From the NCBI GenBank assembly GCA_023653095.1, contig JAMNXP010000002.1, positions 80,910 through 144,909 on the forward strand: DNA of 64,000 bases, read 5' to 3'. Below, piece by piece: positions 1 to 64,000 of the stretch. Source of the DNA: Bacteroidia bacterium. GTDB taxonomy: Bacteria > Bacteroidota > Bacteroidia > NS11-12g > UBA955. The notes beneath the pieces were generated by a model. That model was not told the origin of the DNA and did no database searches. It saw nothing but the letters and a program-made list of their open reading frames with translations. The position numbers and the translations under genes are program-made. How positions within the stretch are numbered: position 1 is the stretch's first letter; each line of letters begins with the position of its first letter.

Positions 1-109
1 TACCTTCAATGTGTTCATGGAAGTTCATTTTTCCGGTAGTGGTGGTTGCGTCAAAATTGGGGGCTATGTCACCAATTCTTGGCATGGGGTAGATTGTAGT
101 GTTTTCCAT
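1..109 (-). CDS. Peroxiredoxin (1-Cys/Prx6-like), N-terminal fragment; gene continues beyond the window start
   Basis: Minus-strand translation from ATG at 107-109 gives MENTTIYPMPRIGDIAPNFDATTTTGKMNFHEHIEG..., which matches the conserved N-terminus of 1-Cys peroxiredoxins (PRIGDxAPxFxAxTTxGxIxFHE). The true start may instead be the second Met, ending at 85. Confidence 0.55.
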   Translation of the reverse strand, partial: MENTTIYPMPRIGDIAPNFDATTTTGKMNFHEHIEG

Positions 110-202
110 GATTCAAAGTTAAAACGATGAATTTTTGGAAAAGGTGACATTGGTCACTTTAATCAGCGGTCAGCGGACAGCGATCAGCCGAAAGCTGATT
201 AT

Positions 203-1291
203 CTAATTCGCCGCCATTCTGTTCAAATGGCCGAAGTGCGATTTTAGAGCATCGTAAAAAGTGCGGTGAGATTTGTATGGGAGATTGAATTCTTGGGCAG
301 TCTGTTTTACAATTTTAGAGATTTTTTTATAGTGCACATGACAAACCGTAGGAAACAAATGATGTTCTATTTGATAATTGAGTCCCCCGAAAAACCAAGT
401 TAAAAAAGCGCTATTCTCAGCGAAATTGGCCGTGGTTTTCATTTGATGAACGGCCCAGTTGTTTTCCATACTTCCATTATTGTCATCTGATGAAAAGAAT
501 TCCATGTCATCGCCAACATGAGCAGGCTGAGTGGCATAAGCCAAAATGATTCCGCTAATAAAATGGTGTATAAAATATCCGGCTATGGTATATCCAACAG
601 AAAAAGGAGAGAAATAGATGGGCAAAAAAAGAGTTACAGGCCAATAAAGAGTTTTTAATACAATAATTTCAGTGAGGGCTCGGCGATCGGTTCGGCCGTA
701 TTTGGAATAGAGATTTTGACCTTTATACCGATTGTATTGCTCAAAATCTTTGCTCAGAATCCAAATAAACGGATAAATCATATATAAAACTGTAGAATAG
801 AAAGCCTGAAATTTATGAAGGAAAAAATAGGGGTGCTTGGGTGAAAATCTGATAATGGTTTTTCTGATATCTTCATCGTGTCCTACTATATTGGTATAGG
901 TGTGGTGGAATACATTGTGCTGAATTTTCCAATTTACGTGGTAAGCACCAACTAAATTAAGGAGGCCTCCCATGAATTCATTGACTTTGGGATTTCTTGA
1001 GTATGCTCCGTGGTTTGCATCATGCATGATGGTTAATCCAATCCCTACCATCCCTAAACCCATTAATGCCCATAAAATAAATTGTTCCGTTAGAGTGTGG
1101 ATTGGCCCAATAATTAGCCAAGTTAAAGGAATTAAATACAGTAAAACAATGACGACTGTTTTTGAGTACATTGCTCCATTGGCAAATTTGCTTATTTGAT
1201 TTTCAGTAAAGTATTCATTAACTCTGCGGGTAAGCGTGGTAAAGAATTCTGGGTTATCTGTTTTATTGAACGATATCTTTGAATAATCCAT
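203..1291 (-). CDS. Membrane fatty-acid desaturase family protein
   Basis: The three histidine boxes typical of integral-membrane desaturases are present (HDANH, HNVFHH, QIEHH), along with several hydrophobic segments. ORF of 362 aa. Confidence 0.8.
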   Translation of the reverse strand: MDYSKISFNKTDNPEFFTTLTRRVNEYFTENQISKFANGAMYSKTVVIVLLYLIPLTWLIIGPIHTLTEQFILWALMGLGMVGIGLTIMHDANHGAYSRNPKVNEFMGGLLNLVGAYHVNWKIQHNVFHHTYTNIVGHDEDIRKTIIRFSPKHPYFFLHKFQAFYSTVLYMIYPFIWILSKDFEQYNRYKGQNLYSKYGRTDRRALTEIIVLKTLYWPVTLFLPIYFSPFSVGYTIAGYFIHHFISGIILAYATQPAHVGDDMEFFSSDDNNGSMENNWAVHQMKTTANFAENSAFLTWFFGGLNYQIEHHLFPTVCHVHYKKISKIVKQTAQEFNLPYKSHRTFYDALKSHFGHLNRMAAN

Positions 1292-1356
1292 GTTATAATT
1301 TGTTCAATTTTACATGAAATATTTCATCAAAAAATTCGTTAAGTCCTAGAATGTCT

Positions 1357-1364
1357 TAGTTTTG
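1357..1364 (+). promoter_or_regulatory. Candidate Bacteroidota -7 box (TAgtTTTG) upstream of small ORF 1384..1515
   Basis: Exact match to the TAnnTTTG consensus 19 nt upstream of an ATG. No well-spaced -33 TTG was seen. Confidence 0.25.
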
Positions 1365-1383
1365 CATTGAATTTATAACGGAA

Positions 1384-1515
1384 ATGAAAAAGTTGTTAAG
1401 TATTATTTTGGTAGTCGTTGGTGTGTTTATGTTTGTAGGCGCTTGTAAATCAACACACAGAGCAGACTTTAATCCTGTAAAACGAAAGTCAATCAAAGCT
1501 TGTCCTTCTTTTTGA
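1384..1515 (+). CDS. Small putative lipoprotein (43 aa), absent from the ORF track because it is shorter than 60 aa
   Basis: Translation is MKKLLSIILVVVGVFMFVGACKSTHRADFNPVKRKSIKACPSF*. It has a signal peptide with a lipobox-like VGAC, sits in a 280-nt gap between convergent genes, and is preceded by a -7 box. Confidence 0.3.
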   Translation: MKKLLSIILVVVGVFMFVGACKSTHRADFNPVKRKSIKACPSF

Positions 1516-1570
1516 GGACTAAAATATTGTGTAGTAGATTGTGTAGTTTTTGGGGTTGTTTTAGGGTTGA

Positions 1571-2458
1571 TTAAAACCTCAAAAACGTTCCTAACGGAAG
1601 TTTCTTCTTGAATTTATCAGTTAAATAAAGTTCTCCGAGTTCAATTTTGGAACTTTTTAGTTGGGATTTGAAATGTTGGTAGACCAAATTTTCGGTGATT
1701 AACGCTGAAAATCCTAGAGAATATAAGTTTATAACGAAGAATCCTTGTGGGGCTAGAATTTCTGAGCACATATGGAGCAGTTCGTTGATTTGCTTTTCAA
1801 GCACCCATTTTTCTCCTTGAGGTCCACGTCCGTAGGCGGGAGGATCTAAAATAATGCCGTCGTATTTTTTGCCTCGTTTCACTTCTCGTTGAACAAATTT
1901 AAAAGCATCTTCAATGACCCAACGAATGCCGTCTAGGTTAGAGGATTCCATATTTTCTCGACTCCAAGTGACTACTTGCTTTACGCTGTCTACATGGGTA
2001 ATATCAGCGCCGGCTTGACATGCGGCGAGCGATGCACCGCCGGTGTAAGCAAAAAGATTCAGTACTTTAGGTTGATGTTTGAAGCTTTTGCATTTAGTTG
2101 CAATAAAGTCCCAATTGCTGGCCTGTTCTGGAAAAATTCCCACGTGTTTGAATGAGGTCAGGGCCAGTCGCATGTTGAAGTTGAGTTGTCCCTTATTATA
2201 GTTGACCATCCAACGATCGGGCATACCTTTTTTGATGGTCCAGTTTCCGGCGTCGGCATCTATTTTTTCTCCGGCCTTTCTGAAGAATTCGGCGTGAGAA
2301 AGGCTCCTCCATTGTTCTTCGGGAAGGCTTTTACTCCAAACGGCTTGAGGTTCAGGTCTTCTGAGCACCCACTTGCCGAAGCGTTCTAATTTTTCGAAAT
2401 TTCCGCTGTCAATGAGTTCGTATTCGGGTAGCGTATCTGGAGTAACGGTTAAAAGCAC
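1571..2458 (-). CDS. Class I SAM-dependent methyltransferase (RlmI/YccW-like catalytic domain)
   Basis: Motifs FAYTGGASL (SAM-binding Gly-rich) and ILDPPAY (the DPPxY/F motif of RNA m5C/N-MTase families). 295 aa, with no PUA domain. Confidence 0.7.
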   Translation of the reverse strand: MLLTVTPDTLPEYELIDSGNFEKLERFGKWVLRRPEPQAVWSKSLPEEQWRSLSHAEFFRKAGEKIDADAGNWTIKKGMPDRWMVNYNKGQLNFNMRLALTSFKHVGIFPEQASNWDFIATKCKSFKHQPKVLNLFAYTGGASLAACQAGADITHVDSVKQVVTWSRENMESSNLDGIRWVIEDAFKFVQREVKRGKKYDGIILDPPAYGRGPQGEKWVLEKQINELLHMCSEILAPQGFFVINLYSLGFSALITENLVYQHFKSQLKSSKIELGELYLTDKFKKKLPLGTFLRF

Positions 2459-2511
2459 ATGGCAAAGATAAATTTTATATGTAAGTAAACCTTTGTAGGT
2501 TTGCTGCGTCT

Positions 2512-4056
2512 ATGAATTATATGAAAGTAAAAATATTTTTTTTGCCCTTTATAGTATTTTCAGCAGCAAAGATAGGCGCTCAATCTGCACCCAATTGGAG
2601 CGAACATGTAGCTCCCATCATTTATAAAAGTTGTACTCCTTGTCATTCTAGTGGCGGTATTGCTCCATTTGCCTTGAGCAATTATCAAGAGGTAAAGTAT
2701 TTGGGAGATGCGGTGGTTTCAGCAACACAGGCTAAGCGAATGCCTCCCTATCCCGCGAGCCTAGAAAAGAATAGATACGCTCATGAAAATGTTCTGTCTG
2801 CTTATGAAATTGACGTAATCAAGCGGTGGAACGAGAATAAACATCCCCAGGGAGACACCACAAAAGAACCAAAAAAACCCGTATTGAATTCAAGCAGTGA
2901 CCTGCTTCGCGTGGATGTAAGCTATAAAATGACACCCTACTTGGTGAAGACCAACAGCGATGTTTACAGATGTTTCGCGATTCCTAGCAATTTATTTTCC
3001 GATAAAATGATCAAAGGGATGGAAGTGATTCCTGGCAACAGAAAAGTAGTGCATCATGTTTTGGTTTTTCAAGATACCTCACAAAAGCCCTTACAATTAG
3101 ACAATGCAGATCCAGAACCCGGCTATAAGGCCTTCGGAAGCACGGGCAGTGCGAGTTCTACTTTGTTAGGGATGTACGTTCCAGGTCAGTCACCGTTTTT
3201 GTATCCATCAAATTTTGCTGCACGAATTAAAAAGAACAGTGTAATTGTACTCCAAATACACTATCCCCCGGGTATCAACGAAATTTGGGATTCAACCAAG
3301 CTCAATTTGATGCTCGAAGATCCCTCAAATCAAAGAGAAGTTTTTGTGCAATCACCATTGAATTATCAAAGTCCTTCTCTCGTAAACGGTCCATTATACA
3401 TCGAAGCCAACGCCATAAAAACATTTTACAATCGATTTGTTATGCCTGCGAAAATCAGCTTTTTGGCCGTAGCACCTCATATGCATTTACTGGGTGATAC
3501 CATAAAATCAGCACTCATAAATGGAAAAGATACAACCCCTATAGTCGATATTCCAAAATGGGATTTCCATTGGCAAATGGCCTATCAATTTCGGAAGCCT
3601 ATTGTCGCTGATAAAGGGTCAGTTCTCTGGGGGAAGGCAACCTATGACAATACCTATGCTAATCCAAACAACCCGAATGTTCCTCCGCGAGATGTTTCGG
3701 CTGGCGAAGGCACTGCAGATGAAATGTTCTTGATTTATTTCTGGTACACCCTCTATAAGTCGGGTGATGAGAATTTGGAATTGGATACCACGCCGCTGAA
3801 GATGTTGGATGTGTCTCATGTAAATCAAAGTAATATTCTTGCTTACCCGAATCCGGCGAACAGCCAAATCAACGTAATCAATGCACTTCATGGATCAAAG
3901 ATTCGCGTCTATAATTCTTTAGGAAAACTGATCTTTGAAACCTCGGTGAATGGCGCCACAACATCTATCAATGTCCATAATTGGCCCGATGGAATGTATA
4001 TCATCCAAAATTCAAGCTTGAACGGAGATTCGATTATTCGATTTTTGAAGAATTAG
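2512..4056 (+). CDS. Secreted copper type II ascorbate-dependent monooxygenase-like protein with N-terminal CxxCH motif and T9SS type-A C-terminal sorting domain
   Basis: Signal peptide, then CTPCH (CxxCH). An HH...H triad (VVHHVLVF, IHYPP) and an HxH...M triad (APHMHLLG, TADEMF) sit at PHM/DBH-like spacings. The C-terminus (ILAYPNPANSQINVIN...IIRFLKN) is typical of a T9SS CTD. Confidence 0.6.
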   Translation: MNYMKVKIFFLPFIVFSAAKIGAQSAPNWSEHVAPIIYKSCTPCHSSGGIAPFALSNYQEVKYLGDAVVSATQAKRMPPYPASLEKNRYAHENVLSAYEIDVIKRWNENKHPQGDTTKEPKKPVLNSSSDLLRVDVSYKMTPYLVKTNSDVYRCFAIPSNLFSDKMIKGMEVIPGNRKVVHHVLVFQDTSQKPLQLDNADPEPGYKAFGSTGSASSTLLGMYVPGQSPFLYPSNFAARIKKNSVIVLQIHYPPGINEIWDSTKLNLMLEDPSNQREVFVQSPLNYQSPSLVNGPLYIEANAIKTFYNRFVMPAKISFLAVAPHMHLLGDTIKSALINGKDTTPIVDIPKWDFHWQMAYQFRKPIVADKGSVLWGKATYDNTYANPNNPNVPPRDVSAGEGTADEMFLIYFWYTLYKSGDENLELDTTPLKMLDVSHVNQSNILAYPNPANSQINVINALHGSKIRVYNSLGKLIFETSVNGATTSINVHNWPDGMYIIQNSSLNGDSIIRFLKN

Positions 4057-4139
4057 TTTTAAGGATTTTCCGTAATTCTTTTTTTGAGATTTGCGAAAAA
4101 TGCAAAATTTGTTTGACTAAGACTTGTTAGTTTCGTTCT

Positions 4140-5501
4140 ATGCAAAAAAGTGCTTTGGTATTACGGATTTTCACTTTGGTTTTTTCTTTTATTTCTGGGG
4201 GACATTTATTCGGGCAAGGAATTATGGGAGAGGGTAGCTCTTCGTCAGCGCTCAATATTCCCAATCGGCCTTTACCTCCATTAGATAAAACAGACTTAGG
4301 TGAAATTTCCTATTTCGATATCACTCAAGAATTGCTGGACTCTCTGCGAAGCAGATACAGACTTCAAAAAACACCTTATTATAAGGTGAAAATGTCAATT
4401 GGGAATTTTTCAGAATCAGGGGTATTAAGACAGCAGGTTTATTTAAGATTTGGTTCAGTTAAAGCAAATGACGAGGTCTTTCGTATGAAACGGAATTTAG
4501 TCAAAGGTAAGCTCATTGCAGTAGATTCACACGGAGTCTACCTCTATCAGAAGTCAGCAAAAAAAATGGGATTTGTACCATATACTGATATTTGGTATAT
4601 CCGAAGAGGAAATACAAGTTCAGATAAAATAGTTCGAGATGCAAGCGCAATCATTGGTACTACAACTCTTATTGGAATGGGAGCTGGAATTGCAGAAGGG
4701 GAAATAGATTACGTACCACTCGGGGTTATTATTGGTGGGCTATTTGGTGCTTTCCTTTCCCCTATTGTCATAGTACCAGATTTGATTTATCACGAACTTC
4801 AAAACACTTCAAAGCGCATAAAATTCCGTATTAATTACCGCAGTGATAAGATGACCGATTACATTGCGATGGTAGAAAAAGACCGTTATCGCTATGGTAA
4901 GCGCATCATGTACCATGAGTTTCCAGGTTCTAGCAATCCCAGAATTAATCAGGATGAACCAGTGATCAGCGATCAGCCGTCAGCGGTAAGCCAGGATGCG
5001 GCTATCAGCGATCAGCCGTCAGCTAACAGCCAAGAGCCAATGGCCAAAGACCAAGATCCAATAGCCAAAGACCAAGATCCAATAGCCAAAGACCAAGATC
5101 CAATAGCCAAAGACCAACAAACAATAGTCTTACCATCTTTTAAATCAGGTAAGTACATTTCGGCTGCTTGGATGGTTCAAGGGTTTGAGTCAAAGTTTGT
5201 TAATGTGCAACGCATGTTGAAGACGTTTCCAGATTTGAGAAACAGTCAATTAACAGATTCAGATAAAGCACTTTTTAAGAATTCCGATGAAGTAAAATAT
5301 GCAGCAATGCTTATTTGCACTCCTTTGGGATTTGATTTTAGTAAAGCGGTAGAACTCGATGAGAGTCAAGCGAATGATTTATCTCAGTTACTGCCTTATT
5401 TTAATGTGCAGATAGTAAACGGACAAACTGTTATCAAGTCAAGCGCATTGACGAGAATTGACGAAGTGAACCTAGAGTTTCTCTACAAATTAATGCAATA
5501 A
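4140..5501 (+). CDS. Exported hypothetical protein with internal low-complexity tandem repeat (SDQPSA.., PIAKDQD x3)
   Basis: Signal peptide MQKSALVLRIFTLVFSFISGGHLFGQ. Contains a 7-bp and 21-bp periodic repeat tract. No recognisable catalytic motif. Confidence 0.6.
   Translation: MQKSALVLRIFTLVFSFISGGHLFGQGIMGEGSSSSALNIPNRPLPPLDKTDLGEISYFDITQELLDSLRSRYRLQKTPYYKVKMSIGNFSESGVLRQQVYLRFGSVKANDEVFRMKRNLVKGKLIAVDSHGVYLYQKSAKKMGFVPYTDIWYIRRGNTSSDKIVRDASAIIGTTTLIGMGAGIAEGEIDYVPLGVIIGGLFGAFLSPIVIVPDLIYHELQNTSKRIKFRINYRSDKMTDYIAMVEKDRYRYGKRIMYHEFPGSSNPRINQDEPVISDQPSAVSQDAAISDQPSANSQEPMAKDQDPIAKDQDPIAKDQDPIAKDQQTIVLPSFKSGKYISAAWMVQGFESKFVNVQRMLKTFPDLRNSQLTDSDKALFKNSDEVKYAAMLICTPLGFDFSKAVELDESQANDLSQLLPYFNVQIVNGQTVIKSSALTRIDEVNLEFLYKLMQ
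4965..5122 (+). repeat. Heptanucleotide-period tandem repeat array (4 units, 11-nt spacer, 17 units; includes 3 exact 21-bp units aatagccaaagaccaagatcc)
   Basis: Read directly: atcagcg atcagcc gtcagcg gtaagcc ... atcagcg atcagcc gtcagct aacagcc aagagcc aatggcc aaagacc aagatcc aatagcc (x3 of the 21-mer) aaagacc aacaaac. Confidence 0.85.
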
Positions 5502-5510
5502 AATCTCACC

Positions 5511-7817
5511 TCAACGAGTGAATACATGAGTCTGAGCAGCTCCTAAATGATGTGGTTGATCATACAAACTGAATTCAATGGGCGATTCACCAAGATTGCT
5601 GATGCAAATTTGTTTTTCAGAAACCTCAATGTTCACAGGTTGATTGTGGTATAGGATTTTGAAAGCGTATTTCTTCCATTCCTTGGGTAGGTTAGGAGAA
5701 AGTTGAAGGTGTTGATTCTTGATTCTCAATCCCCCGAAACCCTGAACAATGCTCAAATAACTACCTGCCATAGAGGTGATGTGTAGACCGTCTTCGGTGT
5801 CGTTGTTGTAGTTGTCAAGATCTAAACGAGCGGTGCGTAGGTACATCTCATACGCTTTGTCAAACTCGCCAATTTTTGCTGCCAGAATGCTATGAACACA
5901 GGGACTTAACGAACTTTCATGAACGGTGAAGGGTTCGTAGAAGAGGAAGTTTCGTTTGTGAGCTTCTATGTCAAAGTCGTCTTCGAAGAAATATAGTCCT
6001 TGAAGAACGTCTGCTTGTTTGATGTAGACGCTTCTGAGAATGCGATCCCAGCTCCATTTTTGGTTTAGGGGTCTATCAACAGCGGGAAGGTCATTTACGG
6101 GAATGAGTTCTTTGTCTAAGAAGCCGTCGTGTTGAACGTAAACTTGTTCTTGCTCATCGAAGGGAAGGTACATATATTGCATGATGTGTTCCCATTTTTG
6201 AAGTTCGGATGCTGCATCAAAGGAGGTCTTTCGTCCAATTTCTGCGAATATTTGAGGGAATTTGGATTGCAAGAATTCAGTAGCTTCTTTGGTGTATTTT
6301 AGGCACCACATGGCTATGTAACTCGTATACCAGTTGTTGTTTACGTTGTTTTCGTATTCGTTGGGACCGGTAACACCGTGCATTTCGTAACGTTGTTTAC
6401 GGTTGTTCCAATGAACGCGTTGAGCCCAGAAACGACTGATGCCCAAGAGGACTTCAAGTCCGCCTTCGGCAAGATAGGTGCGGTCTCCAGTGTGCTCAAT
6501 GTAGTTGTAAATGGCGTATGCAATGGCACCATTTCGGTGAATTTCTTCGAAGGTAATTTCCCATTCGTTGTGACACTCTTCACCGTTCATGGTAACCATG
6601 GGGTACAAAGCGGCCCCTTTGTTAAAGCCGAGTTTAGCGGCATTTTCAATGGCCTTATCTAGTTGTTTATATCGGTAAACCAGAAGTTGTTTTGATATGC
6701 TAGAATGGCTTGAAACGAGGTAGAAGGGCAGGCAGTATGCTTCTGTGTCCCAATAGGTGCTTCCGCCGTATTTTTCTCCGGTGAAGCCTTTTGGGCCAAT
6801 GTTCAATCTTGGGTCATCGCCGCAGTACGTTTGGTTCAGGTGATAGATGTTGAATCGAACTGCTTGTTGTGCAGCATCATCACCTTCCACGACTACATCG
6901 TGGTTGTTCCACTTTTCGTTCCACGCTTTTGAGCTCATTTCGAGGTGAGATTCAAATGTGGAGGAAGCCATTTTCTTCACGGCATTTTTTGCATGAATTA
7001 AGACTGCATCGTTCGGATGGTTGAAGTTGCTGGCTGAGATGACGTGTTTTACGAACACGAATTCATGTCCCCCGGAAAGAGAAAAAGAATAAGTGCTTTC
7101 AGCATATTTCGATTTTACCGAGTGCTGTGGTTCAGGCGAAAAAGCTTCGCCGTCAAGGAAAAACTGAGCCACACAAGAAGTTGCCAAAAGCCAATCGAGC
7201 TTTTTTGTGCGCACCAATAAGTGGAGCTCGTTGGAGGTGCTTTCTTGGCTCTCTTCGAGCCAGAATTGTTCGTCGTAATTGCTGTCTTTGTTGGATATAT
7301 CTCCGTCAAGATAGTTTGTTAAGGAAACCTCGCAATTCTGGTTGGTCTTAACGCGGTAACGGAGCGCGGAATATTCTTTGTTGATGAGGCTGTAAAAACG
7401 GGTTGATTCAATGGTGACCTCGATGCCGTTGTTTAAGGTAATGGTGCTCCGGCGGTTCAATACGCCGTTGAACATATCTAGTTCTCGATAGAACTGATGG
7501 ATGGTTGCATTGTTTAAATCAACTAATTCATGGTTGATTTTCAATACAATACCGCTCCAGTAAGTGCTGTTAATGACCTTAGCGAAGTATTCTGGATATC
7601 CGTTTTTCCACCAACCAACGCGGGTTTTATCTGGGTAGTAAACTCCACCTACATAAGTGCCTTGCAGGGTATGTCCGCTGTATGATTCTTCTAAGTTGGC
7701 TCGCTGTCCCATCATGCCATTTCCAATGGCAAAAACGCTTTCAGCGACTTCGTTGTATTGAGGGTCAAAACCTTCTTCAATGACCTTCCAAGGGTGAACT
7801 TTGAAATAGGATTTCAT
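5511..7817 (-). CDS. Glycoside hydrolase family 65 disaccharide phosphorylase (maltose/trehalose/kojibiose phosphorylase)
   Basis: 768 aa. The N-terminus ...ESVFAIGNGMMGQRANLEE is typical of GH65. It sits immediately downstream of beta-phosphoglucomutase. Confidence 0.9.
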   Translation of the reverse strand: MKSYFKVHPWKVIEEGFDPQYNEVAESVFAIGNGMMGQRANLEESYSGHTLQGTYVGGVYYPDKTRVGWWKNGYPEYFAKVINSTYWSGIVLKINHELVDLNNATIHQFYRELDMFNGVLNRRSTITLNNGIEVTIESTRFYSLINKEYSALRYRVKTNQNCEVSLTNYLDGDISNKDSNYDEQFWLEESQESTSNELHLLVRTKKLDWLLATSCVAQFFLDGEAFSPEPQHSVKSKYAESTYSFSLSGGHEFVFVKHVISASNFNHPNDAVLIHAKNAVKKMASSTFESHLEMSSKAWNEKWNNHDVVVEGDDAAQQAVRFNIYHLNQTYCGDDPRLNIGPKGFTGEKYGGSTYWDTEAYCLPFYLVSSHSSISKQLLVYRYKQLDKAIENAAKLGFNKGAALYPMVTMNGEECHNEWEITFEEIHRNGAIAYAIYNYIEHTGDRTYLAEGGLEVLLGISRFWAQRVHWNNRKQRYEMHGVTGPNEYENNVNNNWYTSYIAMWCLKYTKEATEFLQSKFPQIFAEIGRKTSFDAASELQKWEHIMQYMYLPFDEQEQVYVQHDGFLDKELIPVNDLPAVDRPLNQKWSWDRILRSVYIKQADVLQGLYFFEDDFDIEAHKRNFLFYEPFTVHESSLSPCVHSILAAKIGEFDKAYEMYLRTARLDLDNYNNDTEDGLHITSMAGSYLSIVQGFGGLRIKNQHLQLSPNLPKEWKKYAFKILYHNQPVNIEVSEKQICISNLGESPIEFSLYDQPHHLGAAQTHVFTR

Positions 7818-7834
7818 GGAAATAATGTGTGTGT

Positions 7835-8476
7835 TTAATTCAAATAGGTTTGAAAATCGTAATTGCCGAGATTGGAAACGTATTCATCGGCAAGGGGCAA
7901 ATCTTGGGGAATACCAACCCCAACAGTGTACATGTTGGCTGCTTTTGCAGCTTGAATTCCCGAAAGGCTGTCTTCGAAAACGATGCAATTTTCAGAAGCA
8001 ACGTTCAACAGTTCAGCAGCTTTCAAAAAGGTTTCGGGATGAGGTTTCCCGTTGGTGACGGTTGAGGCGTCTACAATGCCTTTAAAAGCATCTACCAATC
8101 CAACTTTTGAGAGCACTAAACGGGCGTTCTTACTGGCAGAACCAAGAGCAAGGGGAATGTTGTATCTCACAGCGCGTTCAAAAAAGTCTCGCACTCCAGG
8201 GAGTAGATCTTTGGAGTTCATGGATTCAACGAGTTCGAGGTACCAACCGTTTTTACGGTCAAGGTCTCTATTGAATTGCTCTGGATTGAGCACTCGACCG
8301 GCCCAATCCAAAATCAGTTTCAGTGAGTCAGCGCGTGAAACGCCTTTGAGCTGTTCATTATGTTCATGAGTGAGAAGAAGGTCGTATTCAGCGGCTAACC
8401 TTTTCCACGCTTTGTAATGGAATTCAGCGGTATCGCAAATTACGCCGTCTAGGTCAAGGATGATCCCTTGTTTCAT
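7835..8476 (-). CDS. pgmB: Beta-phosphoglucomutase
   Basis: HAD motif I ILDLDGVICDTAEFHYKAWKRLA closely resembles the Lactococcus beta-PGM N-terminus. 213 aa, adjacent to the GH65 phosphorylase. Confidence 0.85.
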   Translation of the reverse strand: MKQGIILDLDGVICDTAEFHYKAWKRLAAEYDLLLTHEHNEQLKGVSRADSLKLILDWAGRVLNPEQFNRDLDRKNGWYLELVESMNSKDLLPGVRDFFERAVRYNIPLALGSASKNARLVLSKVGLVDAFKGIVDASTVTNGKPHPETFLKAAELLNVASENCIVFEDSLSGIQAAKAANMYTVGVGIPQDLPLADEYVSNLGNYDFQTYLN

Positions 8477-9330
8477 GCGTGAACACCCAACTTTTTCAAA
8501 TGGTAATCTACCAAATTAACTACGGGTTCGCTAGTAATCACACCAATGTTTAAGCGGTGAATTTTGCAAGCTTCGCGGAGTAAATCTTGAAAATGGAAGG
8601 CTACTGATCCTACAAAATGCACGGGAACGTCTTTGTGGTTCTCGTATTTCCAAATGTGAATGTTGATGAATTTGCTGAAGCCGTTGTAAATGAAATCACG
8701 CACCCATTTACTGTCGCGATTATCGCTTAAAAAGCGCATAAAAGACGCCAAATAAACATTGGGATTGGGTTTGTTGTAGACTGCTTCGAAAATGGATTCC
8801 TTACTTAATTGGTAACGATCAATAAGTCCTTGGTGGATTTTTTCAGGAAGTTCATGATACAGGAACATTCTGAGAAGTTCTTTACCGTAGAAAGTTCCTC
8901 CGGCTTCGTCACCTAAGACATAACCTAATGCAGGTACTTCTTCGTAGATGTCTTGTCCATCGAAATAGCAAGAGTTGGAACCCGTACCCATGATGCAGGC
9001 AATACCGGGTTCATCTCCACAAGTGGCGAAAACGGCTCCGGTGAGGTCATGGTCAACGGTAATTTCAGCTTGAGTGAATACGCGTTTTAGGGCTTCTTCT
9101 ACAACTGCATTTCTGGAGGGGTGGCTAGCGCCGGCACCATAAAAATACACGTGCTGCACTTGTGGTGCTAAAGCAGAGAGTTCGGTATTTTTTCTTATCT
9201 CACTTTCAATAAGGTCAGTGGGGTGAAAAAATGGGTTAAAACCCATGGTATGGTAGGTTGATCTTTTCTCCGAACCATCGGTGAAAACCCAATCACATTT
9301 GGTGCTTCCGCTATCTGCTACGAGTAACAT
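8473..9330 (-). CDS. BadF/BadG/BcrA/BcrD-type ATPase (N-acetylglucosamine kinase-like sugar kinase)
   Basis: N-terminal MLLVADSGSTKCDWVF actin-like ATPase motif. There is a 4-nt overlap with pgmB, indicating an operon. 285 aa. Confidence 0.75.
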   Translation of the reverse strand: MLLVADSGSTKCDWVFTDGSEKRSTYHTMGFNPFFHPTDLIESEIRKNTELSALAPQVQHVYFYGAGASHPSRNAVVEEALKRVFTQAEITVDHDLTGAVFATCGDEPGIACIMGTGSNSCYFDGQDIYEEVPALGYVLGDEAGGTFYGKELLRMFLYHELPEKIHQGLIDRYQLSKESIFEAVYNKPNPNVYLASFMRFLSDNRDSKWVRDFIYNGFSKFINIHIWKYENHKDVPVHFVGSVAFHFQDLLREACKIHRLNIGVITSEPVVNLVDYHLKKLGVHA

Positions 9331-9486
9331 AATTATTGTGTTAAATACAATTATAGGTAAATTTTGTCACGCAATTTAGTAATTTATTGATTAGTGTCAA
9401 AAAAACACTTATTAAAATAAGGTATGTATTTTTCGAATCCGTTAAACACATTTGTGAATGGAAAGATTCATCCGTAAAAAAATAAA

Positions 9487-9494
9487 TATCTTTG
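9487..9494 (+). promoter_or_regulatory. Candidate -7 box TAtcTTTG upstream of the NUDIX gene
   Basis: TAnnTTTG match 10 nt upstream of ATG 9505, in the divergent intergenic region 9331-9504. Confidence 0.25.
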
Positions 9495-9504
9495 CTCTGA
9501 ATTT

Positions 9505-10275
9505 ATGAGCTTGAACCCGTCAATCAACCCCCACGTTTCTACTGACTGTGTCATCTTTGGTTTTAGTCAAGAGACGCTCAGGTTGTTGTTAATACGAAGA
9601 AGCATTCCCAATAGGCTTACAGACGTCAACGACATACATTATGCCTTGCCGGGAGATTTGGTTCGTGACGATGAAGATTTAGACAAGGCTGCAAATAGAG
9701 TCTTATCGGAGCTTACAGGACTAAAAGGTATCTATCTAGAGCAATTTCATTCATTTGGTGATCCGTTGCGTGTAACAAAACCAAAAGATAGAGCTTGGTT
9801 GGAAAGTGTAAGACAGGATCCGGATGCTCGAGTTATCACCGTTGCCTATATGGCCTTAATTGATGCTAATAAGGCAGTATTACAGCCCGGTTCATTTTCA
9901 AAAGAGGCCGTTTGGCTGCCCATTTCGGAAGTGCCAGAATTGGCTTTTGACCACAATGAAATTTTCGAGAATGCCCTAAAAGCATTAAAGGAAAAGGTTC
10001 AAATTCAACCCATTGGATTTGAATTGTTGCCAGAAAAGTTTACCATGAGTCAATTGCAATCTCTGTATGAAACTATTTTGGAGAGAGATCTTGATAAGCG
10101 CAATTTTAGACGAAAAATGTTGAACAGTGGTGTGTTGATACCACTTTCAGAGAAACAATTGGGAGTGAGTAATAAGCCAGCCCGTTTCTATTCATTCAAC
10201 CGCGATTTATTTGAAAATTCGGATAGTAGATATTTAAATCTTCGAATGGATGGTAGTTTTTCACTCTTCGGTTGA
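9505..10275 (+). CDS. NUDIX-domain protein, possibly NrtR-like (Nudix + C-terminal winged-helix)
   Basis: N-terminal Nudix-like region (VSTDCVIFGF..LLLIRR..ALPGDLV..E.L.ANRVLSELTG). The C-terminal ~100 aa are consistent with a wHTH. 256 aa. Confidence 0.55.
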   Translation: MSLNPSINPHVSTDCVIFGFSQETLRLLLIRRSIPNRLTDVNDIHYALPGDLVRDDEDLDKAANRVLSELTGLKGIYLEQFHSFGDPLRVTKPKDRAWLESVRQDPDARVITVAYMALIDANKAVLQPGSFSKEAVWLPISEVPELAFDHNEIFENALKALKEKVQIQPIGFELLPEKFTMSQLQSLYETILERDLDKRNFRRKMLNSGVLIPLSEKQLGVSNKPARFYSFNRDLFENSDSRYLNLRMDGSFSLFG

Positions 10276-10281
10276 TTTTTG

Positions 10282-10289
10282 TACCTTTG
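10282..10289 (+). promoter_or_regulatory. Candidate -7 box TAccTTTG upstream of the ABC-F gene
   Basis: TAnnTTTG match 20 nt upstream of ATG 10310. Confidence 0.25.
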
Positions 10290-10303
10290 CAACTCATTTT
10301 TGA

Positions 10304-11926
<1,623 letters not shown>

Positions 11927-11939
11927 AATTGAAAATAAA

Positions 11940-12692
11940 ATGAAACCTAATTATACATTTTTTGCTTTGTCAGCGGTGTTGGCATTAGCAAGTTGCGGAG
12001 GTGATATTGACGCAAGCAAAAACCCTTCTACGTCATTAGATTCTTTCAGTTACTCAGTGGGAGTTGATTTGGCGAAGAATTTTAAAAATCAAGCCATCAC
12101 TGAAATCGATTTTGGATCTTTGGTTAGAGGTATTCAAGACGGACTAGCAAAAGATAGCGGATTTGTTATTTCTGAAGAAAAACTTCAAGATGTACAACGC
12201 AGTTATGTGACTTCCATTCAAGCAAAAAGAATGAAAGAGATTCAACAGGAGACCAAAGATATTTTGACGGCTTTTGGAAAAGAACCTGGAGTATCTCAAT
12301 TGCCAAGCAAAGGATATTACAAGCAAATAAAAGCTGGAAATGGCCCATCACCACAATCATACGATACCATTGAGTGCAGATTTATTGCTAGAGACGGAAA
12401 AGGTAAAGTTTTATTTGAAAACACCAAAGAACCAGTTCCTTTCCGTGGTGTAGTGACTTCGTTGAATTTGCTTCCTTTGGAAGAAGCTTTGATGAAGACT
12501 GCAGCCGGTGGTAAATTTCAAGTAAAATTGTCGAATGAATTGAATCCAGTGATGGCTCGTTCTTCTCGCTCATTTGATGCCATGTATGGCATCACCGATT
12601 TTGAGTTGGAGTTGTTGAGTGTGAAAGCTGGTTTGCCACCTGCTCCAGGAGCAACAGCTCAAGGCCCTGCTCAAGCAAACGGCCCGCAATAA
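11940..12692 (+). CDS. FKBP-type peptidyl-prolyl cis-trans isomerase lipoprotein (Mip/FklB-like)
   Basis: The start is taken at internal ATG 11940 (MKPNYTFFALSAVLALASCGG lipoprotein signal). The ORF-track start at 11877 overlaps the ABC-F gene. FKBP-like C-terminal domain. Confidence 0.6.
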   Translation: MKPNYTFFALSAVLALASCGGDIDASKNPSTSLDSFSYSVGVDLAKNFKNQAITEIDFGSLVRGIQDGLAKDSGFVISEEKLQDVQRSYVTSIQAKRMKEIQQETKDILTAFGKEPGVSQLPSKGYYKQIKAGNGPSPQSYDTIECRFIARDGKGKVLFENTKEPVPFRGVVTSLNLLPLEEALMKTAAGGKFQVKLSNELNPVMARSSRSFDAMYGITDFELELLSVKAGLPPAPGATAQGPAQANGPQ

Positions 12693-12695
12693 TTT

Positions 12696-12745
12696 GCCAT
12701 TGAATTCAATGCGTTGAAATGCATTGAAAATGGCACGATTTTTTC
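12696..12745 (+). terminator. Candidate intrinsic terminator (long imperfect hairpin + T6) after the FKBP gene
   Basis: GCCATTgaaTTCAATG / CATTGAAAATGGC arms (13 bp with a 3-nt bulge) plus an inner CAATGC/GCATTG hairpin, followed by acgATTTTTTc. Confidence 0.45.
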
Positions 12746-12759
12746 TTGTTAATTAACAC

Positions 12760-12767
12760 TAACTTTG
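12760..12767 (+). promoter_or_regulatory. Candidate -7 box TAacTTTG upstream of the giant PKD-repeat gene
   Basis: TAnnTTTG match that overlaps the ORF-track TTG start at 12765. This argues the real start is ATG 12771 or 12777 (MKKLQK.. signal peptide). Confidence 0.25.
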
Positions 12768-12776
12768 TTAATGTCA

Positions 12777-15700
12777 ATGAAAAAATTGCAAAAAATAGCC
12801 TCTTCAATTGCAGTTTTTTGCACTTTTTGCCAATTATTTTTAACTATAAATACTTCGAAAGCCCAGTGTAATGCTGGGTTTTCTTATGATACGCTCCTTT
12901 GCACGGGAAAAAATATCTCATTTTCAGCCAATTCCTCGGCTAGCGGACTTAAATATCAATGGGAGTTTGGCGACCCAGCATCAGGCGCACTGAATACCGA
13001 TACTCTAAAAAATACGAAGCATTCTTTCAGTAAACGAGGAACCTATCTGGTTACTCTCATTGTGACCAATTCTTCGGGTTGTCGCGATTCTGTTTCAAAA
13101 ACAATCACGGTTTATAAAAATCCAGTTGCTCAGTTCAGTTATTCGAATGCATGTGCTGGATTAAAAACATCCTTCGAAAATAAAAGTACGGGCGATTCCA
13201 TTGATAAAATCAAGTCGTATTTCTGGAATTTTGAGTCAGGCAGTACGAGCGGTGATTCTTCGCCGAGCTATAGTTTCAGTTCTACAGGGTCTAAAACGGT
13301 AAAATTGAGGATTGAATCTAAGTCGGGCTGCAAAGATTCTTTATCGGTGGTTATTCAAGTTTTTGATAAGCCATCTGCTACGCTTGCGGGTAAGAAAGTA
13401 TGTCAAAACAGTACGTTTGCCTTTTCTGCCGATGCTAAAACGGGAGTAAGTGCCTATACTTGGAATTTTGGTGATAGTTCCAATTATACCCAGCAAAATG
13501 TAAATCACGTATATCAGAAATTGGGTTGGATGAAACCGTCGCTTACGGTAACATACTCTTCCACGAAATGTATAATTCTCCTCGATTCAATTAAGGTCAA
13601 TCCGTTGCCCAATGCCAATTTTGACATCGTAAATGATACCCAATGCTTCAATGGCAATGAAGTTTGTGTGAAACTCAAACACGACCTGAGCATCACAAAA
13701 CGTAACATCATTTTCGACGATGGTTTTAACGATGATTTTTCGTCCATCAAAGATTCAATCATTTGCCATAAATACATTGATAAGGATGGTGGGACGTATA
13801 GCATAACTGTGGAACTGACCGATTCTAATTCGTGTTCTAGGACGGTGAAAAAAGATTCAGTGGTGGTCATCTATCCGCAATTAAAAGCTTCTTTTTCTCA
13901 TCCATCTTCTGTTGGATGTTTTGGATTGGGAGTGAAATTCCTAAATACGTCCAACAGAGATTCCGCTGCAGTAAAAACCACCACTTGGATTTGGGGAGAT
14001 TCTTCGAGCAGCAACAAACCCCATTATAAACCGAGCCACGGATTTAAAAAAGACGGAATTTTCTATGTGAAGTTGGCCTTGACGGATACCTTTGGGTGTA
14101 CCGATACGTTTACTTCGCCCAATAAAATTCAAAATACTTCATACGTTGTTGATGCTAAATTGGATTCTATTTCAAGTCAATGTGCTCGAAATAATGCTAC
14201 TTTTTTTTATCAGACGCCCATTTCAGGGGCATCTATAGTTTGGCAAATTCCTTATCAATCTAACAGCTTCCAATTTTCTTACAATTACCGCACACCGGGT
14301 ATTTACAAGCCGCGGGTGACCATCAGTAAAAATGGGTGTGATAGCACGTTGATGCTTGATTCTATATTGATTAGAGGACCTGTGGCACGCATGAATGTGG
14401 TGAATCAATTTCAGTGTCAGGTAAAAGATACTGTCTACTTTACCAATGCATCGAGTGCTTTTTACAACGGATATTTACAGTCTTATTGGGATGCCGGCGA
14501 TCAATGGGCACCCAATTGTGTGATCAATCGAAAGGCCGGTCAAAACGTAGGAAAAAACTGTAATTTTTCAAGAGATTCTCTCTCCTTTAAGCACAGGTAT
14601 AAAGACGGAAAAGAAGGTTGCTATAACGCACGGTTGATAGTTAAAGATACCGTACATGGTTGCTCCGATACCGCTTATGAACCATTGCCGTTAATGGCTC
14701 CCAAAGCCGCGGGTACCTTTACACCTAGCGATACCAATGCTTGTCCAGGTCCTGAGTTTTATAAAACGATTACCTTCGATTTGAATAAATCGGAACCTGT
14801 ATGCAAGAAGCTCAATTGGTGGGTGATGTGGGATTCACTGCAGGCCAGGAATACTTCTAATTTTGACAGCAATTGGATACAAAATAGCATCAGTTACAAC
14901 TATAAGGTGGGTGTGCCTGTAGGAGACTCAAACGGTTATGTGAGTATTGGTTTGGTCATTGAGAATGGTTCTGATACCGCGGGTAATGTTTGTAGAGATA
15001 CAGCCTGGTATCACAAGGCCATAAAAGTGACCAAGTTGGATGCGAAATTCAATACTCAATTTGAAGATTCATTGCATTTCTGTCCTGGTGATTCCATCTG
15101 GTTCAGGGTGAAAGACACGGCACAATCAGCAGGTATAAAGTTTACTTGGGATTTTGGGGATTCTAGAACGCTTACCACTACCAAAGTGGATACAGTGAGA
15201 CATGCCTACCAGAAGTCAGGTTCGTATTGGGTTCGATTAACGGCGGTTCACCCTAATGGTTGCACCATCTACGAGGAACGGTATATTTCTATTGGGTTTA
15301 AACCCGAACTCTTTGTTCATAAGACCTTGATCTGCGCCAAAGTAGATAGTTTTAGGTTGACAGAGAACACCAAATACTACCATTTGGAACAAAATTCTGC
15401 AGGCATTTTCAGCAATCCACAGCGTTATCAAGCAGGAAAAGAACAGATCAAGTACGATCTAGGCGATGGTTCTGGCTATCAATATTTGGGTAAGAATCCG
15501 GTATTTTCATATAACAAACCCGGCGTATATACCATTTCTATGGCAGTAAAAGACAGTATGGGTTGCAGGGATACGCTGAAAAATCACCTAATTCTTAATG
15601 TTTCAGGTATTTATGCGGGCTTCAATTTGCCGTCTGATACGGTTTTATGTCCTCAAACCCTAAAAATAAACTCTACAGCCAAAGTGGCTGATACTTCGGG

Positions 15701-18700
15701 GGCTTCACTTTCGGGGGATGTTATCACGGGCTGGGAATACACGTTTGGAGGCACTTATCCCAAGAGTTTGTTCGAAAATCCGAACAGGTATTTTGCCACC
15801 GGCGATTATCCCATCGTTCAAATAGTGAGGAACAACAGAGGTTGTACAGATACCGCTAGAAAACTCATGGTGGTTGTGGGGCCGGAGCCCAAGTTTAATT
15901 TTCTTTCGGATTCAGTAGGTTGCGAACCATTGAAGGTCAAATTTGACAACCTTAGTCGAAATGCAGATGAGTATATTTGGCGTTTTAATGACAAGAATAA
16001 CAATGTATTAACCACACAGAGCGACAGTAATGTAACGCTCAGTTTTCAAGGCTATGGGTTTTATTATCCGCAGTTGGTAGCAAGAGGAACGTTCAAAATC
16101 AACGGAAACACCAAAGTTTGTGAAGCCATTTATCCAGATACTTCAAAGTTGTTGAGACGTACCGTTGAAGTATGGGAAAAACCAAGAGCCAATATGTTTT
16201 GGGTCACCAATTGCAAGAATTACACCACTCAATTTTATGATATTACTTCGTTGAATACGGGTTATGTGGCTGAGAGTATGTGGTTGTTTGGTGATACCTC
16301 TCTGGGAAGCGATAAGCTACATCCCTTTAAATCTTGGGGCGATACGGGTACGTATGCTGTGAGACATATTGTTATTTCAAACAAGGGCTGTGTAGACACG
16401 GTTGACCGAACAGTGAAGGTGTCTCCACCGCCCGTGGCTTATTTTAGTTTTACGTCTAGTTGCATTGGAGAATCTACTCAGTTTTACGATTCTACCGAAG
16501 CGTTTAATGATTATATAGATTACAGAAATTGGACTTTTGGAGATGGAAGTAGGAGCGGAGCATTGAATCCATTGAAAACTTATGCGAATGATCAAAATTA
16601 TACGGTGAATTTAGTGGTTCGAAATTCGGCGGGGTGTTTTGATACGGCCACGCGAGATGTGTTGATTTATTCCAGACCAGTTCCAAATTTTAGCGCTAGT
16701 AGTGTGTGTTTTGGGGACTCCACAAGATTTTTAAATAGCAGTACATCCAAACAGACCATAGACAGTATTTTATGGAGTTATGATGACTCTTCTTATTTCG
16801 GGGGATGGCAGCAAAAACACAAGTATAAATACCCAGACAACTTCAGAGTCAAGCTCAAGTTAAGGACCATTCATGGTTGTAAAGACAGTGTATCACGATG
16901 GGCTTTTGTTTACCATATACCTCAGGCAAAAATTCAATTCACGGCAGATTCTGTTCAGTGTTTTACTCAGCATGTTTTGAAAGCTGTTGATATATCTAGT
17001 GTAAAAGTAGGTTCCACAACCTCGAGATGGCAATTGGGTAATGTAAATCCTTTTGTCAACTATACTACAACAAACATTTCGCACCGGTTTAATGACACCG
17101 GAACTTATGCAATGCGCTTAATTTCGGTTTCGAATTATGGGTGTAGAGATACGGTATTTAGTAAATTTAAGATTTTACCGTCGGTGGTGCCCAATTTTAG
17201 TATTAACCAAGATTGGCAATGTTTTAGAGGTAATGAGTTTACATTCAGTGATTTATCGTCCCTCAAAAAAGGAAGTTTCACCGCGCAATGGACCTACAGC
17301 GATGGCACTCGAAGCAATGTAATTAATTCAAGTGGAAGTGTTAAGTATTCCTTTAAAGATACAGGTTATCAGTGGGCTATGCTGCGAACTCTAACTGATC
17401 AAGGATGCTCTGATACGCTGTTTAAATCGGTGCGATTGCTTCCCATGCCTAAAGCGAATTTTAATATTAATGATTCAATTCAATGTATTAAAAATCAATA
17501 CTTTGAATTTGCAAATACATCGTCGATTTTCTGGGGCAATCTGTCGTATTTTTGGAGCCTAGGTAACAGTGTTCAATCTACTTTGACTTCGCCAACGGCC
17601 AATTATCCCGATACGGGATACTGGAATATTCGGTTGATTGCTACTTCCGCGTTTCAATGTAAAGATACCGTTCACAAGCGCGTGAACGTGGTGGATATGC
17701 CCGTTCCGAAGTTCAGCATCAACGACAGTAGCCAATGTTGGAAACAGAATCAGTTTAAATTCACCAATAACAGCACCGATTCTAGAGGCGGAATCAAAGC
17801 GTATTGGAGTTTTGGCGATGGAACTGGAGATTCAGGTTCTTCCGTGAATCATGTCTATGCTAATTATGGAAATCGCTCGGTTCGACTGATTGCCCAAACC
17901 ATACACGGCTGTCGAGATTCATTGCGAAAAAATGTGTTTGTTAGGGCCATGCCATTGCCTGCATTTAGCATCAATGACAGTGATCAATGCATTAATAACC
18001 AGCAATTTATATTTACGAATCAGTCTACTATTCCTGTTGGTTTAAGTTCGGTGAGTTGGAAATTCAAAGGCGATTCCCTTTTGAAAGGAAATTCAATAGG
18101 GGTTCATTTTTCTAGAGATACAACATTTACTATGAGGCTGATTTCTGAAAGTGATTATGGGTGTATAGATTCAATTGATCGCAAGATTGTGGTTTTTCCA
18201 AAGCCTACGCCACTTTTCGAAATTGTCAATGATTCGCAGTGCTTAAGCGGTAATCTTTTTGAATTTAAGTCCCTCAGCAAAATAAAATACGGCTCCATGA
18301 CCTATGATTGGCAATTTGGGGATGGGAATGGCACTTTTAGTTCTGTTTCTCCCGCTCATAGTTATGTTGACGATGCACATTACCGAGTGAGTATGCTGGC
18401 CACAAGCAATAACGGCTGCACGGATACGGTTTCGAAGGGCCTTGATGTTTGGCCCATGCCAGTGGCTGATTTTACTTTCAATGATTCAGCACAGTGTTTG
18501 GAGCAGAATTATTACAAATTCACAAATACTTCAAAGGTTAAGTTTGGAACCATGACTTATTGGTGGAATTTGGGCGAGGGCAGCATTGGCGATACTTTTA
18601 ACCTGACCTCCCCTGGTTATTTTTATTCTTATTCCGGATTTAAACGCGCTTTTTTAAGAGCCAAGTCCAATCACGGGTGCATTGATACGGTCTCACGCGT

Positions 18701-20699
18701 AGTGAGGGTAAATCCTATGCCCGTCCCCCGAATAGCAGTGAATGATTCTGAGCAATGTTTGTTTGGGAATAAATTTGATTTTCGAGCTCTGAGTTCGATA
18801 GAAGAAGGGAATATGGCTTCTCAGTGGCTCTTGATGGACGGTTTTGCAACGGTGCAGAAGCAGTTTTCTCATTCATTCAATAAAGATTCATTCTATTGGG
18901 TGAAATTGATAGAAACATCGGATCAAGGTTGTATAGATTCGGTTTCGAAGTGGGTGGTTACACATCCGCATCCCATCATAGAGTTTACCATTAACGATAC
19001 GTTGCAGTGTTTGAGGCAGAATCAATTTGATATCACCAATTATACCCGGGTAAAATACGGTCTTTCTTGGGGACAGTGGGATTTTGGGGACAGTAAATTG
19101 GATACGAATTATGAAGTGTCACATAAGTACACCAAGCATGGTAGATATCCCATTGTCATGAGTGCCATCACCAATCATGGATGTGCAGATACTTCCACGC
19201 AATGGGTGAGGGTAGGTGCTATGCCCTCTGCTGATTTTTATACAAATGATCAGGGCCAGTGTTTCAGAGATCAAGATTTTATTTTTTTAAATCAAACGAG
19301 TATTCTTGAAGGCACCTATGATTTAACTTGGAATTTCGGTGGGGTTTCTTTTGTGAAGTCAAATCTGGATCAGAAATACACTTTCACTGATACAGGTGCG
19401 CATTTTGTTAGGTTAGTGGCCGTTTCTGACTTGGATTGTATTGATTCTGTAACACAATTTCTATTTGTCAATCCCAATCCCAAAAGTGTATTGCAAGTGA
19501 ATGACAGCGATCAATGCATCAATAGTCAGAATTTTGTTTTTGCGGCTTCGAGCAACATCAGTCGAGGTAAAATCATTGCTCATCAATGGAACTTAGATGA
19601 GGGAGATGTGAGAATGAACGGTGGTTCAATTGAATCAAAAATGTATGCAAATTCTGGATTTAAAACCGTTCGATTGGTGAATATTTCTGATAGTGGTTGT
19701 GTAGACAGTGCGAAGCAAGTGATTCGCGTCTATCCTCGTCCTACAGCTATTATTGGTATTAATGACAGCGCACAATGTTTGTTTCAAAATCAATACGTTT
19801 TTAATAATTTGAGCACTGATTCATTCAGTTTAATCAGGCAATGGTGGGATATCAATGGCGAAAAATCAGAGATATTGCCATTGGTTAATTACAAATTTGA
19901 TTATCCGGGCTATAAGCGAGTTTATTTGAATGTGGAGAGTTCTGTTGGATGTTTTGACTCTGTAAGTCGAGCTGTTTTTGTGAAACCCATGCCAGATCCT
20001 GTTTTTGCACCTTTAAGGGAATATTATTGTGAGGGTTCTGGGAATTATCCAATGCTTGCAAATGTTGCGGGAGGTGATTTTTACGGAAAGAATATGGTTG
20101 GAAGTAATTTGATTCCTTCGGTTTTATGGAAGGATACAATCAAATATGTAGTTTCCGTTAATGGATGCACAGATAGTTCCAGTCAAACTACGTGGATTTA
20201 TCCGTATCCAAGGGTTAATTTGGGGGCGGATAGTATTTTGTGTAAAGATGAACTCTTGGAGTTGAGCATTGACAATTGGAATACCCAATACACTTGGGAT
20301 GACGGCAGTAGACTTCCTTCTCGAAGAATAGTTAATCCGGGACTATATTGGGTAACAGCTACCAATATTTGTGGTGTGGCAAAAGATAGTATTCATATTG
20401 TTTTTAGAGACCACAATTGCAGGGTTTATTGCCCAACGGCATTTACTCCAAATGCAGATGGTAGGAATGAATATTTTAGGCCCATTGTTTATAATGTTGA
20501 GGACTTGACTTATACCATTTATAATAGATGGGGAGAGAAGTTATTTGAAGGTACCAAAGACGACCAAGGGTGGGACGGTAGTTTCGGTGGCTTGCCTGTT
20601 CAGTCAGGCAGTTATATTGTAATGTACAGCTACAGATATAAGAGTGGAATCAGGTTGTTGCGGGGTTCAGAACAAGTGGTATTTCATCTTATGCGTTAA
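12777..20699 (+). CDS. Giant cell-surface protein with more than 25 PKD-like repeats and a gliding-motility-associated C-terminal domain (T9SS type-B sorting domain)
   Basis: Signal peptide MKKLQKIASSIAVFCTFCQLFLTINTSKAQ. A ~85-90 aa unit recurs many times (..C..F.F.D.S...W.FGDG..S...NP.H.Y...G.Y.V.L...S..GC.D.....I.V.P.P.A.F). The C-terminus YCPTAFTPNADGRNEYFRPIV...RWGEKLFEG..GWDGSFGG matches the CHU_C/gliding C-terminal domain. The ORF-track start at 12765 is a TTG. Confidence 0.85.
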   Translation: MKKLQKIASSIAVFCTFCQLFLTINTSKAQCNAGFSYDTLLCTGKNISFSANSSASGLKYQWEFGDPASGALNTDTLKNTKHSFSKRGTYLVTLIVTNSSGCRDSVSKTITVYKNPVAQFSYSNACAGLKTSFENKSTGDSIDKIKSYFWNFESGSTSGDSSPSYSFSSTGSKTVKLRIESKSGCKDSLSVVIQVFDKPSATLAGKKVCQNSTFAFSADAKTGVSAYTWNFGDSSNYTQQNVNHVYQKLGWMKPSLTVTYSSTKCIILLDSIKVNPLPNANFDIVNDTQCFNGNEVCVKLKHDLSITKRNIIFDDGFNDDFSSIKDSIICHKYIDKDGGTYSITVELTDSNSCSRTVKKDSVVVIYPQLKASFSHPSSVGCFGLGVKFLNTSNRDSAAVKTTTWIWGDSSSSNKPHYKPSHGFKKDGIFYVKLALTDTFGCTDTFTSPNKIQNTSYVVDAKLDSISSQCARNNATFFYQTPISGASIVWQIPYQSNSFQFSYNYRTPGIYKPRVTISKNGCDSTLMLDSILIRGPVARMNVVNQFQCQVKDTVYFTNASSAFYNGYLQSYWDAGDQWAPNCVINRKAGQNVGKNCNFSRDSLSFKHRYKDGKEGCYNARLIVKDTVHGCSDTAYEPLPLMAPKAAGTFTPSDTNACPGPEFYKTITFDLNKSEPVCKKLNWWVMWDSLQARNTSNFDSNWIQNSISYNYKVGVPVGDSNGYVSIGLVIENGSDTAGNVCRDTAWYHKAIKVTKLDAKFNTQFEDSLHFCPGDSIWFRVKDTAQSAGIKFTWDFGDSRTLTTTKVDTVRHAYQKSGSYWVRLTAVHPNGCTIYEERYISIGFKPELFVHKTLICAKVDSFRLTENTKYYHLEQNSAGIFSNPQRYQAGKEQIKYDLGDGSGYQYLGKNPVFSYNKPGVYTISMAVKDSMGCRDTLKNHLILNVSGIYAGFNLPSDTVLCPQTLKINSTAKVADTSGASLSGDVITGWEYTFGGTYPKSLFENPNRYFATGDYPIVQIVRNNRGCTDTARKLMVVVGPEPKFNFLSDSVGCEPLKVKFDNLSRNADEYIWRFNDKNNNVLTTQSDSNVTLSFQGYGFYYPQLVARGTFKINGNTKVCEAIYPDTSKLLRRTVEVWEKPRANMFWVTNCKNYTTQFYDITSLNTGYVAESMWLFGDTSLGSDKLHPFKSWGDTGTYAVRHIVISNKGCVDTVDRTVKVSPPPVAYFSFTSSCIGESTQFYDSTEAFNDYIDYRNWTFGDGSRSGALNPLKTYANDQNYTVNLVVRNSAGCFDTATRDVLIYSRPVPNFSASSVCFGDSTRFLNSSTSKQTIDSILWSYDDSSYFGGWQQKHKYKYPDNFRVKLKLRTIHGCKDSVSRWAFVYHIPQAKIQFTADSVQCFTQHVLKAVDISSVKVGSTTSRWQLGNVNPFVNYTTTNISHRFNDTGTYAMRLISVSNYGCRDTVFSKFKILPSVVPNFSINQDWQCFRGNEFTFSDLSSLKKGSFTAQWTYSDGTRSNVINSSGSVKYSFKDTGYQWAMLRTLTDQGCSDTLFKSVRLLPMPKANFNINDSIQCIKNQYFEFANTSSIFWGNLSYFWSLGNSVQSTLTSPTANYPDTGYWNIRLIATSAFQCKDTVHKRVNVVDMPVPKFSINDSSQCWKQNQFKFTNNSTDSRGGIKAYWSFGDGTGDSGSSVNHVYANYGNRSVRLIAQTIHGCRDSLRKNVFVRAMPLPAFSINDSDQCINNQQFIFTNQSTIPVGLSSVSWKFKGDSLLKGNSIGVHFSRDTTFTMRLISESDYGCIDSIDRKIVVFPKPTPLFEIVNDSQCLSGNLFEFKSLSKIKYGSMTYDWQFGDGNGTFSSVSPAHSYVDDAHYRVSMLATSNNGCTDTVSKGLDVWPMPVADFTFNDSAQCLEQNYYKFTNTSKVKFGTMTYWWNLGEGSIGDTFNLTSPGYFYSYSGFKRAFLRAKSNHGCIDTVSRVVRVNPMPVPRIAVNDSEQCLFGNKFDFRALSSIEEGNMASQWLLMDGFATVQKQFSHSFNKDSFYWVKLIETSDQGCIDSVSKWVVTHPHPIIEFTINDTLQCLRQNQFDITNYTRVKYGLSWGQWDFGDSKLDTNYEVSHKYTKHGRYPIVMSAITNHGCADTSTQWVRVGAMPSADFYTNDQGQCFRDQDFIFLNQTSILEGTYDLTWNFGGVSFVKSNLDQKYTFTDTGAHFVRLVAVSDLDCIDSVTQFLFVNPNPKSVLQVNDSDQCINSQNFVFAASSNISRGKIIAHQWNLDEGDVRMNGGSIESKMYANSGFKTVRLVNISDSGCVDSAKQVIRVYPRPTAIIGINDSAQCLFQNQYVFNNLSTDSFSLIRQWWDINGEKSEILPLVNYKFDYPGYKRVYLNVESSVGCFDSVSRAVFVKPMPDPVFAPLREYYCEGSGNYPMLANVAGGDFYGKNMVGSNLIPSVLWKDTIKYVVSVNGCTDSSSQTTWIYPYPRVNLGADSILCKDELLELSIDNWNTQYTWDDGSRLPSRRIVNPGLYWVTATNICGVAKDSIHIVFRDHNCRVYCPTAFTPNADGRNEYFRPIVYNVEDLTYTIYNRWGEKLFEGTKDDQGWDGSFGGLPVQSGSYIVMYSYRYKSGIRLLRGSEQVVFHLMR

Positions 20700-20833
20700 G
20701 TTATGGTAACATAACATTCGTCATTTAATGCATAATTTCATAAGATAGAATAAGATTTAGTAGCACCTTCTGATGAACGGTGTGTATATGGTGGTGATTA
20801 ATTTAACTTTGATCTCAGGTGAATGAAAAAAGG

Positions 20834-20880
20834 AGGGGCTAAGGTTCTTGATTTGGTTAACCAGCCCCTTTCTTTTTTTA
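20834..20880 (+). terminator. Candidate intrinsic terminator ~135 nt downstream of the giant gene
   Basis: AGGGGCT ... AGCCCCT 7-bp stem (loop contains the palindrome GGTTAACC) followed by TTCTTTTTTTaaag. Confidence 0.4.
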
Positions 20881-21142
20881 AAGTATCACTACGAGTTAAG
20901 CAAATGATGAATAGCAACAAATATCTAGAACAAGAAAATAGGGGTTCGAAAAATACCAGTCGAAAACTGAAACGCAATACGGCCAAAGGGGTCTATTTAT
21001 TTTCTTTTTTGGCGATGATTGTAGGGTTCATGAGTTCATTATGGGTTGCTCTATTTATTCAACCCGTCGCTATAGTTTCTATCTATTACATCTATGTTTT
21101 TAGAGCTCGTAAGATGTATCAAATCAACGCATTCCCTGTTGC

Positions 21143-22405
21143 TTACGCAATAGGTATTAGTTTACATATTTTGCTGAGTTTACTGTTATTTGTTTGGTTG
21201 GTAACATCTTCTTTTTGAAGTTGTTGAATGATTTCATTTGGAGATAGATCCATGTGCTTTTTAAACGTACGGAGCATGGTGCTATTTGATCCAAAGCCAG
21301 CGGTTTCACCCAGTGATTCGATTGTATGATTTAGGTGTTTCTTTTGTGAAAGCAGGTTTATCATTTTGACCATTCTGATAAAATTTTTATATCCATGAAA
21401 TCCAAATTCTTGATAATACCTGAATAGGAACTTTAAGTGGTGGACTGGTATTTTGGTATTTTTACTTAATTGTTCTAAGGTGAATGCATCATAGTTAAAT
21501 TCTGATTTTGAACACGCATATTCTTGGATGGTTTCCATGATCAATGTGAGATTGGTATTCTCAGTAAATTGATTTTGTTCGTTTGTTGGATTTATCCAAC
21601 CTGCAATTTCTAATTGGTATGGGAAAACACTTGGAGCAGTTTTTTTTGTTAATTTCCAATTAGGTAACCCAATAAGGATCTGAGGTTTTAACCATACGTA
21701 GACTACCATCATTAATAAATACATGTTTTTTACAATGAGGTGTTGAGTATTGGTGATAATTGGTCTATTGAGCCAAAACGCGGTGAATACTTCCTTGCAG
21801 AGTAACAAATAAAACAATGTAAAGGGAACCATTTGAAGCATGACCCAAATTCCTGTCTCTTTTCCATGAATACCCAAGAAAGTCCCCTGTGAAATGCCTA
21901 TTATAAAATTGCGGTAAATTATGAACAGATAAGGAAAAGCAATGATGACCCATAATACATAAAAATATTTAGCATGAAGCAGCATCTTTAATTCGTGAAC
22001 CAACTGATCGTATATAAACGTGGTTTTAGCAATTGTGGGTTGTTGTTTGTAAATAGCGAAACTAATAAGAGCGATTAAAAACACAATTATTCCAGGTATG
22101 AAGTGCCAAATGTATTTCTTTTCCCAATGAAGTTCATCTGTGATTAGGGCTCTGTGATATAGAAAAACACTTGCTGGAACCACAAATTGGAATCCTAAAA
22201 ACAAGTAAAAAGGGAAAATAGTAATGTCTAATACGTCTAGGTTAATAAGTCCCTGAGAAAAATTCCTAATGCTAAGTGCAAAAATGATGATTGAGAGCAG
22301 TTTTGAAAGGTATGGGTTATCCTTTCCCGTGAAGAAAAGATAAACGGCGGCACTTAAACCAAGGGTAGAAATAAATAAGTTTATACAATTTAGGATTTCA
22401 TGCAT
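21143..22405 (-). CDS. Membrane-anchored AraC-family transcriptional regulator (multi-TM N-terminal domain + C-terminal AraC HTH)
   Basis: About 8 hydrophobic helices in the first 270 aa. The C-terminal ~100 aa carry AraC-type HTH signatures (..LGETAGFGSNSTMLRTFKKHMDLSPNE..). Confidence 0.65.
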   Translation of the reverse strand: MHEILNCINLFISTLGLSAAVYLFFTGKDNPYLSKLLSIIIFALSIRNFSQGLINLDVLDITIFPFYLFLGFQFVVPASVFLYHRALITDELHWEKKYIWHFIPGIIVFLIALISFAIYKQQPTIAKTTFIYDQLVHELKMLLHAKYFYVLWVIIAFPYLFIIYRNFIIGISQGTFLGIHGKETGIWVMLQMVPFTLFYLLLCKEVFTAFWLNRPIITNTQHLIVKNMYLLMMVVYVWLKPQILIGLPNWKLTKKTAPSVFPYQLEIAGWINPTNEQNQFTENTNLTLIMETIQEYACSKSEFNYDAFTLEQLSKNTKIPVHHLKFLFRYYQEFGFHGYKNFIRMVKMINLLSQKKHLNHTIESLGETAGFGSNSTMLRTFKKHMDLSPNEIIQQLQKEDVTNQTNNSKLSKICKLIPIA

Positions 22406-22425
22406 ATTGCGAATAAAACGTATAT

Positions 22426-23124
22426 TTACGCAATAGAGAACCTAGAAATAAGAGTTTTTTTACCTGATTTCGAGGCTTTCACGCTTTCACCATTATGAAG
22501 GAGAACTTGATTCCCTGAAAGACTATTAATATGTTTTATGTGTACAGCAAACGACCGGTGTGTTCGAATAAAACACTTTGGAAGTTGCTCCAACAACTTT
22601 TTGAGATTTTTTGAAACTATGTACTGTTTATTGATTGAATGAACTTTGGTATACGCTCCTAAGCCCTCAAGAACGGTAATGTTATTGAGATTGATAAAAG
22701 TGCTCTCCCCACGGTCTTTAACAACGAAATACTCACCTACAACCATGTCGGTATGGTCAATTTCAAGAGCTTTTTTGCACCTGTCAATGCAAGATTCTAA
22801 ATCTAAAAGACTTTCTATTTTCTGCAGATAATCATTTACTTGGAATTCACTTTGATTTCTAATAATCAATGATGCCCAATTAAAAAATGGGTCAATGATC
22901 ACCAAGTACGAAGAATTGAATTTTTTGAGATAGACCAAAATCAATTCTTCAGACATGTTTTCTGTATCTAGTAAAATCAGGGCTTTTTTATTCTGTGAAA
23001 TTGCTGTCTCACAATCTGTAACATGATTTTCGTTTAGTATAGAAATCGAATGACTACTTTCTATTGAAAATTGTTTCCATTTATTGGTATTATTGTGATG
23101 AGTAATGAAGTAAATTTTGATCAT
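22426..23124 (-). CDS. LytTR-family DNA-binding protein (atypical or degenerate N-terminal receiver-like domain)
   Basis: C-terminal LytTR domain (..FINLNNITVLEGLGAYTKVHSINKQYIVSKNLKKLLEQLPKCFIRTHRSFAVHIKHINSL). The N-terminal ~110 aa are receiver-like but poorly conserved. Confidence 0.65.
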   Translation of the reverse strand: MIKIYFITHHNNTNKWKQFSIESSHSISILNENHVTDCETAISQNKKALILLDTENMSEELILVYLKKFNSSYLVIIDPFFNWASLIIRNQSEFQVNDYLQKIESLLDLESCIDRCKKALEIDHTDMVVGEYFVVKDRGESTFINLNNITVLEGLGAYTKVHSINKQYIVSKNLKKLLEQLPKCFIRTHRSFAVHIKHINSLSGNQVLLHNGESVKASKSGKKTLISRFSIA

Positions 23125-23298
23125 ATTAGAAGGTTTGTATTCTTTTAATTACACAAACTTCGTCATTGTGTATTATCTTATTATTCTCCTTTTAAAATTC
23201 TTATGTAGGATTATGCCGTTGGAGGTTAATCGACTGTAATTTATGGTAAAAGTTATGGAAAGTTATGATTGTAGAATATTCTCTATTACCTTAGCCGT

Positions 23299-25227
23299 AT
23301 GAATTTGCTTATTACGACACAGCGATTGAGAGATTATAGGCACAATTTCCTTGTTCTCATATTGTTATCTTTTGTGATGGTAAACTGCGTGAAGAATACC
23401 GGAGTATCTTTTGAGTCATACATGAAAAAAAAATGCACCAATGTAGATAGTATATGGGTTCATTTTGAAAGTCAATCAGACATTATTAAACGTACTGAAT
23501 TTATAATTAATAAATACAATCAGTTAACACAAGTTCCAGGGTTGAATGATTCGGCAGATAAACTATTGAAAAAACTGACCAAATTTGCCAAGTCTAATCC
23601 AGATCCTACGTTTCTTTGTTATTATTTTTCACTTCAAAAAAATATTGCGTTTCATTCAGGAGATATGAAACAAGCTTGGTATTGGCACCATAAAAGAGTT
23701 CCTTTTGAGCCGTTTGCACCCGTCAACAATAAGTTATCAGATGATATTGTATACGGCAATATGCTTTATATGGAGTCAAGAATTGATAGCGCAATTTATG
23801 TTTTGGATAATACATTAAACTTTTCTATTAAGGAAAAAGATACTTTTTACCGGCAAACTATTTTAATTAATCTTGGTTCTGCATATTATGATGTTGGTTT
23901 TTATGGCGCAGCTTCTAGTTGTTTCTCGGAGGCTTCGTTATTTTCATTTCCAACACTAGAATACAAACAAGTACTTTATACCAACTTATTGGCTTCCTTA
24001 AACTCAGAAAGGAAATTCAAGGAGGTTATTAAGATTGCCAAACAGAATCCAGCACTCTTTTCAATGTCAAGTGGAAGGCCTGACATGACACAGTTATTTA
24101 GACTTAATTACATTTCAGCATTATTATCTTCAAAATACGAAGTTTCTGAAGTGAAAAGGCAAATAGATTCTGTGGAAAATTATGCCATTGATGATCAATT
24201 GAAGAGCTTTTATTTGTTTATGAAGGGTCGATATTTTAGAACTATTAATGACTTAGCAAGCTTTAAAAAGCTCTACTTGGATAATCTAACATTTTTATAC
24301 AACAATCAACCAAAGAGCGTCTTAGATCATGCAGAAGGTATTCAGTTTGGACTTTCGAGGGACTTATTTACGGTTGATTTTAATGAGTTTTATAAGGAAT
24401 ATGCCCAGATAACACCTTCAGAAACCAATTATTTGCTGTTATCAAATTACGCCGATATTTTCAATGCAATTAAGAAGCAGCAAGGCAAATTGGCAGAAGC
24501 TAGATCTTGGGAGCAGGAAAGTGATAAATTTTTGCTAAAAATGAGTAAGGTCAGTGATGAACTTAGGAATTCCAATATCCAACAGGAAATGGAAAAAGCG
24601 AAAATTCGTAGGCTTTTGGATGAGCAGAAATATCAAATAGAAAAAGCTGCAATTAAAGGGAATTGGTTGTTAGCCCTTTCTGTAGTTTTTGGTGCCCTGC
24701 TCATCTCTACGGCCTTGTTTCTATACCAGTTTAATATCAATAGAAAGAAACAGTTGAGTATTTTAGAACTTGAATCAGAGTTGAAAGAAAAAGAACTTGA
24801 ATTGCTCAAACAGAATCAAGAAAAACAGCAAAATACGGTTTTTACTTCTAAAATAATTCTCAGTAAAATAGATGAACTTATTGTAAAAATTAGGAATTCC
24901 AATCTTTCAAGTAATCCAACCATGGTTGATATTAAAGTTGAATTGGAACGACTTAAAGATGTAGAATTGCCATTCGAAACTGAGAATATTGAGCAATCTG
25001 ATATCTTTGAAAAATACCAATACCTTACTGAGAAATTCCCTTCCTTGGCCGATATCAATTCAACCACTTACAAAATTTTGGTTCTGTCAATTTTAGATAA
25101 TGCGCCCAAAGACATTGCTAACCTATTGAACCTGAATACGCAGTATGTTAGAAATGTTCGTTCAAAATTGAAAAAAGAACTTTCAGAAGAACTAGGTGAA
25201 GATTGGGATTGGCCAGATTTGGCCTGA
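23299..25227 (+). CDS. One-component membrane regulator: N-terminal signal/TM, TPR-like domain, single TM helix, coiled coil, C-terminal LuxR-type HTH
   Basis: Hydrophobic N-terminus (FLVLILLSFVMVNCV), a TM helix WLLALSVVFGALLISTALFLY around aa 455-475, and a Lys/Glu-rich coiled coil. The C-terminus TTYKILVLSILDNAPKDIANLLNLNTQYVRNVRSKLKKEL fits the LuxR/GerE HTH pattern. Confidence 0.5.
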   Translation: MNLLITTQRLRDYRHNFLVLILLSFVMVNCVKNTGVSFESYMKKKCTNVDSIWVHFESQSDIIKRTEFIINKYNQLTQVPGLNDSADKLLKKLTKFAKSNPDPTFLCYYFSLQKNIAFHSGDMKQAWYWHHKRVPFEPFAPVNNKLSDDIVYGNMLYMESRIDSAIYVLDNTLNFSIKEKDTFYRQTILINLGSAYYDVGFYGAASSCFSEASLFSFPTLEYKQVLYTNLLASLNSERKFKEVIKIAKQNPALFSMSSGRPDMTQLFRLNYISALLSSKYEVSEVKRQIDSVENYAIDDQLKSFYLFMKGRYFRTINDLASFKKLYLDNLTFLYNNQPKSVLDHAEGIQFGLSRDLFTVDFNEFYKEYAQITPSETNYLLLSNYADIFNAIKKQQGKLAEARSWEQESDKFLLKMSKVSDELRNSNIQQEMEKAKIRRLLDEQKYQIEKAAIKGNWLLALSVVFGALLISTALFLYQFNINRKKQLSILELESELKEKELELLKQNQEKQQNTVFTSKIILSKIDELIVKIRNSNLSSNPTMVDIKVELERLKDVELPFETENIEQSDIFEKYQYLTEKFPSLADINSTTYKILVLSILDNAPKDIANLLNLNTQYVRNVRSKLKKELSEELGEDWDWPDLA

Positions 25228-25246
25228 TAATTTGCCTAATAAAAAA

Positions 25247-25276
25247 AGGCGACCTTTTATGGGGTCGCCTTTCTTT
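25247..25276. terminator. Bidirectional rho-independent terminator between convergent genes
   Basis: Perfect 8-bp stem AGGCGACC / GGTCGCCT, 8-nt loop, flanked by A7 upstream and TTCTTT downstream. It works as hairpin + U-run on both strands. Confidence 0.8.
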
Positions 25277-25294
25277 ATGGAAATTAAAGTTTAA

Positions 25295-26428
25295 CTATGG
25301 ACTTACTAAATTCAAACTCACATTGAAGTAAAATGGGTTGGTCAATGTGTTGGTCATCACATAGGGCTCATCAGACAACAATCCGAATGCACGGTATATT
25401 TCTTTTCCGTTGGTCAATCTATCAACATCGTAACGGTAGTTGATTCTGTACCCTGCCTGAACAGACATCCAGATGAAATCTTTCAAAGAAAATTCATAAA
25501 CGGCTCTCAAACGAATCTCGGCGCGTCTGATTTCCAAGTCTTTATCCCGATGGTCGACATCACGATATAAACGATAAGATTGCCCTTCTAATTCATAACC
25601 TGCAAAAAGCATATTGCGAGAGTTTATGGTTCTTCTCACGTGCGCTCTCGCTGGGAAAAGTACTTCCGATCCCCATTTGTTGGCTGCATCGGTATGATTG
25701 AAGAAGATGATGGGAATGTAGTTCAATTCGCCGGCACGGTAGGTGCGTGCTAGTCCAACTCCCCATTGTTTTCTTTCTGAGGGACGTTTACCGTAAATCA
25801 ACGCAGCAGAGTACTTCATATACTTTGCGGGCATCAAATTCCAATTATAGTCACCGCTCATATCTGCAGATCCTTGGAAAAGCAAGAATTTCTTATCGTT
25901 CAGTGGTTTGAAAACCGTGGTATTTATACCCATGGTTCTCAATCCGTTTGCATACAATGATTTTAGCATGGGATTTTCTACGTAACCCACAGCCAATGGG
26001 CCTTTATCCATGCCATTGTAGCCGCTTTCCCAATAATTGGCTCCCATTTGCCAAACCAACGATGTTTTTGAAATTACGGGAATGTTGCAAGCAAAACGGG
26101 CACCACTAGTGGTAGCGGTCTTTCCATTTTCGGGGAAACCTTCATTCATGTTGTTATTGAAGGTATCTAGGTTCAATTGATAAGGTCCCTGGAAATCAAA
26201 GCCGATGCTGATCAATTTAGCCGGGCTCAAACCTTCAATTTTCGGGGAGCAGTATCTTTTAGCTCCTTTATCGGCAAATCCAACTTCATCATACATCGAA
26301 AAGTCTTCGTCTTCGGTGGTGGTTTCGGGGGATGTTGCGGTGTCTGTTTGTGCCTTTACTGATGTGGTTAGTGCAAAGGCAAAGCAAGCCGCTAGTGCGG
26401 CTTGCTTGTGAAGTTTCAATAATTTCAT
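25295..26428 (-). CDS. Exported hypothetical protein, probable outer-membrane beta-barrel
   Basis: Start taken at internal Met (MKLLKLHKQAALAACFAFALTTSVKAQ signal peptide), which leaves a 4-nt gap to the upstream gene. Tyr/Gly-rich amphipathic beta-strand pattern. No known catalytic motif. Confidence 0.45.
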   Translation of the reverse strand: MKLLKLHKQAALAACFAFALTTSVKAQTDTATSPETTTEDEDFSMYDEVGFADKGAKRYCSPKIEGLSPAKLISIGFDFQGPYQLNLDTFNNNMNEGFPENGKTATTSGARFACNIPVISKTSLVWQMGANYWESGYNGMDKGPLAVGYVENPMLKSLYANGLRTMGINTTVFKPLNDKKFLLFQGSADMSGDYNWNLMPAKYMKYSAALIYGKRPSERKQWGVGLARTYRAGELNYIPIIFFNHTDAANKWGSEVLFPARAHVRRTINSRNMLFAGYELEGQSYRLYRDVDHRDKDLEIRRAEIRLRAVYEFSLKDFIWMSVQAGYRINYRYDVDRLTNGKEIYRAFGLLSDEPYVMTNTLTNPFYFNVSLNLVSP

Positions 26429-26432
26429 GGAA

Positions 26433-26897
26433 TTACTTTTTCTTGACTTCCAAACGTTTCCAAATATCGGTACGACCCAATGCAGAAACTCCAATGTATC
26501 CGCGGATTTCCAAAGAGTTTTTGTCGGTCATTTTAATAGTACAGCTGTATGTACTTCCGTTCAATGGGTCATAAATGGTGCCCTCGGTCCATTCGTCTTT
26601 ACCTGCATACACGAAGTCTTTCAACATTCTATATCCTTTAAGAGGAACGTTTTGAAGGTTTGGATCGGGGTTATTTTTGTCGGTTTTAGGTTGCTTAGTT
26701 ACTGGATCAACAGCTTCTTTAAGCCAAACAATTTTACCGTAATACTTAGCGCCAATTTTCTCCACTTTAACGCGTGCACGTCCGTTGGAAGGTTCCCAAA
26801 CGCCAATAAGTCTGTCGCCAGCGGCATCTTGGTTAACAAAAGAGCTAAGGATGGTGCCGAAGAAAGCGGCAAATGCGATGAATAATATTTTTTTCAT
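26433..26897 (-). CDS. Exported DUF2147-like protein
   Basis: Signal peptide. GxWEPSNGRARVKVEKIGAKYYGKIVWLKEA ... LEIRGYIG resembles the DUF2147 family pattern (recollection only, not verified). Confidence 0.45.
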   Translation of the reverse strand: MKKILFIAFAAFFGTILSSFVNQDAAGDRLIGVWEPSNGRARVKVEKIGAKYYGKIVWLKEAVDPVTKQPKTDKNNPDPNLQNVPLKGYRMLKDFVYAGKDEWTEGTIYDPLNGSTYSCTIKMTDKNSLEIRGYIGVSALGRTDIWKRLEVKKK

Positions 26898-26905
26898 GGG
26901 TTTAA

Positions 26906-27427
26906 TTAGTTGTGTTTTAGGTTGAATTTAATTTCTCCTTTGAAAGAAAGATTGTCTTCGATGTCGGCGTTTAATCCTACGTCTAGAATGATATAGTATT
27001 GTTTTTCTTGGAAGTATTTACCTGCGTTAGCTTCTCCAGATGGGTTCAAAGCAGCAGTTTGGCTTCCTTCTTTGATGGGATTAATAACTCCTAATTCAAG
27101 CATTTTTAGTTCAGGATTATCTGAAGCTACGCTCAAGACCATAGAGTTGATTCCTGATAAACTTCCTGAATCAATGGGAGAGATGGTTGCTGATGCTAAG
27201 GTTGCATCAGTAATTTTAACGCCTTCATGGTATTTATCTCCGAGGAGGGTTTTAAGGTCAACGGCATAAACCAATTGAGCGGGATTTGACCCTTCGTATA
27301 AAGGTCCTTCAAGGGTAAAGGTATCTGTTACGGTAATCTCAGTAGCTTGATCAGAGTTGTTACAAGCTCCAAAAAAGGTGATAGCGGCAAGGGCTATGCT
27401 TAAAAACTTTAATTTCATGAGGGGCAA
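26906..27427 (-). CDS. Hypothetical lipoprotein
   Basis: MKLKFLSIALAAITFFGACNN lipoprotein signal. It is the first gene of a three-gene minus-strand operon of exported proteins. Confidence 0.5.
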   Translation of the reverse strand: MPLMKLKFLSIALAAITFFGACNNSDQATEITVTDTFTLEGPLYEGSNPAQLVYAVDLKTLLGDKYHEGVKITDATLASATISPIDSGSLSGINSMVLSVASDNPELKMLELGVINPIKEGSQTAALNPSGEANAGKYFQEKQYYIILDVGLNADIEDNLSFKGEIKFNLKHN

Positions 27428-27490
27428 GATAGTTCATAGTTTATGAAAAAAGCAAATGTGCGAATACACACGATGATGAAAGTTGAACAG

Positions 27491-27522
27491 AAATAAAAAA
27501 AGCCACCTAAAAAGATGGCTTT
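27491..27522 (-). terminator. Rho-independent terminator downstream of tRNA-Arg
   Basis: Minus-strand reading AAAGCCATCTTTTTAGGTGGCTTTTTTTATTT: AGCCA/TGGCT stem followed by a T-run, immediately 3' of the tRNA. Confidence 0.6.
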
Positions 27523-27525
27523 GAG

Positions 27526-27602
27526 TGGTGCACGCGTAGGGATTCGAACCCCAAACCTTCTGATCCGTAGTCAGATGCTCTATCCAATTGAGCTACGCAT
27601 GC
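27526..27602 (-). tRNA. tRNA-Arg (anticodon ACG), CCA encoded
   Basis: Reverse complement GCATGCGTAGCTCAATTGGATAGAGCATCTGACTACGGATCAGAAGGTTTGGGGTTCGAATCCCTACGCGTGCACCA folds as a cloverleaf. Acceptor 7 bp (one G-U), D-arm GCTC/GAGC, anticodon stem TCTGA/TCAGA with loop CTACGGA, T-loop TTCGAAT. Confidence 0.9.
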
Positions 27603-27748
27603 ATTTGTCTGAGATTGCAAGGGTTGGAAACAACCTCAAACGGGAGTGCAAAGATAGTAAAATTATGAATATGTACAACCCGTGACGGAGTTTTTTGCAA
27701 TTTTCGCAAAACTCGTTGGTTCTGTTTGATTTGACCACTGAAATTACT

Positions 27749-27756
27749 TATTTTTG
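27749..27756 (+). promoter_or_regulatory. Candidate promoter (TTG ... TAttTTTG) upstream of T9SS cargo gene 27786
   Basis: TAnnTTTG match 30 nt upstream of the ATG. A TTG lies at 27731-27733 (spacing ~15). Confidence 0.3.
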
Positions 27757-27785
27757 TTCCTTTAATTCTATCTTACAACAAGAAA

Positions 27786-29708
27786 ATGAATGCTTTGAGA
27801 CTTTTATTGACCACTTCAATTGCGGTTTTTTGTCAGACCATGTTTGCACAGGCTCTCTATGTATCATCGGGCGAAACCGTATTTATATCCTCCGGAACCA
27901 CAGTAACATCAACAAGTGGAGTGACAACCATTGTATCAGGGGGTACGTTAAATGTGGCGGGTGAATATCAAAGCGCAGGTAACTTTATCAATTCTGGAAC
28001 GCTTACAGCTACGTCTGGGACATTGACTTTTACTGGCTCCGGACAAACTGTTTCGGCCAACAATGCAACAGTGAAAAATGTGAATATTGGTTCATCGGCA
28101 GCTGTTACACTTAGCAGCGCACTTAATATTCAAGGGGGTACTAATTATGGTACTTTGACTGTTGCCAATGGCGGTACGCTCAATTCGGCCGGATATTTGA
28201 CTTTGAAGTCAGACGCAAATGGAAATGCAGTTGTTGCAGCTGGGTCCTCTTCTGGTTCATACATCTCAAACGCCGTGATCGTGGAGAGATACATCCCGGC
28301 CCGCAGAGCGTTCAGAATTCTATCCCCAAGCGTTACAACTTCAACTTCTATTTATGCAAACTGGCAAGAAGGTGGTTCTAGCAGCCCTTCTTTAGGTACT
28401 CATATCACCGGAAACAGCGGTTCATCTAACGGATTTGACAATACCGCGACCAACAATGCCTCTCTTTTTAGTTTTAACAACGCTTCTGGTTCAAATACCG
28501 ATGGAAGTTGGTCGGCAGTTACAAATACCAACACCAATACGTTGACTGCGGGTTCGCCTTTAAGAGTTTTAATAAGAGGTGATCGTACCATCGATCTATC
28601 TACAGCGGCCCCTACGCCTACAATAACTACCTTAAGAGCAACCGGTACTCTCGGACAAGGAAATGTCACAGTAAGTAGTCTGAGCCAAATTTCAAACGGA
28701 TTCAGTCTGGTTGGAAATCCATTTCCGACCCCTGTAAACATGAAGTCTGTTTTGGATAACGCTACCAATGTTTCTAATGCTTATTTTTATGTTTGGGATC
28801 CTCAAGTGAATACTCGCGGTGGTTATGTTACTTTTGATTTGAGCACCAGTACAAGCAATGTGGGGACTTCTAATCAAACGGTATTTCTTCAGCCTGGACA
28901 ATCCGCTTTTGTAAAAACGTCTTCTAATGGTTCAGCATCTTTGACTTTTGCTGAAAGTTATAAATCAACTGCTAGTATAAATCAAGGTGTGTTCTTAACC
29001 ATTCCTCCTCAATCGGTTTTGAAAATAGAATTATCGCAGCGTGATAGTTTTAAAGTGGGTGCAAATATGTGCGACGCGTTGATTTTGAAGTTTGATCCTT
29101 CAATGTCAAATACCTTAGAAGTTCAGGATGCGATCAAACCCATCAACCAAGATGAAAATTTGTCGGTTTTTGTTGGCGAAAAATTTTGTTCCATCGAATC
29201 AAGAAACATTCCTCAGAATGAAGAAATCATTGACCTAAGAATTTCTCAATTGAGGCATTTGAACTATACCTTGAAGGCTGAATTTACCGGGGATTTGGGA
29301 ATGGATGCTTATTTGTTGGATAGATTCACTGGCAAAACGCATCTTTTAAACAAAGTAGGCGAAACTATTGTCGAATTTGATGTTGATGCAACAACCGAGA
29401 GTAAAGCCAATCAGCGTTTTGCATTAATCTTTGATGCTGGAAACAACAGTAGAGTAAAGAGCATTCAACAGTCATTTAAAGCCTATCCAAATCCGTTAAG
29501 TGCATCGAAGATTACCTTAGATGTATTTGCGGCCCAAATTCAAAGCGTTGAAATCTATGACATTTCAGGCAGATACATGGGAAATTTGAAACCTGCCCTG
29601 AGCGAAAATGAGTTTGAACTTCACGAACAATTGCCTAACGGTGCGTATTTGCTAAGAGCAAACACCAACGAAGGTCAGTTTTCTACCACTATTTCTGTTG
29701 CTCGATAG
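27786..29708 (+). CDS. Secreted protein with Gly/Thr/Ser-rich beta-helix-like repeats and T9SS type-A C-terminal sorting domain
   Basis: Signal peptide. The N-terminal 160 aa are repeats of SGTTVTSTSGVTT..GGTLNVAG..SGTLTATSGTLTFTGSGQTV. The C-terminal ~80 aa (KAYPNPLSASKITLDVF...VEIYDISGRYMG...LPNGAYLLRANTNEGQFSTTISVAR) match a T9SS CTD. Confidence 0.75.
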   Translation: MNALRLLLTTSIAVFCQTMFAQALYVSSGETVFISSGTTVTSTSGVTTIVSGGTLNVAGEYQSAGNFINSGTLTATSGTLTFTGSGQTVSANNATVKNVNIGSSAAVTLSSALNIQGGTNYGTLTVANGGTLNSAGYLTLKSDANGNAVVAAGSSSGSYISNAVIVERYIPARRAFRILSPSVTTSTSIYANWQEGGSSSPSLGTHITGNSGSSNGFDNTATNNASLFSFNNASGSNTDGSWSAVTNTNTNTLTAGSPLRVLIRGDRTIDLSTAAPTPTITTLRATGTLGQGNVTVSSLSQISNGFSLVGNPFPTPVNMKSVLDNATNVSNAYFYVWDPQVNTRGGYVTFDLSTSTSNVGTSNQTVFLQPGQSAFVKTSSNGSASLTFAESYKSTASINQGVFLTIPPQSVLKIELSQRDSFKVGANMCDALILKFDPSMSNTLEVQDAIKPINQDENLSVFVGEKFCSIESRNIPQNEEIIDLRISQLRHLNYTLKAEFTGDLGMDAYLLDRFTGKTHLLNKVGETIVEFDVDATTESKANQRFALIFDAGNNSRVKSIQQSFKAYPNPLSASKITLDVFAAQIQSVEIYDISGRYMGNLKPALSENEFELHEQLPNGAYLLRANTNEGQFSTTISVAR

Positions 29709-29753
29709 TCAAAATAAGGCCTTTCGGTCTAAAATTACTATCATTGCACTTGC

Positions 29754-32333
29754 ATGAGAAAAGTAGTATTCTTAATGGTTGCCACTGCAGCCATGATTCC
29801 ATCTACATGGGCTCAATTCAAGAGCAAGAAAGAAGAAAAAACAGCCACTCCCCAAGCACAAGATCAACCTGCAAAAGGGAAAAAAACCGAGACTATAGAT
29901 AATAAAGTCAAGGGTTGTGACACCATAGCAGGCTTATTTACCTTATATCGTGATACTACTTCAGGAGAGTTATTTATGCAAATTTCTCCTGAGCAATTGA
30001 ATAAGGAATTTATCCATTTTACATACACTGAAAACGGAGTGCTTGAAGCGGGACATCACCGCGGCGCCTATCGTGGAAGCCGTATTTTTAAAATAGTCAG
30101 AAAGTATGAGTCAATAGAGTTTATTCAACAGAATACATCCTTCTATTTTGACCCTAAGAACAACGTGTCAAAAAGTGCCAATGCCAATATTTCGGAGGCA
30201 ATTTTGGCTCATGAAAAGATTGTGGCTAAAGACAAAAGTGGGAATTTATTGATTGCGGCAGATGAATTGTTTTTATCTGAACAACTGCATCAAGTGGTTG
30301 AAGGCGGCAGACCTGGAAGAGGATTTGAATTGGGTAGATTGGCAAAAGGGAAAACACAATACGAGAAAATCAAAAACTACCCCGCTAATTTAGATATTGT
30401 GGTTAAGTATGTTTACGATAACGCATCTCCCAAAGGTGGTGCCACCGAAGCTGTTACTGACCCAAGAAGCGTGTCCATTTTACTTCAACATAGCTTCATG
30501 GAGGTTCCGAACAATGATTTTAAGCCTCGATTTGATGATTACAGAATTGGCTATTTCTCCGAGAACGTTAATGATATGACTTCTCAAGGATTTACCAATT
30601 ACAGAGATTTGATTCACCGTTGGGACTTGAAAAAGAAAGATCCAAATGCTATAAAAAGTGAACCTGTAAAACCCATAGTTTGGTGGATTGAAAATACCAC
30701 CCCCAAAGAACTTCGTCCCATCATTAAGCATGCAGCTTTGCAATGGAATAAAGCTTTTGAACCCCTTGGATTCATCAATGCCGTTCAAGTTTTTGAACAA
30801 CCTGACGATGCAGATTGGGATGCCGGCGATGTGAGATACAATGTTTTGCGTTGGACGTCTTCACCCAATCCTCCCTTTGGTGGTTATGGTCCATCATTCG
30901 TTAACCCTCGAACAGGAGAAATTTTGGGTGCTGACATCATGTTGGAATACATCTTTTTGACCAATAGAGTTCGTACTCAACAGATTTATGGCATTGAAGG
31001 TGCAGAGATGGAGAATGAAAATCATTCAACCCATACTGGATGTGATGCAGGACTTTATTTGCATTATCAACTTCAAGCATCCCAAGGAATCATGAATCTT
31101 CAAGAGGCTGACACCATTGAGATGACCCGACTGTTGGAAGAGTCAATTCACTATTTGATTTTGCACGAAATGGGGCATACCATGGGATTGATGCACAACA
31201 TGAAAGCATCGCAAGTGAGAACGGTGGAAGAATTGAACAATCCTGAGATCACTTACAAACAAGGATTGATTGGTTCGGTGATGGATTATCCAGCAATCAA
31301 TATGCCGTCTTACGGGGTGAAGAATAAGGTGCAATATTGTCAAGTAGAGCCAGGGCCTTATGATTTGTGGGCCATTGATTATGGATATAGTCTTCCGTTA
31401 GAAAATGAGGAAGATGAGCAGGCTCGTTTAAGAAATATCTTGTCTAAAAGCATTCAGCCAGACCTTACTTTTGGTAATGATGCCGATGATATGCGTGCCC
31501 CTGGAAAAGGTCTTGATCCTCGTGTGATGATCAATGACTTGAGTGGTGAATCTGTGAATTTTAGTGCGGAGAAAATGGATTTGATTCGTTCTTTGATGCC
31601 TAAATTATTGGTGAAGTACGGAAACGGACAGCATAGCTATCAACCCATGGTATCGGTGATGAATTCTCTGATGTCTGGTTATGGTACTCATGCGGGAATC
31701 ATATCGAGATACATTGGAGGTGTTAAGGTGGAGCGCTATACTCCTGGACAAGCTCAAGGGAAATCCCCATACACGGCATATTCGTTGGCTGAACAAAAAG
31801 CGGCGATGGAGGCATTGAATAAGTACATTTTTGCTCCCAATGCTTTTGAAATATCGGGCGAAATTGCTCAGCATTTGCAGCAGCAAAGACGAGGTTTCAA
31901 CTTCTTTGCATCTACAGAGGAGCCAAAAATTCACAAACAAATTGAAGGCATTCAAAACTCGGTAATGGCCCATTTGTTGAGTCCGTCGGTTTTGAATAGA
32001 ATGACCGACGCCAAATATTTAGGAAATGCCTATACGGTTTCCGATATGCTCAAAGATTTGACCAATGCAGTTTTTGAGGCAGATATCAAATCATTACCTA
32101 ATACGCATAGACGTCAACTTCAAACCAATTATGTGAAGGCCCTGGTACAGTACATGGATAAGCCCAGTAACGGATTGGATGCAGTTGCTAGTGCATCTAT
32201 TTATAGAGAACTTAAGCGCATTGAATCGATGATGAAATCTGGTGGCCCACTTTCAAATCCCTGGGAAAACCAAGAGGTGAATAACCACAGAAATTACATC
32301 ATGTTTCTGATTGAGCGCGGATTAGACGATTGA
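29754..32333 (+). CDS. Secreted zinc-dependent metalloprotease (HEMGH; Bacteroidota DUF4953/DUF5117-type)
   Basis: Signal peptide. HExxH motif in LILHEMGHTMGLMHNM. 859 aa. Confidence 0.75.
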   Translation: MRKVVFLMVATAAMIPSTWAQFKSKKEEKTATPQAQDQPAKGKKTETIDNKVKGCDTIAGLFTLYRDTTSGELFMQISPEQLNKEFIHFTYTENGVLEAGHHRGAYRGSRIFKIVRKYESIEFIQQNTSFYFDPKNNVSKSANANISEAILAHEKIVAKDKSGNLLIAADELFLSEQLHQVVEGGRPGRGFELGRLAKGKTQYEKIKNYPANLDIVVKYVYDNASPKGGATEAVTDPRSVSILLQHSFMEVPNNDFKPRFDDYRIGYFSENVNDMTSQGFTNYRDLIHRWDLKKKDPNAIKSEPVKPIVWWIENTTPKELRPIIKHAALQWNKAFEPLGFINAVQVFEQPDDADWDAGDVRYNVLRWTSSPNPPFGGYGPSFVNPRTGEILGADIMLEYIFLTNRVRTQQIYGIEGAEMENENHSTHTGCDAGLYLHYQLQASQGIMNLQEADTIEMTRLLEESIHYLILHEMGHTMGLMHNMKASQVRTVEELNNPEITYKQGLIGSVMDYPAINMPSYGVKNKVQYCQVEPGPYDLWAIDYGYSLPLENEEDEQARLRNILSKSIQPDLTFGNDADDMRAPGKGLDPRVMINDLSGESVNFSAEKMDLIRSLMPKLLVKYGNGQHSYQPMVSVMNSLMSGYGTHAGIISRYIGGVKVERYTPGQAQGKSPYTAYSLAEQKAAMEALNKYIFAPNAFEISGEIAQHLQQQRRGFNFFASTEEPKIHKQIEGIQNSVMAHLLSPSVLNRMTDAKYLGNAYTVSDMLKDLTNAVFEADIKSLPNTHRRQLQTNYVKALVQYMDKPSNGLDAVASASIYRELKRIESMMKSGGPLSNPWENQEVNNHRNYIMFLIERGLDD

Positions 32334-34210
32334 GAATCATGCGGAACTTATTCTTGCTGGTACTCTTATACAGTACCTGCTTCAAGGTACAAGCGCAAGC
32401 CCATTCAGATACTTTGATCTATGTTCAATTAGGGGAAGTAAGTTTACATTCCAATAGATTGAGTCAGAATTTGACTCAAACTGGATTGAATGTGGAGGTG
32501 ATTGAGATGGCCTCTTTCCGGAAGAAATATCCGGTTCAAAGTTTGAATGAGGTTTTGACTTATGTCAGCGGTGTTGATTTGAGGCAAAGGGGTCCAATAG
32601 GGGTTCAGGCTGATTTAGGCATTCGCGGATCGGGTTCAGATCAGATGTTGGTTCTGGTGAATGGAATCAGAATGAGTGATCCTCAAACAGGACATCATCA
32701 ATTGAATCTCCCCATTCCTTTAGATTTAATTGAGAGAATTGAAGTCATTAAAGGCCCTATGGCCCGTAGATATGGATTGAATGCTTTGAGTGGGGTGATC
32801 AATGTGGTATTAAAAAGTGAAGGCGCTTCGCAGAATCAAGATGGAATCCATGCGAGCGTTGAAACTTGGGCAGGAGCTCCTGCTAAAAGTGATTCAGTGC
32901 GTTATTCGGCGTGGGGATATAGAGCCGGAATAAGTATCCAAAAGAAGCAACACCACCTTTGGTATTCTACTGAAGGGATGCTTGGCAATGGGTATAGACC
33001 CAACACGGAGTTTGAAAATTTTCGAAATTTCTTGGGTTATTCGTGGGTCTCAAAAAAGTACTATTTCAATGCCATGGCCTCATTGGTGAACAATGATTTT
33101 GGGGCCAGTTATTTTTATGCGGCTCCCAATGATCATTCTGCCAAGGAATTTGTGAGTACCCGATTGCTCTCTGCAAAATACGGGTATAAAATATCACAGA
33201 AGCTCAGCATTAATGCGGTTTTGAGCAATAGAAATAACTTTGATCACTACATTTATTTCAAGCCCAAGCCAGAACTTTACCAGAATAAGCATACCAATGT
33301 GGTGAACATGATGGAGTTGAATTTGGTGGGTAAATCTCAATGGTTGGATTACAGTTTTGGCCTGGAAAATCGTCAAGAGCAAATTGAAAGCAATAATTTA
33401 GGGAATCATACACGCGAGTTTACCGGTAGTTTCGCGGAGTTTTCACCTAGATTAGGATCTAAATTGCACGCGACTGCTGGGATATATGCAATGTGGGGCA
33501 GCGGTGTAACCACCAATAAATTTGACCTGTTTCCAGGGTTGGATGTTCGTTATTCGGTTAATAAAAACTTTGATTTCTGGGGATGTTGGGGCGTGGGTCA
33601 GCGACTGCCTTCGTTTACAGACTTGTATTATACTGACAGAGGCAATAGAGGCAATCCCTTATTAAAATCAGAAAGTGCAGAATCCATTGAATTGGGTATC
33701 AAGGGTAATGCTGTGTCTGGAGTTCGTTATCAAGCGAGTATTTTTAGGAAGGATATTTACAGAATGATTGATTGGTTTAGAGATAGCATCAGCCAACCAT
33801 GGTTTCCGGAAAATTTAGGGAATCAAATGGTCAATGGGGTAGAGGCGAATGTAAATTGGAGTGTCAATCAAAAAATCAATGTAAACACCAACGCCACTTA
33901 CATGGATGGAAGCATGAATTCAGGAATAAATCAGTATTCTAAACTAGCACTGAATTTTGTTCGTTTGCAAGTAGTTTCAAATCTGAATGTTCAGTGGACA
34001 AAAAAGATCAATACAAGTTTGGTTTTCAGGCATATAGATAGAATGAACAATACATCTTATCAACTGTTGGATTTTAGATTTAACTATCAGTTGAAGAAAA
34101 TGAATTTTAATGTGAATGCCACAAACTTAGGTAATACTCAATACCGAGAAATACAGTCGGTACCATTGATGCCCCGTTGGGTTTATTTAGGTTTTAAGTT
34201 TAATATTTAA
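32330..34210 (+). CDS. TonB-dependent outer-membrane receptor
   Basis: Signal peptide, plug-domain signature (IERIEVIKGPMARRYGLNALSGVINVVLK), beta-barrel C-terminus. ATGA start/stop overlap with the upstream metalloprotease. Confidence 0.8.
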   Translation: MRIMRNLFLLVLLYSTCFKVQAQAHSDTLIYVQLGEVSLHSNRLSQNLTQTGLNVEVIEMASFRKKYPVQSLNEVLTYVSGVDLRQRGPIGVQADLGIRGSGSDQMLVLVNGIRMSDPQTGHHQLNLPIPLDLIERIEVIKGPMARRYGLNALSGVINVVLKSEGASQNQDGIHASVETWAGAPAKSDSVRYSAWGYRAGISIQKKQHHLWYSTEGMLGNGYRPNTEFENFRNFLGYSWVSKKYYFNAMASLVNNDFGASYFYAAPNDHSAKEFVSTRLLSAKYGYKISQKLSINAVLSNRNNFDHYIYFKPKPELYQNKHTNVVNMMELNLVGKSQWLDYSFGLENRQEQIESNNLGNHTREFTGSFAEFSPRLGSKLHATAGIYAMWGSGVTTNKFDLFPGLDVRYSVNKNFDFWGCWGVGQRLPSFTDLYYTDRGNRGNPLLKSESAESIELGIKGNAVSGVRYQASIFRKDIYRMIDWFRDSISQPWFPENLGNQMVNGVEANVNWSVNQKINVNTNATYMDGSMNSGINQYSKLALNFVRLQVVSNLNVQWTKKINTSLVFRHIDRMNNTSYQLLDFRFNYQLKKMNFNVNATNLGNTQYREIQSVPLMPRWVYLGFKFNI

Positions 34211-34217
34211 ATTATAA

Positions 34218-34646
34218 ATGAGACGAAATTATGTGGCCATTGCATTATTGATGATGGCGATTGCAGTAGCTTTGGGCGCATTTGGTGCTCACGGATTGGA
34301 GGGTAAATTGAATGACCATGATATGCATACATGGGAAAAAGCGACCACCTATTGGGTATATGTGGCATTATCTATTTTGGGTATTGTTGGATTTGTGCAG
34401 AACAAGGAAGATGATAAAAAAAATGCACAAAAGATACTTGGGGTGAATGGCCGTATTTTTAGTGGATCTTTGATATGGCTTCTAATGGGGGCAATTATTT
34501 TTTCAGGAACCTTATGGTTCGTTGCTACCTCGAATTTAACGTGGCCAAACTTGAGAAAGTTAGGTATGATTACTCCCATAGGTGGAGTATTCATGATTGT
34601 GGGTTATTGTTGCTTAGGATTCAGAATCTGGAAGATGAATCGATAG
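34218..34646 (+). CDS. DUF423-family small membrane protein
   Basis: N-terminal ALGAFGAHGL motif and four hydrophobic helices. 142 aa. Confidence 0.65.
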   Translation: MRRNYVAIALLMMAIAVALGAFGAHGLEGKLNDHDMHTWEKATTYWVYVALSILGIVGFVQNKEDDKKNAQKILGVNGRIFSGSLIWLLMGAIIFSGTLWFVATSNLTWPNLRKLGMITPIGGVFMIVGYCCLGFRIWKMNR

Positions 34647-34763
34647 AAATCAGTACGGAGTGTGTTTTTATTTTTTTCTATTTTATTAAATTATCAAATA
34701 ATTAAGATTATGGAAATAGCATTTTAGTTAGTGAATGAAAGTTACAAATTTGATAAATACTTG

Positions 34764-34771
34764 TATATTTG
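34764..34771 (+). promoter_or_regulatory. Candidate -7 box TAtaTTTG driving the five-gene GldLM-like operon
   Basis: TAnnTTTG match 23 nt upstream of ATG 34795. It lies inside the longer ORF-track ORF (start 34735), which supports the internal Met as the true start. Confidence 0.3.
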
Positions 34772-34794
34772 CTTTAAATTTTAACAAAAAATCT

Positions 34795-35274
34795 ATGAGA
34801 ATATTTGCTCTAATCGTTTTAATAACCATGCCTTTTGTTTCTCATGGGCAGTCAGATAAATCTGGAGATTTGCAAACGGCTGTTCGTCAATTAGAAGCAA
34901 GAAATAATGTATTGAATAAAAGAATTAGTGAACTTGAAGATGCTAACTACAAATTGAAGTCAGAGATTGAGTCGACCAAAGCGGATGTTCAAGCTGAAAT
35001 TCGCAGATCTCAAGAGCTTCAAGCTCAGAACGAAAGAGCTATGAATTTAGCATTAGATGGATTTACCAAAAAATTCGAAGATCAAAATAAAGTAGTTCAA
35101 GGAGTTCAAGATGAGTTGGGTCGCAAGATTGATCAACAATTAATTATCATGATCGTTGGCATACTTGTTGTTGTTATCATTTTCTTGGTACTCAATAACG
35201 CTGCAACAAAGAAAGCGTTGAAACAAAATGTAGCCAATTGGAATAATTTCCAAGAACACCTATTAAAAAAATAA
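34795..35274 (+). CDS. Coiled-coil protein with N-terminal signal peptide and C-terminal TM anchor (first gene of operon)
   Basis: MRIFALIVLITMPFVSHGQ signal, a heptad-like region Q/E/K-rich (LEARNNVLNKRISELEDANYKLKSEIESTKADVQAEIRRSQELQAQ), and a C-terminal helix LIIMIVGILVVVIIFLVL. A 6-nt gap separates it from the next gene. Confidence 0.5.
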   Translation: MRIFALIVLITMPFVSHGQSDKSGDLQTAVRQLEARNNVLNKRISELEDANYKLKSEIESTKADVQAEIRRSQELQAQNERAMNLALDGFTKKFEDQNKVVQGVQDELGRKIDQQLIIMIVGILVVVIIFLVLNNAATKKALKQNVANWNNFQEHLLKK

Positions 35275-35280
35275 AACAAT

Positions 35281-35778
35281 ATGAGTAATACACAAAAAGC
35301 GCAAAAGGGTAAACTTGATGCAGTAACCTTTGTCTATGGAGTCGGTGCAGCCATCGTATTGGTCGGAGCGATGTTCAAATTCTTGGGTTGGAATTTTGCC
35401 AATGAAATGTTCATCATTGGTTTGACCGTTGAAGCAATCGTATTTTTGATATCTGCGTTCGAAAGAAAAGTTACAGAAAAAGAATATCAATGGGAACAAG
35501 TATTTCCACAGTTGGATAATGAAGGTAATAGCACTGGTGTAGATACAACGGGTTATCAATCAGCTATGCAACAATTCAGCCAAACATTGGCTCAATTGAA
35601 CGAAGGTTTAAAGGAGATGACAGCTGCTGTTAACGATATCAAAACTGAAATGCGCACAAATGCTGACCAATCAAACCAAATGAAACAGTCAATGACTGAA
35701 TTCAACAGTTTGATGACCAACTACAATGATAATCTTAAGAAAATCAACGATCAGTACAATCAGCTTTTGAATAAGTAA
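35281..35778 (+). CDS. GldL/PorL-like motor protein homologue (short, 165 aa)
   Basis: Two N-terminal TM helices with YGVGAAIVLVGAMFKFLGW and IIGLTVEAIVFLISAFE. These resemble the GldL N-terminus from memory (YGxGAAVVIxGALFK ... TEAxIFxLSAFEP), including a TM2 glutamate (E51, codon 35431-35433) at the position of the essential GldL Glu49. The cytoplasmic coiled-coil tail fits too. Confidence 0.55.
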   Translation: MSNTQKAQKGKLDAVTFVYGVGAAIVLVGAMFKFLGWNFANEMFIIGLTVEAIVFLISAFERKVTEKEYQWEQVFPQLDNEGNSTGVDTTGYQSAMQQFSQTLAQLNEGLKEMTAAVNDIKTEMRTNADQSNQMKQSMTEFNSLMTNYNDNLKKINDQYNQLLNK

Positions 35779-35786
35779 TATCCTTC

Positions 35787-37196
35787 ATGGGAAAACTGAC
35801 CGTCAGAATCTCGAAAGCAAAGAACATCTCATTCATGAGATTGTCTTTATTTTACTTGATTTTCATTGTACAAATCTTCTTTACCTCTCCTGGAATGTAT
35901 GTTTTGCAGTATCCAGATGTTCAGGAGTCGCAGAAAATGGTGAACGAACGTTTACTATCGGAGTTGAATGTATTCAAACCAAAAGTACCTGAGCATGTAG
36001 AACTCAAAAAAGCGACATTGCAGTGTCTTACTTCTTTGGAAGATGTGAAGAAAGCTTATTACGCATATGAAAAAGAAGCAAGTATTTCTGGTGACCGACT
36101 CAGAGAAAGTAAGTTTGCTGAACAGCAAATACGCAACGGTAAATGGGGTCCAATCATTGAAAGAACTCTAAATGACTTTATCAAGAATTATAATAAGGTT
36201 GGTAATAAGAATCTAAAGGAAGAGTTTATTTCATTGGAAGACAGTAAAGGCATCGAATTTGATGGATTGTACTACTTCTTTAAGGGTACACCCAACGGTG
36301 TTATACCTTCGGTGATTGAACATTTTAAAACCGTAATGCTTTATCATTCCATTTTGGCAATGAAAAAGAAAGAATCTGAACTTCCTAAGTTTGAGATTTT
36401 AACCCTAGACGAGACTGATTTCATCCAAAAGTTCAAGAAGAATTTGATTTTAGGCGAACCCCTCGATTTGATTATTCGTCCCAAAGAAATTGGAAAAAGA
36501 CCAATAGTAAAGATCAATGGTTCTCCAATTAAAGTAGATTCATTAAGTTCTTCTGATTTTAAGATGTACTTTTTACCGCCTGCGGTAGGTGATTACGCAT
36601 TGGAAGTAATGTCGAACGACAAAAGATTGTTTGCATCGTTCAAGGTGGTGCCACCTTCGTTTAGATTCATCAACTCTGCAAGTTCGGTTTCTGGTTTCGT
36701 GGGAGACCCACTATATGTTACATTAGATAGCGGATACGTCCCCAAAGGAAAATACATCACTTTTTCTTCAAAAGTGGCAAAGGTTGAGCGTAAAGGTTGG
36801 AAATTGACCATTACACCTGAGAGAGAAGGGATTTTTGTTGTGCAAATGTTTGATAATGGCAAGTTTATGGATCAATCAGAATTTGTTGCAACTGTTAAAC
36901 CTGAGGAAGAAGTTGTTTTGATGGATATCAGTGGTAATTCCGTTGACTTGAGTCAAGCCAATAAATTAGAAGCGAAAAATACGTTTTGGCAAGTGGTAGA
37001 TTTCGATATGAGTGTAACACATCCTAATGGATTTTCAAAAAGAACACACAGCTCTACGCGTTTCTTACGGAATGACTTGAGAGAACTAGAATCATCAGCT
37101 CCAGCGGGCAGTGTTTTGATTTTCGACAATATCCGCTTGGTAGGTCAGACGGATGGTGTGGTAACAAAAGGTAGGCCGGTAATAATTATTAAGTAA
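35787..37196 (+). CDS. GldM/PorM-like bitopic protein, paralogue 1 (469 aa)
   Basis: N-terminus MGKLTVRISKAKNISFMRLSLFYLIFIV: a single TM helix opening with Arg18 (codon 35838-35840), then a helical K/E-rich region followed by beta-rich regions like the GldM D1 and D2-D4 domains. It shares the MGxxxVRxxKAK N-terminal motif with the next gene. Confidence 0.5.
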   Translation: MGKLTVRISKAKNISFMRLSLFYLIFIVQIFFTSPGMYVLQYPDVQESQKMVNERLLSELNVFKPKVPEHVELKKATLQCLTSLEDVKKAYYAYEKEASISGDRLRESKFAEQQIRNGKWGPIIERTLNDFIKNYNKVGNKNLKEEFISLEDSKGIEFDGLYYFFKGTPNGVIPSVIEHFKTVMLYHSILAMKKKESELPKFEILTLDETDFIQKFKKNLILGEPLDLIIRPKEIGKRPIVKINGSPIKVDSLSSSDFKMYFLPPAVGDYALEVMSNDKRLFASFKVVPPSFRFINSASSVSGFVGDPLYVTLDSGYVPKGKYITFSSKVAKVERKGWKLTITPEREGIFVVQMFDNGKFMDQSEFVATVKPEEEVVLMDISGNSVDLSQANKLEAKNTFWQVVDFDMSVTHPNGFSKRTHSSTRFLRNDLRELESSAPAGSVLIFDNIRLVGQTDGVVTKGRPVIIIK

Positions 37197-37197
37197 C

Positions 37198-38568
37198 ATG
37201 GGAAATTTTGTTAGAGTAAAAAAAGCCAAGGTTCTGCGTTTTCAATTGATAAGCGTTATGTACTTGTTATTTATCTCGCTATCCATATTGCAAATCCCCA
37301 TTGATTGGTTGAGAACAAACATCAATATGGCTCAGTATATAAATAATTCCACGTCTGTTGAGATGGATAATAAGCAGATTATCGCTGTTTATGACGAGAT
37401 AGAGACTATTGAGAAGGAGTTTTACAAAGAAGTGGGTTACGATTTAGATAGGAAAATCTACAAAGATCCAGACAGTTATAGCGGAACAGATATGTATTTT
37501 ATCCGTTGGAAGAAAGGTTATAAGTTGTTTAACAAAATTGTAGAACTGAAAAAGTATCATTTATCCCTTCCAGATAACAATCCCAAAAAGGCTGAGTTCA
37601 AAAAGTTATTTGCTGACGATTTGAAAAATGGGTTAGAAGCAGAAAAGGCAACGCTTTGGGTAGAGTGGAAGTTTAAGCACGTACCTGCTGGTGTAGTGGT
37701 TACTTGGTTGGCAGATTTGAAATTGAGAATGAAACTGTTAAACGGTGGAATAATTCTTAAGGAAGAGCAAAATGCTGATTATTTGGTGCTTATGGCTTAC
37801 AACATGGAAGCGGTTCGTCCAGGAGACACGGTTAGAATTGTGGTTTTCAATCATGAGGAAATGCAGGTAAGTGCCACTGAAAACGACAAAGTGTTTGATT
37901 TAAAAGATTGGCATGGAGATACCTTGTTTTTTGTACCAAAATATGTGGGTATCTACAATTTGAGTTTCAAAAAGAATGGGGTTGAGGAGAACTTAAAAGT
38001 GACTTCGATTGCCAAGACTTTTGAACGCGAGAAAGATAACAAATACAACATTTTTTACGAAGGAAAACCAGCGGAACTGCATTATGTGAATTTGTTAAAT
38101 CCAGCAGGTATTAGCTGTGATTGTGATCCAAATATTGCCATGAATAGAAGCAGTAACAAGGTAACATTTACGCCGCAAAAGTCTGGTTGGTGCAGTTTTG
38201 TGATCAACAATAAAGACGGTAGAGCGCTTTTGAGGGACTCAATTTATGTTCAAAAGATACCTGAGCCCTTTCTTTATGCCGAGGGAAGTAGCGGAAGTGT
38301 AATGTCAAGAACGCGTCTAAAAGCTGATGGCTTTGTGTATATTTATGGAACACATCCTGATTTACAAAAGTTTAAATATTCGTTATCAAACATTAAGTAT
38401 CGTTTGGTAGGTGCTACGAATGAGGTAATGAGTTCTTCGGGTAGTAAACTTTCTTTGACAGCAGATCAAGTTGACAAAGTAAAGTATATTGTGGTTCAAG
38501 GTGCCGATATCAATACAGGTTCTAAGGGAATGGTTTTTGAGAAGCCATTAGTAATTCAAATTAAGTAA
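37198..38568 (+). CDS. GldM/PorM-like bitopic protein, paralogue 2 (456 aa)
   Basis: N-terminus MGNFVRVKKAKVLRFQLISVMYLLFISLSIL matches the GldM N-terminal pattern R-QKMINLMYLVF. Arg14 (codon 37237-37239) sits 7 residues before MYL, exactly as GldM Arg9 sits before M16-Y17-L18. Helical region then beta-rich periplasmic region. A 1-nt gap separates it from paralogue 1. Confidence 0.55.
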   Translation: MGNFVRVKKAKVLRFQLISVMYLLFISLSILQIPIDWLRTNINMAQYINNSTSVEMDNKQIIAVYDEIETIEKEFYKEVGYDLDRKIYKDPDSYSGTDMYFIRWKKGYKLFNKIVELKKYHLSLPDNNPKKAEFKKLFADDLKNGLEAEKATLWVEWKFKHVPAGVVVTWLADLKLRMKLLNGGIILKEEQNADYLVLMAYNMEAVRPGDTVRIVVFNHEEMQVSATENDKVFDLKDWHGDTLFFVPKYVGIYNLSFKKNGVEENLKVTSIAKTFEREKDNKYNIFYEGKPAELHYVNLLNPAGISCDCDPNIAMNRSSNKVTFTPQKSGWCSFVINNKDGRALLRDSIYVQKIPEPFLYAEGSSGSVMSRTRLKADGFVYIYGTHPDLQKFKYSLSNIKYRLVGATNEVMSSSGSKLSLTADQVDKVKYIVVQGADINTGSKGMVFEKPLVIQIK

Positions 38569-38574
38569 TCAACA

Positions 38575-40782
38575 ATGAGAAATATATTTCATACCTTTTC
38601 AACTATTTTAGCCTTGGCATCATTTTCGATGCTCCAAGCGCAGTCTAGCGAAGTGGTGATATCTGGCACACGGGTGGTAGATTCTTCGGAAACTTTTAGC
38701 GTAAAGCCCGGTCAAACATTGATTTTTGAGGAAGGCGCGCGTTTGTTGGTATTTGGTGGCCTAAATATCAAGGGTACACAAGATAATCCAACAAAAATCA
38801 TCTCACGCAACGCTGAAACCCCTGGTCTGGGTATTGTCATTGCAGATAATAAATCTAGAAATCAGGATGTCATTGTTGAGAATGCCGAAGTATCAGGATT
38901 GGTTCAGGCCCTCCGATTTGATCCTTTTTGGTACAGGAAGTCGGTGCGTATTAATAACGTGAAGTTCTCAGGTATTGATTCTAGGGAGCCTTTGATTTAT
39001 GCATCTTCGCCTCTGTTAGATTTGAGAGATAATAAGAGTATTGATTTTCAAATCACCAATTCACGATTCTTTAATAATACGGGTAATGTAATTCTTGAAA
39101 AAGTGGGTTCATTGGGAATCAAATATACTCTTGATAAATTGACTTTCAACGACAATACCTTGAAAGGAGATAATGCATCTATGGGAATTCTTCATTTAGA
39201 TTTTGCTCGCACGGTAATTGCTGATGAAGTTTTATTGGGTGATTTGACTTTTGTGAACAACAAGGCAGGAGATAAGAACATAGGTCTTTCGGTTAGCGGC
39301 GGATCTGGTGTTCCTGTTAATATTCCAACAGGAAAAGTATTTTCAAATGCCTCTGGTACTCAAGTCATTTTTGATAACCGTCGCGATCCACGTTTGCCTA
39401 AAATTGGTGCAAATGAGACATCCAGCCTGAAGGAAAAAGGAGGCGATGAAATCTTCATCACTGGAGCAACTCACAAATTTGGCCGTTTAGCCCTAGAAGT
39501 TGTTGGTCAACCTAAGATTGTTGAAATTAAAGATTCTTTTGGTAGAGCGGTTTTCATCAATCAAAACCTTGTAGGTGATAGCTTAATTGCCACTTATTTA
39601 GAAGGTAATCCGGTTACTTTAACCTTACAAAACGGATTGAAATACAATGTGCCTCAGTTAACTGCGGCGCAACTACCTCCACCTTTATATAGAAGGGTAG
39701 ATACTACGTTAATTAGTCCCGAGTGGCCTGATACCACTTTGAAAGCAAAAGTGGGATTTATGATTATTATTCCGATGTTCCATAATCCCAAAGAAATCGA
39801 GAAATTGAAAACTTGGGAATTCGGTTTTTGGGGCGGTGGATCTATTTATGGGGGCGGTGATATTGCGTACAAGGGCTGGCCAATACCTTCCACAATAGAA
39901 ATTAGCGGTGGTGGTTATGCACAGTATAATCTAACCAATGCGTTTTCATTAAAGTCAAATATTTACCGATCAACGGTTTCGGTGCACAATCTTTGGGCAC
40001 AAGGTCTCCTATCTGGTGGAAAGGTCCCATTGGTTACCGATACGGCTGGTAATAAAATTCAACCATATCCTAATTCTTGGCCAATGATGTTTGTCACTCC
40101 AATGACGGTTCTGGACGTAGAAGGACTATGGCATATAGGTAAGTACAGTTTTAAGCCCGGTCAAAAAGGAAAGTTTGTGAATTCAATGGGAATTAGCTTG
40201 GGAGTATTCACATACACGCCATACAGAATAGCATACCGTAATCAAAAAAATGATGAGTCTGACGCCGCCTATAAAGCGCGTTTGTGGAGTGAGGAGAGAG
40301 TGAATTTGAGGGAGCTGGGTTTGGAAGGACAAAACTTCCTCGAGAACAGTAAACCATATGGTAAATTCTCTATGAATGTTGGACTTTCTTGGCAATTGGC
40401 ATACATCAGAAAACGTTGGGCCTTCAAAGGTGAAGCAAAAGCGGTTTACACCTTTACCGATTATTTAGATGATTATGGTCCTGGTTTATGGTATGGCGGT
40501 GATTATGATGCTTGGTTGCAAAGCGTAAAAGACAATCCAACCTATGCCCAAGATCCTACATTCTTCGCAAATGGAGATCTGAATCAGCCATTGGCAAAAT
40601 TATACAAAACCTCAGGCGGTTCAACCACTCACACTGTGATTTCCCCTAACGCCGCTCGTTCTACCAATGGTGTCAACGACTGGTACTATCAAGCTCATAT
40701 GGGACTTTCATACAGACTACAGAAGAAGGATGAGAAACCCAAGATTGAGACTCTAAAAGAGAAAGAATCAAAGAAGAACTAA
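38575..40782 (+). CDS. Secreted hypothetical protein with N-terminal parallel beta-helix-like repeats (last gene of operon)
   Basis: Signal peptide MRNIFHTFSTILALASFSMLQAQ. Repetitive Asn/Gly-rich beta-solenoid-like segments (NNTGNVILEKVG.., NDNTLKGDNASMG.., FVNNKAGDKNIGLS..). The C-terminal half is rich in aromatics and Gly. A 6-nt gap separates it from the upstream gene. Confidence 0.45.
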   Translation: MRNIFHTFSTILALASFSMLQAQSSEVVISGTRVVDSSETFSVKPGQTLIFEEGARLLVFGGLNIKGTQDNPTKIISRNAETPGLGIVIADNKSRNQDVIVENAEVSGLVQALRFDPFWYRKSVRINNVKFSGIDSREPLIYASSPLLDLRDNKSIDFQITNSRFFNNTGNVILEKVGSLGIKYTLDKLTFNDNTLKGDNASMGILHLDFARTVIADEVLLGDLTFVNNKAGDKNIGLSVSGGSGVPVNIPTGKVFSNASGTQVIFDNRRDPRLPKIGANETSSLKEKGGDEIFITGATHKFGRLALEVVGQPKIVEIKDSFGRAVFINQNLVGDSLIATYLEGNPVTLTLQNGLKYNVPQLTAAQLPPPLYRRVDTTLISPEWPDTTLKAKVGFMIIIPMFHNPKEIEKLKTWEFGFWGGGSIYGGGDIAYKGWPIPSTIEISGGGYAQYNLTNAFSLKSNIYRSTVSVHNLWAQGLLSGGKVPLVTDTAGNKIQPYPNSWPMMFVTPMTVLDVEGLWHIGKYSFKPGQKGKFVNSMGISLGVFTYTPYRIAYRNQKNDESDAAYKARLWSEERVNLRELGLEGQNFLENSKPYGKFSMNVGLSWQLAYIRKRWAFKGEAKAVYTFTDYLDDYGPGLWYGGDYDAWLQSVKDNPTYAQDPTFFANGDLNQPLAKLYKTSGGSTTHTVISPNAARSTNGVNDWYYQAHMGLSYRLQKKDEKPKIETLKEKESKKN

Positions 40783-40789
40783 ATACGGA

Positions 40790-40812
40790 AGGCCCCAAAT
40801 GGGGCCTTTTTT
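40790..40812 (+). terminator. Rho-independent terminator ending the five-gene operon
   Basis: AGGCCCC aaat GGGGCCT perfect 7-bp GC stem followed by TTTTTT. Confidence 0.85.
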
Positions 40813-40813
40813 A

Positions 40814-40846
40814 TTGATGAAATCACCAATAAATCACCTAAATTTG
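40814..40846 (+). promoter_or_regulatory. Candidate Bacteroidota promoter for sucB (TTG-N22-TAaaTTTG)
   Basis: TTG at 40814-40816 and TAAATTTG at 40839-40846, with the ATG at 40868. Spacing matches the -33/-7 consensus. Confidence 0.4.
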
Positions 40847-40867
40847 CTGAAATTTTAGTGCAATATC

Positions 40868-42154
40868 ATGGCCATAGAAATCATTGTTCCAGCTCCCGGA
40901 GAATCTGTTAGTGAAGTTACCATCGCCAATTGGTTGGTTAAAGAAGGCGATTGGGTTGAAATGGATGCACCACTCGCAGAATTCGAAAGCGACAAAGCAA
41001 CCTTTGAGGTGAATGCAGAAAAAGCCGGTGTAGTGGAAAAGCTGATTGGCAATATTGGCGATACCATCGCGGTGAATAACGTAATTGCTTTGATAAATAC
41101 CGAAGCAGCTAGACCTGAAAATGCAGCTCCAGAAGCTCCTGTTGTGTCAAAGACTGAAGTAGCACCGGTTGCATCTCCCGCTCCAAGTGCAAAAGTGGAG
41201 AGCGCGAAATCTGAATCTTCTTCGGCCGTTAAAACGTCCCCCGAAAACAACGCAGATGCAAATGCATCGCCTGTGGCATTGCAGTTGCTGAATGAATATG
41301 GCATTAGTGCGAGTCTGGTTCAAGGGTCTGGGTCGAATGGTAAAATTACGAAAGTGGATGCGCTTGAGGCCATTGTAAAGTTGGGTGGAACCAAGAAAGT
41401 AGAAGCTAATAATTATTCTCAAACCAATCGCGAGCCGCGCCGCGAGAAAATGTCAAATCTCCGTAAAACGGTAGCTAGACGTTTGGTTGCAGCAAAAAAT
41501 GAAACCGCTATGTTGACTACCTTTAATGAGGTGAACATGAAGCCGGTGATGGATTTGAGAACTCAGTATAAAGATAAATTCAAAGAAGAATTTGGGGTGA
41601 ACTTGGGCTTTATGAGTTTCTTCACAAGAGCCGTTTGTATTGCTCTGAAAGATTGGCCAGCTGTAAATGCGAGCATCGAAGGTGAAGAAATTGTTTATCA
41701 TGATTATTGCGATGTTTCTATTGCGGTAAGTGCGCCTAAAGGACTTGTTGTGCCCGTGATTCGCAGCGCTGAAACGTTGAGTCTTCAGGAAATTGAGAAA
41801 GAAGTTAAGCGTTTGGCAACTAGAGCCCGCGATAATAAGTTAAGCATTGATGAAATGACCGGAGGTACTTTCACTATTACGAATGGTGGTGTTTTTGGAT
41901 CAATGATGAGTACTCCAATCATTAACCCTCCTCAGAGTGGTATTTTAGGAATGCACAACATTGTGGAGAGACCGGTTGTAGAAAAAGGTGAAATAGTCAT
42001 CAGACCTATGATGTACTTGGCTTTGAGTTACGATCACAGAATTATTGACGGACGTGAAAGCGTGAGCTTCTTAGTAAGAGTGAAAAACTTACTAGAGAAC
42101 CCTGAAATGCTTTTCGACGGTAAACGTCCCGAAGAACGCGTACTAGGATTATAA
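40868..42154 (+). CDS. sucB: Dihydrolipoyllysine-residue succinyltransferase, E2 component of 2-oxoglutarate dehydrogenase
   Basis: N-terminal lipoyl domain (..[11 protein letters not shown]..), an Ala/Pro linker, and a catalytic domain ending [34 protein letters not shown], very close to E. coli SucB. Confidence 0.8.
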
Positions 42155-43014
42155 TGCACAATCACGACCACCACGACCATCACATCGAGATGGGCAAGAA
42201 GTTTCTTGTGGGGGTAGTGCTGAATCTTTCTTTTGTTTTTGTTGAGTTTTTCTATGGATGGAAAGTTCAATCTATTTCTCTATTTGCGGATGCTTGGCAT
42301 AATTTATCTGATGTTGCTGGTCTGATTATTAGTTGGGTGGCATTCAGCATGGCTACCAAGAAACCCACAGAGAATTATACGTATGGCTATTCTAAAGGAA
42401 CCATTTTGGCGTCTTTGGCCAATTGCATGTTGCTGTTCATTGCAGTTTACGTAATGGGTGCTGATGCTATACACCGGCTCGGGAATCCTCAGCCAGTGGA
42501 AACAGGTACCATTATGTGGGTAGCAGGTATGGGGGTTGTTGTGAATACGGTTACGGCATTGCTGTTTATGAGCAGCAATGAATTGAACAATAGGGCGGCA
42601 TTCTTGCACATGGCTGCTGATGCTTTGGTATCGGTTGCTGTTGTTGCCGGGGGGTGGTTTATGTCAATGGGTGCTCCGGAGTGGATTGATCCTGCTTTGG
42701 GTTTGATCATTTGTTTGGTGATTTTATGGGGGACATTAAAATTATTCAGTAGTAGTTTAAGATTGAGTTTGGATGGGGTTCCTGAGGGACTTGATATCCA
42801 TCAAGTTTCAAATGAGCTGTTGTCGATTCCAGGTTTGGAGAGAATTGAAAATATGCACATTTGGGCCATCAGCACCACCCGAAGCGCGTTTACGGCTACG
42901 CTTGAAATAAGGACTGACAGGTCTCAAGAAATTGAAAGTATAAAAGATCAAGCGCGGGAAATATTGAAGGGACATCGGATTCAACACACTACTTTAGAGA
43001 CCTTGTTGGTATAA
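42154..43014 (+). CDS. Cation diffusion facilitator (CDF) family divalent-metal efflux transporter
   Basis: His-rich N-terminus [10 protein letters not shown], six TM helices, and the CDF signature region. The TAATG overlaps the sucB stop. Confidence 0.85.
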   Translation: MHNHDHHDHHIEMGKKFLVGVVLNLSFVFVEFFYGWKVQSISLFADAWHNLSDVAGLIISWVAFSMATKKPTENYTYGYSKGTILASLANCMLLFIAVYVMGADAIHRLGNPQPVETGTIMWVAGMGVVVNTVTALLFMSSNELNNRAAFLHMAADALVSVAVVAGGWFMSMGAPEWIDPALGLIICLVILWGTLKLFSSSLRLSLDGVPEGLDIHQVSNELLSIPGLERIENMHIWAISTTRSAFTATLEIRTDRSQEIESIKDQAREILKGHRIQHTTLETLLV

Positions 43015-43051
43015 GTTTATTTTTTTAACTTCTCTTTCGTGAAAATGGAAA

Positions 43052-44311
43052 GTGATGAAAGAGGAAGTGTTGCATCGGTTTTGGAACCCGAAGTTTTTGG
43101 GGCAAAATACCTTTAAATTGGTTGGGAATCAACTTTTAGAAGTTCAGTTTTTTGGGGACTTGAATCTGCTTCAAGGCCCTGATTTTAAGGACTTTAGGGC
43201 AAAAATTGACGGGCAGTTATTTGCTGGATTTATGGAGATGCATTTGTTGTCGAGCGATTGGTTAAAACATCAGCATTATGTAGATCCTAAGTATGATAAT
43301 GTAGTGTTGCATGTGGTATGGGAAGATGATTTGAAATTGAATCCCATTCGCAATAAAGAGGGGCAAATTCTGCCCACGTTGGAATTGTCAAGGTATTTTT
43401 CGAAAAAAGATTTGCAAAATGTGCAAATGGAAAAGGTCGGTCATTTGCTGTGTGAGTACCGAATTATTGCCGAAAGAAATTTAAATGAAATCAATGAAAT
43501 TATCGAGATTCAAAAAAAGCGAGCCGTATTAACGAAGTTAGAAATACAGAAAAAGAAAATTCATGATATATTGGAATATACCCAATACGATTGGGAGCAA
43601 ACAGCTTGGATCTGGCTAGGTTCATATTGGGTGGATCCGCAGAATAGATTATCGGCTGAGCGGGTATTCAGGACTATGTCTTTAAATAAGATGAAACGAG
43701 GGAAATGGGAAGATGTGTTGGTAGAGATTTTGTATCGGTTTGGGCTGTTTGAAGCAACGCCAGATTTGCCCATTTTCAGACAGATAATTCCTATGGTTCA
43801 AAGCAGATTGAAGTATTTGGAGGAGCACCTGAGAGATGAACGTGAGTTACTTCCTTGGTATCATGGAAAGGTGCGGTATCATAATTATCCGTTGGTGAAG
43901 TTCATACAATATTTATCTTTTGTGGCGCATTTGGATGGTGATTTGACGGAGTTGTTTCGGAATTTGGATTCATGGAGCAAATTGGGAAAGAGTTATCAGG
44001 TGATAGATTATAAATTCGGGTTTTCGAAGTTGGCGTCAGATCAAGTGTCTAGAATTGCGGTTAATGCGTGGCTGCCCTTATTGTTGGTATATAGAGATCA
44101 TAAAGGTGAATCAATTGGGGAGTGTCAGATCTTTGATTTGATGCGAATTTGGAAGCCAGAGATGAATGGTATAGTTAAGAAATTTAATAACATAGATAGA
44201 GTTCCATTGGATGCGTTTGATAGTTTTTCACGAATATCGATGTGGCAGAATTGGTGTAGTGTCAAAAAATGCAGTAATTGTGAAATTGGCAAATCACTTT
44301 GGAACGTATAA
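43052..44311 (+). CDS. Conserved hypothetical protein (DUF2851-like)
   Basis: N-terminus MMKEEVLHRFWNPKFLG... resembles the Bacteroidota DUF2851 family N-terminus (recollection). 419 aa. Confidence 0.45.
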   Translation: MMKEEVLHRFWNPKFLGQNTFKLVGNQLLEVQFFGDLNLLQGPDFKDFRAKIDGQLFAGFMEMHLLSSDWLKHQHYVDPKYDNVVLHVVWEDDLKLNPIRNKEGQILPTLELSRYFSKKDLQNVQMEKVGHLLCEYRIIAERNLNEINEIIEIQKKRAVLTKLEIQKKKIHDILEYTQYDWEQTAWIWLGSYWVDPQNRLSAERVFRTMSLNKMKRGKWEDVLVEILYRFGLFEATPDLPIFRQIIPMVQSRLKYLEEHLRDERELLPWYHGKVRYHNYPLVKFIQYLSFVAHLDGDLTELFRNLDSWSKLGKSYQVIDYKFGFSKLASDQVSRIAVNAWLPLLLVYRDHKGESIGECQIFDLMRIWKPEMNGIVKKFNNIDRVPLDAFDSFSRISMWQNWCSVKKCSNCEIGKSLWNV

Positions 44312-44327
44312 ACTGATATTTTGCCCT

Positions 44328-44335
44328 TAAATTTG
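44328..44335 (+). promoter_or_regulatory. Candidate -7 box TAaaTTTG upstream of lhgO
   Basis: TAnnTTTG match 9 nt upstream of ATG 44344. Confidence 0.25.
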
Positions 44336-44343
44336 TAGAAATC

Positions 44344-45558
44344 ATGAAAAAAATCGCCATCATTGGGGGAGGAATTGTAGGGGTTGCAACAGCGTTTCAA
44401 TTGTTGAAGGAAACTTCAGATTGTGAGATTGTATTGTTAGAGAAAGAGAATCGAGTTGCAGCGCATCAAACGGGAAATAATAGCGGAGTGATCCACTCGG
44501 GTATTTATTACAAGCCCGGGAGTTTGAAAGCTAAAAATTGCCTAAGAGGGTACGATTTTCTCATTGATTTTTGCAAAAAATACAACATAGATTATGAATT
44601 GTGTGGTAAAGTGATTGTTGCAATCAACGAACATGAAATACCCGCATTGGAGAAATTGTACGATAGAGGAAACGAGCATGGTTTGCAAGGTTTGAAGTAT
44701 TTAACCTCCCAAGAAATCAAAGAAATTGAACCTGAATGTACCGGGATTAAAGGTGTTTTCGTACCACAAACCGGAATTGTAGATTACAAAAGGGTGACAG
44801 AGAAATTGGCTGAAGAAGTTGGTACTAATGCGCGCGCGAGCATCAAACTGTCATCAAAAGTGAATGCTATTGTTTATAGAGATTCAAAGGTGCAAATTGA
44901 GTACACGTCCCCCGAAGGAAAGAAAAATATTCAGGTAGATTATGCCATCAATTGTGCAGGACTTTACTGCGATAAAATTGCGGAGCTTTCGGGCGAGAAG
45001 TTGAATGTAAAGATCATACCATTCAGGGGTGAATATTACACCGTGAAACCAGAGAGAGCGCATATTATTAAGAATTTGATTTATCCAGTGCCAGATTCTA
45101 ATTTTCCGTTTTTAGGGGTGCATTTTACGCGCAGAATTACGGGTGAAATTGAGGCTGGACCCAATGCGGTTTTTGCATTCAAGAGAGAAGGGTATAAGAA
45201 GACTGACTTTAGCGCGAGTGAATTTCTGGAGAGTGTATTTTGGCGTGGATTTCAAAAGGTAGCCTTTAAGTATTGGCAAACCGGAATTGGTGAATATTAC
45301 CGGTCGTTTTCGAAAAGGGCCTTTAACAAGGCACTTCAAAAGTTGGTTCCTGCAGTGACTATGGACGATCTAGAACCAGCAGGAGCTGGGGTTAGAGCTC
45401 AAGCATGTGACAAAGAGGGTAATTTGATTGATGATTTTTACATTCAGGAGTCTGATCAGTTTATTCATGTGCTGAATGCGCCTAGTCCAGCGGCAACATC
45501 GTCGTTGTCAATTGGCATGTATATTTCGGACAGAGCCCGTGAGAAATGGGGAATCTAA
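44344..45558 (+). CDS. lhgO: L-2-hydroxyglutarate oxidase (FAD-dependent)
   Basis: N-terminus MKKIAIIGGGIVGVATAFQL...LLEKE...HQTGNNSGVIHSGIYYKPGSLKA is highly similar to E. coli LhgO (IIGGGIIGMSTA...LLEKE..[23 protein letters not shown]). Confidence 0.8.
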   Translation: MKKIAIIGGGIVGVATAFQLLKETSDCEIVLLEKENRVAAHQTGNNSGVIHSGIYYKPGSLKAKNCLRGYDFLIDFCKKYNIDYELCGKVIVAINEHEIPALEKLYDRGNEHGLQGLKYLTSQEIKEIEPECTGIKGVFVPQTGIVDYKRVTEKLAEEVGTNARASIKLSSKVNAIVYRDSKVQIEYTSPEGKKNIQVDYAINCAGLYCDKIAELSGEKLNVKIIPFRGEYYTVKPERAHIIKNLIYPVPDSNFPFLGVHFTRRITGEIEAGPNAVFAFKREGYKKTDFSASEFLESVFWRGFQKVAFKYWQTGIGEYYRSFSKRAFNKALQKLVPAVTMDDLEPAGAGVRAQACDKEGNLIDDFYIQESDQFIHVLNAPSPAATSSLSIGMYISDRAREKWGI

Positions 45559-46157
45559 AAGAGGTTTTAGGAAAGTATTTACCAGCGGGCAGTGTTGATT
45601 ATGCTCATGATTTACTGTGGAAGTACGGTATCCAATTGCATATTAAGAAACCTCGTACCACAAAGTTTGGAGATTATAGATATCCTAAACCAGGAGAGCC
45701 GCACCGAATCAGCGTCAACAATAATTTGAATCCATATGCATTTTTAGTGACGTTTTTGCACGAAGCGGCGCATTTAGTGAATTTCGAAAAGCGCGGAAGA
45801 CATAATATCAGGCCGCATGGGAAAGAGTGGAAATTGGAATTCAGAGAGATCGCAACTCCCCTTTTAAATAAAGAATTTTTACCAGAACCGGTGTTGTTTG
45901 CCTTAGATGGATATTTGAAAAATCCGGCGGCCAGTAGTTGCACTGACCCCAAATTATTCAGAACTCTAAAGAAATACGACCTTCAGCAAGATAATAAATT
46001 GATGGTGGAAGAAGTTCCAATGGAGGGTAATTTTAAAACCAAAGATGGACGTGTTTTCAGAAAAGTAGAAAAACTCAGAAGCAGATATCGCTGTATTGAG
46101 TTGAACACTAAGAAAACATACTTGGTTCCGGGTTTGATGGAAGTAGAGTTGGTTTAA
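45546..46157 (+). CDS. SprT-like zinc-metalloprotease-fold domain protein
   Basis: HExxH in FLHEAAHLVNF with a downstream His/Glu (HGKEW). 203 aa. 13-nt overlap with lhgO. Confidence 0.45.
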   Translation: MGNLKEVLGKYLPAGSVDYAHDLLWKYGIQLHIKKPRTTKFGDYRYPKPGEPHRISVNNNLNPYAFLVTFLHEAAHLVNFEKRGRHNIRPHGKEWKLEFREIATPLLNKEFLPEPVLFALDGYLKNPAASSCTDPKLFRTLKKYDLQQDNKLMVEEVPMEGNFKTKDGRVFRKVEKLRSRYRCIELNTKKTYLVPGLMEVELV

Positions 46158-46163
46158 TTATCT

Positions 46164-46898
46164 TTGCCATCGTACTCGCACGACATGAAAACCTTATCTA
46201 TCGTAATTCCAGCATATAACGAAGCGGCAACCATTCATCTGATTTTGAATAAGGTAGCAGAAGTAGAGTTGTTGGGCGGAATGTCAAAAGAGGTAATTGT
46301 TGTTGATGATGCTTCAAAAGACGGTACATGGAAGGTGCTGAACGAATATAAATCTCAACACCCAGAACAAAACTTACAACTGTTTCAACATCCGGTAAAT
46401 CAAGGCAAGGGAGCGGCATTGCATACCGGAATTCAAAAGGCAACGGGCGAGGTTACCGTTATTCAAGATGCAGATTTAGAATATGATCCGCATGAATTCA
46501 ATTTGTTGTTAGATCCCATTTACAGAGATGTTGCTGACGTGGTATATGGTTCTCGATTTATGGGCGGGAATCCGCATAGGATCTTATTTTTCTGGCATAG
46601 TATTGGAAACAAGTTCTTGACTTTTTTGAGCAATATGTTTACCAATCTAAATTTAACGGATATGGAAACCTGCTACAAAATGTTCAGAACCGATGTATTG
46701 CAGGGTTTAAAGCTGAAAGAAAAGAGATTTGGGTTTGAACCTGAGGTAACGGCAAAGATGGCGCGTGTTCCGAAAATCAGAATATACGAAGTAGGAATTT
46801 CTTACTACGGAAGAACCTTCGATGAAGGAAAGAAAATTGGTTGGAAAGACGGAATTAGGGCTATTTATTGTATTCTGAAGTACAATCTTTTCGCTTAG
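46164..46898 (+). CDS. Family 2 glycosyltransferase (Dpm1/ArnC-like polyprenyl-phosphate sugar transferase)
   Basis: [24 protein letters not shown], and a DxD-like QDADLEYDP. Confidence 0.85.
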
Positions 46899-48018
46899 TT
46901 GGGTAAAATAGCTTTTGTTTTCCTACGGCCCAAATGTAGTTATCTGATTTTTGAATGGCATTGCTAACAGGCATTTGTGTAGGTAGTCCCGATTGTATTT
47001 TTGACGTTCCAACGGCTGCAAAAGTCTCAGGTCCAGTAGCTAGAATACCACTCACATAGCCTTTGTAATTAATGGGAACCAATTTATTATTTTGAGTTAA
47101 TTTCCAAACGGTTATGGTATCTGAATTAGGGAATTGCCAATGTCCGCCGCCCAAGAAATACTCTTTTCGGAAGTCTTTCGCCTCTGCTTTCTCACTGATT
47201 TCTGACATGGCATAAATACCCCAACCACTGCCCTCGGGTAAAGGGATGTTAATGTTTATCAGGTGTTCAGATAACAATACGACTTCCTTGGAGTTATTCA
47301 ATTTTAATTTCAGAAAAACTCTCCTTGCCGATGCTCCCTTAGGTCCCCCGCCACCAATGAGTAATCCAACTTCAATATTTCCATTCTTCGAAGTAAAATA
47401 ATCAATGTTCACAGAACTGCCGCTAGCAGCATACATAGAACTTAATTTTGGGGAAACAGTATTCCATCTTCCGTTGGGTATCTTGATCCAACTTAGGCCC
47501 TTATTTAAACTCATGTAGGCATATAGGTGCTGGGAGTCAGTCTCAATGGGGTCTCCCAATAAAACCCCATTCGATCCTTCAAAATCAATGGCATCAAAGA
47601 AAACACCATTGCGAAAATCACTGTGAACGAGCAACCAATGAGAACCGCCATTGCTGGTGCGAATCAAAACTCCCGAATCACCAGCGCTCATGGCAATAGC
47701 TTCATGAGGCCCCCATGCATGGATGTCTCGAAAATCTTTTCTATCATACCCTTTTGGGCAGCAGTTAAACCACGACATCGAATCTCCAATTTTCCAAATT
47801 TGCCCCTTTGAGCCAGAGACCCAAACAACCGTGTCGGATATAACATGTAGTCCTCGAAAAGATTGAGCTTCAATAAAACTGAAAATGGAAAGGCTAAATA
47901 CGAGAAAAAATGCGGCTTTATTTAGAAGGGTGTCAATAAAACACTTATTTATACAAACTGATTGATTACGTGTTATTTGGCTCAATGTTAAGTTTTTGAA
48001 AATATTGAAAATATTCAT
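46861..48018 (-). CDS. Exported hypothetical protein, probable beta-propeller (BNR/Ycf48-like)
   Basis: Signal peptide. Repeated S/G-x-D-x-G-x-x-W-like segments ([41 protein letters not shown]). Its 3' end overlaps the convergent GT2 gene by 38 nt. Confidence 0.35.
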
Positions 48019-48067
48019 TGTGATGTTGGTTGGAATTTAGTTATTTTGTTTTAAATCATATCTGCCT

Positions 48068-48829
48068 ATGGATGAAAAAAATACAAGCGTTTTATTTACA
48101 ATCGACAAAAATCACCAATTAGAACCGGCCTTAACAGCGGCAAAATCCTTGGCAAGAAAAACTCAAGGTAAGTTAACTTATGTGCAAACCGATGAATCTC
48201 TTGCTGTTGAACCACAATTTGGAGCGTTTGAAGTTATTCGTGCCTCAGGTACTCTGTGGAAGAGTATGTCCAAGATTTCACAAGAACAAGGAGTGAAAAT
48301 GATTTTGATTTCAGCCCCCCCTCAAAAAGGTGGTCTTTTGGGTGGAGGTATGACAGCATTGATCAAAAGTTTTGACAAATGCCGAATTATTTACCTCAAT
48401 CAAAATCAAAATTGGGTAGAGCCGCGAAACATGTTGATGCCCATTGATGGAAATTCTGAAACCCGTCAAAAGTTGTTCGCAACTTCTGATTGGGCCAAGA
48501 TTTATTACAGTTTGGTCACTGTTTTGGGAGTTTCCAATCCAAAAGACAAAGAAGATCAAAAGTATTCACACATTTATGCCCTTCAAGCGAAGATTTACAT
48601 GGAAGAGCGCAAGATCAATGTGAAATTGGAGGAAGTTCAAAACAAAAGCTGTGCAGAAGCAGTGCTTGCAACATCCAATGAATTACCCAATTGCTGGATA
48701 GCAGCAGTGAGTAATTCTGAGGGAACTTTTAAAACGAGTGCGTTTCAAACTGTGTGTGAACAAGCGAAAGTGCCTATCTTAATATCTCCGTATCAAGAAG
48801 TGGTGGGTACTGGCTCCGTGGGGTACTGA
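48068..48829 (+). CDS. Hypothetical protein (possibly universal-stress-protein-like alpha/beta fold)
   Basis: No signal peptide or diagnostic motif. Weak UspA-like pattern only. 253 aa. Confidence 0.3.
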   Translation: MDEKNTSVLFTIDKNHQLEPALTAAKSLARKTQGKLTYVQTDESLAVEPQFGAFEVIRASGTLWKSMSKISQEQGVKMILISAPPQKGGLLGGGMTALIKSFDKCRIIYLNQNQNWVEPRNMLMPIDGNSETRQKLFATSDWAKIYYSLVTVLGVSNPKDKEDQKYSHIYALQAKIYMEERKINVKLEEVQNKSCAEAVLATSNELPNCWIAAVSNSEGTFKTSAFQTVCEQAKVPILISPYQEVVGTGSVGY

Positions 48830-48892
48830 TTCTTATTTGATTCTTACTGATTCTGCAAAAATTGAGTGAGAATATTGTCGAAAAACACCTTG

Positions 48893-48917
48893 GGGTCGCC
48901 AAAAGCGGCCCTTTTTT
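48893..48917 (+). terminator. Rho-independent terminator
   Basis: GGGTCGC caaaa GCGGCCC (7-bp stem including one G-U) followed by TTTTTT. Confidence 0.65.
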
Positions 48918-48964
48918 AATTCTACTGTTGCAGTATTGACGATAGTTAGCGAAATTGCAGCGTT

Positions 48965-49744
48965 ATGCAGCCAATTCGTACTGTTCAAGATTATTTATCG
49001 GCCGGTGAAACCCCTGAAATCTTATTTTGGGTGGGTTGTGCTGGAAGCTTTGATGAACGCGCCCAAAGAGTAAGTCGTGCATTTTCAGAGATTCTGCAAA
49101 AAGCCGAGGTAAAATTTGCCATTCTAGGTGTTGAGGAAGGTTGTACCGGAGATCCTGCAAAACGTGCGGGAAATGAGTTTCTCTTCCAAATGCAAGCTAT
49201 GCAAAATATAGAAGTTCTCAATGGCTATGGAATTCAACGAATTGTTACTGCTTGTCCGCATTGCTTCAATACCCTCAAGAATGAATATCCATCCCTAGGG
49301 GGAAATTACCAAGTAGTTCATCACACCCAACTAATCAATGAGTTGCTCGAGTCTGGTAAGTTATCCATTGAAGGCGGACCTTATAAAGGGAAGAAAATCA
49401 CCTATCACGATAGTTGTTATTTGGGACGTTCAAACGGTATCTACGAAGCTCCAAGAATGGTTATTGAACGATTGGATGCCGATTTGACCGAAATGAAACG
49501 TTGCAAAACCAATGGTTTGTGCTGCGGTGCTGGAGGGGCTCAAATGTTCAAAGAAGCTGAAAATGGAAATAAAGAGATCAATGTTGAACGTGCCGAAGAA
49601 GCCTTGAACACTCAAGCTGAAATCATTGCTGTTAATTGTCCGTTCTGCATGACCATGATGAAAGACGGAACCAAACACTTCGAAAAGGAAGATCAAGTTG
49701 AAGTTCTTGATATTGCTGAATTGGTTCAGAAACATTTAAATTAA
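48965..49744 (+). CDS. (Fe-S)-binding protein with two cysteine-rich CCG domains (LutA/GlpC/HdrD-like)
   Basis: CPHCFNTLKNEYPSLGG ... HDSCYLGRSNGIYEAPR and GLCCGAGGAQMF ... CPFCMTMMKDG. The duplicated CX31-38CCX33-34CXXC-type pattern marks CCG domains. Confidence 0.65.
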   Translation: MQPIRTVQDYLSAGETPEILFWVGCAGSFDERAQRVSRAFSEILQKAEVKFAILGVEEGCTGDPAKRAGNEFLFQMQAMQNIEVLNGYGIQRIVTACPHCFNTLKNEYPSLGGNYQVVHHTQLINELLESGKLSIEGGPYKGKKITYHDSCYLGRSNGIYEAPRMVIERLDADLTEMKRCKTNGLCCGAGGAQMFKEAENGNKEINVERAEEALNTQAEIIAVNCPFCMTMMKDGTKHFEKEDQVEVLDIAELVQKHLN

Positions 49745-49748
49745 GACA

Positions 49749-50234
49749 GTGCTTTTAGCTAATTTACCCGCCCACTCTCGAATTTGGTTTTTTGGTGCTC
49801 ATCGAATTTTAAATGAGACCGAAATAGCACTTTTACAAGACGCAATGTCATCTTTTGTGGCTACTTGGACAGCACATGGAGCGCAGCTCTCTGCTGATTT
49901 TTCCATTCAACATGAAGCCATCCTGATTGTTGGAGTAGATGAATCGGTTGCCCCGCCTACAGGTTGCAGCATCGATAAGGTCTTTCAAGTACTCAAAGAT
50001 TTTCAGAGCCAAACGGGTGTAGATTTCTTCCAAAGAACCTTAATTTGGGAAGCATTTTGCAATACCACTGAAATTTATTCCCTTGATTCTGCCAAACAAG
50101 CACTTCAAGAAGGTCGACTCAAGAACAATACTCTGATTTTGAATCCGTTAATTACCCATTTGAGCCAAGCCAGAGAATCCATGTACGTTCCTCTTGATGA
50201 ATCTTGGGCCGCTCCTAAACTTGGAATTCAATAA
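49749..50234 (+). CDS. Hypothetical protein (161 aa), co-oriented between the CCG protein and the MFS transporter
   Basis: ORF only, with 4- and 5-nt gaps to its neighbours. No recognisable motif. Confidence 0.35.
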   Translation: MLLANLPAHSRIWFFGAHRILNETEIALLQDAMSSFVATWTAHGAQLSADFSIQHEAILIVGVDESVAPPTGCSIDKVFQVLKDFQSQTGVDFFQRTLIWEAFCNTTEIYSLDSAKQALQEGRLKNNTLILNPLITHLSQARESMYVPLDESWAAPKLGIQ

Positions 50235-50239
50235 ATACC

Positions 50240-51514
50240 ATGAAAGATCGCCGAATAGCCATACTGTTTTTAACCATTTTCATTGATCTTTTGGGATTTG
50301 GAATTGTCATTCCCATTCTCCCCAACTTGGCCAAAGAATTGTCAATGGAGTCGGGTACTTCTATCAATCCCGACGTTGCAGTTGGACTTATCGCTGCGGT
50401 TTTTTCTATCATTCAGTTCATTTTTGCCCCTTTATTTGGAAGTTTATCGGATAGAATTGGCCGACGACCCATCATCTTAGGCTCGATTTTGGTCAATGCC
50501 TTTGGATATGTGTTATTTGGACTTTCACAGTCGTTTTGGGTTTTGATTCTCGCTAGAATTATTTCTGGGTTTGGAAGTGCCAATATATCGGCGGCGCAAG
50601 CGTACATCGCAGACATCACCAATTACGAAGATAGAGCCAAGAAAATGGGTATCATTGGTGCTGCTTTTGGATTGGGATTTGTTTTTGGTCCTCCTCTCGG
50701 AGGATGGTTATACGGTTCTGAGACATTATTCGGTGTTGACGTCAAACAGTTGTTTCATATTCATGAATCTGCCAATCATTCCCTTTTCATTGTAGGATTA
50801 TTCACCGCGTTGCTTTGTTTGCTGAATTTTGTATTAGCTTGGAAGTTTCTCCCTGAAAGCAACACCCAAAAATCCACCGTGAAAAGAAGTCCAACAGAAA
50901 CCTTCACCGGTATGCTTGAAGCCCGAAAGATTCCGATTATCAGCGAGCTCATGTTGATCAACTTCATTTACATCGCTGCGTTTTCTATGATGCAAATCAA
51001 TGCGAGCGTGCTTTGGAAAGAAAAATACGATTTGAACCCCGTTGCCATTGGAAATATTTTTGGTGTTATAGGCATTTTTAGCGCGGTAGTTCAAGGTGGG
51101 CTCATTGGCGTCTTTCAAAAGAAATTAGGACTCAGAAGAATGCTCATATGGGGAGCACCCATAGCAGGAATCGGACTTTCATTGATTCCGTTGCCTTCGA
51201 AGGAATGGTTTTACGCCGTTCAATTCTTTGCCATTTTTTGCTTGGCATTGGCCAATGGTTTGTTGATGCCTGCCATCAATAGCTTGGTTTCATTGAATGC
51301 TCCGGCAAATGCTCAAGGACAAATGTTGGGCATCATGCAGTCTTTGGGATCATTGGCTAGAGCTGTGGGTCCTTTGTTAAGCGGGCTTCTATACGCTCAG
51401 TTTTATATGCTTCCCTATTTGGCAGGCGGTATTTTAATGATGGTCAATTTTGGTTTAGCACTTATATTAGCCAAACAATTAAACCAATCATCGCAGCAAG
51501 TTGTCAAAGATTAA
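50240..51514 (+). CDS. MFS transporter (12-TM, TetA/DHA1-like)
   Basis: MFS motif A GSLSDRIGRRPIILGS between TM2 and TM3. 12 predicted TM segments. Confidence 0.85.
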   Translation: MKDRRIAILFLTIFIDLLGFGIVIPILPNLAKELSMESGTSINPDVAVGLIAAVFSIIQFIFAPLFGSLSDRIGRRPIILGSILVNAFGYVLFGLSQSFWVLILARIISGFGSANISAAQAYIADITNYEDRAKKMGIIGAAFGLGFVFGPPLGGWLYGSETLFGVDVKQLFHIHESANHSLFIVGLFTALLCLLNFVLAWKFLPESNTQKSTVKRSPTETFTGMLEARKIPIISELMLINFIYIAAFSMMQINASVLWKEKYDLNPVAIGNIFGVIGIFSAVVQGGLIGVFQKKLGLRRMLIWGAPIAGIGLSLIPLPSKEWFYAVQFFAIFCLALANGLLMPAINSLVSLNAPANAQGQMLGIMQSLGSLARAVGPLLSGLLYAQFYMLPYLAGGILMMVNFGLALILAKQLNQSSQQVVKD

Positions 51515-52775
51515 AGTACTACATATCAATGCCTCCTCAGAGGGTGGAGCATCTGTGGTTGCTCAACGACTCAATGAAGGATTGAATCGTTTTGGTCAAG
51601 AGGTTGAATCCAAACATTTGGTATTTTCTGGTCAATTGAGCCATGCACAAAGTGCTTCACCCTACATATTATGGGCCGATAATCTGCCAAAGAGGTGGTT
51701 TACTTTCCTAAAACATGCATTAGATAAGCTCAGTTTCTTGCGATTTGAGGCATCAAAGAAGGTCAGATTTCAATTCAGTCATGCCAGTCAAGGATTTGAC
51801 ATTTCCAACCATGAATTGGTACAATGGGCAGATATTATACATTTACATTGGGTACATAAAGGATTCCAATCTTTTGAAACTTTGGAAAAGTTATTGTCAG
51901 TACCCCACAAAAAATTTGTTTGGACCTGTCATGATTTATGGCCTGTAACCGGAGGTTGTTATTATACCTGGGGATGCGAAAATCATCAAGTGGCTTGCGG
52001 TAACTGTAAGTATTTAAAACATCCTGCCCTGAATGATATTTCTAGTTCTTTACTTGAGCGAAAAATTAAACTTTGGGGTAACAACCAAATCAAATTTGTG
52101 ACACCCAGTAGTTGGCTTGCCCATCAAGCCAATTCTAGCGTTGTTATGAAAAACAATGTTGAAATGTCTGTGATTCCCAATCCTATAGACTCTGAGAAGT
52201 TTCAACCCTTGGAAGAAGGAGTGAGGCAGGAATTGAAGCAGAGCCATGGATTTGATAAACCGTTGTTGATGTTTTCGGCAGCGTACTTACAAAATCCAGC
52301 AAAGGGTTTTTTATTTTTCATTGAGTTGTGTAATTGTCTGCGCCAACAGAATATTGATTTTGAGGTTTTGATTTTAGGAGACAATAAAAACGAGGAATTG
52401 GGGCCATTTTCCTTTAAGTTTACGCATTGGGGATACGTTACTGACATGGACAGGGTGAAATTAGCCTTCCAATTGAGCGATTTATATGTCATTACTTCGG
52501 TGCAAGACAACCTACCAACAACCATCATAGAAAGCTTGTCTATGGGCACGCCGGCTGCAGGGTTTAGGGTAGGAGGTATACCAGAAATGATAGACGATGG
52601 CGTTAATGGTTTCCTGGTTGAATCGGGTGATGTTTTAAGCCTTTCAAAAAAGGTGGGAGACTTCCTAAAAAACAATCGGGCCGATTTTAGAAATCAAGCC
52701 CGACTGAAAACATTAAATACATACGATACAAAGGTGATAGTAAATCAAATTACCACGGTCTATAAATCTCTTTAA
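51501..52775 (+). CDS. GT-B fold glycosyltransferase (family 4-like)
   Basis: C-terminal E..GFG.P-type motif (DNLPTTIIESLSMGTPAAGFRVGGIPEMIDDGVNGFLVE). Confidence 0.8.
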   Translation: MSKIKVLHINASSEGGASVVAQRLNEGLNRFGQEVESKHLVFSGQLSHAQSASPYILWADNLPKRWFTFLKHALDKLSFLRFEASKKVRFQFSHASQGFDISNHELVQWADIIHLHWVHKGFQSFETLEKLLSVPHKKFVWTCHDLWPVTGGCYYTWGCENHQVACGNCKYLKHPALNDISSSLLERKIKLWGNNQIKFVTPSSWLAHQANSSVVMKNNVEMSVIPNPIDSEKFQPLEEGVRQELKQSHGFDKPLLMFSAAYLQNPAKGFLFFIELCNCLRQQNIDFEVLILGDNKNEELGPFSFKFTHWGYVTDMDRVKLAFQLSDLYVITSVQDNLPTTIIESLSMGTPAAGFRVGGIPEMIDDGVNGFLVESGDVLSLSKKVGDFLKNNRADFRNQARLKTLNTYDTKVIVNQITTVYKSL

Positions 52776-54268
52776 TCTACGTTGTCATGCAACATCCTGT
52801 TGGGTTGCACAGTGAAATTGTTGTCTTTAGAATGTGTTTCAGTGCCCTGAATGGTTAATCTACTTACTTCTACAGCGCTACTAGGAGGTGCCGAAACCAA
52901 TTCTACGTTACGTCTCAAATAAGCAGGAATATCCATGTCGTTGTCATGTATACTCGCTTTGTTTTCTCGACTCAACGATTGTACGGCAGGCTGTTGATAA
53001 TTTAAGTGCAGCTGTGAATTACGGTTACTTTGTGTTTTAAAAAGATCTTCAACGCTTGGAGTGTTGATGTTCTCTTTCACGGTTAATGGCTTAGATTCTA
53101 TAACAGGTTCTGTTTTGGCAGCCATCGGCTCTCTGATAGGCTCTCTTGCAGGATCTCTCGCAGGCTCTCTAGATGGAGTTTCGAAACTAGCATCTTCAAT
53201 TTCTAAAGGAAGATCGGTTGGTACAAAGGTTTGAGTTTGTGCAACTTCTTCTATAAGTTGGTCAGTAAAAACTTCTTTTTGAATGGCTGTTACTTCTTCA
53301 AATCCAGTTGCAATAACGGTCACACTGATTTTGTCTTCCAATGTTGGTTCGAGGGTAATACCCATTTTTAGCAATGCATTGTTACCCGCTTCTTCTTGTA
53401 GGTAAGATGTAATGATTCGAGTTTCAGACATGGTGGGTGCTTTGGTGCCGTAGGTTAGGTTAATCAAAAGGTGTTTTGCACCAAAAATTCTAGTACTATC
53501 AAGCAATGGACTATTTAATGCAGCTCTAACGGCTAATTCCGCACGATTTTCACCGGCAGCAGTTCCAGTGCCCATTAAGGCTTGACCTGATCCTTGCATG
53601 GCGGTTTTAACGTCGTTGAAGTCTACGTTTAAGTGTCCGGTTTTGAAAATGATCTCTGCAATTCCCCTCGCGGCAGTGCAAAGTACATCATCGGCTTTCG
53701 AAAAGGCTTCTAAGAACGACAAATCGCCGAACATATCTACGATACGGTCATTGGAAATGGATATAAGAGCATCTACATGAGGTTTTAAATCAGCAATACC
53801 CTGTTGGGCTTGTTTTATCCTTACTGGACCTTCATCTGAGAAAGGAATGGTCACAATTCCAACCGTCAAAATGCCCATTTCTTTGGCGAATTTTGCAATG
53901 ATGGGAACTGCCCCAGTACCTGTTCCACCGCCCATGCCGGCAGTCAAGAAAATCATTCGGGTACCATCACCTAGCATTCGTTGAATATCGGCTTTGCTTT
54001 CTTCTGCAGCTTTTGCTCCCATATTGGGATCAGATCCAGCGCCAAGTCCTGCAGTAAGTTCATTACCCAATTGTATTTTATTGGGAACAGGACTATGTCT
54101 GAGTGCTTGGTTATCTGTATTGCAGATGAAGAAATCTACGCCCTCAATACCTTCACGGTACATATGATTGACAGCGTTTCCTCCGCCGCCACCTACTCCA
54201 ATGACTTTAATGATGTTATTCAATTTATTCGGTTGATTAGGTTCTGAATGAAAATCAGGTTGAAACAT
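52772..54268 (-). CDS. ftsZ: Cell division GTPase FtsZ
   Basis: IKVIGVGGGGGNAVNHM tubulin/FtsZ signature, GTGTGAAP T7 region, and a disordered C-terminal linker. Confidence 0.95.
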   Translation of the reverse strand: MFQPDFHSEPNQPNKLNNIIKVIGVGGGGGNAVNHMYREGIEGVDFFICNTDNQALRHSPVPNKIQLGNELTAGLGAGSDPNMGAKAAEESKADIQRMLGDGTRMIFLTAGMGGGTGTGAVPIIAKFAKEMGILTVGIVTIPFSDEGPVRIKQAQQGIADLKPHVDALISISNDRIVDMFGDLSFLEAFSKADDVLCTAARGIAEIIFKTGHLNVDFNDVKTAMQGSGQALMGTGTAAGENRAELAVRAALNSPLLDSTRIFGAKHLLINLTYGTKAPTMSETRIITSYLQEEAGNNALLKMGITLEPTLEDKISVTVIATGFEEVTAIQKEVFTDQLIEEVAQTQTFVPTDLPLEIEDASFETPSREPARDPAREPIREPMAAKTEPVIESKPLTVKENINTPSVEDLFKTQSNRNSQLHLNYQQPAVQSLSRENKASIHDNDMDIPAYLRRNVELVSAPPSSAVEVSRLTIQGTETHSKDNNFTVQPNRMLHDNVD

Positions 54269-54279
54269 GGTTTTAGATT

Positions 54280-55671
54280 TTAGTTGTGGGTGAAATCATC
54301 AGCATCATCAGAGATCCATTCGCTGATGAAATTTTTGAAAATTCCGTTGCCTGGGTACAAGCTCTTCCATGAAATACCTTTCTTTTTATTTTGGGGGATT
54401 TCTTGAGTGGTTTCGCCTACCATTTCAGGTTCAGGTTGAGGTTGAGGAGTAGTTTTGGGTTGAGCAATTTCTTCTACATGTAGGTTTGGATAATTGGTTG
54501 GTTTCAGTTGTTCTGTCTCAATTCCCTTCATAACCAAACCAATGGCAGTAGAATACATGGGGTTGCGAACTTCTTCAATCATTCCTTTGCCTAAATGTTG
54601 GCCAGGGCTATTCAAATGTACATCCAGGCCGGTATTGTAACTGAAGAATTGATTGATGTCTTTTAAACTTGATCCGCCACCGGTTAAAACTATGCCTCCG
54701 TTCAAACGGTGTTGAATTCCTGAAAGTTGAATTTCGAAATCTACTTTTTGAACGATGTCTTCCATACGTGCTTTAATAACCTGTGAAATAGCATAAACGG
54801 AAATTTCTCTAGGAGACCTGCCCGGTAATCCTGGTATGACTACCACTTCGTTTTTCATGTTTTCTAGGCTAAAGCAGCTTCCGTATTTTACTTTCACTTC
54901 TTCGGCTTGTTCCTTTAGTATACCAAAAGCTTCTTGTAAATCTTGGGTAATGCGATCTCCTCCAATTGGAATAATGGCAGTATGAACAATTTTACCTGAA
55001 TCGAAAATGCATATATCTGTGGTTCCACCGCCAATATCTACGAGTGCAACGCCGGCTTCCATTTCTTGTTCAGACAAAATTGCTTGAGCCGATGCTACAG
55101 GTTCAACCACGAGGTCAGCCAAGTGTAAACCCGCTTTCATTACGGCTTTGCCAATGGTGCGCGCACGACTGGTTTCGCCGGTGATGATGTGGAAATTGCA
55201 TTCTACACGCGTACCAATGCGACCTTCGGGGTCTCTGATTCCGTCTTCGCCGTCAATTCTGTATTCTTGGGGTAAAACATGTAGTATTTCCAAGCCTGGA
55301 GATAACGCCAAGTTCTCCATTTCTGTGGTAAGACTATTCAATTCCTCCTTTGTGATTTCTTCTTCTCCATTTCTACGAGTCAAAGTTCCTCTGTGCTGCA
55401 AACTTTTAATGTGGTGACCAGCAATACCCACATAAACGGTATTGATTTTTACTCTGCTCAGTTTTTCTGCTTGTTTGACAGCTTCTTCAATGGCAGTTAC
55501 TACTCTGCTTACGTTAGCAACCATGCCTCGAGAAACTCCACCTTGCGATGATGCTTTACCAACACCCAAGATGTTGATCTTTCCGTTTTCGGAAAGTTGT
55601 GATACAATCACACAAATTTTTGTGGTTCCGATGTCAAGTCCTGCAATGATGTTATTATTCGTTGGCGTCAT
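54280..55671 (-). CDS. ftsA: Cell division protein FtsA
   Basis: IIAGLDIGTTKICVIV actin-like N-terminus. Start set at internal Met (MTPTNNNIIAGLDIG, codon ending 55671). The ORF-track start 55758 would overlap ftsQ by 38 nt. Confidence 0.85.
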   Translation of the reverse strand: MTPTNNNIIAGLDIGTTKICVIVSQLSENGKINILGVGKASSQGGVSRGMVANVSRVVTAIEEAVKQAEKLSRVKINTVYVGIAGHHIKSLQHRGTLTRRNGEEEITKEELNSLTTEMENLALSPGLEILHVLPQEYRIDGEDGIRDPEGRIGTRVECNFHIITGETSRARTIGKAVMKAGLHLADLVVEPVASAQAILSEQEMEAGVALVDIGGGTTDICIFDSGKIVHTAIIPIGGDRITQDLQEAFGILKEQAEEVKVKYGSCFSLENMKNEVVVIPGLPGRSPREISVYAISQVIKARMEDIVQKVDFEIQLSGIQHRLNGGIVLTGGGSSLKDINQFFSYNTGLDVHLNSPGQHLGKGMIEEVRNPMYSTAIGLVMKGIETEQLKPTNYPNLHVEEIAQPKTTPQPQPEPEMVGETTQEIPQNKKKGISWKSLYPGNGIFKNFISEWISDDADDFTHN

Positions 55672-55720
55672 ACTATTTATGTTTGGCTTATTAGACAGTG
55701 ATTTTGGTTTTTTGTATAAT

Positions 55721-56515
55721 TTATTGTTCAGTTCTTCTTCCCACAATCTGATCTTCATACGAAATATCTATTTCCCGGTAGGTGTTCCAACCCACCTGCG
55801 GAAGGCCTTTTTCGTAGAAAAGACGGAGGTTTTCGAACTTTTTTTCCATGTTCGTAGTGTTATCCAAAACAATGCTATGCTTTCCTACTCGGGGAATCAA
55901 CAAATACCGCCCAAACTTATCTACATAGCACTGTTCAAATTGCGCGTTCCACAGCTCGTTAGACCTTATAAACTTGCTTAAGTTTAATAATTCTAACATT
56001 TGTGGTGAGCCAGCGCGCTTACCCGACTCAAATTTTTGCTTCACATTTCCATTGATTACCCAAACAACGGGTGTTTGAATTCCTCTCTTAGGAATCATAT
56101 ATCCTCCGGTATCAATAAAAAACAATGAATCTTGGTTGTTCTTGATTAAGGCAATTGGCTCTCGCTCTTTTACCCTGATCTTCAAAGTTCCATCAAATGC
56201 GACATAAATAATTCCCTTGAATACGTAAGGAACCTTCTGAAGTTCAATTTCCATTTTGGTGAGCTCCACTTCAGATGCAGGTCTCCCAACAGGATTATCA
56301 AAGTGTTGTTGTACCCAATTAACCACTGCTTGTTTGGTTAAAAAGTTGTAGCCCGATTCTGAGGCATCAATTTCAACTTCCAAGTTTCCAATGATTCGGT
56401 TTTTACCAGCAAAACTTAATTTAGACCATGCGAAAATTAAGATCATGATCACTATTGCGGCAATGGTAATCATCCATTGTCTTCTGCTGAATGCCAATCT
56501 AATCTTATCTCTCAT
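55721..56515 (-). CDS. ftsQ: Cell division protein FtsQ (POTRA-domain)
   Basis: N-terminal single TM (WMITIAAIVIMILIFAW), at the right position in the dcw cluster. 264 aa. Confidence 0.7.
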   Translation of the reverse strand: MRDKIRLAFSRRQWMITIAAIVIMILIFAWSKLSFAGKNRIIGNLEVEIDASESGYNFLTKQAVVNWVQQHFDNPVGRPASEVELTKMEIELQKVPYVFKGIIYVAFDGTLKIRVKEREPIALIKNNQDSLFFIDTGGYMIPKRGIQTPVVWVINGNVKQKFESGKRAGSPQMLELLNLSKFIRSNELWNAQFEQCYVDKFGRYLLIPRVGKHSIVLDNTTNMEKKFENLRLFYEKGLPQVGWNTYREIDISYEDQIVGRRTEQ

Positions 56516-57881
56516 GGTGTCTTAGTTTTGCGCTTAATCTATCAATGTCGCCTGCACCCATGATCAAAATCAACTCAGGCGATTCAGACTTGATTTTTTC
56601 AAGAATCTGTTCTTGGTCTAATAACGACTTATTTTGATGGGTTACTAGGCTCAAGAGCCACTCAGAAGTGATGCCTTCTATGGGCTTTTCTCTAGCCGGA
56701 TAAATATCCATCAAAATCAACTCATCTACCAATGATAAACTCTCCGCAAATTCTTGAGCAAAGTCTCTGGTTCTGCTGAATAAATGCGGTTGGAACACTC
56801 CTGTGATTTTCTTTTCAGGGTACAACGTTCTTACCGATTTGATGATGGCTTTTATTTCTTCAGGGTGATGAGCATAGTCATCAATAATCACTTGTTCGGG
56901 ACTGTTTTTTAGGAATTCAAATCGGCGTTTTACTCCTTTAAAACTTGCAACTCCATTTGCAATTTGATTTGGAGGTATCTTCAACGAGTTTAAGCAAAGT
57001 GCCGCTGCTGCCGTAGCATTTGACACGTTGTGATGACCAGGAAGTCCGCAAACAAATTTTTGTCCTTGAAGGTCAAATACGTATTGATGATTTTCAATTC
57101 GCACGTTTTCATAGGTAAATGCACAATCGGCTTCCGTTCCGTATCTATGCAGTTTTACATGAGCTGGAATACTCATTTGAACGCGTTCTTCGAGATATAG
57201 GTCGCCCATTTTTTCTGGGGATATTAACTCGGCGAACACTTTGAAAGCTTCAAAAAATGACTTTGAATCCCCGTAAATATCTAAATGATCAGCATCAATG
57301 GCGGTAATGATGGCCGCATCAGGACGCAGTTGATGAAAACTGCGGTCAAATTCATCAGCCTCAACAACCACAATGTCTTTTTCGAACAGCTGAATGCCGT
57401 TGGTGTGACTGATGTAGTTGGATTGGTAATTGCTGGATATCCCACCAAGGAAAGCACTGAAATTCACATTGCAGGTTTTCAAAAGGTGAGCCAATAGGGT
57501 TGAGGTGGTGGTTTTTCCGTGGGTGCCGGCCACCGCTAGACATATTTTATCTTGAGTGAGAAGTCCTAAAATCTGTGATCTTTTGTGAAGCGTAATTCCT
57601 TGCTCTTGCAACCAAATCCATTGAGGGTGATCTTTTGGAATGGCGGGGGTATAGACAAAAAGGGTGTTATTCAGGTCTGATTTTACTTCCATTGGCAAGG
57701 CGTCAATGGCGTCGTTATAGGTAATGCTTACGCCAAGACCCTCTAATTCAATAGTTAAGTCAGTACGGGTTTTGTCATAGCCCCAAACCGATATGTTTTG
57801 CTCCAACAAATACCTGCAAATGGCACTCATTCCAATGCCGCCAACACCTATGAAATATGCTTTCTGAAACGACTTATTCAC
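56505..57881 (-). CDS. murC: UDP-N-acetylmuramate--L-alanine ligase
   Basis: YFIGVGGIGMSAICRYL N-terminus and Mur ligase motifs (AGTHGKTTT). dcw position. Confidence 0.95.
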   Translation of the reverse strand: MNKSFQKAYFIGVGGIGMSAICRYLLEQNISVWGYDKTRTDLTIELEGLGVSITYNDAIDALPMEVKSDLNNTLFVYTPAIPKDHPQWIWLQEQGITLHKRSQILGLLTQDKICLAVAGTHGKTTTSTLLAHLLKTCNVNFSAFLGGISSNYQSNYISHTNGIQLFEKDIVVVEADEFDRSFHQLRPDAAIITAIDADHLDIYGDSKSFFEAFKVFAELISPEKMGDLYLEERVQMSIPAHVKLHRYGTEADCAFTYENVRIENHQYVFDLQGQKFVCGLPGHHNVSNATAAAALCLNSLKIPPNQIANGVASFKGVKRRFEFLKNSPEQVIIDDYAHHPEEIKAIIKSVRTLYPEKKITGVFQPHLFSRTRDFAQEFAESLSLVDELILMDIYPAREKPIEGITSEWLLSLVTHQNKSLLDQEQILEKIKSESPELILIMGAGDIDRLSAKLRHHER

Positions 57882-58959
57882 GATTTAGATCTTTTAAAAT
57901 TTGGTCTACAATTTCTTGGGTGGCTCTTGGTTTTGCATGATTCAATAATTGTGTTCTCATGCGGGATAGTTCGTCGTTATTTTCAAGCATATCAACGACT
58001 TGATTTGTTAATTTCGATTTTATTTCACTATCCTTTATTAATAGGCCTCCTCCGTATTGAGTGGCTTTCTCAGCATTCTTTGTTTGATGGTCATCGGTCA
58101 CATTTGGAGATGGAACAAGTATAGCAGGTACACCTACGGCCATGATTTCTGATACACTGGTAGCCCCAGACCTCGATATTACCAAGTCAGCACAACTGTA
58201 TGCAAGATGCATTTCTTTCAAAAACGCGGATACCCAAATACCTTCAGGCGTATTCACGGCGGTATAGTTTTTGCCCGTTTGCCAAATGACTTGAATTCCA
58301 TGTTCCTTCCAGGTGTTAATGGATGATTCTACGGCTTCATTGATGCTTCGAGCGCCCAAACTTCCCCCGGTAACAAAGACTATGGGCTTGGATGGGTCCA
58401 AATCAAAAAAGGCAACGGCCGTATTTCTATCGGTTTTCTTTAGAATTTCTTGTCTAATGGGATTGCCTGAGTGGATCCAATTATGGTAAGGAAATTGAGC
58501 GTCCATCCCATCAAATCCACAAAAGATTCGCTTAGCCGTCTTTTTCAATAATTTATTGGTAAGACCCGCGAAGCCGTTTCCTTCCCATGCAAAAACGGGG
58601 ACACCCAAACGAGTGGCCGCAACGGTAATGGGTAAGCTGGCAAATCCGCCGGTTCCAACAACGGCATCCGGCCGAAAATCTTCGATGATTTTTTTAGCCT
58701 TCAGATAGCTATTTATGGCTTTGAAAATGATCTTGATGTTTTTAAGTGAAGCGCTACGTAATAGACCCTCAACTGGAAGTCCAACGATGTTGAATCCTTC
58801 CGACGGTACTTTTTCCATTTCCATCTTGCCTAAAGCACCTACAAATAAAATTTCGACATCGCTGAACCGATTTTGAAATTCTCGGGCAATAGCTACTGCG
58901 GGGAAAATATGTCCACCCGTTCCGCCTCCGCTAAATATGACCTTCAAAGGTTTACTCAT
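57874..58959 (-). CDS. murG: UDP-N-acetylglucosamine--N-acetylmuramyl-(pentapeptide) pyrophosphoryl-undecaprenol N-acetylglucosamine transferase
   Basis: IFSGGGTGGHIFPAVAIA N-terminal signature. dcw position. Confidence 0.95.
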   Translation of the reverse strand: MSKPLKVIFSGGGTGGHIFPAVAIAREFQNRFSDVEILFVGALGKMEMEKVPSEGFNIVGLPVEGLLRSASLKNIKIIFKAINSYLKAKKIIEDFRPDAVVGTGGFASLPITVAATRLGVPVFAWEGNGFAGLTNKLLKKTAKRIFCGFDGMDAQFPYHNWIHSGNPIRQEILKKTDRNTAVAFFDLDPSKPIVFVTGGSLGARSINEAVESSINTWKEHGIQVIWQTGKNYTAVNTPEGIWVSAFLKEMHLAYSCADLVISRSGATSVSEIMAVGVPAILVPSPNVTDDHQTKNAEKATQYGGGLLIKDSEIKSKLTNQVVDMLENNDELSRMRTQLLNHAKPRATQEIVDQILKDLNRE

Positions 58960-60149
58960 GCTGTTTCAGGCACGGCGCCTGCTCCTTGGGTGCTTGCTTT
59001 TAGTTTTTCTTCACGTATATGTCTGCTAGTGCCCAGTATAATTCCGAAAGCAATGCTATTAAATATGATGCTTGTTCCACCCATGCTGACCAAGGGAAGA
59101 GTGAGTCCCGTAACCGGTAATCTTCCTACATTTACACCCATATGAATAAAGGCTTGTAAACTCATAGAGAATGAGATGCCCAGTACTACAAGGGCAGCAA
59201 ACGACTTCTGAGCTTCTACAACCATTTTGAAGCTTCGCAATAGCAACACAATGAATGCAGCAATGAGAATGAGTCCTCCGAAAAGACCGTATTCTTCTAC
59301 AATAATGGCAAAGATGAAGTCAGAGTAGGGGTGTGGCAGAAAATTACGCTGAGTGGAATGCCCTGGGCCTTTACCGGTTAAACCACCCGTAGCAATGGCA
59401 ATCTTGGCTTGTGTTTTTTGGTAGTCGCTGCCTGATTCACCAACACCTGCATAGGATTCAATTCTTGCTTTCCACGTAGGCAAACGCGTGTTTGACCATT
59501 TATCTACGTCTACGTTTAATAGAAAAACAACAAATAAGCTAATCAGTAAAATGCCTCCACCTGCAAAGCTGAAAATGAAACGAGTTTTTATTCTACCTAT
59601 ATATAGCAATAATGTACATGATGTTATAAGAACCAACGCAGTACTCAAGTTCTCAGGAATGATCAGTGCGGCAGCCAGGAGCACGGGGCCCATGGCTTTA
59701 TAAAAGACCTTCCTATTGTCTACTTCTTCTTGGTTTTTACTTAAGAACTTGGCAATCCAAACCATAATAAAAACCTTCGTCATGTCTGAAGGTTGCAGCG
59801 TGAAACCAAAAATGGGGATCACTCGATTTGCATTGTTGATGTTCAGTCCAAAGGTCAATGCTACAATCAGCAATACCACTGAAATCCACATCAAGAAAAT
59901 AGATGTTTTAGCGTAGAATTTAAAGGGGATGTTGTGGATTGTGTACATGGTAAAAAAACCAACCACTAAAAAGCCTAAATGTCTAAACAGATAAAATTCT
60001 GTATTTCCTTGCTGCTTGGCAAAAGCCAAAGTCCCAGTAGAACTATACACAGCAAGTACACCAATAAAGCCCAATACAAAGACAATTCCCCAGATATAAG
60101 GGTCGCCTTTTAGGTGGTTCGATTTCTTTAATTTCTCAATCAACGACAT
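58956..60149 (-). CDS. ftsW: FtsW/RodA/SpoVE-family peptidoglycan glycosyltransferase (FtsW by dcw context)
   Basis: About 10 TM helices and the SEDS family pattern. Lies between murD and murG. Confidence 0.9.
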   Translation of the reverse strand: MSLIEKLKKSNHLKGDPYIWGIVFVLGFIGVLAVYSSTGTLAFAKQQGNTEFYLFRHLGFLVVGFFTMYTIHNIPFKFYAKTSIFLMWISVVLLIVALTFGLNINNANRVIPIFGFTLQPSDMTKVFIMVWIAKFLSKNQEEVDNRKVFYKAMGPVLLAAALIIPENLSTALVLITSCTLLLYIGRIKTRFIFSFAGGGILLISLFVVFLLNVDVDKWSNTRLPTWKARIESYAGVGESGSDYQKTQAKIAIATGGLTGKGPGHSTQRNFLPHPYSDFIFAIIVEEYGLFGGLILIAAFIVLLLRSFKMVVEAQKSFAALVVLGISFSMSLQAFIHMGVNVGRLPVTGLTLPLVSMGGTSIIFNSIAFGIILGTSRHIREEKLKASTQGAGAVPETA

Positions 60150-60163
60150 ATCCGTATATGAGT

Positions 60164-61501
60164 TTACAAGTTTTTAACGGCTTGCTTGAATAATCTTCCG
60201 CGTTCTTCGTAGTTTTCGAATAAATCAAAACTTGCACAAGCTGGCGACAACAGCACAGCATCACCTGATTCTGACATTTTGGATGCAACATAAACTGCTT
60301 CTTTTGCGCTTTGAGTGTTGATGATCATATCTACACTGTTTTGGAAGGCCTTATGAATTTTGATGTTATCTAGACCAAGACAAATAATCATCTTGACTTT
60401 GTTTTTCACCAAGGGAATTAAATCGGTATAGTCATTTCCTTTGTCAACACCTCCAGCAATCCAAATTACAGGTTTATCCATGCTTTCTAGAGCATACCAC
60501 GCCGAATTCACGTTGGTAGCTTTACTATCATTAATGTATTCAACGCCATTCACTCTGGCCACGAATTCCAAGCGGTGCTCTAAGTTGTTGAAGTTGCTTA
60601 AACTCTCGCGGATACTATCTTTACGAACATCAATCAAACTTGCCATAACGGCCGCTGCCATTGTGTTGTAGGTGTTGTGTTTGCCTCTTAAATTTACGTT
60701 AGTCATATCTATTGTGTATTGGGTGTTTTTTAATTTTATGTATATGTTTCCATCTTTGAACCAGGCTCCTTCTTGGAGTTCTTGATTTATGGAAAATGGA
60801 ATGAGTGTTGCTTTTTGGGGGATGTTTTGGAATCCTTCTTCAATCAAATGGTCATCTATGCAGTAAACTAAATACTCCTCTTGTGTTTGATTTTGCCCAA
60901 TGCGCATTTTACTGTTGATGTAATTCGTTAGTTGGTATTCGTATCTATCTAAATGGTCTTCTGTAATGTTGGTGACACAACCTATGTTTAATGTGAGTTT
61001 ATGGCAATCATCTAATTGGAAGCTGCTCAATTCCAATACATAGACGTCAAAATTATTTTCAGCCACTTGTCTAGCAAATGATTGGCCGATATTGCCTCCC
61101 AGTCCCACATTGAATCCTGCTTCTTTTAAAAGATGGTAGGTTAACATGGTTGTGGTTGATTTTCCGTTGGTGCCGGTTATTCCAATGATTTTAGCTTGTG
61201 TGTACCAGCTGCCAAATTCAATCTCAGAAATTATAGGAATATTTAAAGTCAAGCATTTTTGAACAATGGTCACCTTAGGCGAGATACCTGGACTTTTTAC
61301 AATTAAGTCTGCTTTTAAGATGGTTTCTTCAGAATGCTTGCCCTCTTCCCAAGCTATACCTCTTGCGTTGAGTTCGTTTTTAGAATCTTGGTCAATGGTG
61401 CCGTAATCAGACACAAATACATTCCATCCTTGAACTACTCCAAGAATGGCTGCACCTGTTCCGCTTTCGCCGGCTCCCAATATGACTAAATTCTTTTTCA
61501 A
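60164..61501 (-). CDS. murD: UDP-N-acetylmuramoylalanine--D-glutamate ligase
   Basis: LVILGAGESGTGAA N-terminus and ITGTNGKSTTT P-loop. Confidence 0.95.
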   Translation of the reverse strand: MKKNLVILGAGESGTGAAILGVVQGWNVFVSDYGTIDQDSKNELNARGIAWEEGKHSEETILKADLIVKSPGISPKVTIVQKCLTLNIPIISEIEFGSWYTQAKIIGITGTNGKSTTTMLTYHLLKEAGFNVGLGGNIGQSFARQVAENNFDVYVLELSSFQLDDCHKLTLNIGCVTNITEDHLDRYEYQLTNYINSKMRIGQNQTQEEYLVYCIDDHLIEEGFQNIPQKATLIPFSINQELQEGAWFKDGNIYIKLKNTQYTIDMTNVNLRGKHNTYNTMAAAVMASLIDVRKDSIRESLSNFNNLEHRLEFVARVNGVEYINDSKATNVNSAWYALESMDKPVIWIAGGVDKGNDYTDLIPLVKNKVKMIICLGLDNIKIHKAFQNSVDMIINTQSAKEAVYVASKMSESGDAVLLSPACASFDLFENYEERGRLFKQAVKNL

Positions 61502-61505
61502 GCGG

Positions 61506-62639
61506 TTATCTCAATTTGATTAAGGCAATAGTTGCTAAAACCAGAATGATGGTGATCAACCAAAATCTGAGCGTAATTTTACTTTCGGGTATTCCCTTTT
61601 TTTGGTAGTGATGGTGTAAGGGCGACATCAAGAAGATGCGTTTTCCTTCGCCAAATTTTTTCTTGGTATACTTAAAATAGGAGACTTGCAGTATGACACT
61701 TAAGCTCTCTGCAAAGAAGATTCCGCATAAAATGGGCAATAAAAGTTCCATCTTTATAATGATGGCAACTGCTGCAATAGCACCTCCAAGTGCCATGCTT
61801 CCCGTATCACCCATGAATACCTGTGCAGGAAAACCGTTGTACCATAGAAATCCTAGGCAAGCACCAATCAACGCGGCCAAGAAAATTACTACTTCACCGC
61901 TGTTCGGTACATAGATAATATTAAGGTATTTCGCAATTTTGATGTTCCCCGTGGCATAGGCCAAAAATCCCAATCCAATTCCAACAATGGCAGTGGTGCC
62001 AGCGGCAAGTCCATCAATGCCATCGGTCAAATTCACGGCATTGGTAACTGCCATGGATATGAAAATGATAACAGGAATGAAGATCAACCACGCATTTCCG
62101 TCCCCAGGAATAATATCGCTATAATTCAATCTAGCTTTAGTGATTGGGAGGTTGGTTTCTAGAGCAAAATGATTGACAGAATGGGTATAATCAACTGCAA
62201 TGGCAATGATGATGCCTAACATCAATTGGCCAATTAATTTGGTGGTGGCTTTCATGCCCTCCTTATCTTTTTTGAACACTTTGATGTAATCATCAATTCC
62301 ACCAATCACGCCCATCCAAAGGGTTGCGATGATCATAATGATTACATACATGTTGTCAAGTCGGGCAAACAAGAGGGTAGGGATGATCAAGGCAATGATG
62401 ATGATGATTCCACCCATGGTAGGGGTGCCTTTCTTTTGCATCTGTCCCTCCAAGCCTAAGTCTCTGATGCTTTCACCAATTTGCTGGCGTTGCAACCAAT
62501 AAATGATTTGTTTTCCTGCTATCAATGCAATCAACAAGGCAACAATACCTGCTAATGATGCTCTAAAGGAAATGAAATTGAATACCCCGGCTCCGGAATA
62601 ACCCAATTTATCAAGGTATTTGAATAGGTGGTACAGCAT
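61506..62639 (-). CDS. mraY: Phospho-N-acetylmuramoyl-pentapeptide transferase
   Basis: Polytopic membrane protein with conserved MraY aspartates (DDxxD: GIDDYIKV; NAVNLTDGIDGLAAG). Confidence 0.95.
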   Translation of the reverse strand: MLYHLFKYLDKLGYSGAGVFNFISFRASLAGIVALLIALIAGKQIIYWLQRQQIGESIRDLGLEGQMQKKGTPTMGGIIIIIALIIPTLLFARLDNMYVIIMIIATLWMGVIGGIDDYIKVFKKDKEGMKATTKLIGQLMLGIIIAIAVDYTHSVNHFALETNLPITKARLNYSDIIPGDGNAWLIFIPVIIFISMAVTNAVNLTDGIDGLAAGTTAIVGIGLGFLAYATGNIKIAKYLNIIYVPNSGEVVIFLAALIGACLGFLWYNGFPAQVFMGDTGSMALGGAIAAVAIIIKMELLLPILCGIFFAESLSVILQVSYFKYTKKKFGEGKRIFLMSPLHHHYQKKGIPESKITLRFWLITIILVLATIALIKLR

Positions 62640-64000
62640 TATTTGATGTGTTTAAATTCTTCGGTTACAATGATCCTGTCATCAAAAGGGTATTTAACAC
62701 CTTTGATTTCTTGGTAGGTTTCGTGCCCTTTTCCAGCAATGAGTATCACATCGCCAGGTTGTGACAATAAGACGGCAGTTCTAATGGCCTCAGATCTGTC
62801 AGTGATTTTTAAAACCTTTCTTAAGTTCTCTGGAGAAACCCCTGCCATCATTTCCTCTATGATTTGCGTTGGCTCTTCGTTTCGCGGATTGTCTGAGGTA
62901 AAAAGGCATCTTTCGCTCATTCGAGAAGCAATTTTGCCCATTTCTGGTCTCTTATTCGCGTCTCTGTTTCCACCGCATCCTACCACAGTGATGATATTGC
63001 TTTGTCCTTGTCTGATGTTTTGGATGGTTTTAATTACATTTTCCAAAGCATCTGGTGTATGCGCATAATCAACAATGGCGGTGCGTGAATTGGGGCCAGC
63101 AATGGCTTCGAAACGCCCATTTACTCTGCCTAAAGCACTCATTGCTACCTCAATGTCTTCATCTCCTTGAGTGAGTAACTTCGCAGTAGCATATACAGCC
63201 AATAAATTGGAAGCATTGAAAGTTCCAACAAGCGGAGTCCATATATCTGCTGTCCCAATGCGCAACAACATCCCTCCAAAGTCGCTTTCAATGATCTTTA
63301 CGTTGAAATCGGCAGTTCCCTTTAAACTATAAGTGTATCTAATACTCTTAGTATTCTGCAGCATCACCAATCCGTTTTTATCGTCTTTGTTGGTCACACT
63401 GAATGCTTCATCATTCAATAAATCAAAGAATTTCTTTTTGGCTTTGATGTAATTATCAAATGTGATATGATAATCTAAATGATCATGAGTAATGTTGGTG
63501 AAAATGGCACCTGCAAAAGGGATTCCAGCAATTCTATCTTGGTCAAGGGCATGAGAACTTACTTCCATGAATACATGTGTACAACCCTCCGCCGACATTT
63601 TAGCAAACAATCTGTGGAGGCTAACTACATCAGGTGTGGTATGCGTACTTGGATAAACCTCAGCGCCAATTCTATATTCTACGGTGGATATTAGACCGCA
63701 TTTATATCCAAGGTGGGTAAATAAATCAAATAGAAGGGTGGTAACAGTGGTTTTGCCGTTAGTCCCCGTACATCCTACAATGATTAGGTCATCAATTACT
63801 CGGTCAAAGAAATTCACCGCTATCTGTCCCAAAGCAACAGCCGTATTTTCAACTTTGATATAGGTGATCTTGTCATTCAGTGTTGAAGGTAAATCCTGAC
63901 AAAGAATCACTGAAGCTCCCTTCTCAATGGCAGAGTCAATAAATTGATGTCCATCTACTTGAGTTCCTTTTTGGGCAGCGTACAGCGTATTCTTTTCAAT
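62639..64000 (-). CDS. murE: UDP-N-acetylmuramoyl-L-alanyl-D-glutamate--2,6-diaminopimelate ligase (5' end outside window)
   Basis: Mur ligase motifs (GCTGTNGKTT, DNPRNE). The reading frame continues in-frame to the window edge (...IEKNTLYAAQKGTQVDGHQFIDSAIEKGASVILCQD...), so the ORF-track start at 63910 is an internal GTG. Confidence 0.9.
   Translation of the reverse strand: MEKNTLYAAQKGTQVDGHQFIDSAIEKGASVILCQDLPSTLNDKITYIKVENTAVALGQIAVNFFDRVIDDLIIVGCTGTNGKTTVTTLLFDLFTHLGYKCGLISTVEYRIGAEVYPSTHTTPDVVSLHRLFAKMSAEGCTHVFMEVSSHALDQDRIAGIPFAGAIFTNITHDHLDYHITFDNYIKAKKKFFDLLNDEAFSVTNKDDKNGLVMLQNTKSIRYTYSLKGTADFNVKIIESDFGGMLLRIGTADIWTPLVGTFNASNLLAVYATAKLLTQGDEDIEVAMSALGRVNGRFEAIAGPNSRTAIVDYAHTPDALENVIKTIQNIRQGQSNIITVVGCGGNRDANKRPEMGKIASRMSERCLFTSDNPRNEEPTQIIEEMMAGVSPENLRKVLKITDRSEAIRTAVLLSQPGDVILIAGKGHETYQEIKGVKYPFDDRIIVTEEFKHIK

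Follow-up and report, generated by a model that had tools for sequence, protein, structure and literature searches.

Does a 7-nt repeat array inside an open reading frame switch its gene on and off, or does it build a variable piece of the encoded protein? The question is raised by a heptamer-patterned array in the gene of a hypothetical protein, located within the 64,000-nucleotide stretch of Bacteroidia DNA that was analyzed (the window). A preliminary description had called the array a candidate slipped-strand variation tract with classic contingency-locus features, in which slippage of a single 7-bp unit would frameshift the C-terminal part of the protein. Our analysis favors the second answer. 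The tract is very probably an in-frame coding minisatellite whose product, a putatively disordered acidic spacer, connects two conserved modules of a probable envelope protein. The features that bear on this reading are collected in Table 1.

Table 1 Features of the host gene and its repeat tract (positions in the window)
Feature	Position	Strand	Basis
Host gene, 453-aa hypothetical protein	4140..5501	+	ORF call; 100% match P0001
Putative N-terminal signal peptide, aa 1-26, MQKSALVLRIFTLVFSFISGGHLFGQ	4140..4217	+	hydrophobic stretch aa 5-24
Gly/Ala-rich hydrophobic segment pair, aa 170-217	4647..4790	+	Kyte-Doolittle peak aa 188-218; weak matches
Conserved basic segment flanking the tract on the left, aa 218-262, HELQNTSK...YGKRIMYHEFP	4791..4925	+	many invariant columns
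Hypervariable low-complexity linker, aa 263-333	4926..5138	+	composition; allele comparison with conserved flanks
Heptamer-patterned array	4965-5122	+	inside ORF 4140-5501
Type-A modules, two 39-nt (13-aa, ISDQPSxxSQxxx) direct repeats	4965..5042	+	exact run 20 nt at shift 39
Type-B array, 21 nt x 4.2 (AKDQDPI)	5030..5117	+	TRF score 162, 97% matches
Conserved C-terminal globular domain (C-domain), aa 334-453, mostly helical	5139..5498	+	alignment, dN/dS, AF2 model

The array lies where it had first been placed. Four heptamers (ATCAGCG, ATCAGCC, GTCAGCG and GTAAGCC) are followed by an 11-nt spacer (AGGATGCGGCT, 4993-5003) and by 17 heptamers that run from 5004 to 5122 and have the consensus AAcAgCC. 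Over the array, sequence identity is 0.64 at shift 7 compared to 0.15-0.35 at shifts 5, 6, 8, and 9. The shift-7 identity of the tract core is 0.60, a value reached by none of 2000 codon-order shuffles (0.27 ± 0.03) and by none of 2000 synonymous recodings of the same peptide (0.35 ± 0.03). The 7-nt period is far above chance. TRF did not detect a second comparable array in the 64-kb window, and there was no Rfam match at the locus. The heptamers themselves are degenerate. Neighboring units have 4-6 of 7 bases in common, no two adjacent units are identical, and the only element that recurs every 7 nt is a CCAA microhomology. Exact runs at shift 7 are no longer than 6 nt within the array and 7 nt in the whole tract (4926-5147). 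The formula NNNAGCC/NNNANCC proposed for all units does not cover several of them (ATCAGCG, GTCAGCT, and AACAAAC).

The near-identical units in the tract are 21 and 39 nt long, both multiples of three, and 7 nt is a degenerate sub-unit only. The first block had been described as heptamers, which are present, but it is better described as a 39-nt direct repeat in two copies that share 20 nt exactly. These type-A copies (4965-4996 and 5004-5035) are 84% identical to one another. The full-length 39-nt unit in relatives consists of five heptamers plus a 4-nt GGCT, and the first type-A unit of the window consists of four heptamers plus the 11-nt spacer. Perfect 21-nt periodicity extends over 5043-5117, where the exact match at shift 21 continues for 54 nt and so corresponds to 75 nt or 3.6 units, and each type-B 21-mer is made of three related heptamers (AATAGCC, AAAGACC, and AAGATCC). 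The heptapeptide AKDQDPI is present three times in the tract. Three perfect copies had been reported in the PIAKDQD register, but only those at 5060 and 5081 are perfect and that peptide occurs twice. These data show that the building blocks of the tract are heptamers of the AACNRCC type. Three of them form the 21-nt (7-aa) unit, and five, with 4 additional nucleotides, form the 39-nt (13-aa) unit.

Tracts were extracted from relatives using the conserved basic segment (aa 218-262) as the left anchor. The set with both flanks comprised 22 alleles, 14 as DNA tracts and 8 as further full-length proteins, and 7 partial tracts were also obtained. All 22 tracts are distinct, they encode 42-92 aa, and all are in frame. 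Tract length is divisible by three in 14/14 DNA tracts, and the seven contigs that are broken inside the tract are all in frame with the C-domain. The preliminary description had proposed a comparison across strains for unit-number heterogeneity, and whole-unit length differences were found. The strain-level steps come from a sister clade (~64% protein identity to the window) rather than from near-identical copies of the window allele. Three sister-clade loci (L002, L003, and L004) are >99.5% identical over 4.9-7.3 kb. L002 and L004 differ by 10 mismatches in 7.3 kb, and their sole indel is a 21-nt gap in the tract; L002 and L003 differ by 5 mismatches in 4.9 kb, and their sole indel is a 42-nt gap in the tract. 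There are no mismatches within the tract in these comparisons.

The clade to which the window belongs also varies in copy number and module order. Four copies of the 21-nt unit are present in the window, three in L010 and L008, and one in L011 and L013, and the 39-nt unit varies from two to four copies. The window has the module order A2B4, whereas its 94-95% identical relatives have B1A2B3 (L010) and A4B1A1 (L011 and L013). Tract lengths within subclades step by multiples of 7 aa (44, 51, 65, and 72 aa in one series; 42, 56, and 63 aa in another). Divergence from close relatives peaks at the tract, where gaps are joined by as many as 26 mismatches per 100 nt, and flanking bins mostly have 0-12 mismatches per 100 nt. 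More diverged alleles are separated by 7-, 14-, and 28-nt gaps in compensating sets, which were not counted as evidence because they are inseparable from alignment ambiguity in a 7-periodic sequence. Length variation of the tract is supported by these alignments. They bear out the earlier proposal that gain or loss of in-frame units alters protein length, and they show that 21- and 39-nt units are gained and lost whole between strains, with the frame into the C-domain always kept.

The 453-aa product is identical to the NBV77_03040 protein of an NCBI Bacteroidia MAG. We did not detect a Pfam, NCBIfam, or PDB sequence match to it. Matches to Ten1_2, DUF5892, and PdsO in Pfam/NCBIfam were rejected as sub-threshold noise; the weak PdsO match at aa 175-222 scored 19 bits, far below the cutoff of 152. 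A Pfam scan of 25 diverse family members returned only isolated weak glycine-zipper matches, and a profile search of PDB sequences with the family found none. A YARHG-type domain was considered on the basis of a C-domain motif (EIQFLAM..T..GY.F) that looks alike by eye, and this reading was dropped because none of the 25 members has a Pfam match. A second protein search with a broad alignment retrieved almost exclusively close relatives already found. P0029, P0037, P0042, and others gave profile matches to the linker alone, and these unrelated periodic low-complexity proteins were not taken as homologues. The same architecture is present in ~30 distant representatives of the family. The N-terminal segment is probably a signal peptide, and in homologues AQ- or GQ-type motifs close this segment. 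The hydrophobic segment pair, over which weak Gly-zipper Pfam matches are found in single family members only, suggests a glycine-zipper-like membrane hairpin that would serve as a membrane anchor. The protein is probably an exported Bacteroidota envelope protein, and it belongs to an uncharacterized family.

The part of the protein downstream of the tract is conserved in length and sequence. The stretch that begins with the GKYISAAW anchor (aa 337) and runs up to the stop has 117 codons in 13/13 complete loci, and the dN/dS of the 120-aa domain is about 0.03-0.05, measured where synonymous sites are unsaturated. By these measures the C-domain is fixed in length and strongly constrained by purifying selection. 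Its AF2 model (pLDDT 76, pTM 0.71) had no fold match in the PDB. The tract lies exactly between this block and the conserved basic segment in the alignments, and its length and sequence are not conserved. Its composition is dominated by Asp, Gln, Ser, Pro, and Ala (D11 Q10 S9 P9 A8), with a net charge of -8 and a mean hydropathy of -0.98. Distant family members have a low-complexity linker at the same place that lacks tandem repeats. AF2 gave the full-length protein a pLDDT of 28.5, with values <50 everywhere, in the linker and the domains alike. The general O-glycosylation sequon of Bacteroidota is D-(S/T)-(A/I/L/V/M/T); it is absent from the window linker, and single sites occur in 2/14 alleles. 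The acidic Pro/Gln/Ser/Asp-rich segment is predicted to be an intrinsically disordered interdomain spacer, and its composition fits this role.

The units that are multiples of three, the whole-unit polymorphism, and the retained downstream frame and domain are those of an in-frame coding VNTR. Length would change when adjacent 21- or 39-nt copies slip during replication or recombine unequally. The phenotypic effect would be a tether of altered length and sequence, not on/off expression, and the tether may let the C-domain reach away from the membrane-anchored N-terminal module. Envelope proteins with in-frame VNTRs include the 24-nt repeats of the Staphylococcus aureus spa X-region, the Ser-Asp repeats of the Clf/Sdr proteins, and the streptococcal alpha-C repeats; their copy number is polymorphic among strains through slippage or recombination, and the repeat forms a stalk or spacer from the anchor to the functional domain. 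The tract described here resembles them in its head-to-tail multiple-of-three units, its strain-to-strain copy polymorphism, and its putative spacer placement. It differs in that it belongs to an uncharacterized family from uncultured freshwater-type Bacteroidota MAGs, and in that its 21- and 39-nt units are intermixed and carry a nested 7-nt sub-period. Pro-rich spacers that span the periplasm or separate domains are also found in TonB, as the (EP)n(KP)n region, and in secreted glycoside hydrolases, as Pro/Thr 'PT' linkers. These too are low-complexity charged segments that lead from a membrane-proximal module to a globular C-domain and in which the flanks alone are conserved, and the sister-clade unit PLPTTND is PT-linker-like. 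In contrast, the host protein has no homology to TonB or carbohydrate-active enzymes, and its linker has tandem repeats and strain-level hypervariability.

The 7-nt substructure may record how the linker originated. Shift-7 identity is 0.55-0.66 in 11/11 alleles tested from both clades, compared to 0.32-0.41 when their peptides are synonymously recoded (0/2000 as high). The sister-clade heptamer consensus is AACTACC (rotated), and the tract in that clade is open in all three frames. The presence of the sub-period in every allele and at synonymous sites suggests that the linker descends from a heptanucleotide array translated in three frames, of which the present substructure would be the footprint. 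Ohno is said to have proposed that periodic peptides come from oligomeric repeats with a unit length not divisible by three. The likeness is that reading a 7-nt oligomer in three frames yields a 7-residue period and that the sister-clade tract is open in all frames; the difference is that Ohno's is a concept of gene origin, whereas here the linker alone and not the whole gene is so built.

Divergence of the tract could instead reflect adaptive surface variation, in which unit turnover is positively selected in a linker exposed to phages, grazers, and competitors, in the manner of an antigenic-variation VNTR. Each allele is different, divergence in the region is concentrated at the tract, a signal peptide is probable, and genes around the host gene encode T9SS-secreted proteins. 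However, neither a T9SS C-terminal domain nor a lipobox that would point to the cell surface was found in the host protein, and the hydrophobic hairpin suggests a membrane anchor. The non-repetitive linkers of distant members have a similar composition and fit relaxed constraint, and the mutability of tandem repeats by itself accounts for the diversity. We consider selected surface variation unlikely.

Another reading retains the heptamer as an active unit. The tract would be a leaky, decaying contingency locus, that is, a living heptanucleotide array (~AACNRCC) translated in three frames throughout the protein family, in free-living environmental Bacteroidota, and we regard this as quite unlikely. 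Heptamer-scale slippage or conversion would still be active, and selection would pass the net in-frame outcomes (3 x 7 = 21 nt and 5 x 7 + 4 = 39 nt). Populations would contain frameshifted (OFF) cells at low frequency that are unseen in consensus assemblies. The basis of this reading is that the register is held even at synonymous sites over >35% protein divergence. A passive relic does not fully account for a 7-nt register that persists over such divergence.

The contingency locus as originally proposed, where 7-nt slipped-strand mispairing would move the gene in and out of frame and so turn the C-terminal domain on and off, is very unlikely. The 7-nt period is genuine and lies within an ORF, all three frames are open through the sister-clade tract, and a shift of 7 or 14 nt is computed to reach stops that would truncate the product at 312-336 aa, so the predicted loss of the C-terminal domain stands. 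There is also precedent. The neuO gene of the Escherichia coli K1 prophage CUS-3 has 3-53 perfect copies of (5'-AAGACTC-3')n at its 5' end, single-unit slippage can be measured, and the gene is out of frame in 65.6% of complete genomes (PMC13001214). In Haemophilus influenzae, heptanucleotide SSRs are found in the hmw1A/2A promoters and inside some ORFs as (AACAACC)n and (AATTTTG)n; they are perfect, reach up to 38 units, and include frameshifted alleles among strains (PMC2651432). The tract resembles neuO in having a coding 7-nt unit of which three give an in-frame heptapeptide, so that in-frame copy number sets the length of the peptide repeat, and AACAACC resembles the heptamer consensus found here. 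However, the heptamers of the window's tract are degenerate, the units that match one another are 21 and 39 nt long, their location is mid-gene between two domains, and perfect heptamer runs are absent. The longest exact shift-7 runs are 6-10 nt across 14 alleles, and therefore no allele has more than two identical adjacent units. Out-of-frame tracts number 0/14 among the DNA tracts, 0/8 among the further proteins, and 0/7 among the partials, and near-identical alleles differ by 21 or 42 nt alone.

Several candidate OFF alleles were set aside. P0089 and P0090 (109 aa, C-terminal only) are encoded on contigs that stop inside the tract and keep its frame, P0088 (231 aa) results from an unrelated 1-nt frameshift ~130 nt upstream of the tract, and an apparent frame change in L009 is due to a 100-N scaffold gap. 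The preliminary description had itself named heptamers too divergent to misalign, with only the 21-bp units identical, as the case against a switch, and this is what the tract contains. Neither the on/off switch nor the contingency-locus label is supported, and the constrained, fixed-length domain downstream also speaks against them. A true switch would add free-living freshwater Bacteroidota to the organisms with phase variation, but the evidence argues against it.

Short-read collapse or expansion of the repeat as the source of the copy numbers and contig differences is highly improbable: seven contigs end inside the tract and the L009 tract has its 100-N gap, and therefore some copy-number differences could be assembly collapses, and an inverted tract copy stands at the start of L017, but the perfect stretch in the window is just 75 nt with distinguishing substitutions in the other units, 22 independent alleles from varied projects and assemblers have one architecture with differing unit orders and point differences, and an identical tract-containing contig was obtained from two samples (L018 and L021).

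Read as an in-frame coding minisatellite, the locus would be a clean case of a heptanucleotide array giving rise to a heptapeptide linker. A 7-nt period in an ORF is insufficient to call a contingency locus; the identical unit and out-of-frame alleles are decisive. As a VNTR, the locus provides a natural strain marker for an uncultured lineage of Bacteroidota, and in metagenome assemblies of this lineage the tract repeatedly breaks contigs and leaves gaps in scaffolds. The family combines a probable signal peptide, an N-domain, a glycine-zipper-like hairpin, a variable spacer, and a highly constrained C-domain without a known fold match, and it may merit study in its own right.

The repeat at 4965–5122 lies within an open reading frame (ORF) whose product is 100% identical to hypothetical protein NBV77_03040 of a Bacteroidia MAG. 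Reading heptamers from 4965 reproduced the layout of the preliminary description, two blocks around a spacer. The heptanucleotide period it reported was borne out by a shift-7 identity of 0.64 in the tract compared to 0.15–0.35 at neighbouring shifts. In the tract core, shift-7 identity was 0.60; shuffling the codon order lowered it to 0.27 and recoding the same peptide with random synonymous codons to 0.35, and none of the 2000 sequences in either control reached the observed value. The 7-nt period is statistically solid. The near-identical units are longer than heptamers and in frame, at 21 and 39 nt. Neighbouring heptamers in the window tract share 4–6 of 7 bases and no neighbouring pair is identical, whereas a 54-nt exact run at shift 21 gives perfect 21-nt periodicity over 5043–5117. 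These data establish the anatomy of the tract. TRF found no other sizeable tandem array across the 64-kb window, the sole further match being a short repeat in another ORF.

Features of the host gene, its repeat tract, and the surrounding window
Feature	Position	Strand	Details
Copper type II monooxygenase-like (DBH/PHM-like) gene	2512–4056	+	Por_Secre_tail T9SS sorting domain; directly upstream of host gene
Host ORF	4140–5501	+	453 aa
Putative signal peptide, then conserved N-domain	upstream of linker		signal peptide probable
Gly/Ala-rich hydrophobic hairpin	aa about 170–217, upstream of linker		weak glycine-zipper similarities
Basic segment	upstream of linker		conserved; ends ...YGKRIMYHEFP
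First heptamer block	from 4965		4 units: ATCAGCG ATCAGCC GTCAGCG GTAAGCC
39-nt unit × 2	4965–4996 and 5004–5035		20 nt exact
Spacer between heptamer blocks	4993–5003		11 nt
Second heptamer block	5004–5122		17 units, consensus AAcAgCC
21-nt unit × 4.2	5030–5117		TRF, 97% matches
C-terminal domain	downstream of linker		120 aa, conserved; start ...FKSGKYISAAWM
GH65 gene	downstream of host gene	convergent	most fetched loci
2644-aa ORF	12765–20699	+	at least 10 PKD domains, CHU_C type IX secretion signal
tRNA gene	27529–27602	-	sole Rfam match in window
12-nt unit × 3.7	53127–53170		in frame within ORF 52772–54268 (-); GGCTCTCTCGCA, 81% matches

Synteny around the host gene is kept in most fetched loci, as is the copper-monooxygenase-like upstream gene in most orthologous ones; locus L015 has a methyltransferase gene there instead. 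The 2644-aa ORF product is predicted to be a giant T9SS-secreted surface protein.

The cross-strain comparison proposed in the preliminary description was run on 14 DNA tracts (the window and contigs L001–L004, L007, L008, and L010–L016) and 8 further tracts taken from full-length proteins. All 22 are distinct in sequence, span 42–92 aa (126–276 nt), and keep the reading frame. Divergence within the region peaks at the tract. The repeat unit of the sister clade is PLPTTND. Among three near-identical contigs of this clade from one project, L002 differs from L004 by one 21-nt gap and 10 mismatches over 7.3 kb, and from L003 by one 42-nt gap and 5 mismatches over 4.9 kb; all indels fall in the tract, which contains no mismatches. 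L009, at the same strain level, has a longer tract, left unclosed in the assembly (100-N scaffold gap, L009:6912–7011). Tract lengths step by 7 aa within subclades (44, 51, 65, and 72 in one; 42, 56, and 63 in another). In the window's own clade, flanks are 94–99% identical and alleles are differing arrangements of module A (13 aa, 39 nt) and module B (7 aa, 21 nt): A2B4 in the window, B1A2B3 in L010, A4B1A1 in L011 and L013, A1B1A1B3 in L008, A1B1A1B1A2 in L012, and A3 in L001. The B arrays of the window and L010 differ by exactly one 21-nt unit. These data establish strain-level polymorphism in whole, in-frame units, as had been suggested, with strict conservation of frame. The window was also compared with L010 and L011 around 4800–5150. 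Against L010, the left flank diverges by ~3–9% per 100 nt and the right flank (5200–6065) by ~0–3%, a contrast that could mark a recombination breakpoint in the tract or close to it. The public titles of L007–L009 are 'Chitinophaga pinensis' MAG and 'uncultured Rhizobium sp.' Elsewhere their syntenic block is labelled Bacteroidia or Bacteroidota, and it codes for T9SS-tailed proteins; the Rhizobium titles appear to be mistaken.

The tract encodes a variable linker, aa 263–333 (...ISDQPSAVSQDAA ISDQPSANSQEPM AKDQDPI AKDQDPI AKDQDPI AKDQQTI...), which is acidic and of low complexity (D11, Q10, S9, P9; net charge -8). Its position between conserved modules is established. Counted from its GKYISAAW anchor to the stop codon, the C-domain is 117 codons in 13/13 loci with a complete domain, and its dN/dS against the window is 0.03–0.05 where synonymous sites are unsaturated. 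The domain is under strong constraint. Its AF2 model is mostly helical (pLDDT 76, pTM 0.71) and has no structural match in the PDB; the 453-aa protein falls in no Pfam, NCBIfam, or PDB sequence family. When 1.84 billion representatives were searched with a profile, ~30 distant relatives of the same architecture emerged, with linkers that are low-complexity and length-variable but without tandem repeats. The tract is thus an interdomain spacer in an uncharacterised, putative envelope-protein family. A paralogue of 780–794 aa (P0020 in L006, and P0087) has its N-terminal ~280 residues in common with the host protein; the homology reaches the first linker residues (EFPESTNPTINQN.PAIS) and is followed by an unrelated long C-terminal region. 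This endpoint would make the linker position a domain-swap junction. The variation could be adaptive, through surface or phage evasion, or merely tolerated. With neither a T9SS tail nor a lipobox, and with a hydrophobic hairpin, the host protein gives no pointer to surface exposure.

The preliminary description also proposed a contingency switch, in which slippage of a single 7-nt unit frameshifts the gene and turns the C-domain on or off. Its arithmetic is correct: gaining or losing 7 or 14 nt leads to a stop and a 312–336 aa product lacking the C-domain. However, the window tract has no perfect heptamer run, 7-nt recurrence is limited to CCAA microhomology, and across all alleles exact matches at shift 7 extend no further than 6–10 nt. 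By comparison, neuO of E. coli K1 has 3–53 perfect AAGACTC units and is out of frame in 65.6% of complete K1 genomes (PMC13001214), and heptanucleotide repeats within H. influenzae ORFs include frameshifted alleles (PMC2651432). A neuO-like locus would give about two thirds out-of-frame alleles; we found 0/22. Each candidate OFF allele is otherwise explained. Seven metagenome contigs (L017–L023) terminate within the orthologous tract, so gene callers give 109-aa C-terminal-only 'proteins' (P0089, P0090) although the tract is in frame. The inverted tract copy at the L017 start is probably an assembly artefact. A 231-aa N-terminal fragment comes from a more diverged orthologue (L024, GCA_964398595.1), split into two gene calls by a 1-nt frameshift (HELQNTSRQKLNLK*, L024:1230–1300) ~130 nt upstream of a tract in frame with the C-domain; the frameshift marks a pseudogene or a sequencing error. 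The alleles are consensus assemblies, which could miss rare OFF cells, so we keep a very small probability for the switch. Length variation in whole in-frame units is supported, and the switch is not.

In both clades, all 11 alleles tested in total showed the 7-nt sub-period, with shift-7 identities of 0.55–0.66. Recoded controls gave 0.32–0.41 and 0/2000 reached the observed values, so the sub-period is carried by synonymous codon choice. It is clearer in the sister clade (ACCAACG ACCCTCT ACCAACT = T N D P L P T), whose rotated consensus, AACTACC, resembles that of the window. Three heptamers make up the 21-nt unit. The 39-nt unit at full length, represented by L011, combines five heptamers with a frame-restoring GGCT, whereas the first A unit of the window has four heptamers and the 11-nt spacer. 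Most simply, the tract would descend from a heptanucleotide array translated in all three frames, the principle seen in neuO, and would later have been amplified as in-frame super-units, although its present units are degenerate. This descent does not fully account for survival of the register over such divergence, and heptamer-scale slippage may still be contributing, with selection filtering its products. Gaps of 7, 14, and 28 nt occur in compensating sets between diverged alleles and may reflect alignment ambiguity.

We classify the tract as an in-frame coding VNTR, situated in a linker and of probable heptamer ancestry. Its adjacent 21- and 39-nt copies would allow units to be gained or lost by replication slippage or unequal recombination. 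The acidic spacer is predicted to be disordered and extended and, like TonB-type and PT-type spacers, would tether the C-domain to a membrane-anchored module over a variable length.

Follow-up and report, generated by a model that had tools for sequence, protein, structure and literature searches.

In the 64,000-nucleotide stretch of Bacteroidia DNA analysed here (the window), five co-directional open reading frames (ORFs) are separated by gaps of only 6, 8, 1 and 6 nucleotides, in agreement with the 1-8 nucleotide spacing claimed in the first-pass annotation. The ORF calls and the features used in the analysis are listed below.

34795-40782, + strand: cassette of five co-directional ORFs
34764-34771, + strand: TAtaTTTG, match to the Bacteroidota −7 promoter element, 24 nucleotides 5' of the gene 1 ATG
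34795-35274, + strand: gene 1, 159 aa; signal-peptide-like N-terminus, coiled coil, transmembrane (TM) helix at residues 115-133, cytoplasmic tail
35281-35778, + strand: gene 2, 165 aa, short GldL/PorL homolog by sequence; TM helices at residues 14-32 and 42-60, coiled-coil cytoplasmic region
35431-35433, + strand: codon of gene 2 Glu51, equivalent by alignment of GldL Glu49, in TM helix 2
35787-37196, + strand: gene 3, 469 aa, GldM-like paralog A; N-terminal TM helix, Tyr23, Ser15 at the position of GldM Arg9
37198-38568, + strand: gene 4, 456 aa, GldM-like paralog B; TM helix, all-alpha D1 (59-182), beta-sandwiches at 197-270, 292-352 and 358-455
37237-37239, + strand: codon of gene 4 Arg14, in the register of GldM Arg9, 8 residues before an invariant Tyr
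38575-40782, + strand: gene 5, 735 aa; signal peptide, right-handed beta-helix (about 26-290), beta-sandwich (294-358), disordered linker (371-398), barrel (410-715)
40787-40810, + strand: intrinsic terminator; 10-bp stem with 6 GC pairs, 4-nucleotide loop, T-run

The strong terminator that had been claimed downstream of gene 5 is real and is the best such site in the region. The claimed −7 box is also present as a motif match; however, the window contains 59 copies of TAnnTTTG where chance predicts 73 ± 8, and because the motif is not commoner than chance, the copy at 34764-34771 alone is no promoter evidence, its position being the one suggestive feature. The motif recurs at 40839-40846, between the cassette terminator and sucB, which is consistent with the cassette being its own transcription unit. 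For gene 1, the start at 34795 was preferred over that at 34735 because many orthologs are 159-160 aa in length and the −7 box lies downstream of 34735. Within the cassette, genes 3 and 4 are spaced by a single nucleotide, and at several related loci one ORF of the GldM-like pair ends at the very coordinate where the next begins, a tight spacing that is consistent with coupled, equimolar synthesis of the two products. Taken as a whole, the earlier observation of a five-gene GldL/GldM-like operon was confirmed.

A short GldL and two unequal GldM-like proteins

The two TM helices of gene 2 and its match to GldL_N above the Pfam cutoff (PF22827; E = 1.7e-25, 89.4 bits against 24) bear out the GldL/PorL two-TM N-terminus previously assigned to it. 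Gene 2 also exceeds the cutoff of TIGR03513 (90.4 bits against 68.3), with the matched profile positions being only 5-68 of 247, and the PDB matches included PorL 7SAT (E = 3.6e-16) and GldL 7SAU (E = 4.3e-15). The source MAG annotates it as 'gliding motility protein GldL' (MCL9980419.1), and, judged by these alignments, gene 2 is a true GldL/PorL homolog. In GldL, Glu49 has been reported to be essential and proton-carrying, with roles for Tyr13 and Lys27 described in the same source (bioRxiv 10.1101/2020.05.11.089193). The equivalent Glu51 of gene 2 is invariant across 19 aligned sequences, including three canonical GldL/PorL fragments from solved structures, and so are Tyr19 and Lys33, the equivalents of Tyr13 and Lys27, in the alignment with canonical fragments.

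By contrast, the periplasmic loop has changed. Both Lys27 and His30 of the GldL loop contact the GldM periplasmic domain in the canonical motor, whereas gene 2 keeps the Lys only (Lys33) and carries Gly at the His30 position. The same position in the short clade (n = 112) is Gly in 103 sequences, Ala in 7, Asn in 2 and His in none, while the His is present in 70/70 scorable canonical GldL fragments. The replacement of this GldM-contacting residue means that the interface differs and that function is not to be assumed. Gene 2 is indeed shorter than canonical GldL, as had been noted (165 aa versus 212-309 aa), with a shortened cytoplasmic domain of which only the extreme C-terminus (NYNDNLKKINDQYNQLL) could be aligned, weakly, to the canonical GldL C-terminal motif. 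In a neighbor-joining tree of the GldL N-terminal domain, the short clade stood apart from canonical GldLs of Flavobacteriales, Sphingobacteriales and Bacteroidales in 98/100 bootstraps.

Gene 4 matches GldM_1st (PF12081; E = 6.7e-8, 33.2 bits against a cutoff of 25), as do 13 of its 17 orthologs, so that the profile check against GldL/GldM models was significant for both gene 2 (GldL_N and TIGR03513) and gene 4; Pfam GldM_2nd, 3rd and 4th were not detected in the proteins of the window. The AF2 model of gene 4 (mean pLDDT 80.3) gave GldM 6EY4 (E = 3.8e-13) and PorM 7CMG (E = 2.2e-11) as top Foldseek matches with TM-scores of about 0.3, which are low because the domains are arranged differently in the model, and the match is thus domain-wise. 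As modelled, gene 4 is GldM-like, with a TM helix, a helical D1 and three Ig-like domains. Gene 3 alone had no Pfam, NCBIfam or PDB sequence match; among its orthologs, Filamin/Ig repeats were matched by 6/16 and GldM_4th by 1/16. Its link to GldM_1st-type proteins comes only via hhalign to the gene 4 family, in which the two families aligned over 377 columns with 98.6% probability and E = 7.6e-16, while BLASTP between genes 3 and 4 themselves was weak (E = 0.076). The two bitopic proteins are, on this profile alignment, paralogs, and the duplicated GldM-like subunits proposed earlier are upheld by it together with the GldM_1st match of gene 4 (33 bits).

The two paralogs are not equivalent, and the GldM Arg signature that had been ascribed to both holds for gene 4 (R14) but not for gene 3 (Ser15). 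Arg9 of GldM is functionally important and highly conserved. Its counterpart in register, gene 4 Arg14, is invariant in 47 sequences. Tyr22, in the register of GldM Tyr17, is invariant too, and Arg14 aligns with R8 of Capnocytophaga GldM 7SAZ in a weak similarity covering the TM helix only (E = 0.03). Gene 3 retains the conserved Tyr (Tyr23), and the consensus of its family shows K or R at the nearby R18. The asymmetry recurs in a very distant cassette of the same gene order (L038), in which the first GldM-like protein has Ile at the Arg position while the second keeps 'RRKIINLMY', and both match GldM_1st and GldM_4th.

Given that canonical GldM is a homodimer (bioRxiv 10.1101/2020.05.11.089193) and that the single-GldM cassettes found at two related loci (L005 and L039) point to an existing homodimeric version, genes 3 and 4 could form separate homodimers, each in its own gene 2 pentamer, with gene 4 as the active motor and the Arg-less gene 3 as an inactive, regulatory or structural form. 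However, the two paralogs strictly co-occur in fixed order and with tight spacing, family-wide and in the distant L038 type, and the conserved asymmetry of an Arg-less first and an Arg-bearing second paralog is easier to explain by a heteromeric axle; we therefore regard separate homodimers as unlikely. Paired axle paralogs are also known genetically, as AglQ/AglS of Myxococcus and ExbD1/ExbD2. AglRQS of Myxococcus gliding and ExbB-ExbD1-ExbD2 resemble the cassette in combining one ring gene with two diverged axle paralogs, suggesting a heteromeric axle, but they belong to the TolQR/ExbBD family and not to GldLM, and AglQ and AglS both keep the charged TM residue that one paralog of the cassette has lost.

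The absence of the canonical GldM-contacting loop His, the Arg-less axle subunit and the short cytoplasmic domain of gene 2 would also fit loss of motor function, with the GldL and GldM folds reused in a static envelope tether or scaffold such as an outer membrane-inner membrane staple or a glycan-processing complex. We consider this very improbable: Glu51, Tyr19 and Lys33 of gene 2 and Arg14 and Tyr22 of gene 4 are invariant over deep divergence, and such invariance of proton-coupling residues in both proteins is not expected of a passive scaffold.

The flanking proteins and a PorG-like outer-membrane barrel

Gene 1 does contain a coiled coil, but it is not tail-anchored in the usual sense, as had been supposed, since a signal-peptide-like N-terminus precedes the coiled coil and the TM helix at 115-133 is followed by a cytoplasmic tail with the conserved motif NWNxFQEHxLKK. 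This arrangement predicts a bitopic inner-membrane protein with a periplasmic coiled coil. Profile searches of Pfam and NCBIfam gave no specific family match for gene 1. Almost all related loci that reach far enough carry it 5' of the GldL-like gene, and the L038 cassette has an analogous 344-aa protein in its place.

The beta-helix attributed to gene 5 was likewise recovered, although not as a free secreted protein, because in the AF2 model it is fused to a C-terminal eight-stranded outer-membrane barrel. Both the beta-helix and the barrel, with its eight long strands within residues 410-715, were modelled with confidence. By structure match of the model the barrel resembles those of OmpA, OprF, NspA and OmpW, and its loops are long and highly conserved, with acidic surface loops. 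As modelled, gene 5 is a lyase-like beta-helix and an Ig domain tethered to an eight-stranded PorG-like outer-membrane barrel. Against the NCBIfam PorG profile (NF052316), gene 5 scored 29 bits and its best relatives 54-79 bits, all below the cutoff of 130, and the window's own clade matched just profile positions of about 3-60. Nearly the whole profile was matched by the gene 5-like proteins of L039 (E = 3.5e-22, positions 3-202 of 209) and L038 (E = 2.6e-15). The beta-helix itself had no Pfam match; its likeness to beta-helix glycan enzymes (PL6 alginate lyases, AlgG epimerase, VexL and phage tailspike depolymerases) is one of fold at 7-17% identity, and, unlike them, it forms a single protein with an outer-membrane barrel whose gene lies beside those of a motor.

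PorG has been described as the barrel linking the T9SS ring with the outer membrane, with a conserved C-terminal Cys forming a disulfide with PorK (PMC12365241). In comparison with PorG (PGN_0297), which is eight-stranded and disulfide-bonded to the PorK ring, gene 5 shares the eight-stranded barrel and the partial profile match, but is 735 aa in length with an N-terminal beta-helix and Ig module, has very long conserved loops and contains no Cys. It is encoded beside the motor, while P. gingivalis porG lies near bamA (PMC12365241). The beta-helix/PorG-like nature of gene 5 agrees with the earlier suggestion of an output different from the canonical one.

Relation to the canonical T9SS motor

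The order of all five genes was conserved at about 30 loci, including some whose identity falls to about 30%, and by this comparison the five are inherited as a unit. Carriers of the cassette are uncultured MAGs of Flavobacteriales, and the complete chromosomes with the cassette are CP051243.1, OZ257133.1 and NZ_OZ245832.1. Members of the short GldL clade come from two or more Flavobacteriales lineages and also from MAGs with a Bacteroidales label. We found no description of the five-gene cassette in the literature.

The lack of gldK and gldN reported by the first-pass annotation was borne out. Profile searches at various E-value thresholds gave no match to GldK (FGE-sulfatase) or GldN in the cassette or in the scanned window ORFs of at least 150 aa, a scan that covered all but seven of these ORFs (five at 57874-63910, one at 26427-26885 on the + strand and one at 26433-26897 on the − strand). 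Neither gene was found in about 35 related cassette loci, while K-L-M-N lay clearly together in canonical control loci. A search for a canonical GldL on the cassette-bearing chromosomes, made with a Schleiferia GldL fragment, gave fragments no longer than 112 aa and no contig that matched.

These observations bear on whether the cassette could simply be the organism's only GldLM, a diverged T9SS/gliding motor with rearranged genes, extra accessory proteins and gldK/gldN encoded elsewhere. The window encodes three T9SS cargo proteins, so that the organism requires a motor, and neither the 64-kb window nor the flanking sequences retrieved yielded a second GldL. The NCBI pipeline names gene 2 plain 'GldL', its proton-path residues are intact, and gene 5 resembles PorG, itself a T9SS component. 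By contrast, the short GldL clade is separated from canonical GldLs of three orders and always lacks the loop His, and Schleiferia thermophila, a relative within a carrier lineage, uses a canonical GldL (7SAU). Given the spread of the clade over Flavobacteriales lineages and Bacteroidales-labelled MAGs, an only-GldLM origin would therefore need repeated loss of the canonical pair. Furthermore, gldK/gldN flank gldLM in the controls but in none of the roughly 35 cassette loci, the Cys through which PorG is bound to PorK is missing from gene 5, and two divergent cassettes (L007 and L020) share one MAG, though bin contamination is possible there. A sole, rearranged GldLM is thus distinctly unlikely in our estimate. 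Because of the separate GldL clade (98/100), the missing loop His and the T9SS cargo in the window, indirect evidence favors the cassette as a second system beside a canonical T9SS motor.

A candidate envelope-spanning machine

Compared with GldLM/PorLM (F. johnsoniae GldLM 6YS8, PorLM 7SAT, GldM 6EY4 and PorM 7CMG), the cassette shares adjacent, co-directional genes for a two-TM subunit with the proton-path Tyr, Lys and Glu and for a bitopic subunit with TM Arg and Tyr, helical D1 and, in the AF2 model, three Ig-like domains (gene 4). It differs in having two diverged GldM paralogs with the Arg in one only, in adding the conserved genes 1 and 5 without adjacent gldK/gldN, and in its shorter GldL (165 aa) of a separate clade with Gly for loop His30. 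Of the earlier interpretation, the GldL/GldM homology, the lack of gldK/gldN and the different output stand, while the Arg in both paralogs, the tail anchor and free secretion do not.

We propose, with a probability of about 0.6, that the cassette encodes a self-contained envelope-spanning machine whose core is a paralogous version of the proton-driven rotary motor GldLM/PorLM. In the inner membrane, five gene 2 subunits would enclose two TM helices, one contributed by gene 3 and the other by gene 4, and proton flow via gene 2 Glu51 and gene 4 Arg14 would turn the heterodimeric shaft. The Ig-like distal domains of this shaft would span the periplasm as far as the beta-helix/Ig module of gene 5 and engage it; this module would hang on the periplasmic side from the barrel by its linker of about 30 residues, so that mechanical work would go directly to an outer-membrane protein without a GldK/GldN ring. 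Gene 1 probably serves as an anchor or spacer for the complex, and its conserved tail may contact the cytoplasmic part of gene 2. Membership in the 5:2 ion-driven motors is suggested only by the conserved charged-residue pair and the subunit homology.

The overall logic would be like that of Ton (ExbB-ExbD-TonB) and Tol-Pal, with an ion-driven, 5:2-class inner-membrane motor, a periplasm-spanning element and an outer-membrane barrel that receives the force. However, the cassette proteins have no sequence or fold kinship to ExbB, ExbD, TonB, TolQ or TolR, the recipient barrel is eight-stranded with no plug or channel, and the shaft is made of Ig-like domains.

As predicted from its genes, the cassette is a real, new variant of the GldLM kind of motor, and it looks like an undescribed envelope-spanning machine that most likely operates beside, and not in place of, the organism's canonical T9SS motor. 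Its most likely output would be that gene 5, in moving or cycling between conformations, acts on an envelope or surface glycan, the glycan being suggested by a fold like that of polysaccharide lyases and by acidic surface loops that are conserved.

Operon layout and transcription signals

The five genes of the cassette all run in the same direction, with intergenic gaps measured at 6, 8, 1 and 6 nt, in line with the 1-8 nt spacing that the first-pass annotation had read. The open reading frames (ORFs) and the signals flanking them are as follows:

34764-34771, + strand: TAnnTTTG match ahead of gene 1
34795-35274, + strand: gene 1, ORF
35281-35778, + strand: gene 2, ORF
35787-37196, + strand: gene 3, ORF
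37198-38568, + strand: gene 4, ORF
38575-40782, + strand: gene 5, ORF
40787-40810, + strand: terminator-like hairpin (10-bp GC-rich stem, T-run), the strongest such site of the region

A second in-frame ATG of gene 1, at 34735 upstream of 34795, is likewise open. In the source MAG record (locus tags NBV77_03145 to 03155), gene 2 is named 'gliding motility protein GldL' and genes 3 and 5 'hypothetical protein'. The strong terminator claimed after the operon was recovered as the GC-rich hairpin and its T-run. A TAnnTTTG match is indeed present where a -7 box had been proposed, but the motif occurs in 59 copies in the window versus 73 ± 8 expected by chance, so that the match at 34764-34771 by itself proves nothing, and a -7 box alone was rejected as promoter evidence. 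The motif recurs at 40839-40846, past the terminator and ahead of sucB, the gene that follows; this position fits with genes 1-5 forming a single transcription unit. Many TAnnTTTG matches (at 2496, 9487, 10282, 12760, 27749, 40839, 44328 and 46159) lie 5-40 nt 5' of + strand gene starts, and this placement relative to start codons may mark real promoters despite the absence of overall enrichment.

A short GldL lineage and two unequal GldM paralogs

In profile searches gene 2 exceeded the cutoffs of both Pfam GldL_N (89 bits against 24) and TIGR03513 (90 bits against 68), with both matches covering the N-terminal two-TM domain only, and gene 2 also matched the GldL/PorL chains in all five solved motor structures (E 3.6e-16 to 5.3e-10), bearing out its earlier assignment as a GldL/PorL-type protein. 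In an alignment of gene 2, 15 orthologs and three canonical GldL fragments, Tyr19, Lys33 and Glu51 of gene 2 were invariant and correspond to GldL Tyr13, Lys27 and the essential Glu49, whose roles are described in the GldLM structure paper (bioRxiv 10.1101/2020.05.11.089193). Gene 2 possesses Gly where canonical GldL has the invariant periplasmic-loop His30. In the canonical motor this loop His contacts GldM. Among the 120 short GldL proteins listed, the position was Gly, Ala or Asn in 112 of 112 that could be scored and never His, versus His in 70 of 70 scorable canonical fragments. Median identity of the N-terminal domain was 80% inside the short GldL family versus 45% to canonical GldLs, and a neighbour-joining tree including canonical GldLs from Flavobacteriales, Sphingobacteriales and Bacteroidales set the short family apart in 98 of 100 bootstraps. 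Because of the missing loop His, this identity gap and the separate branch, the short GldL is, as judged from sequence, a paralogous lineage rather than a drifting ortholog.

Gene 4 matched Pfam GldM_1st with 33 bits (cutoff 25), as did 13 of 17 orthologs. Its AlphaFold2 model, built from a 47-sequence alignment (mean pLDDT 80), comprises a TM helix, an all-alpha domain and three beta-sandwich domains. The best Foldseek matches of this model in the PDB were the full periplasmic parts of GldM (6EY4, E=3.8e-13) and PorM (7CMG, E=2.2e-11), which ranked above generic Ig-repeat proteins; TM-scores to both were low because the domain arrangement differs in the model. The gene 4 family profile gave a marginal PDB match to GldM, limited to the TM helix, while gene 3 and gene 4 as single sequences returned nothing useful from PDB sequence searches. 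Gene 3 alone had no family match in Pfam, NCBIfam or PDB sequence searches and was only marginally similar to gene 4 by BLASTP (E=0.076); comparison of the two family profiles aligned 377 columns with 98.6% probability (E=7.6e-16), confirming that genes 3 and 4 are paralogous.

The two paralogs differ at the position of the GldM Arg. Gene 4 carries an invariant Arg14 in its TM helix, eight residues ahead of an invariant Tyr22, a spacing exactly equal to that of Arg9 and Tyr17 in GldM. By contrast, gene 3 keeps the Tyr (Tyr23) and has Ser15 at the Arg position. The conserved Arg signature first ascribed to both proteins thus holds for gene 4 and fails for gene 3, in which the basic residue noticed earlier is out of register with the GldM Arg and not conserved. 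With the Arg in one paralog and Ser in the other, two readings of the pair were weighed, a single gene 3/gene 4 heterodimer and two separate homodimeric motors; the homodimeric reading appears unlikely to us, and the heterodimer is the arrangement used in the mechanism below. Gene 4 (37198-38568) also contains Cys307 and Cys332, both invariant, in its third periplasmic domain, and the gene 3 family has no Cys at the two positions; the sequences suggest that they form a conserved disulfide.

Gene 5, gene 1 and the conserved five-gene unit

The gene 5 model (26-sequence alignment, mean pLDDT 83) begins with a signal peptide followed by a right-handed beta-helix (~26-290), a beta-sandwich (294-358) and a disordered linker (371-398), so the secreted beta-helix originally described is there; fused to its C-terminus, however, is an outer-membrane barrel (aa 410-715; window 39802-40719) of eight long strands, which short turns connect on one side and long loops on the opposite side. 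PorG of the T9SS is likewise an eight-stranded barrel. Fifteen of 16 gene 5 orthologs matched the NCBIfam PorG model, all under cutoff, and in the window's clade the match is limited to the first ~60 profile positions. The gene 5-like proteins of two related cassettes gave fuller matches, at E=3.5e-22 over positions 3-202 of 209 (L039) and at E=2.6e-15 over almost the whole profile (L038). In the T9SS, PorG forms a disulfide with PorK (PMC12365241); gene 5 has no Cys and is therefore unable to form such a bond. No Pfam family was found for gene 5 and 16 orthologs, and the family profile returned nothing useful against PDB sequences.

Conservation in the gene 5 family peaks in two motifs, LRxLGxEGQNF and the acidic cluster TSTDYLDDFGPGLWYGGD, which both fall in long barrel loops (aa 548-597 and 627-702), not in strands. 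Their conservation hints at a surface-side functional site, possibly metal-binding. Because of the usual topology of such barrels, we infer that the long loops would face the surface and the beta-helix the periplasm. The first beta-helix rungs (residues ~13-84; window 38611-38826) match repeat modules of giant proteins of 1,500-7,700 aa, with 12 matching stretches in one such protein (P0366), and so represent a unit common to large repeat proteins.

Gene 1 had been described as tail-anchored. Instead, its N-terminus resembles a signal peptide; a coiled coil bearing a conserved QAQNERAMNLALD motif and one TM helix are also present, and beyond the helix follows a conserved, predicted cytoplasmic tail (NWNxFQEHxLKK).

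Scanning 185,579 species-representative genomes recovered 32 loci, including those on three complete chromosomes (CP051243.1, OZ257133.1 and NZ_OZ245832.1), all from uncultured Flavobacteriales or 'Bacteroidia' MAGs. Every sufficiently long locus carries all five genes in unchanged order, even where identity falls to about 30%, and flanking genes differ between lineages, indicating that the five genes are the unit. The upstream TonB-dependent receptor and DUF5117 protease and the downstream sucB were rejected as parts of the system, since only closer relatives share this synteny and distant relatives lack the genes. Elsewhere in the window, a segment of the division/cell-wall cluster (52772-57881, - strand) carries ftsZ, ftsA, an unassigned 264-aa ORF and murC, and a GH65 family glycoside hydrolase/phosphorylase adjoins a beta-phosphoglucomutase (5511-8476, - strand), a typical maltose/kojibiose-type phosphorolysis pair. 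One MAG, ZE-13may13-36 (CANKVM01), holds two divergent whole cassettes (L007 and L020; gene 4 82% and 44% identical to that of the window), either by true duplication or as a mixed bin.

More distant members of the short GldL clade also sit in related cassettes. That of L038 encodes a bitopic coiled-coil protein, GldL, a pair of GldM-like proteins, each with matches to GldM_1st and GldM_4th, and the gene 5-like protein; the Arg is replaced by Ile in the first GldM-like protein and kept in the second ('RRKIINLMY'). The cassettes of L005 (10001-17041) and L039 (8001-15159) pair a short GldL with just one GldM-like protein, of 551-554 aa and bearing the Arg; a beta-helix/PorG-like gene 5-like protein and an additional uncharacterised protein of 875-882 aa complete them, and no gene 1-like gene lies upstream. 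Within the reach of the tools used, two other readings are excluded: a defence system resembling the Zorya 5:2 motors, since PADLOC matches were only weak and to coiled coils, and a mobile element, since gene 4 has no plasmid homolog and the flanking genes are housekeeping.

Relation to the canonical motor and a proposed mechanism

Two canonical control loci, from Flavobacteriales MAGs other than the cassette carriers, encode PorP/SprF, GldK, GldL, GldM and GldN in a row, with all four Pfam domains in GldM. By contrast, gldK and gldN are missing from about 35 cassette loci, those of L038, L005 and L039 included, as had been claimed for the operon. In the controls (L040, 4014-4793; L041, 6001-6967), the gldL call is broken into two ORFs, the first of 104-105 aa with GldL_N only and the next of 144-236 aa, and gldM is split too in L041; the breaks probably reflect frameshifts or errors of assembly. 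Three predicted T9SS cargo proteins in the window indicate that the organism has a T9SS:

2512-4056, + strand: cargo with type A sorting domain (TIGR04183)
12765-20699, + strand: cargo of 2644 aa with type B sorting domain (TIGR04131)
27786-29708, + strand: cargo with type A sorting domain (TIGR04183)

The cassette could then be the organism's only T9SS motor, and no second GldL or canonical GldM was found besides the cassette copy in 37 fetched loci; a protein database search with the Schleiferia thermophila GldL fragment (7SAU) returned only fragments of at most 112 aa, none matching cassette-bearing contigs. Yet the short GldL forms its own clade and has lost the loop His, the extra genes are fixed, and gldK/gldN are absent at about 35 loci; together with the canonical GldL (7SAU) of Schleiferia, a cultured relative of one carrier lineage, these points make a second system beside a canonical gldKLMN the likely reading, and a sole T9SS motor quite improbable.

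In the mechanism we propose for such a second system, five gene 2 subunits would surround the TM helices of the gene 3/gene 4 heterodimer, and this shaft would be turned by protonation and deprotonation of gene 2 Glu51 against gene 4 Arg14. Its Ig-like domains would cross the periplasm and contact the beta-helix/Ig module of gene 5, passing work to the outer-membrane barrel without a GldK/GldN ring, while gene 1 may serve as an anchor or spacer. In the weakest step, the glycan-enzyme-like beta-helix fold and the acidic conserved surface loops suggest that the work acts on an envelope or surface glycan. That the same proteins form a static scaffold with no motor is very improbable in our view. 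The fullest form of the motor reading is tentative, with a probability of roughly 35%: the cassette would found a T9SS-independent GldLM-class motor family across Bacteroidota, with single- and double-GldM subtypes, an obligate heterodimer axle with a single proton-coupling Arg (5:1:1), and a shaft directly driving a PorG-like barrel with a glycan-lyase-like beta-helix.

Full-text searches of the literature turned up no account of this cassette or of GldL/GldM paralogs. The cassette is real and conserved, and represents a form of the GldLM motor class not described to date; the core idea of the first-pass annotation stands, with the roles of genes 1, 3 and 5 corrected. Ion-driven rotary motors fall into very few classes, of which GldLM/PorLM is one; to our knowledge it has been known solely as the T9SS/gliding engine, always coupled to the GldK/GldN ring. 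The naturally asymmetric axle, with the coupling Arg in one subunit only, would offer a ready test of subunit alternation in the motor cycle, and the direct pairing of motor and PorG-like barrel is relevant to the recently proposed transmission of T9SS rotation to outer-membrane PorG; the small size of the proteins puts co-expression and cryo-EM within reach, so that no cultured host is needed to test these questions. If the reading is true, reuse of the motor with another outer-membrane partner would mean that the GldLM class, like MotAB, ExbBD and TolQR, has been recruited for more than one task, and these bacteria would possess a new proton-powered machine acting on the cell envelope or surface glycans.

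Follow-up and report, generated by a model that had tools for sequence, protein, structure and literature searches.

A short GldL-type protein with a conserved motor glutamate lies in a five-gene module of uncultured Bacteroidota

The 165-aa protein encoded at 35281-35778 is probably a functional, proton-coupled GldL-type stator subunit of a self-contained five-gene module, and not a component of a canonical gldKLMN operon. The module apparently constitutes an undescribed envelope-spanning motor, the axle of which is probably a heterodimer of two GldM/PorM paralogues, termed M1 and M2 here. A literature search for GldL-like and GldM-like paralogues (gldL2/gldM2) returned no description of this module. 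All positions refer to the window, i.e. the whole stretch of 64,000 nucleotides that was analysed.

Results

The short gldL gene is part of a conserved five-gene operon

The genes and flanking signals of the module are as follows.

34764..34771, + strand: putative promoter -7 element TATATTTG, 24 nt upstream of the ATG at 34795
34795..35274, + strand: upstream gene, 159 aa from the ATG at 34795 (the longest ORF starts at 34735)
35281..35778, + strand: short GldL-type protein, 165 aa, ATG to TAA (NCBI MCL9980419.1, 'gliding motility protein GldL')
35787..37196, + strand: M1, 469-aa GldM/PorM paralogue with one N-terminal TM helix (NCBI hypothetical protein NBV77_03145)
37198..38568, + strand: M2, 456-aa GldM/PorM paralogue (NCBI hypothetical protein NBV77_03150)
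38575..40782, + strand: 735-aa outer-membrane protein with a signal peptide and no cysteine (confident structure model)
40787..40810, + strand: terminator-like hairpin with a 10-bp stem (6 GC pairs) and a T-run after it, 5 nt past the last stop codon

The genes thus run in the order bitopic coiled-coil protein, short GldL, M1, M2 and 735-aa outer-membrane protein, with intergenic gaps of 6, 8, 1 and 6 nt. The Bacteroidota -7 promoter consensus is TAnnTTTG, which the candidate element upstream of the first gene fits. A scan for sigma-70 promoters, a model unsuited to Bacteroidota, gave no enrichment (22 found versus 20.4 expected in shuffled sequences). At the other end, the hairpin and its T-run mark the end of the operon.

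A scan of 185,579 species genomes found the short GldL family in 163 of them. Among the best 80 of these 163 relatives, all of them MAGs of uncultured hosts, the synteny of the five genes was kept in ∼70 loci, while no other gene family around the module was common to more than 14. Module hosts are uncultured, mostly freshwater Bacteroidota; two modules (L005 and L020) occur together in one MAG, and the module also resides on the complete chromosomes OZ257133.1, CP051243.1 and NZ_OZ245832.1. Public annotation names GldL alone and lists the four partners as 'hypothetical'. The larger finding, the conserved five-gene module, lay outside the coordinates of the initial annotation.

The upstream gene was found in 66 loci. 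Its product starts with a signal-like N-terminal segment, continues as a ∼100-aa coiled coil and, beyond a TM helix of strong hydrophobicity at residues 115-133, ends in a short tail; this bitopic topology is repeated in nearly all orthologues. Pfam returned only coiled-coil noise for this protein; its dN/dS is 0.05. More widely, matches of the upstream protein and of the GldL tail in Pfam and NCBIfam (WXG100, YukE, MCP, SecF, bZIP and others) were below-cutoff coiled-coil noise and were rejected.

The 165-aa protein is a GldL homologue with a single cytoplasmic helix

The initial annotation had described a GldL-like protein with two TM helices and a glutamate, Glu51 (codon gaa, 35431-35433), inside the second. 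The ORF, from ATG to TAA on the + strand, encodes exactly the sequence quoted there, and both residue and codon read as described. The features of the protein are listed below.

35320..35385, + strand: TM1, residues 14-35 (hydropathy and AlphaFold), which holds Tyr19 and Lys33
35335-35337, + strand: Tyr19, the equivalent of GldL Y13 (alignment to GldL)
35377-35379, + strand: Lys33, the equivalent of GldL K27 (alignment to GldL)
35386-35388, + strand: Gly36, in place of GldL His30 (alignment)
35404..35460, + strand: TM2, residues 42-60 (hydropathy and AlphaFold)
35431..35433, + strand: Glu51, codon GAA, the homologue of GldL Glu49 (alignment)
35461..35463, + strand: Glu61 codon, the equivalent of GldL Glu59
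35548..35772, + strand: single long cytoplasmic helix, residues 90-164, ending '...NLKKINDQYNQLL' (AlphaFold and alignment)

Hydropathy placed TM1 at residues 14-32 and TM2 at 42-60. In agreement with this, the AlphaFold model, used for secondary structure only because its pLDDT of 66.9 is too weak for a fold search, contains helices at 14-35 and 42-60, a disordered stretch at 61-89 and one long helix at 90-164. With TM2 spanning residues 42-60, Glu51 lies in the middle of this helix. A Lys-rich N-terminus and an 'ERK' after TM2 flank the hairpin, and the predicted topology, i.e. an N-terminal two-TM hairpin with both ends cytoplasmic, is that of GldL/PorL.

Profile searches bore out the proposed GldL relationship. 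The protein scored above cutoff with Pfam PF22827 GldL_N (E = 1.7e-25, residues 18-80; 89.4 bits, cutoff 24) and with NCBIfam TIGR03513 PorL/GldL (90.4 bits, cutoff 68.3), the latter match spanning just profile positions 5-68 of 247. In a phmmer search of the PDB, PorL 7sat_C was the best match (3.6e-16), followed by the GldL chains 7sau_C, 7saz_C, 6ys8_G and 7sax_C with E-values to 5.3e-10; the profile of the short GldL family matched GldL/PorL at 2.9e-25.

The protein is also 50 aa shorter than its F. johnsoniae counterpart, as the annotation had it, the solved chain being 215 aa long. GldL/PorL cytoplasmic domains comprise ∼150 aa or more with repeated 'LNxxY' helices; the short GldL falls outside this description. 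Its tail has one motif of this type, 'INDQY', which aligned with either repeat of the solved GldLs (7sax second-domain i-E 0.002). The C-terminal fragment of a canonical GldL, taken from the contrast locus L083, gave no tblastn match in any module locus.

Glu51 is invariant and the gene is under strong constraint

In F. johnsoniae, the motor requires Glu49, as the annotation had stated: the substitutions E49A/Q/D abolish secretion and gliding (PMC9127263, PMC8986121, bioRxiv 10.1101/2020.05.11.089193). Alignment with 6ys8_G, in which residue numbering was fixed by the published Y13 and K27, equated Y19, K33, E51 and E61 of the short GldL with Y13, K27, E49 and E59 of GldL, and a MAFFT alignment placed E51 in the same Glu column as all five solved GldL/PorL chains. 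The homology claimed for the two glutamates therefore holds, and Glu51 was invariant in 113 of 113 family members, down to 34% identity. Y19, K33 and G47 are among the other invariant residues, as is Asn156 in the C-terminal helix, where a motif is conserved. Glu61 is Glu in ∼85% of the family; its GldL equivalent, Glu59, is a gliding-specific residue (PMC8986121).

There are limits to this conservation: the cytoplasmic tail is one 'LNxxY' helix short of the canonical two, and His30 is replaced by Gly. At the latter position, 88% of the short GldL family carry Gly, whereas 98% of canonical sequences carry His. In canonical GldL, His30 lies in the periplasmic loop and touches GldM, and H30A slows adhesin movement; with Gly in this loop, the interface between the L and M subunits must therefore differ from that of the canonical motor.

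The short gldL gene evolved at a dN/dS of ∼0.02 at unsaturated dS (0.55-0.82), comparable estimates for the other four module genes being 0.01-0.07, and its product kept a length of 155-210 aa across the family. Since Glu51 is invariant and dN/dS is this low, the short GldL is not degenerate. The view of the initial annotation that the protein is functional is thus well founded, the more so as the equivalents of Y13, K27 and E59 are kept and the M2 protein of the same operon retains the Arg/Tyr pair of GldM (see below).

M1 and M2 are diverged GldM/PorM paralogues, one of which lacks the ion-pairing arginine

The following residues of M1 and M2 were assigned by alignment.

35829-35831, + strand: M1 Ser15, at the site of GldM Arg9 (Arg18 is three residues deeper)
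35853-35855, + strand: M1 Tyr23, the equivalent of GldM Y17
37237-37239, + strand: M2 Arg14, the equivalent of GldM R9, aligned with the PorM Arg
37261-37263, + strand: M2 Tyr22, the equivalent of GldM Y17 (Arg-Tyr spacing of 8, as in GldM)

Neither M1 nor M2 matched a PDB entry in single-sequence phmmer searches, so profiles built from the orthologues in the fetched loci were needed. The M1 profile aligned over its full length with PorM 7cmg_A (E = 7.7e-21, residues 14-456 versus 20-514). The M2 protein scored above cutoff with Pfam GldM_1st (6.7e-8), and its profile matched PorM at 1.3e-13, over D1 and a weak later segment, and GldM 6ys8_A at 3.8e-10. When compared with each other by hhalign, M1 and M2 aligned over their full length with 99.9% probability. 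Both consist of one N-terminal TM helix followed by the periplasmic domains D1-D4, the architecture of GldM/PorM.

The two paralogues differ in their motor residues. In M2, an Arg stands eight residues before the conserved Tyr in 60 of 60 sequences (49/49 anchored and 11 by eye), and the Tyr itself is found in every member except one, which has Phe. M1 keeps the Tyr in 73 of 73 sequences; an Arg at -8 occurs in only six of the 73, all distant variants, the position otherwise being S/N/T/I, and M1 carries Lys/Arg at -5/-6. In the cryo-EM structure, the Arg9 of one GldM pairs with GldL Glu49 while the Tyr17 of the other GldM brackets the pair (bioRxiv 10.1101/2020.05.11.089193).

M1 and M2 always co-occur, 1-3 nt apart. 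Tandem duplication of the GldM gene had two independent origins: in the main clade it is ancient, the partners being undetectable to each other by BLAST, and in Bacteroidales-type loci the tandem partners are 33-44% identical. Variants with a single GldM retain the canonical 'LRQKLINVMYL' motif. A 'CxC...C' pattern in M2 was considered as a mimic of the SprF/PorG twin cysteines and rejected; only some two-thirds of sequences have both Cys307 and Cys332, and these lie within an Ig-like domain, which makes a structural disulfide more likely.

The 735-aa protein joins a periplasmic beta-helix to a PorG-like barrel

According to its structure model, the 735-aa protein contains three folded parts.

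38650-39354, + strand: right-handed beta-helix, residues 26-260, periplasmic
39454-39648, + strand: beta-sandwich (Ig-like domain), residues 294-358
39802-40719, + strand: eight-stranded PorG-like barrel, residues 410-715 (PorG-like by HMM)

A disordered linker is predicted at residues 371-398. Among the residues assigned to the beta-helix domain, Q111, R114, D116, W119, R121, E138, D149, N167, N168, E175, N194, D267 and H300 are invariant. The predicted eight-stranded barrel is a feature of PorG; the 735-aa protein itself scored 29 bits with NCBIfam T9SS_PorG (NF052316), below the curated cutoff of 130, and the same profile recognized 18 of 24 members of its family (E ≤ 0.01; best 6.4e-34). 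DUF6089 matched some of its relatives. PorG carries a C-tail cysteine motif that forms a disulfide with GldK Cys343 or PorK Cys356 and is essential for secretion (PMC12635249). This motif is absent from the 735-aa protein, no conserved Cys was seen in the C-tails of 51 orthologues, and 63 of 79 homologues have no Cys at all after the signal peptide.

The module lies apart from canonical T9SS motor genes

The short gldL gene does not sit in a gldK-gldL-gldM-gldN (porKLMN) operon. Canonical GldK, GldN and PorP/SprF from L083, a locus with a canonical operon in which gldK, gldN and porP are all contiguous, gave no tblastn matches in the window and 82 loci (1.2 Mb), while the canonical GldL N-domain gave one match in every locus. 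Likewise, no gldK, gldN or porP gene was found in the window or within 10 kb across 80 loci whose GldL identity ranged from 99% to 35%. A 14-kb Logan contig, reached via one terminal gene of the window, contained no gld genes. Cargo of the T9SS is nonetheless encoded in the window, in the form of proteins whose sorting domains, of type A and of type B, score above the curated cutoffs. From the local absence of gldK and gldN and the presence of T9SS cargo, we infer that a canonical gldL lies elsewhere in the same genome and that the module is separate from the T9SS. The PorG-like barrel could instead place the module within the T9SS.

Discussion

A model for the module

By homology with GldL5:GldM2, the stoichiometry would be 5:2, with the ten TM helices of five short GldL copies encircling a pair of TM helices of the GldM type. 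The protonatable residue would be Glu51 in TM2, forming and breaking an ion pair with M2 Arg14, the equivalent of GldM Arg9; flanking this pair would be two tyrosines, Tyr19 of GldL and the invariant one in the other axle subunit. We favour an M1:M2 heterodimer as the axle because the pattern of Arg plus Tyr in M2 and Tyr only in M1 fits the separate parts that the two chains of GldM play in the asymmetric structure. In such an axle, M2 would contribute Arg and Tyr, and M1 the Tyr only plus a Lys/Arg one helical turn deeper, which would hard-wire the asymmetry seen by cryo-EM in homodimeric GldM. Two four-domain periplasmic stalks of ∼450 aa may then pass movement to the periplasmic part of the 735-aa protein, its beta-helix and Ig-like domain. 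These domains are predicted to be joined by a flexible linker to the PorG-like eight-stranded outer-membrane barrel, so that a peptide tether would replace the PorK-S-S-PorG disulfide of the T9SS hub.

Taken as a whole, we tentatively picture a T9SS-independent trans-envelope machine, a proposal to which we give somewhat less than an even chance. It would comprise a GldL5 ring and an obligately heterodimeric axle of M1 and M2, in which only one Arg takes part in ion pairing; this axle would push a beta-helix of polysaccharide lyase/epimerase-like fold that is peptide-tethered to a small outer-membrane barrel. Such a 'one-toothed' 5:2 motor would be a minimal evolutionary relative of the T9SS hub, or its forerunner, and would set something in motion at the outer membrane or supply it with energy, perhaps in a glycan-related process, without a GldK/N track.

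Alternative readings

The 50 aa missing relative to F. johnsoniae GldL, a TIGR03513 match limited to the N-terminal quarter of the profile and the lost His30 equivalent could indicate a decaying or non-functional duplicate that kept its Glu by chance or recent descent. This is effectively refuted and hardly credible given a dN/dS of ∼0.02 at dS 0.55-0.82, a Glu51 that is invariant over 113 sequences to 34% identity, a length held at 155-210 aa, synteny with four constrained genes in ∼70 loci, and a C-terminal helix with its own invariant Asn156 and conserved motif. A functional module could still be the organism's only GldL/GldM, i.e. the T9SS/gliding motor of a rearranged genome, with gldK, gldN and sprA elsewhere, a normal GldK/N track to drive and the 735-aa protein as the PorG of this lineage. 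We consider this unlikely. The T9SS is in use, as judged by cargo with sorting domains; the short GldL exceeds the equivalog cutoff of TIGR03513; the M1 profile aligns with PorM through D4, the PorN-contacting part; the barrel is PorG-like; and a canonical gldL was seen nowhere in the 64-kb window or the loci. Against it, gldK, gldN or porP occurred within 10 kb in 0 of 80 loci but were contiguous in the canonical L083, and the 735-aa protein lacks the C-tail cysteine motif, the disulfide link of PorG to GldK/PorK (PMC12635249). Furthermore, the N-domains of the short family form a group apart (identity of 0.40 between this group and canonical GldL versus 0.70 within groups, with zero nearest-neighbour crossovers), the family is restricted to 163 of 185,579 species genomes, and one MAG has two modules.

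Even within a dedicated motor, M1 and M2 might occupy separate rings that differ in output, L5:M1(2) and L5:M2(2), or M1 might be a structural protein outside the motor. Canonical GldM/PorM is homodimeric, main-clade M1 and M2 have diverged beyond BLAST detection, and the Lys/Arg at -5/-6 of M1 might stand in for the Arg at -8. Circumstantial evidence makes this arrangement rather improbable in our view: M1 and M2 are always together at 1-3 nt, the axle gene was duplicated twice independently, and Arg plus Tyr in M2 with Tyr only in M1 fits the asymmetric GldM roles (bioRxiv 10.1101/2020.05.11.089193).

Comparison with known systems

The closest relatives are GldLM and PorLM (F. johnsoniae PDB 6YS8; P. 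gingivalis PorLM 7SAT; 7SAU, 7SAX and 7SAZ). They share with the module the GldL_N hairpin, in which Tyr, Lys and the Glu of TM2 occupy identical alignment columns; a partner whose single TM helix has an Arg-Tyr spacing of eight and leads into a periplasmic stalk, which can be aligned with PorM up to and including D4 in M1 and across D1 plus a portion of a later domain in M2; and adjoining genes in the order L then M. Unlike them, the short GldL has a tail with one 'LNxxY' helix instead of two and Gly for His30; the module has two diverged GldM paralogues with the Arg in one only; and its operon and surroundings contain dedicated outer-membrane and bitopic coiled-coil proteins instead of gldK, gldN and porP. 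PorG is an eight-stranded outer-membrane barrel that is disulfide-linked to the PorK/N hub or the GldJKN track (PMC12635249, PMC12365241). The C-terminal half of the 735-aa protein resembles it in being such a barrel, but lacks the C-tail cysteine and is fused via a flexible linker to a periplasmic portion (beta-helix plus Ig-like domain) of ∼400 aa.

Other 5:2 motors (MotAB, ExbBD and TolQR) and AglRQS follow the same presumed logic, in which ion flow through a 5:2 complex does work at the outer envelope; the module nevertheless has no detectable sequence homology to any of them. MotB and ExbD carry the Asp. The charge layout of the module is inverted relative to these motors, with the acidic residue on the ring subunit and the basic one on the axle, and its axle bears a long periplasmic stalk instead of a peptidoglycan-binding or TonB-contacting domain. 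The gliding motor AglRQS of Myxococcus (one MotA-like and two MotB-like proteins) matches the module in having one ring gene and two paralogous axle genes, which in both systems raises the possibility of a heterodimeric axle (PMC9389320).

Significance

Ion-driven motors fall into very few classes, of which GldLM is one, and there is still debate over how this motor turns its 5:2 asymmetry into work. A two-gene axle with one ion-pairing Arg offers a natural test of whether both charges are needed and whether the roles of the GldM chains are fixed and distinct. Because public annotation labels the short GldL 'gliding motility protein GldL' and its partners hypothetical, surveys that count GldL to predict T9SS or gliding can be misled. 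If a GldLM-type motor is indeed coupled directly to a PorG-like barrel, it would identify the dispensable links of the T9SS energy chain, namely the GldK/N track and the disulfide, and the use of this motor class would reach beyond secretion and gliding.

A short GldL that keeps the TM2 glutamate

The initial annotation had described a 165-aa GldL-like protein whose Glu51 corresponds to Glu49, the TM2 glutamate of GldL. The sequence agrees with both the ORF and the residue:

35281-35778, + strand: short gldL ORF, ATG to TAA, 165 aa, identical to the sequence first described
35431-35433, + strand: GAA codon of Glu51, residue 51 of short GldL

Pfam GldL_N matched residues 18-80 (E = 1.7e-25), and NCBIfam TIGR03513 (PorL/GldL) scored 90.4 bits (cutoff 68.3) but covered only profile positions 5-68 of 247. 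A phmmer search of the PDB retrieved PorL 7sat_C (3.6e-16) and the GldL chains 7sau_C, 7saz_C, 6ys8_G and 7sax_C. Alignment with Flavobacterium johnsoniae GldL (6ys8_G, with the published Y13 and K27 as a check on the chain numbering) paired Y19, K33, E51 and E61 with Y13, K27, E49 and E59, and in a multiple alignment E51 fell in the Glu column of 5/5 solved GldL/PorL chains. As the initial annotation had stated, Glu49 is required: E49A/Q/D abolish secretion. Function is reduced by Y13A and by K27A, adhesins move more slowly with H30A, and with E59A gliding becomes uncoupled from secretion (PMC9127263; PMC8986121; bioRxiv 10.1101/2020.05.11.089193).

Kyte-Doolittle windows gave hydrophobic segments at 14-32 and 42-60. 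An AlphaFold model built with 36 family members, read for secondary structure alone given its confidence of only 66.9, has helices at 14-35 and 42-60 and one long helix at 90-164, with 61-89 disordered. Both place Glu51 in the middle of TM2, and the Lys-rich N-terminus and the 'ERK' following TM2 would fit an N-in/C-in hairpin. Judged from sequence by profile, topology and key residues, short GldL belongs to the GldL superfamily.

Among 120 relatives returned from 5.8 billion proteins (mostly 155-210 aa, identity down to 34%), Glu51 was invariant in 113/113 full-length sequences, as were Y19, G20, G22, A23, K33, G47, F55, S58, F60, F75, P76, L78 and N156. Against orthologues in two related loci (L003 and L004), the Nei-Gojobori dN/dS of short gldL was 0.02 at an unsaturated dS of 0.55-0.82, and 0.01-0.07 for its four module neighbours. 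The invariance of Glu51 and the dN/dS exclude a decaying pseudo-paralogue, in line with the original argument for function. The narrow point about Glu51 is correct, yet unsurprising for an annotated GldL homologue: NCBI already names the protein 'gliding motility protein GldL' (MCL9980419.1).

Short gldL lies in a conserved five-gene module

Short gldL is the second gene of a tight five-gene cluster (intergenic gaps of 6, 8, 1 and 6 nt), preceded by a coiled-coil protein gene and followed by two GldM/PorM-like genes, M1 and M2, and the gene of a 735-aa outer-membrane (OM) protein. The cluster is flanked by a TATATTTG box on its upstream side and by a hairpin downstream:

40787-40810, + strand: strong terminator-like hairpin, 3' of the last module stop

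The upstream protein most likely starts at ATG 34795 (159 aa), because a Logan assembly carries a 159-aa gene call and most orthologues start there. The longest ORF runs from 34735 (179 aa) and its extension, 34735-34794, contains the TATATTTG box; the 179-aa database entries are probably over-extended. From its signal-like N-terminus the protein continues into ~100 aa of coiled coil, then a very hydrophobic helix and finally a short tail; nearly all orthologues share this topology.

Scanning one genome per GTDB species, we found relatives in 163 of 185,579 and examined the best 80 of the 163. These 80 were all MAGs, many from lakes, labelled Flavobacteriales, Cryomorphaceae, Croceimicrobium, Bacteroidia, Bacteroidales or Chitinophagaceae, and ∼70 of their loci shared the order and orientation of the five genes. 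When all ORFs of the loci were clustered against one another, the only widely shared families were GldL (80 loci), M1/M2 (78 loci), the upstream protein (66 loci) and the OM protein (60 loci); no other family occurred in > 14. Some module-bearing MAG records evidently carry wrong organism labels ('uncultured Rhizobium sp.', 'Bifidobacterium sp.', 'Vulcanococcus limneticus', 'Chitinophaga pinensis'). The genes upstream at 29754-34646 encode a DUF5117/DUF4953 zinc-peptidase-like protein (859 aa), a DUF423 membrane protein and a TonB-dependent receptor (626 aa; nearest B12/haem receptor models, far below cutoffs); they are syntenic in close relatives only (≤ 14 loci) and thus lie outside the module.

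One MAG, CANKVM01 ('Flavobacteriales bacterium ZE-13may13-36'), holds two module copies (L005 and L020), whose GldLs are 90% and 63% identical to that of the window; this is either a true second copy or bin contamination. Bacteroidales-labelled MAGs (L074-L077, L080) have a variant with a longer upstream protein (320-405 aa). Three distant loci (L078, L079 and L081; two labelled Chitinophagaceae, one Bacteroidetes) show a three-gene variant, which may be the ancestral form. In it a short GldL of 169-192 aa is followed by just one GldM-like gene of 545-563 aa, which carries the canonical 'LRQKLINVMYLIFIAM' motif, and then by a 688-840-aa protein. The GldM-like gene of L078 has Pfam matches to GldM_1st, GldM_3rd and GldM_4th, and the large protein of that locus matches DUF6089.

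M1 and M2 as paired GldM/PorM paralogues

As single sequences, M1 and M2 matched nothing in the PDB. As a profile, M1 (469 aa) matched full-length PorM 7cmg_A at E = 7.7e-21 (residues 14-456 on 20-514), and M2 (456 aa) matched PorM at 1.3e-13 and GldM 6ys8_A at 3.8e-10; hhalign aligned M1 with M2 over their full length (99.9% probability). The M2 TM helix reads 'LR[FY]xLISxxYL', with Arg at -8 from an invariant Tyr in every M2 sequence. This spacing is the register of GldM Arg9/Tyr17, and the profile alignment sets M2 Arg14 on the PorM Arg. M1 keeps the Tyr (73/73 sequences). Its -8 position is occupied by Ser, Asn, Thr or Ile except in a few distant variants (6/73) that have Arg; Lys/Arg at -5/-6 stands in place of the -8 Arg.

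The published asymmetric structure shows an Arg9-Glu49 pair between one GldM and one GldL, bracketed by Tyr17 of the other GldM and by GldL Tyr13 (bioRxiv 10.1101/2020.05.11.089193). The two GldM roles may be split between two genes, M2 supplying Arg and Tyr and M1 the Tyr; the observed residues are as would be expected under such an assignment. M1 and M2 always co-occur, and the axle gene was duplicated twice independently. The main-clade event is ancient, its partners being mutually undetectable by BLAST. Within the Bacteroidales-type loci (L074-L080) the partners are 33-44% identical and no closer to main-clade M1 or M2, so that the duplication in L074-L077 and L080 was independent and more recent; Arg is present in both copies of L076, L077 and L080 and missing from the first copy of L074 and L075. 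Constant co-occurrence and two independent duplications favour joint use of M1 and M2.

The periplasmic Ig-like domain of M2 carries a 'CxC ... GWC' motif:

38116-38124: M2 Cys307 and Cys309, 'CxC' part
38191-38193: M2 Cys332, 'GWC' part

Cys307 and Cys332 co-occur in ∼40/60 orthologues (Cys309 in 30/60) and probably form a structural disulfide. These cysteines are of note since, in the canonical system, SprF and PorG are joined to GldK through twin-cysteine motifs.

A T9SS motor or a separate machine

Predicted sorting-domain cargo is encoded in the window and on an overlapping contig:

2512-4056: 514-aa T9SS cargo, type A domain TIGR04183, above curated cutoff
12765-20699: 2644-aa T9SS cargo, type B sorting domain TIGR04131, 41.2 bits (cutoff 35)
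27786-29708: 640-aa T9SS cargo, type A domain TIGR04183, above curated cutoff
L082 1017-2561 and 9941-12208: two Por_Secre_tail proteins (Logan contig partly overlapping the window's left end)

The 514-aa Por_Secre_tail protein of L082 is probably the gene at 2512-4056. Because the window encodes such cargo, the organism has, and evidently uses, a T9SS, and the module could be its only GldLM, serving that system. We regard this as improbable; that the cluster is a module separate from the T9SS appears a good deal likelier. For comparison we took a canonical operon (L083; ena:ERZ25039500 contig_27245, 328,594 bp) with porP/sprF, gldK, gldL, gldM and gldN. Its gldL and gldM are each split by frameshifts, the operon being otherwise normal; many ∼100-aa 'GldL_N' database proteins are artefacts. 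Its GldK, GldN and PorP found no tblastn match in the window and 82 loci (1.2 Mb); its GldL N-domain found exactly one per locus, and its GldL C-terminal fragment none in any module locus.

The OM protein also bears on the choice. It has no Pfam match itself, but NCBIfam T9SS_PorG recognizes 18/24 members of its family (best E = 6.4e-34), and DUF6089 recognizes four. Its AlphaFold model (44 homologues, pLDDT 82.4) has a signal peptide, a beta-helix (26-260), a beta-sandwich (294-358), a disordered linker (371-398) and eight long strands (410-715). PorG is defined functionally by a cysteine motif in its C-tail, which forms a disulfide with GldK Cys343 or PorK Cys356 (PMC12635249). The window protein contains no cysteine at all and so lacks that motif, and 63/79 homologues are cysteine-free after the signal peptide. 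The OM protein thus resembles PorG in fold without being a PorG.

Finally, short-family N-domains and 125 canonical ones formed two clean groups (mean identity 0.70 within each, 0.40 between) with no nearest-neighbour crossovers. At residue level the two groups differ chiefly at the His30 position in the periplasmic loop, where 98% of canonical sequences have His and 88% of the short family have Gly; this is one experimentally tested residue that is altered in short GldL. Canonical GldL has two cytoplasmic helices, each ending in '...LNxxY', and PorL possibly three; the short family has a single C-terminal helix ('...NLKKINDQYNQLL'), alignable to either canonical repeat, which accounts for its being 50 aa shorter. 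Short GldL thus lacks both the two-repeat domain and the gldKLMN context of its family. Across 1.84 billion representatives, exhaustive scanning with HMMER gave 953 GldL-superfamily clusters, with ∼150-180 aa forms numerous among the best hits. A separate module is favoured by the lack of GldK, GldN and PorP matches in the window and loci, by the absence of cysteine from the PorG-like protein, by the separate grouping of the short-family sequences, by how rare that family is and by the MAG with two copies.

Annotation and precedent

NCBI lists M1, M2 and the OM protein as 'hypothetical', and in JGI both short GldL and its upstream neighbour appear under widely differing names ('YukE', 'methyl-accepting chemotaxis protein', 'SecF', 'RNase H-like'). 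Full-text literature searches did not find GldL/GldM paralogue clusters described. The nearest conceptual precedent is AglRQS, with one ring gene and two axle genes, and the heterodimer question is common to both (PMC9389320). It is the surrounding module, more than Glu51 itself, that merits attention.

Follow-up and report, generated by a model that had tools for sequence, protein, structure and literature searches.

The window analysed here (the whole 64,000-nucleotide stretch of DNA) carries a five-gene envelope-spanning cassette, X-L′-A-B-Y, encoded on the + strand and carried by uncultured freshwater Bacteroidota, in which a short GldL-like protein (L′) is followed by two diverged GldM-like paralogues, A and B. 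Since one copy alone keeps the key arginine of the transmembrane (TM) helix, the shaft is probably made of two unlike halves. The best-supported reading of these data, to which we give about an even chance, is that A and B pair as a heterodimeric axle, enclosed by a pentamer of L′, in a motor of its own that is separate from gldKLMN. In the openly accessible literature, we found no description of such a cassette.

Organization of the cassette and of its inner-membrane proteins

The genes X (34795..35274, 159 aa; listed ORF start at 34735), L′ (35281..35778, 165 aa), A (35787..37196, 469 aa), B (37198..38568, 456 aa) and Y (38575..40782, 735 aa) all lie on the + strand and are separated by 6, 8, 1 and 6 nt, respectively. 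With these gaps and a terminator-like hairpin after Y, the cassette forms one operon, running from a candidate promoter to this terminator. The 1-nt spacing of the A and B ORFs was also confirmed on the + strand, with a TAA-C-ATG junction. The intrinsic-terminator-like hairpin, GGAAGGCCCC-AAAT-GGGGCCTTTT followed by a T-run (40787..40816, + strand), starts 5 nt past the Y stop codon and is the strongest of the region, with a stem of 10 pairs, 6 of them GC. Upstream, X is preceded by an AT-rich intergenic stretch (34647-34794) with a candidate Bacteroidetes-type promoter -7 element, TATATTTG (TAnnTTTG; 34764..34771, + strand), 24 nt 5′ of the likely X start codon. The window shows no enrichment of this motif (59 matches vs about 73 expected), so that the promoter call is weak: the site is no more than consistent with a promoter.

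By its sequence, L′ is GldL-like. It scored above the cutoffs of both TIGR03513 (90.4 bits; cutoff, 68.3) and Pfam GldL_N (89.4 bits; cutoff, 24), and phmmer matched it to PorL (7sat_C, E=3.6e-16) and to GldL (7sau, 7saz, 6ys8 and 7sax). Residues Y13, K27, H30, E49 and E59 of GldL are functionally important (10.1101/2020.05.11.089193, PMC8986121). The TM hairpin of L′ bears Y19, K33, E51 and E61 and leads into a ~85-residue helical cytoplasmic tail. These four residues are conserved in window-type L′ proteins and correspond to the Tyr, Lys, Glu49 and Glu59 that experiments showed to be essential; His30 is changed to glycine (Gly36) in every L′ member. The L′ family is also shorter (155-196 aa) than GldL (215 aa) and PorL (309 aa) and lacks their long cytoplasmic C-terminal domain, and the 120 L′ homologue matches listed were all of this short type. 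The cassette shares with GldLM and PorLM the adjacency and order of its L and M genes. NCBI lists L′ as “gliding motility protein GldL” and its partners X, A, B and Y as “hypothetical” (A is hypothetical protein NBV77_03145); genomes may therefore be scored for gliding or T9SS motor genes via a different system.

Both paralogues start as described in the first-pass annotation, A with MGKLTVRISKAKN and B with MGNFVRVKKAKV, and the architecture it proposed was seen in both AlphaFold models (pLDDT of 80.6 for A and 77.1 for B): a single TM helix, a helical domain of ~140 residues (D1) and three beta domains. The closest solved folds to this architecture (TM helix, helical D1, three Ig-like domains) are those of GldM and PorM (GldLM/PorLM motor structures, 6ys8, 7sat, 7sau, 7sax and 7saz; GldM/PorM periplasmic structures, 6ey0, 6ey6 and 7cmg); identity to GldM was only 8-19% in structural alignments. 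The paralogy of A and B was marginal by plain BLASTP (E=0.076) and clear when the family alignments were compared with hhalign (97.9% probability, E=6.5e-13, 351 columns). Similarity to GldM/PorM was detectable by profile: the family-B profile was aligned to 6ys8, 7saz and 7sat, and the Pfam model GldM_1st (PF12081) was matched above its gathering score. Searches of the PDB with A or B singly (phmmer) gave no match, and the family-A profile retrieved only weak filamin-type Ig matches from the PDB. No match above cutoff was obtained with Pfam GldM_3rd or GldM_4th, neither protein matched the NCBIfam GldM models, and A matched nothing in Pfam or NCBIfam.

In each paralogue, conservation peaks in the TM helix (0.46 bits of entropy vs 1.29 overall in A, and 0.38 vs 1.51 in B), and both helices therefore look caged by protein. 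This bears on the possibility that A is a degenerate accessory, i.e., a GldM-derived, membrane-anchored periplasmic scaffold or regulator that stays outside the ring and binds the B arm, Y or X, and that B2 alone occupies L′. The failure of A to match any Pfam or NCBIfam GldM model fits this idea, as does the position of its most conserved soluble part, the distal domain. Nevertheless, the sequence of a simple anchor exposed to lipid should drift, and the A helix keeps the GldM core motif Tyr-Leu-x-Phe-Ile, shared with B, as well as a conserved basic residue. Moreover, A and B match in domain count and length, as expected of a side-by-side dimer. The greatest difference between the two proteins lies in the choice of the conserved distal domain; in B, Cys307 and Cys332 are invariant. 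We consider a purely accessory A distinctly unlikely, even though the arginine it has lost is strongly conserved in GldM and matters for GldM function.

Charge asymmetry and conservation of the paralogues

According to the first-pass annotation, both paralogues carry the TM arginine. This holds for B, where R14 corresponds to GldM R9 and Y22-L23 to GldM Y17-L18, so that the arginine lies eight residues ahead of the Tyr-Leu pair (Arg-x7-Tyr-Leu), the GldM spacing in the alignments of the family-B profile to 6ys8, 7saz and 7sat. It does not hold for A, whose TM helix (SFMRLSLFYLIFIV) has S15 in the register of GldM R9, Y23 being the equivalent of GldM Y17. The basic residue of A, R18 (Arg or Lys in the family), is found at Tyr-5, five residues ahead of Y23-L24; the displacement of about one turn noted earlier is thus a shift of 3 residues, which places the Lys/Arg one turn deeper in the membrane.

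The X-L′-A-B-Y order was intact in all the fetched related loci with enough flank (39/39), with one L′ gene per A/B pair; the neighbourhoods of these loci varied, and identity fell as low as about 25-30%. Pairing of A and B is obligatory wherever a window-type cassette occurs. Both copies were present in every window-type cassette with enough flank; a broader family has the core L′-M-Y, with one M. In full-length locus copies of B-type proteins, the residue at Tyr-8 was always Arg, while A-type proteins carry Ser, Thr or Ile at this position and Lys/Arg at Tyr-5. The asymmetry is not universal, since the A-like copy of one diverged cassette (L037) retains Arg at Tyr-8.

The single-M modules (L′-M-Y; L041, L043 and L045) resemble the window cassette in their short L′, in a GldM-like protein with a “YIPSDF”-type motif after the TM helix and in a Y homologue whose barrel is DUF6089/PorG-like. 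GldK and GldN are likewise missing from these modules, which are all unannotated. They differ in having no X and one M, presumably a homodimer, with Arg at Tyr-8 and no basic residue at Tyr-5. This M is longer (514-551 aa) and is matched by the Pfam GldM_1st, 3rd and 4th models. Among the GldM-Pfam-positive hits of the deep search, the genomic context of P0194, P0200 and P0223 (the second M of L042) was looked up; all three sit in L′-M-Y modules, and their identification as canonical GldM was rejected.

One Bacteroidales cassette (L042) has two M copies. In the upstream copy, position -8 is Ile and position -5 is Lys; the downstream copy keeps Arg at -8. In a neighbour-joining tree, built from very diverged sequences, the two copies were sisters (100% bootstrap) nested within the single-M proteins (95%). 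From this tree, the L042 duplication is apparently independent of that of A and B, and the same charge asymmetry would have arisen by convergence. Such a tree could also result from gene conversion between the tandem copies, without an independent duplication.

A proposed heterodimeric axle

By analogy with GldLM and PorLM, the cassette probably encodes a 5:2 rotary motor that runs on protons and spans the periplasm, of which A, B and L′ would be the inner-membrane, proton-driven part. In the heterodimeric arrangement, one A would lie beside one B within the L′ pentamer (a 5:1:1 stoichiometry). B would provide the canonical arginine (R14), ion-paired with Glu51 of L′, and A would supply the invariant Y23, equivalent to the proposed proton donor of GldM, together with the Lys/Arg one helical turn higher. 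Known GldLM and PorLM motors have one M, in contrast to the two diverged paralogues found here, one of them without the canonical Arg. With this arginine in B only and the displaced Lys/Arg in A, successive power strokes of the rotation would be non-equivalent. In the mechanism proposed for GldLM, and for 5:2 motors in general, two identical axle subunits alternate in ion-pairing with the ring; a natural axle whose subunits are unlike, with the canonical Arg in only one of them, would put the need for this alternation to the test. Its unlike halves would also give structural and single-molecule studies an intrinsic marker of asymmetry. If the axle is obligately heterodimeric, nature would have provided a “half-site” mutant of a 5:2 rotary motor, and rotation would be shown not to depend on alternating two-site catalysis.

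Among window-type cassettes, no genome had only A or only B beside L′, and each A/B pair is accompanied by one L′ and one Y. These observations speak against two alternative homodimers, A2 and B2, each with its own L′ pentamer, which would give two motor species sharing one ring protein and possibly differing in output or regulation, e.g., in their partners on Y or X. The tight linkage and co-conservation of A and B are equally expected if both homodimers are needed. This alternative, which we regard as rather unlikely, has the precedent of canonical GldM/PorM, which is homodimeric (10.1101/2020.05.11.089193), and of the single-M cassettes, which must use homodimers. In addition, the different conserved distal domains of A and B could mean different targets, and the basic residue of A at Tyr-5 might enable an A2 axle on its own. 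However, two duplications that are apparently independent both ended with an upstream copy lacking the Arg that is universal elsewhere, a loss more readily understood if this Arg comes from the partner within the same complex. The near-overlapping stop codon of A and start codon of B (A/B junctions of -1 to +12 nt across window-type cassettes) also suggest equimolar synthesis.

The AglR-AglQ-AglS gliding motor of Myxococcus xanthus (TolQR/ExbBD/MotAB class), a 5:2-type ion-driven motor, shows the same arrangement of two diverged paralogous axle genes beside one pentamer gene; in the cassettes studied here, A and B are always both retained. The likeness is one of analogy only, since the families are non-homologous: the Agl axle is TolR-like, with an Asp-based proton relay and peptidoglycan-binding domains, belongs to a different phylum, and is made of short proteins that do not span the periplasm. 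For this motor, an AglQS heterodimer within the AglR pentamer was predicted by AlphaFold (PMC11761067), and whether the Agl axle is a hetero- or a homodimer is still unmeasured (PMC9389320).

The outer-membrane protein Y, GldKLMN and protein X

Y is a secreted protein with a signal peptide and a PorG/DUF6089-like C-terminal outer-membrane beta-barrel (ending ...GLSYRL). Almost all members of the Y family (12/13) matched the NCBIfam model T9SS_PorG (NF052316), with a best E of 2.3e-17 and all below the 130-bit cutoff; window Y scored 29 bits against this equivalog cutoff, and DUF6089 was found in its relatives. This sub-threshold similarity to the 8-stranded barrel of PorG indicates a homologous domain, not an equivalog. 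Apart from DUF6089/PorG, the Y profile gave nothing significant against the PDB and Pfam, and Y itself had no sequence match in the PDB. Unlike PorG and SprF, Y (735 aa) has large barrel insertions and an extra N-terminal domain of ~390 aa, of unassigned fold, whose repeat pattern is suggestive of a beta-helix.

PorG and SprF-type barrels are disulfide-linked to the GldK/PorK track (PMC12635249, PMC12365241), the periplasmic C-tail cysteine motif of PorG bonding Cys343 of GldK/PorK (PMC12635249). Window Y contains no cysteine in its translation, and thus has no such C-tail motif, the defining trait of PorG/SprF coupling, which makes a PorG-GldK disulfide impossible; the GldK/PorK partner is likewise absent from the cassette. 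Y is encoded with or near a GldLM-type motor, as PorG is, and is a plausible outer-membrane recipient of its force. In the heterodimeric motor, the four-domain periplasmic arms of A and B would reach the outer membrane, where the conserved distal domain of A, possibly with that of B, would engage Y and drive it directly, with no GldK/GldN ring or disulfide link. We infer the contact with Y, as well as the biological output, from the gene order and the weak PorG similarity.

The gldKLMN genes are normally contiguous. A GldK or GldN homologue was found neither in the window cassette nor in any related locus (none adjacent in >40 loci), and the view of the locus as a variant of canonical GldKLMN had to be abandoned: X-L′-A-B-Y is a separate cassette, which lacks GldK/GldN and adds to the motor genes the coiled-coil membrane protein X and the large PorG-like fusion Y. 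It is still conceivable, although very improbable, that the cassette is the canonical T9SS/gliding motor (GldLM) of this lineage, duplicated in a lineage-specific manner and with GldK and GldN encoded elsewhere. T9SS cargo proteins with type-A and type-B CTDs are indeed encoded in the window and in related loci, and L′ is auto-annotated as GldL above the TIGR03513 cutoff. Besides the missing GldK and GldN, this explanation has to face an L′ that is ~50 residues shorter than GldL with His30 changed to Gly in all members, two M proteins without an NCBIfam GldM match, a conserved downstream Y that is cysteine-free, and the patchy distribution of the family, whose L′-M-Y form is also present in other orders.

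With three to five genes, a PorG-like fusion as the sole outer-membrane component and no GldK/GldN ring, this compact system of GldLM type could be a minimal model of force transfer from GldM-type shafts to outer-membrane proteins. More tentatively, and with considerable doubt about the proposal as a whole, Bacteroidota may possess a second class of GldLM-type motors (core L′-M-Y), also driven by protons, that has gone unrecognised and that drives a PorG-like outer-membrane protein directly, without a GldK/GldN track, and in which an obligately heterodimeric axle, with the proton-coupling Arg in one subunit only, evolved at least twice.

For the five proteins, PADLOC gave nothing but coiled-coil noise, and an identity as a defence system was rejected. 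Library searches with X gave only coiled-coil noise matches. X is conserved in all window-type cassettes and is, as inferred from its sequence, a bitopic membrane protein whose signal peptide (MRIFALIVLITMPFVSHG|Q) is followed by a coiled coil in the periplasm, a TM helix and a cytoplasmic tail. Its coiled coil has a near-invariant ELQAQNERAMNLALDxFxxKFExQN segment, and its cytoplasmic tail is conserved as NWNxFQEHLLKK.

Organization and distribution of the cassette

Five closely spaced plus-strand ORFs occupy 34.7-40.8 kb of the window: X (listed as 34735-35274, 179 aa, but with a likely start at 34795 giving 159 aa), the GldL-like L' (35281-35778; 165 aa), the GldM-like A (35787-37196; 469 aa) and B (37198-38568; 456 aa), and the PorG-like Y (38575-40782; 735 aa). 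The gaps between them are 6, 8, 1, and 6 nt. The strongest terminator-like hairpin of the region (40787-40810; 10-bp stem with 6 GC pairs, followed by a T-run) lies directly 3' of Y, and a TAnnTTTG element, a motif not enriched in the window, is found 24 nt 5' of the likely X start. A and B thus belong to the same operon as L', which is GldL-like and carries the catalytic residues. NCBI annotates L' as "gliding motility protein GldL" and A, B, and Y as "hypothetical protein" (tags NBV77_03145-03155, 287.5 kb contig). Many JGI gene calls of A orthologues begin at Met37 (433 aa) and miss the conserved transmembrane (TM) helix; we consider the 469-aa start correct because the N-terminal 36 residues are strongly conserved.

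When each GTDB species was represented by one genome, scanning gave 29 loci, all in freshwater or environmental Bacteroidota MAGs. There and in the look-ups of distant homologues, the order X-L'-A-B-Y was present in every locus with enough flank, always with both A and B at full length and with -1 to +12 nt between A and B, while the flanking genes varied. One locus of this combined set (L040) is on a 3.43 Mb contig that is flagged as circular. The tandem pair pointed out by the first-pass annotation is therefore a conserved one, and pseudogenes of either copy were absent from relatives. A single cassette gene was seen broken, the Y of L009 (7372-9519), where a frameshift/pseudogene or else an assembly error splits it in two ORFs (410 and 304 aa). 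None of the fetched loci contained a GldK or GldN homologue. Distinct from gldKLMN, the cassette has no description in the searchable literature; judging from its sequence, it would be a previously undescribed form of GldLM-type motor.

Two differing cassettes, whose B proteins are 82% and 44% identical to the window B, carry the same MAG name (L007 and L022, both CANKVM01, MAG ZE-13may13-36), so either this genome has two copies or the bin is mixed. Several of the MAG records L006, L008, L011, L017, L020, L025, L027, and L030 are titled "uncultured Rhizobium sp.," "uncultured Bifidobacterium sp.," or "Chitinophaga pinensis," which are probably wrong organism names.

Downstream of the cassette (40868-46898) are sucB (2-oxoglutarate dehydrogenase E2) and genes for a DUF2851 protein, a DAO oxidoreductase, an SprT-like protein, and a GT2 protein, an adjacency shared with two distant relatives (L001 and L003) as partial conserved synteny. 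Three predicted T9SS cargo genes are also present. The products of two (2512-4056 and 27786-29708) carry a type-A CTD (Por_Secre_tail), one of them together with a copper monooxygenase domain, and the third (12765-20699) encodes a PKD-repeat protein of 2644 aa with a type-B CTD (CHU_C). Since both cargo types are encoded, the source organism almost certainly has a conventional T9SS. The remaining genes of the window are housekeeping ones, among them ftsZ (52772-54268) and those of a dcw-like cluster that extends to 63910.

The L', X, and Y proteins

L' aligns to PorL/GldL (7sat_C at E=3.6e-16). In GldL, residues Y13, K27, H30, and E49 are functionally important (10.1101/2020.05.11.089193), and gliding additionally needs E59 (10.1101/2020.05.11.089193, PMC8986121). 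L' conserves Y19, K33, E51, and E61, whereas His30 of GldL is replaced by Gly in every family member. All 120 matches listed in the homologue search were short L'-type proteins, and across the family L' measures only 155-196 aa. One subclade (L032, 3929-4594; L040, 8001-8591) has a longer L' of 196-222 aa, owing to 30-55 additional basic cytoplasmic residues at the N-terminus.

X shows a signal peptide and a coiled coil, whose ELQAQNERAMNLALD motif is near-invariant, together with a TM helix and a cytoplasmic tail that is conserved; database searches with it gave no informative match. Y combines a signal peptide, an N-terminal domain of ~390 aa with no detectable family, and a C-terminal region. 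Of 13 members, 12 match the NCBIfam T9SS PorG model in this region, the best at E=2.3e-17 and none reaching the equivalog cutoff; in relatives, DUF6089 matches it as well. Canonical PorG and SprF are coupled to the GldK/PorK track by a C-tail cysteine motif (PMC12635249), whereas the window Y has zero cysteines.

A and B are old paralogues with different charged residues

A and B are only marginally similar by BLASTP (E=0.076), yet colinear across ~400 residues. The family alignments match each other by hhalign (97.9% probability, E=6.5e-13, 351 columns), and they are therefore true but old paralogues. Each retrieves ~70 full-length homologue clusters, all unannotated and from uncultured Bacteroidota. 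B scores 33.2 bits with Pfam GldM_1st, above the cutoff of 25, and A has no match in Pfam or NCBIfam. Among all PDB sequences, the family-B profile matched only GldM/PorM, weakly and in the TM helix alone, aligning B R14...Y22-L23 to GldM R9...Y17-L18. Against 1.84 billion representative proteins it recovered Pfam-positive GldM-type proteins (E 1e-11 to 1e-6) and family A (E ~1e-8). AlphaFold models of B and A (pLDDT 80.6 and 77.1) each show a single TM helix followed by a helical domain and three beta domains. The GldM resemblance proposed in the first-pass annotation is thus borne out by profile matches, and we are highly confident that A and B are GldM-type paralogues, in a GldLM-like system that is not the canonical one. 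The deep search also matched a further GldM-like group (P0208, P0222; 455-495 aa) with the TM motif NRYRLI(L/T)LLY and Arg at Tyr-8.

In the GldLM structure, GldM R9 is highly conserved and Y17 invariant, and both are functionally important; two GldM copies were proposed to alternate in an R9-E49 ion pair with a GldL subunit, the non-paired copy giving Y17 as proton donor (10.1101/2020.05.11.089193). We counted TM positions back from the invariant Tyr of the Tyr-Leu pair in all fetched loci, with Tyr-8 being the R9 register. Every full-length B-like copy has Arg at Tyr-8, Lys, Arg, or Gln at Tyr-6, and a non-basic Tyr-5; A-like proteins have Ser, Thr, or Ile at Tyr-8, Met, Lys, or Arg at Tyr-6, and Arg or Lys at Tyr-5. 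The A/B pair is thus conserved and asymmetric in a key charged residue. The shared MG..V(R)..KAK start, R14, R18, and the 1-nt spacing reported earlier are all correct, and B R14 occupies the R9 register; the notion that both helices hold the TM arginine fails for A, which has none there. R18 of A is indeed displaced, by three residues, but it is the Tyr-5 residue, conserved as Arg or Lys, and the R9 position is lost. The A-like protein of the deeply diverged L037 cassette (2005-3495) retains Arg at Tyr-8 (KNKLLRNNIVVLLYLLF), which may be the ancestral state preceding the charge shift.

In A and B alike, conservation is by far the highest in the TM helix (0.46 bits of entropy vs 1.29 overall in A, 0.38 vs 1.51 in B), which fits helices packed within protein rather than facing lipid.

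Single-copy relatives and a candidate heterodimeric axle

Looking up the gene context of more distant members, we found a core of three genes, L'-M-Y, with a short GldL-like, one GldM-like (M), and a large DUF6089/PorG-like protein (L041, 8001-15041; L043, 7476-11833; L045, 2768-6769). These unannotated modules of other Bacteroidota lack GldK and GldN. Their single M (514-551 aa) has Arg at Tyr-8, Lys at Tyr-6, and a non-basic Tyr-5. Pfam GldM models still recognize M of L041 and L043, that of L045 giving only a weak GldM_4th match. Many Pfam "GldM"-positive proteins that carry the post-TM motif YIPSDF apparently come from L'-M-Y, not from gldKLMN.

One Bacteroidales MAG (GCA_021107155.1, L042) has tandem M1 and M2 (4030-7003; 494 aa each), which are 30.6% identical and reciprocal best matches. 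They are sisters (100% bootstrap) inside a 95%-supported single-M clade, apart from the window-type A (90%) and B (70%) clades, in a neighbour-joining tree of very diverged sequences, where gene conversion within a tandem pair could look like recent duplication. The charge asymmetry is that of A and B: in M1, the upstream copy, Ile occupies the Tyr-8 position and Lys-Lys the -6/-5 positions, and the downstream copy M2 retains Arg at Tyr-8. Provided the tree is right, the upstream copy would have lost the canonical Arg and gained a basic residue one turn higher twice. In place of X, L042 has 669-aa and 350-aa proteins of unknown function upstream.

The first-pass annotation had suggested a heterodimeric GldM core or two alternative stators. 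The GldM-type paralogue pair stands, but in a separate motor cassette rather than canonical GldLM, with A lacking the Arg in the R9 register. Whether A and B form a heterodimeric axle is to us an evenly balanced question. Two homodimeric motors, A2 and B2, could possibly share L', or A could be a non-axle accessory; we favour the heterodimer because A and B obligately co-occur with a single L', their genes nearly overlap, both TM helices show protein-like conservation, and the charge asymmetry is apparently convergent. The predicted AglR5-AglQS motor offers a conceptual precedent (PMC11761067), although the stoichiometry of AglR/AglQ/AglS is unmeasured (PMC9389320). In such a heterodimeric motor, an L' pentamer would enclose A-B, B Arg14 would ion-pair with L' Glu51, and A would be the permanent "non-paired" partner, giving Tyr23 and the shifted positive charge.

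The periplasmic arms of A and B would engage Y, possibly via the A distal domain. This D4-like domain, which has the motifs FWQVxDF...TRFLRNxLRExE in A, varies much less there (1.10 bits of entropy) than in B (1.79 bits), suggesting that the tip of A makes the more constrained contact. A has no conserved cysteine, and B carries two, C307 and C332, invariant over 18 orthologues and both in the second beta domain, where they probably form an intradomain disulfide.
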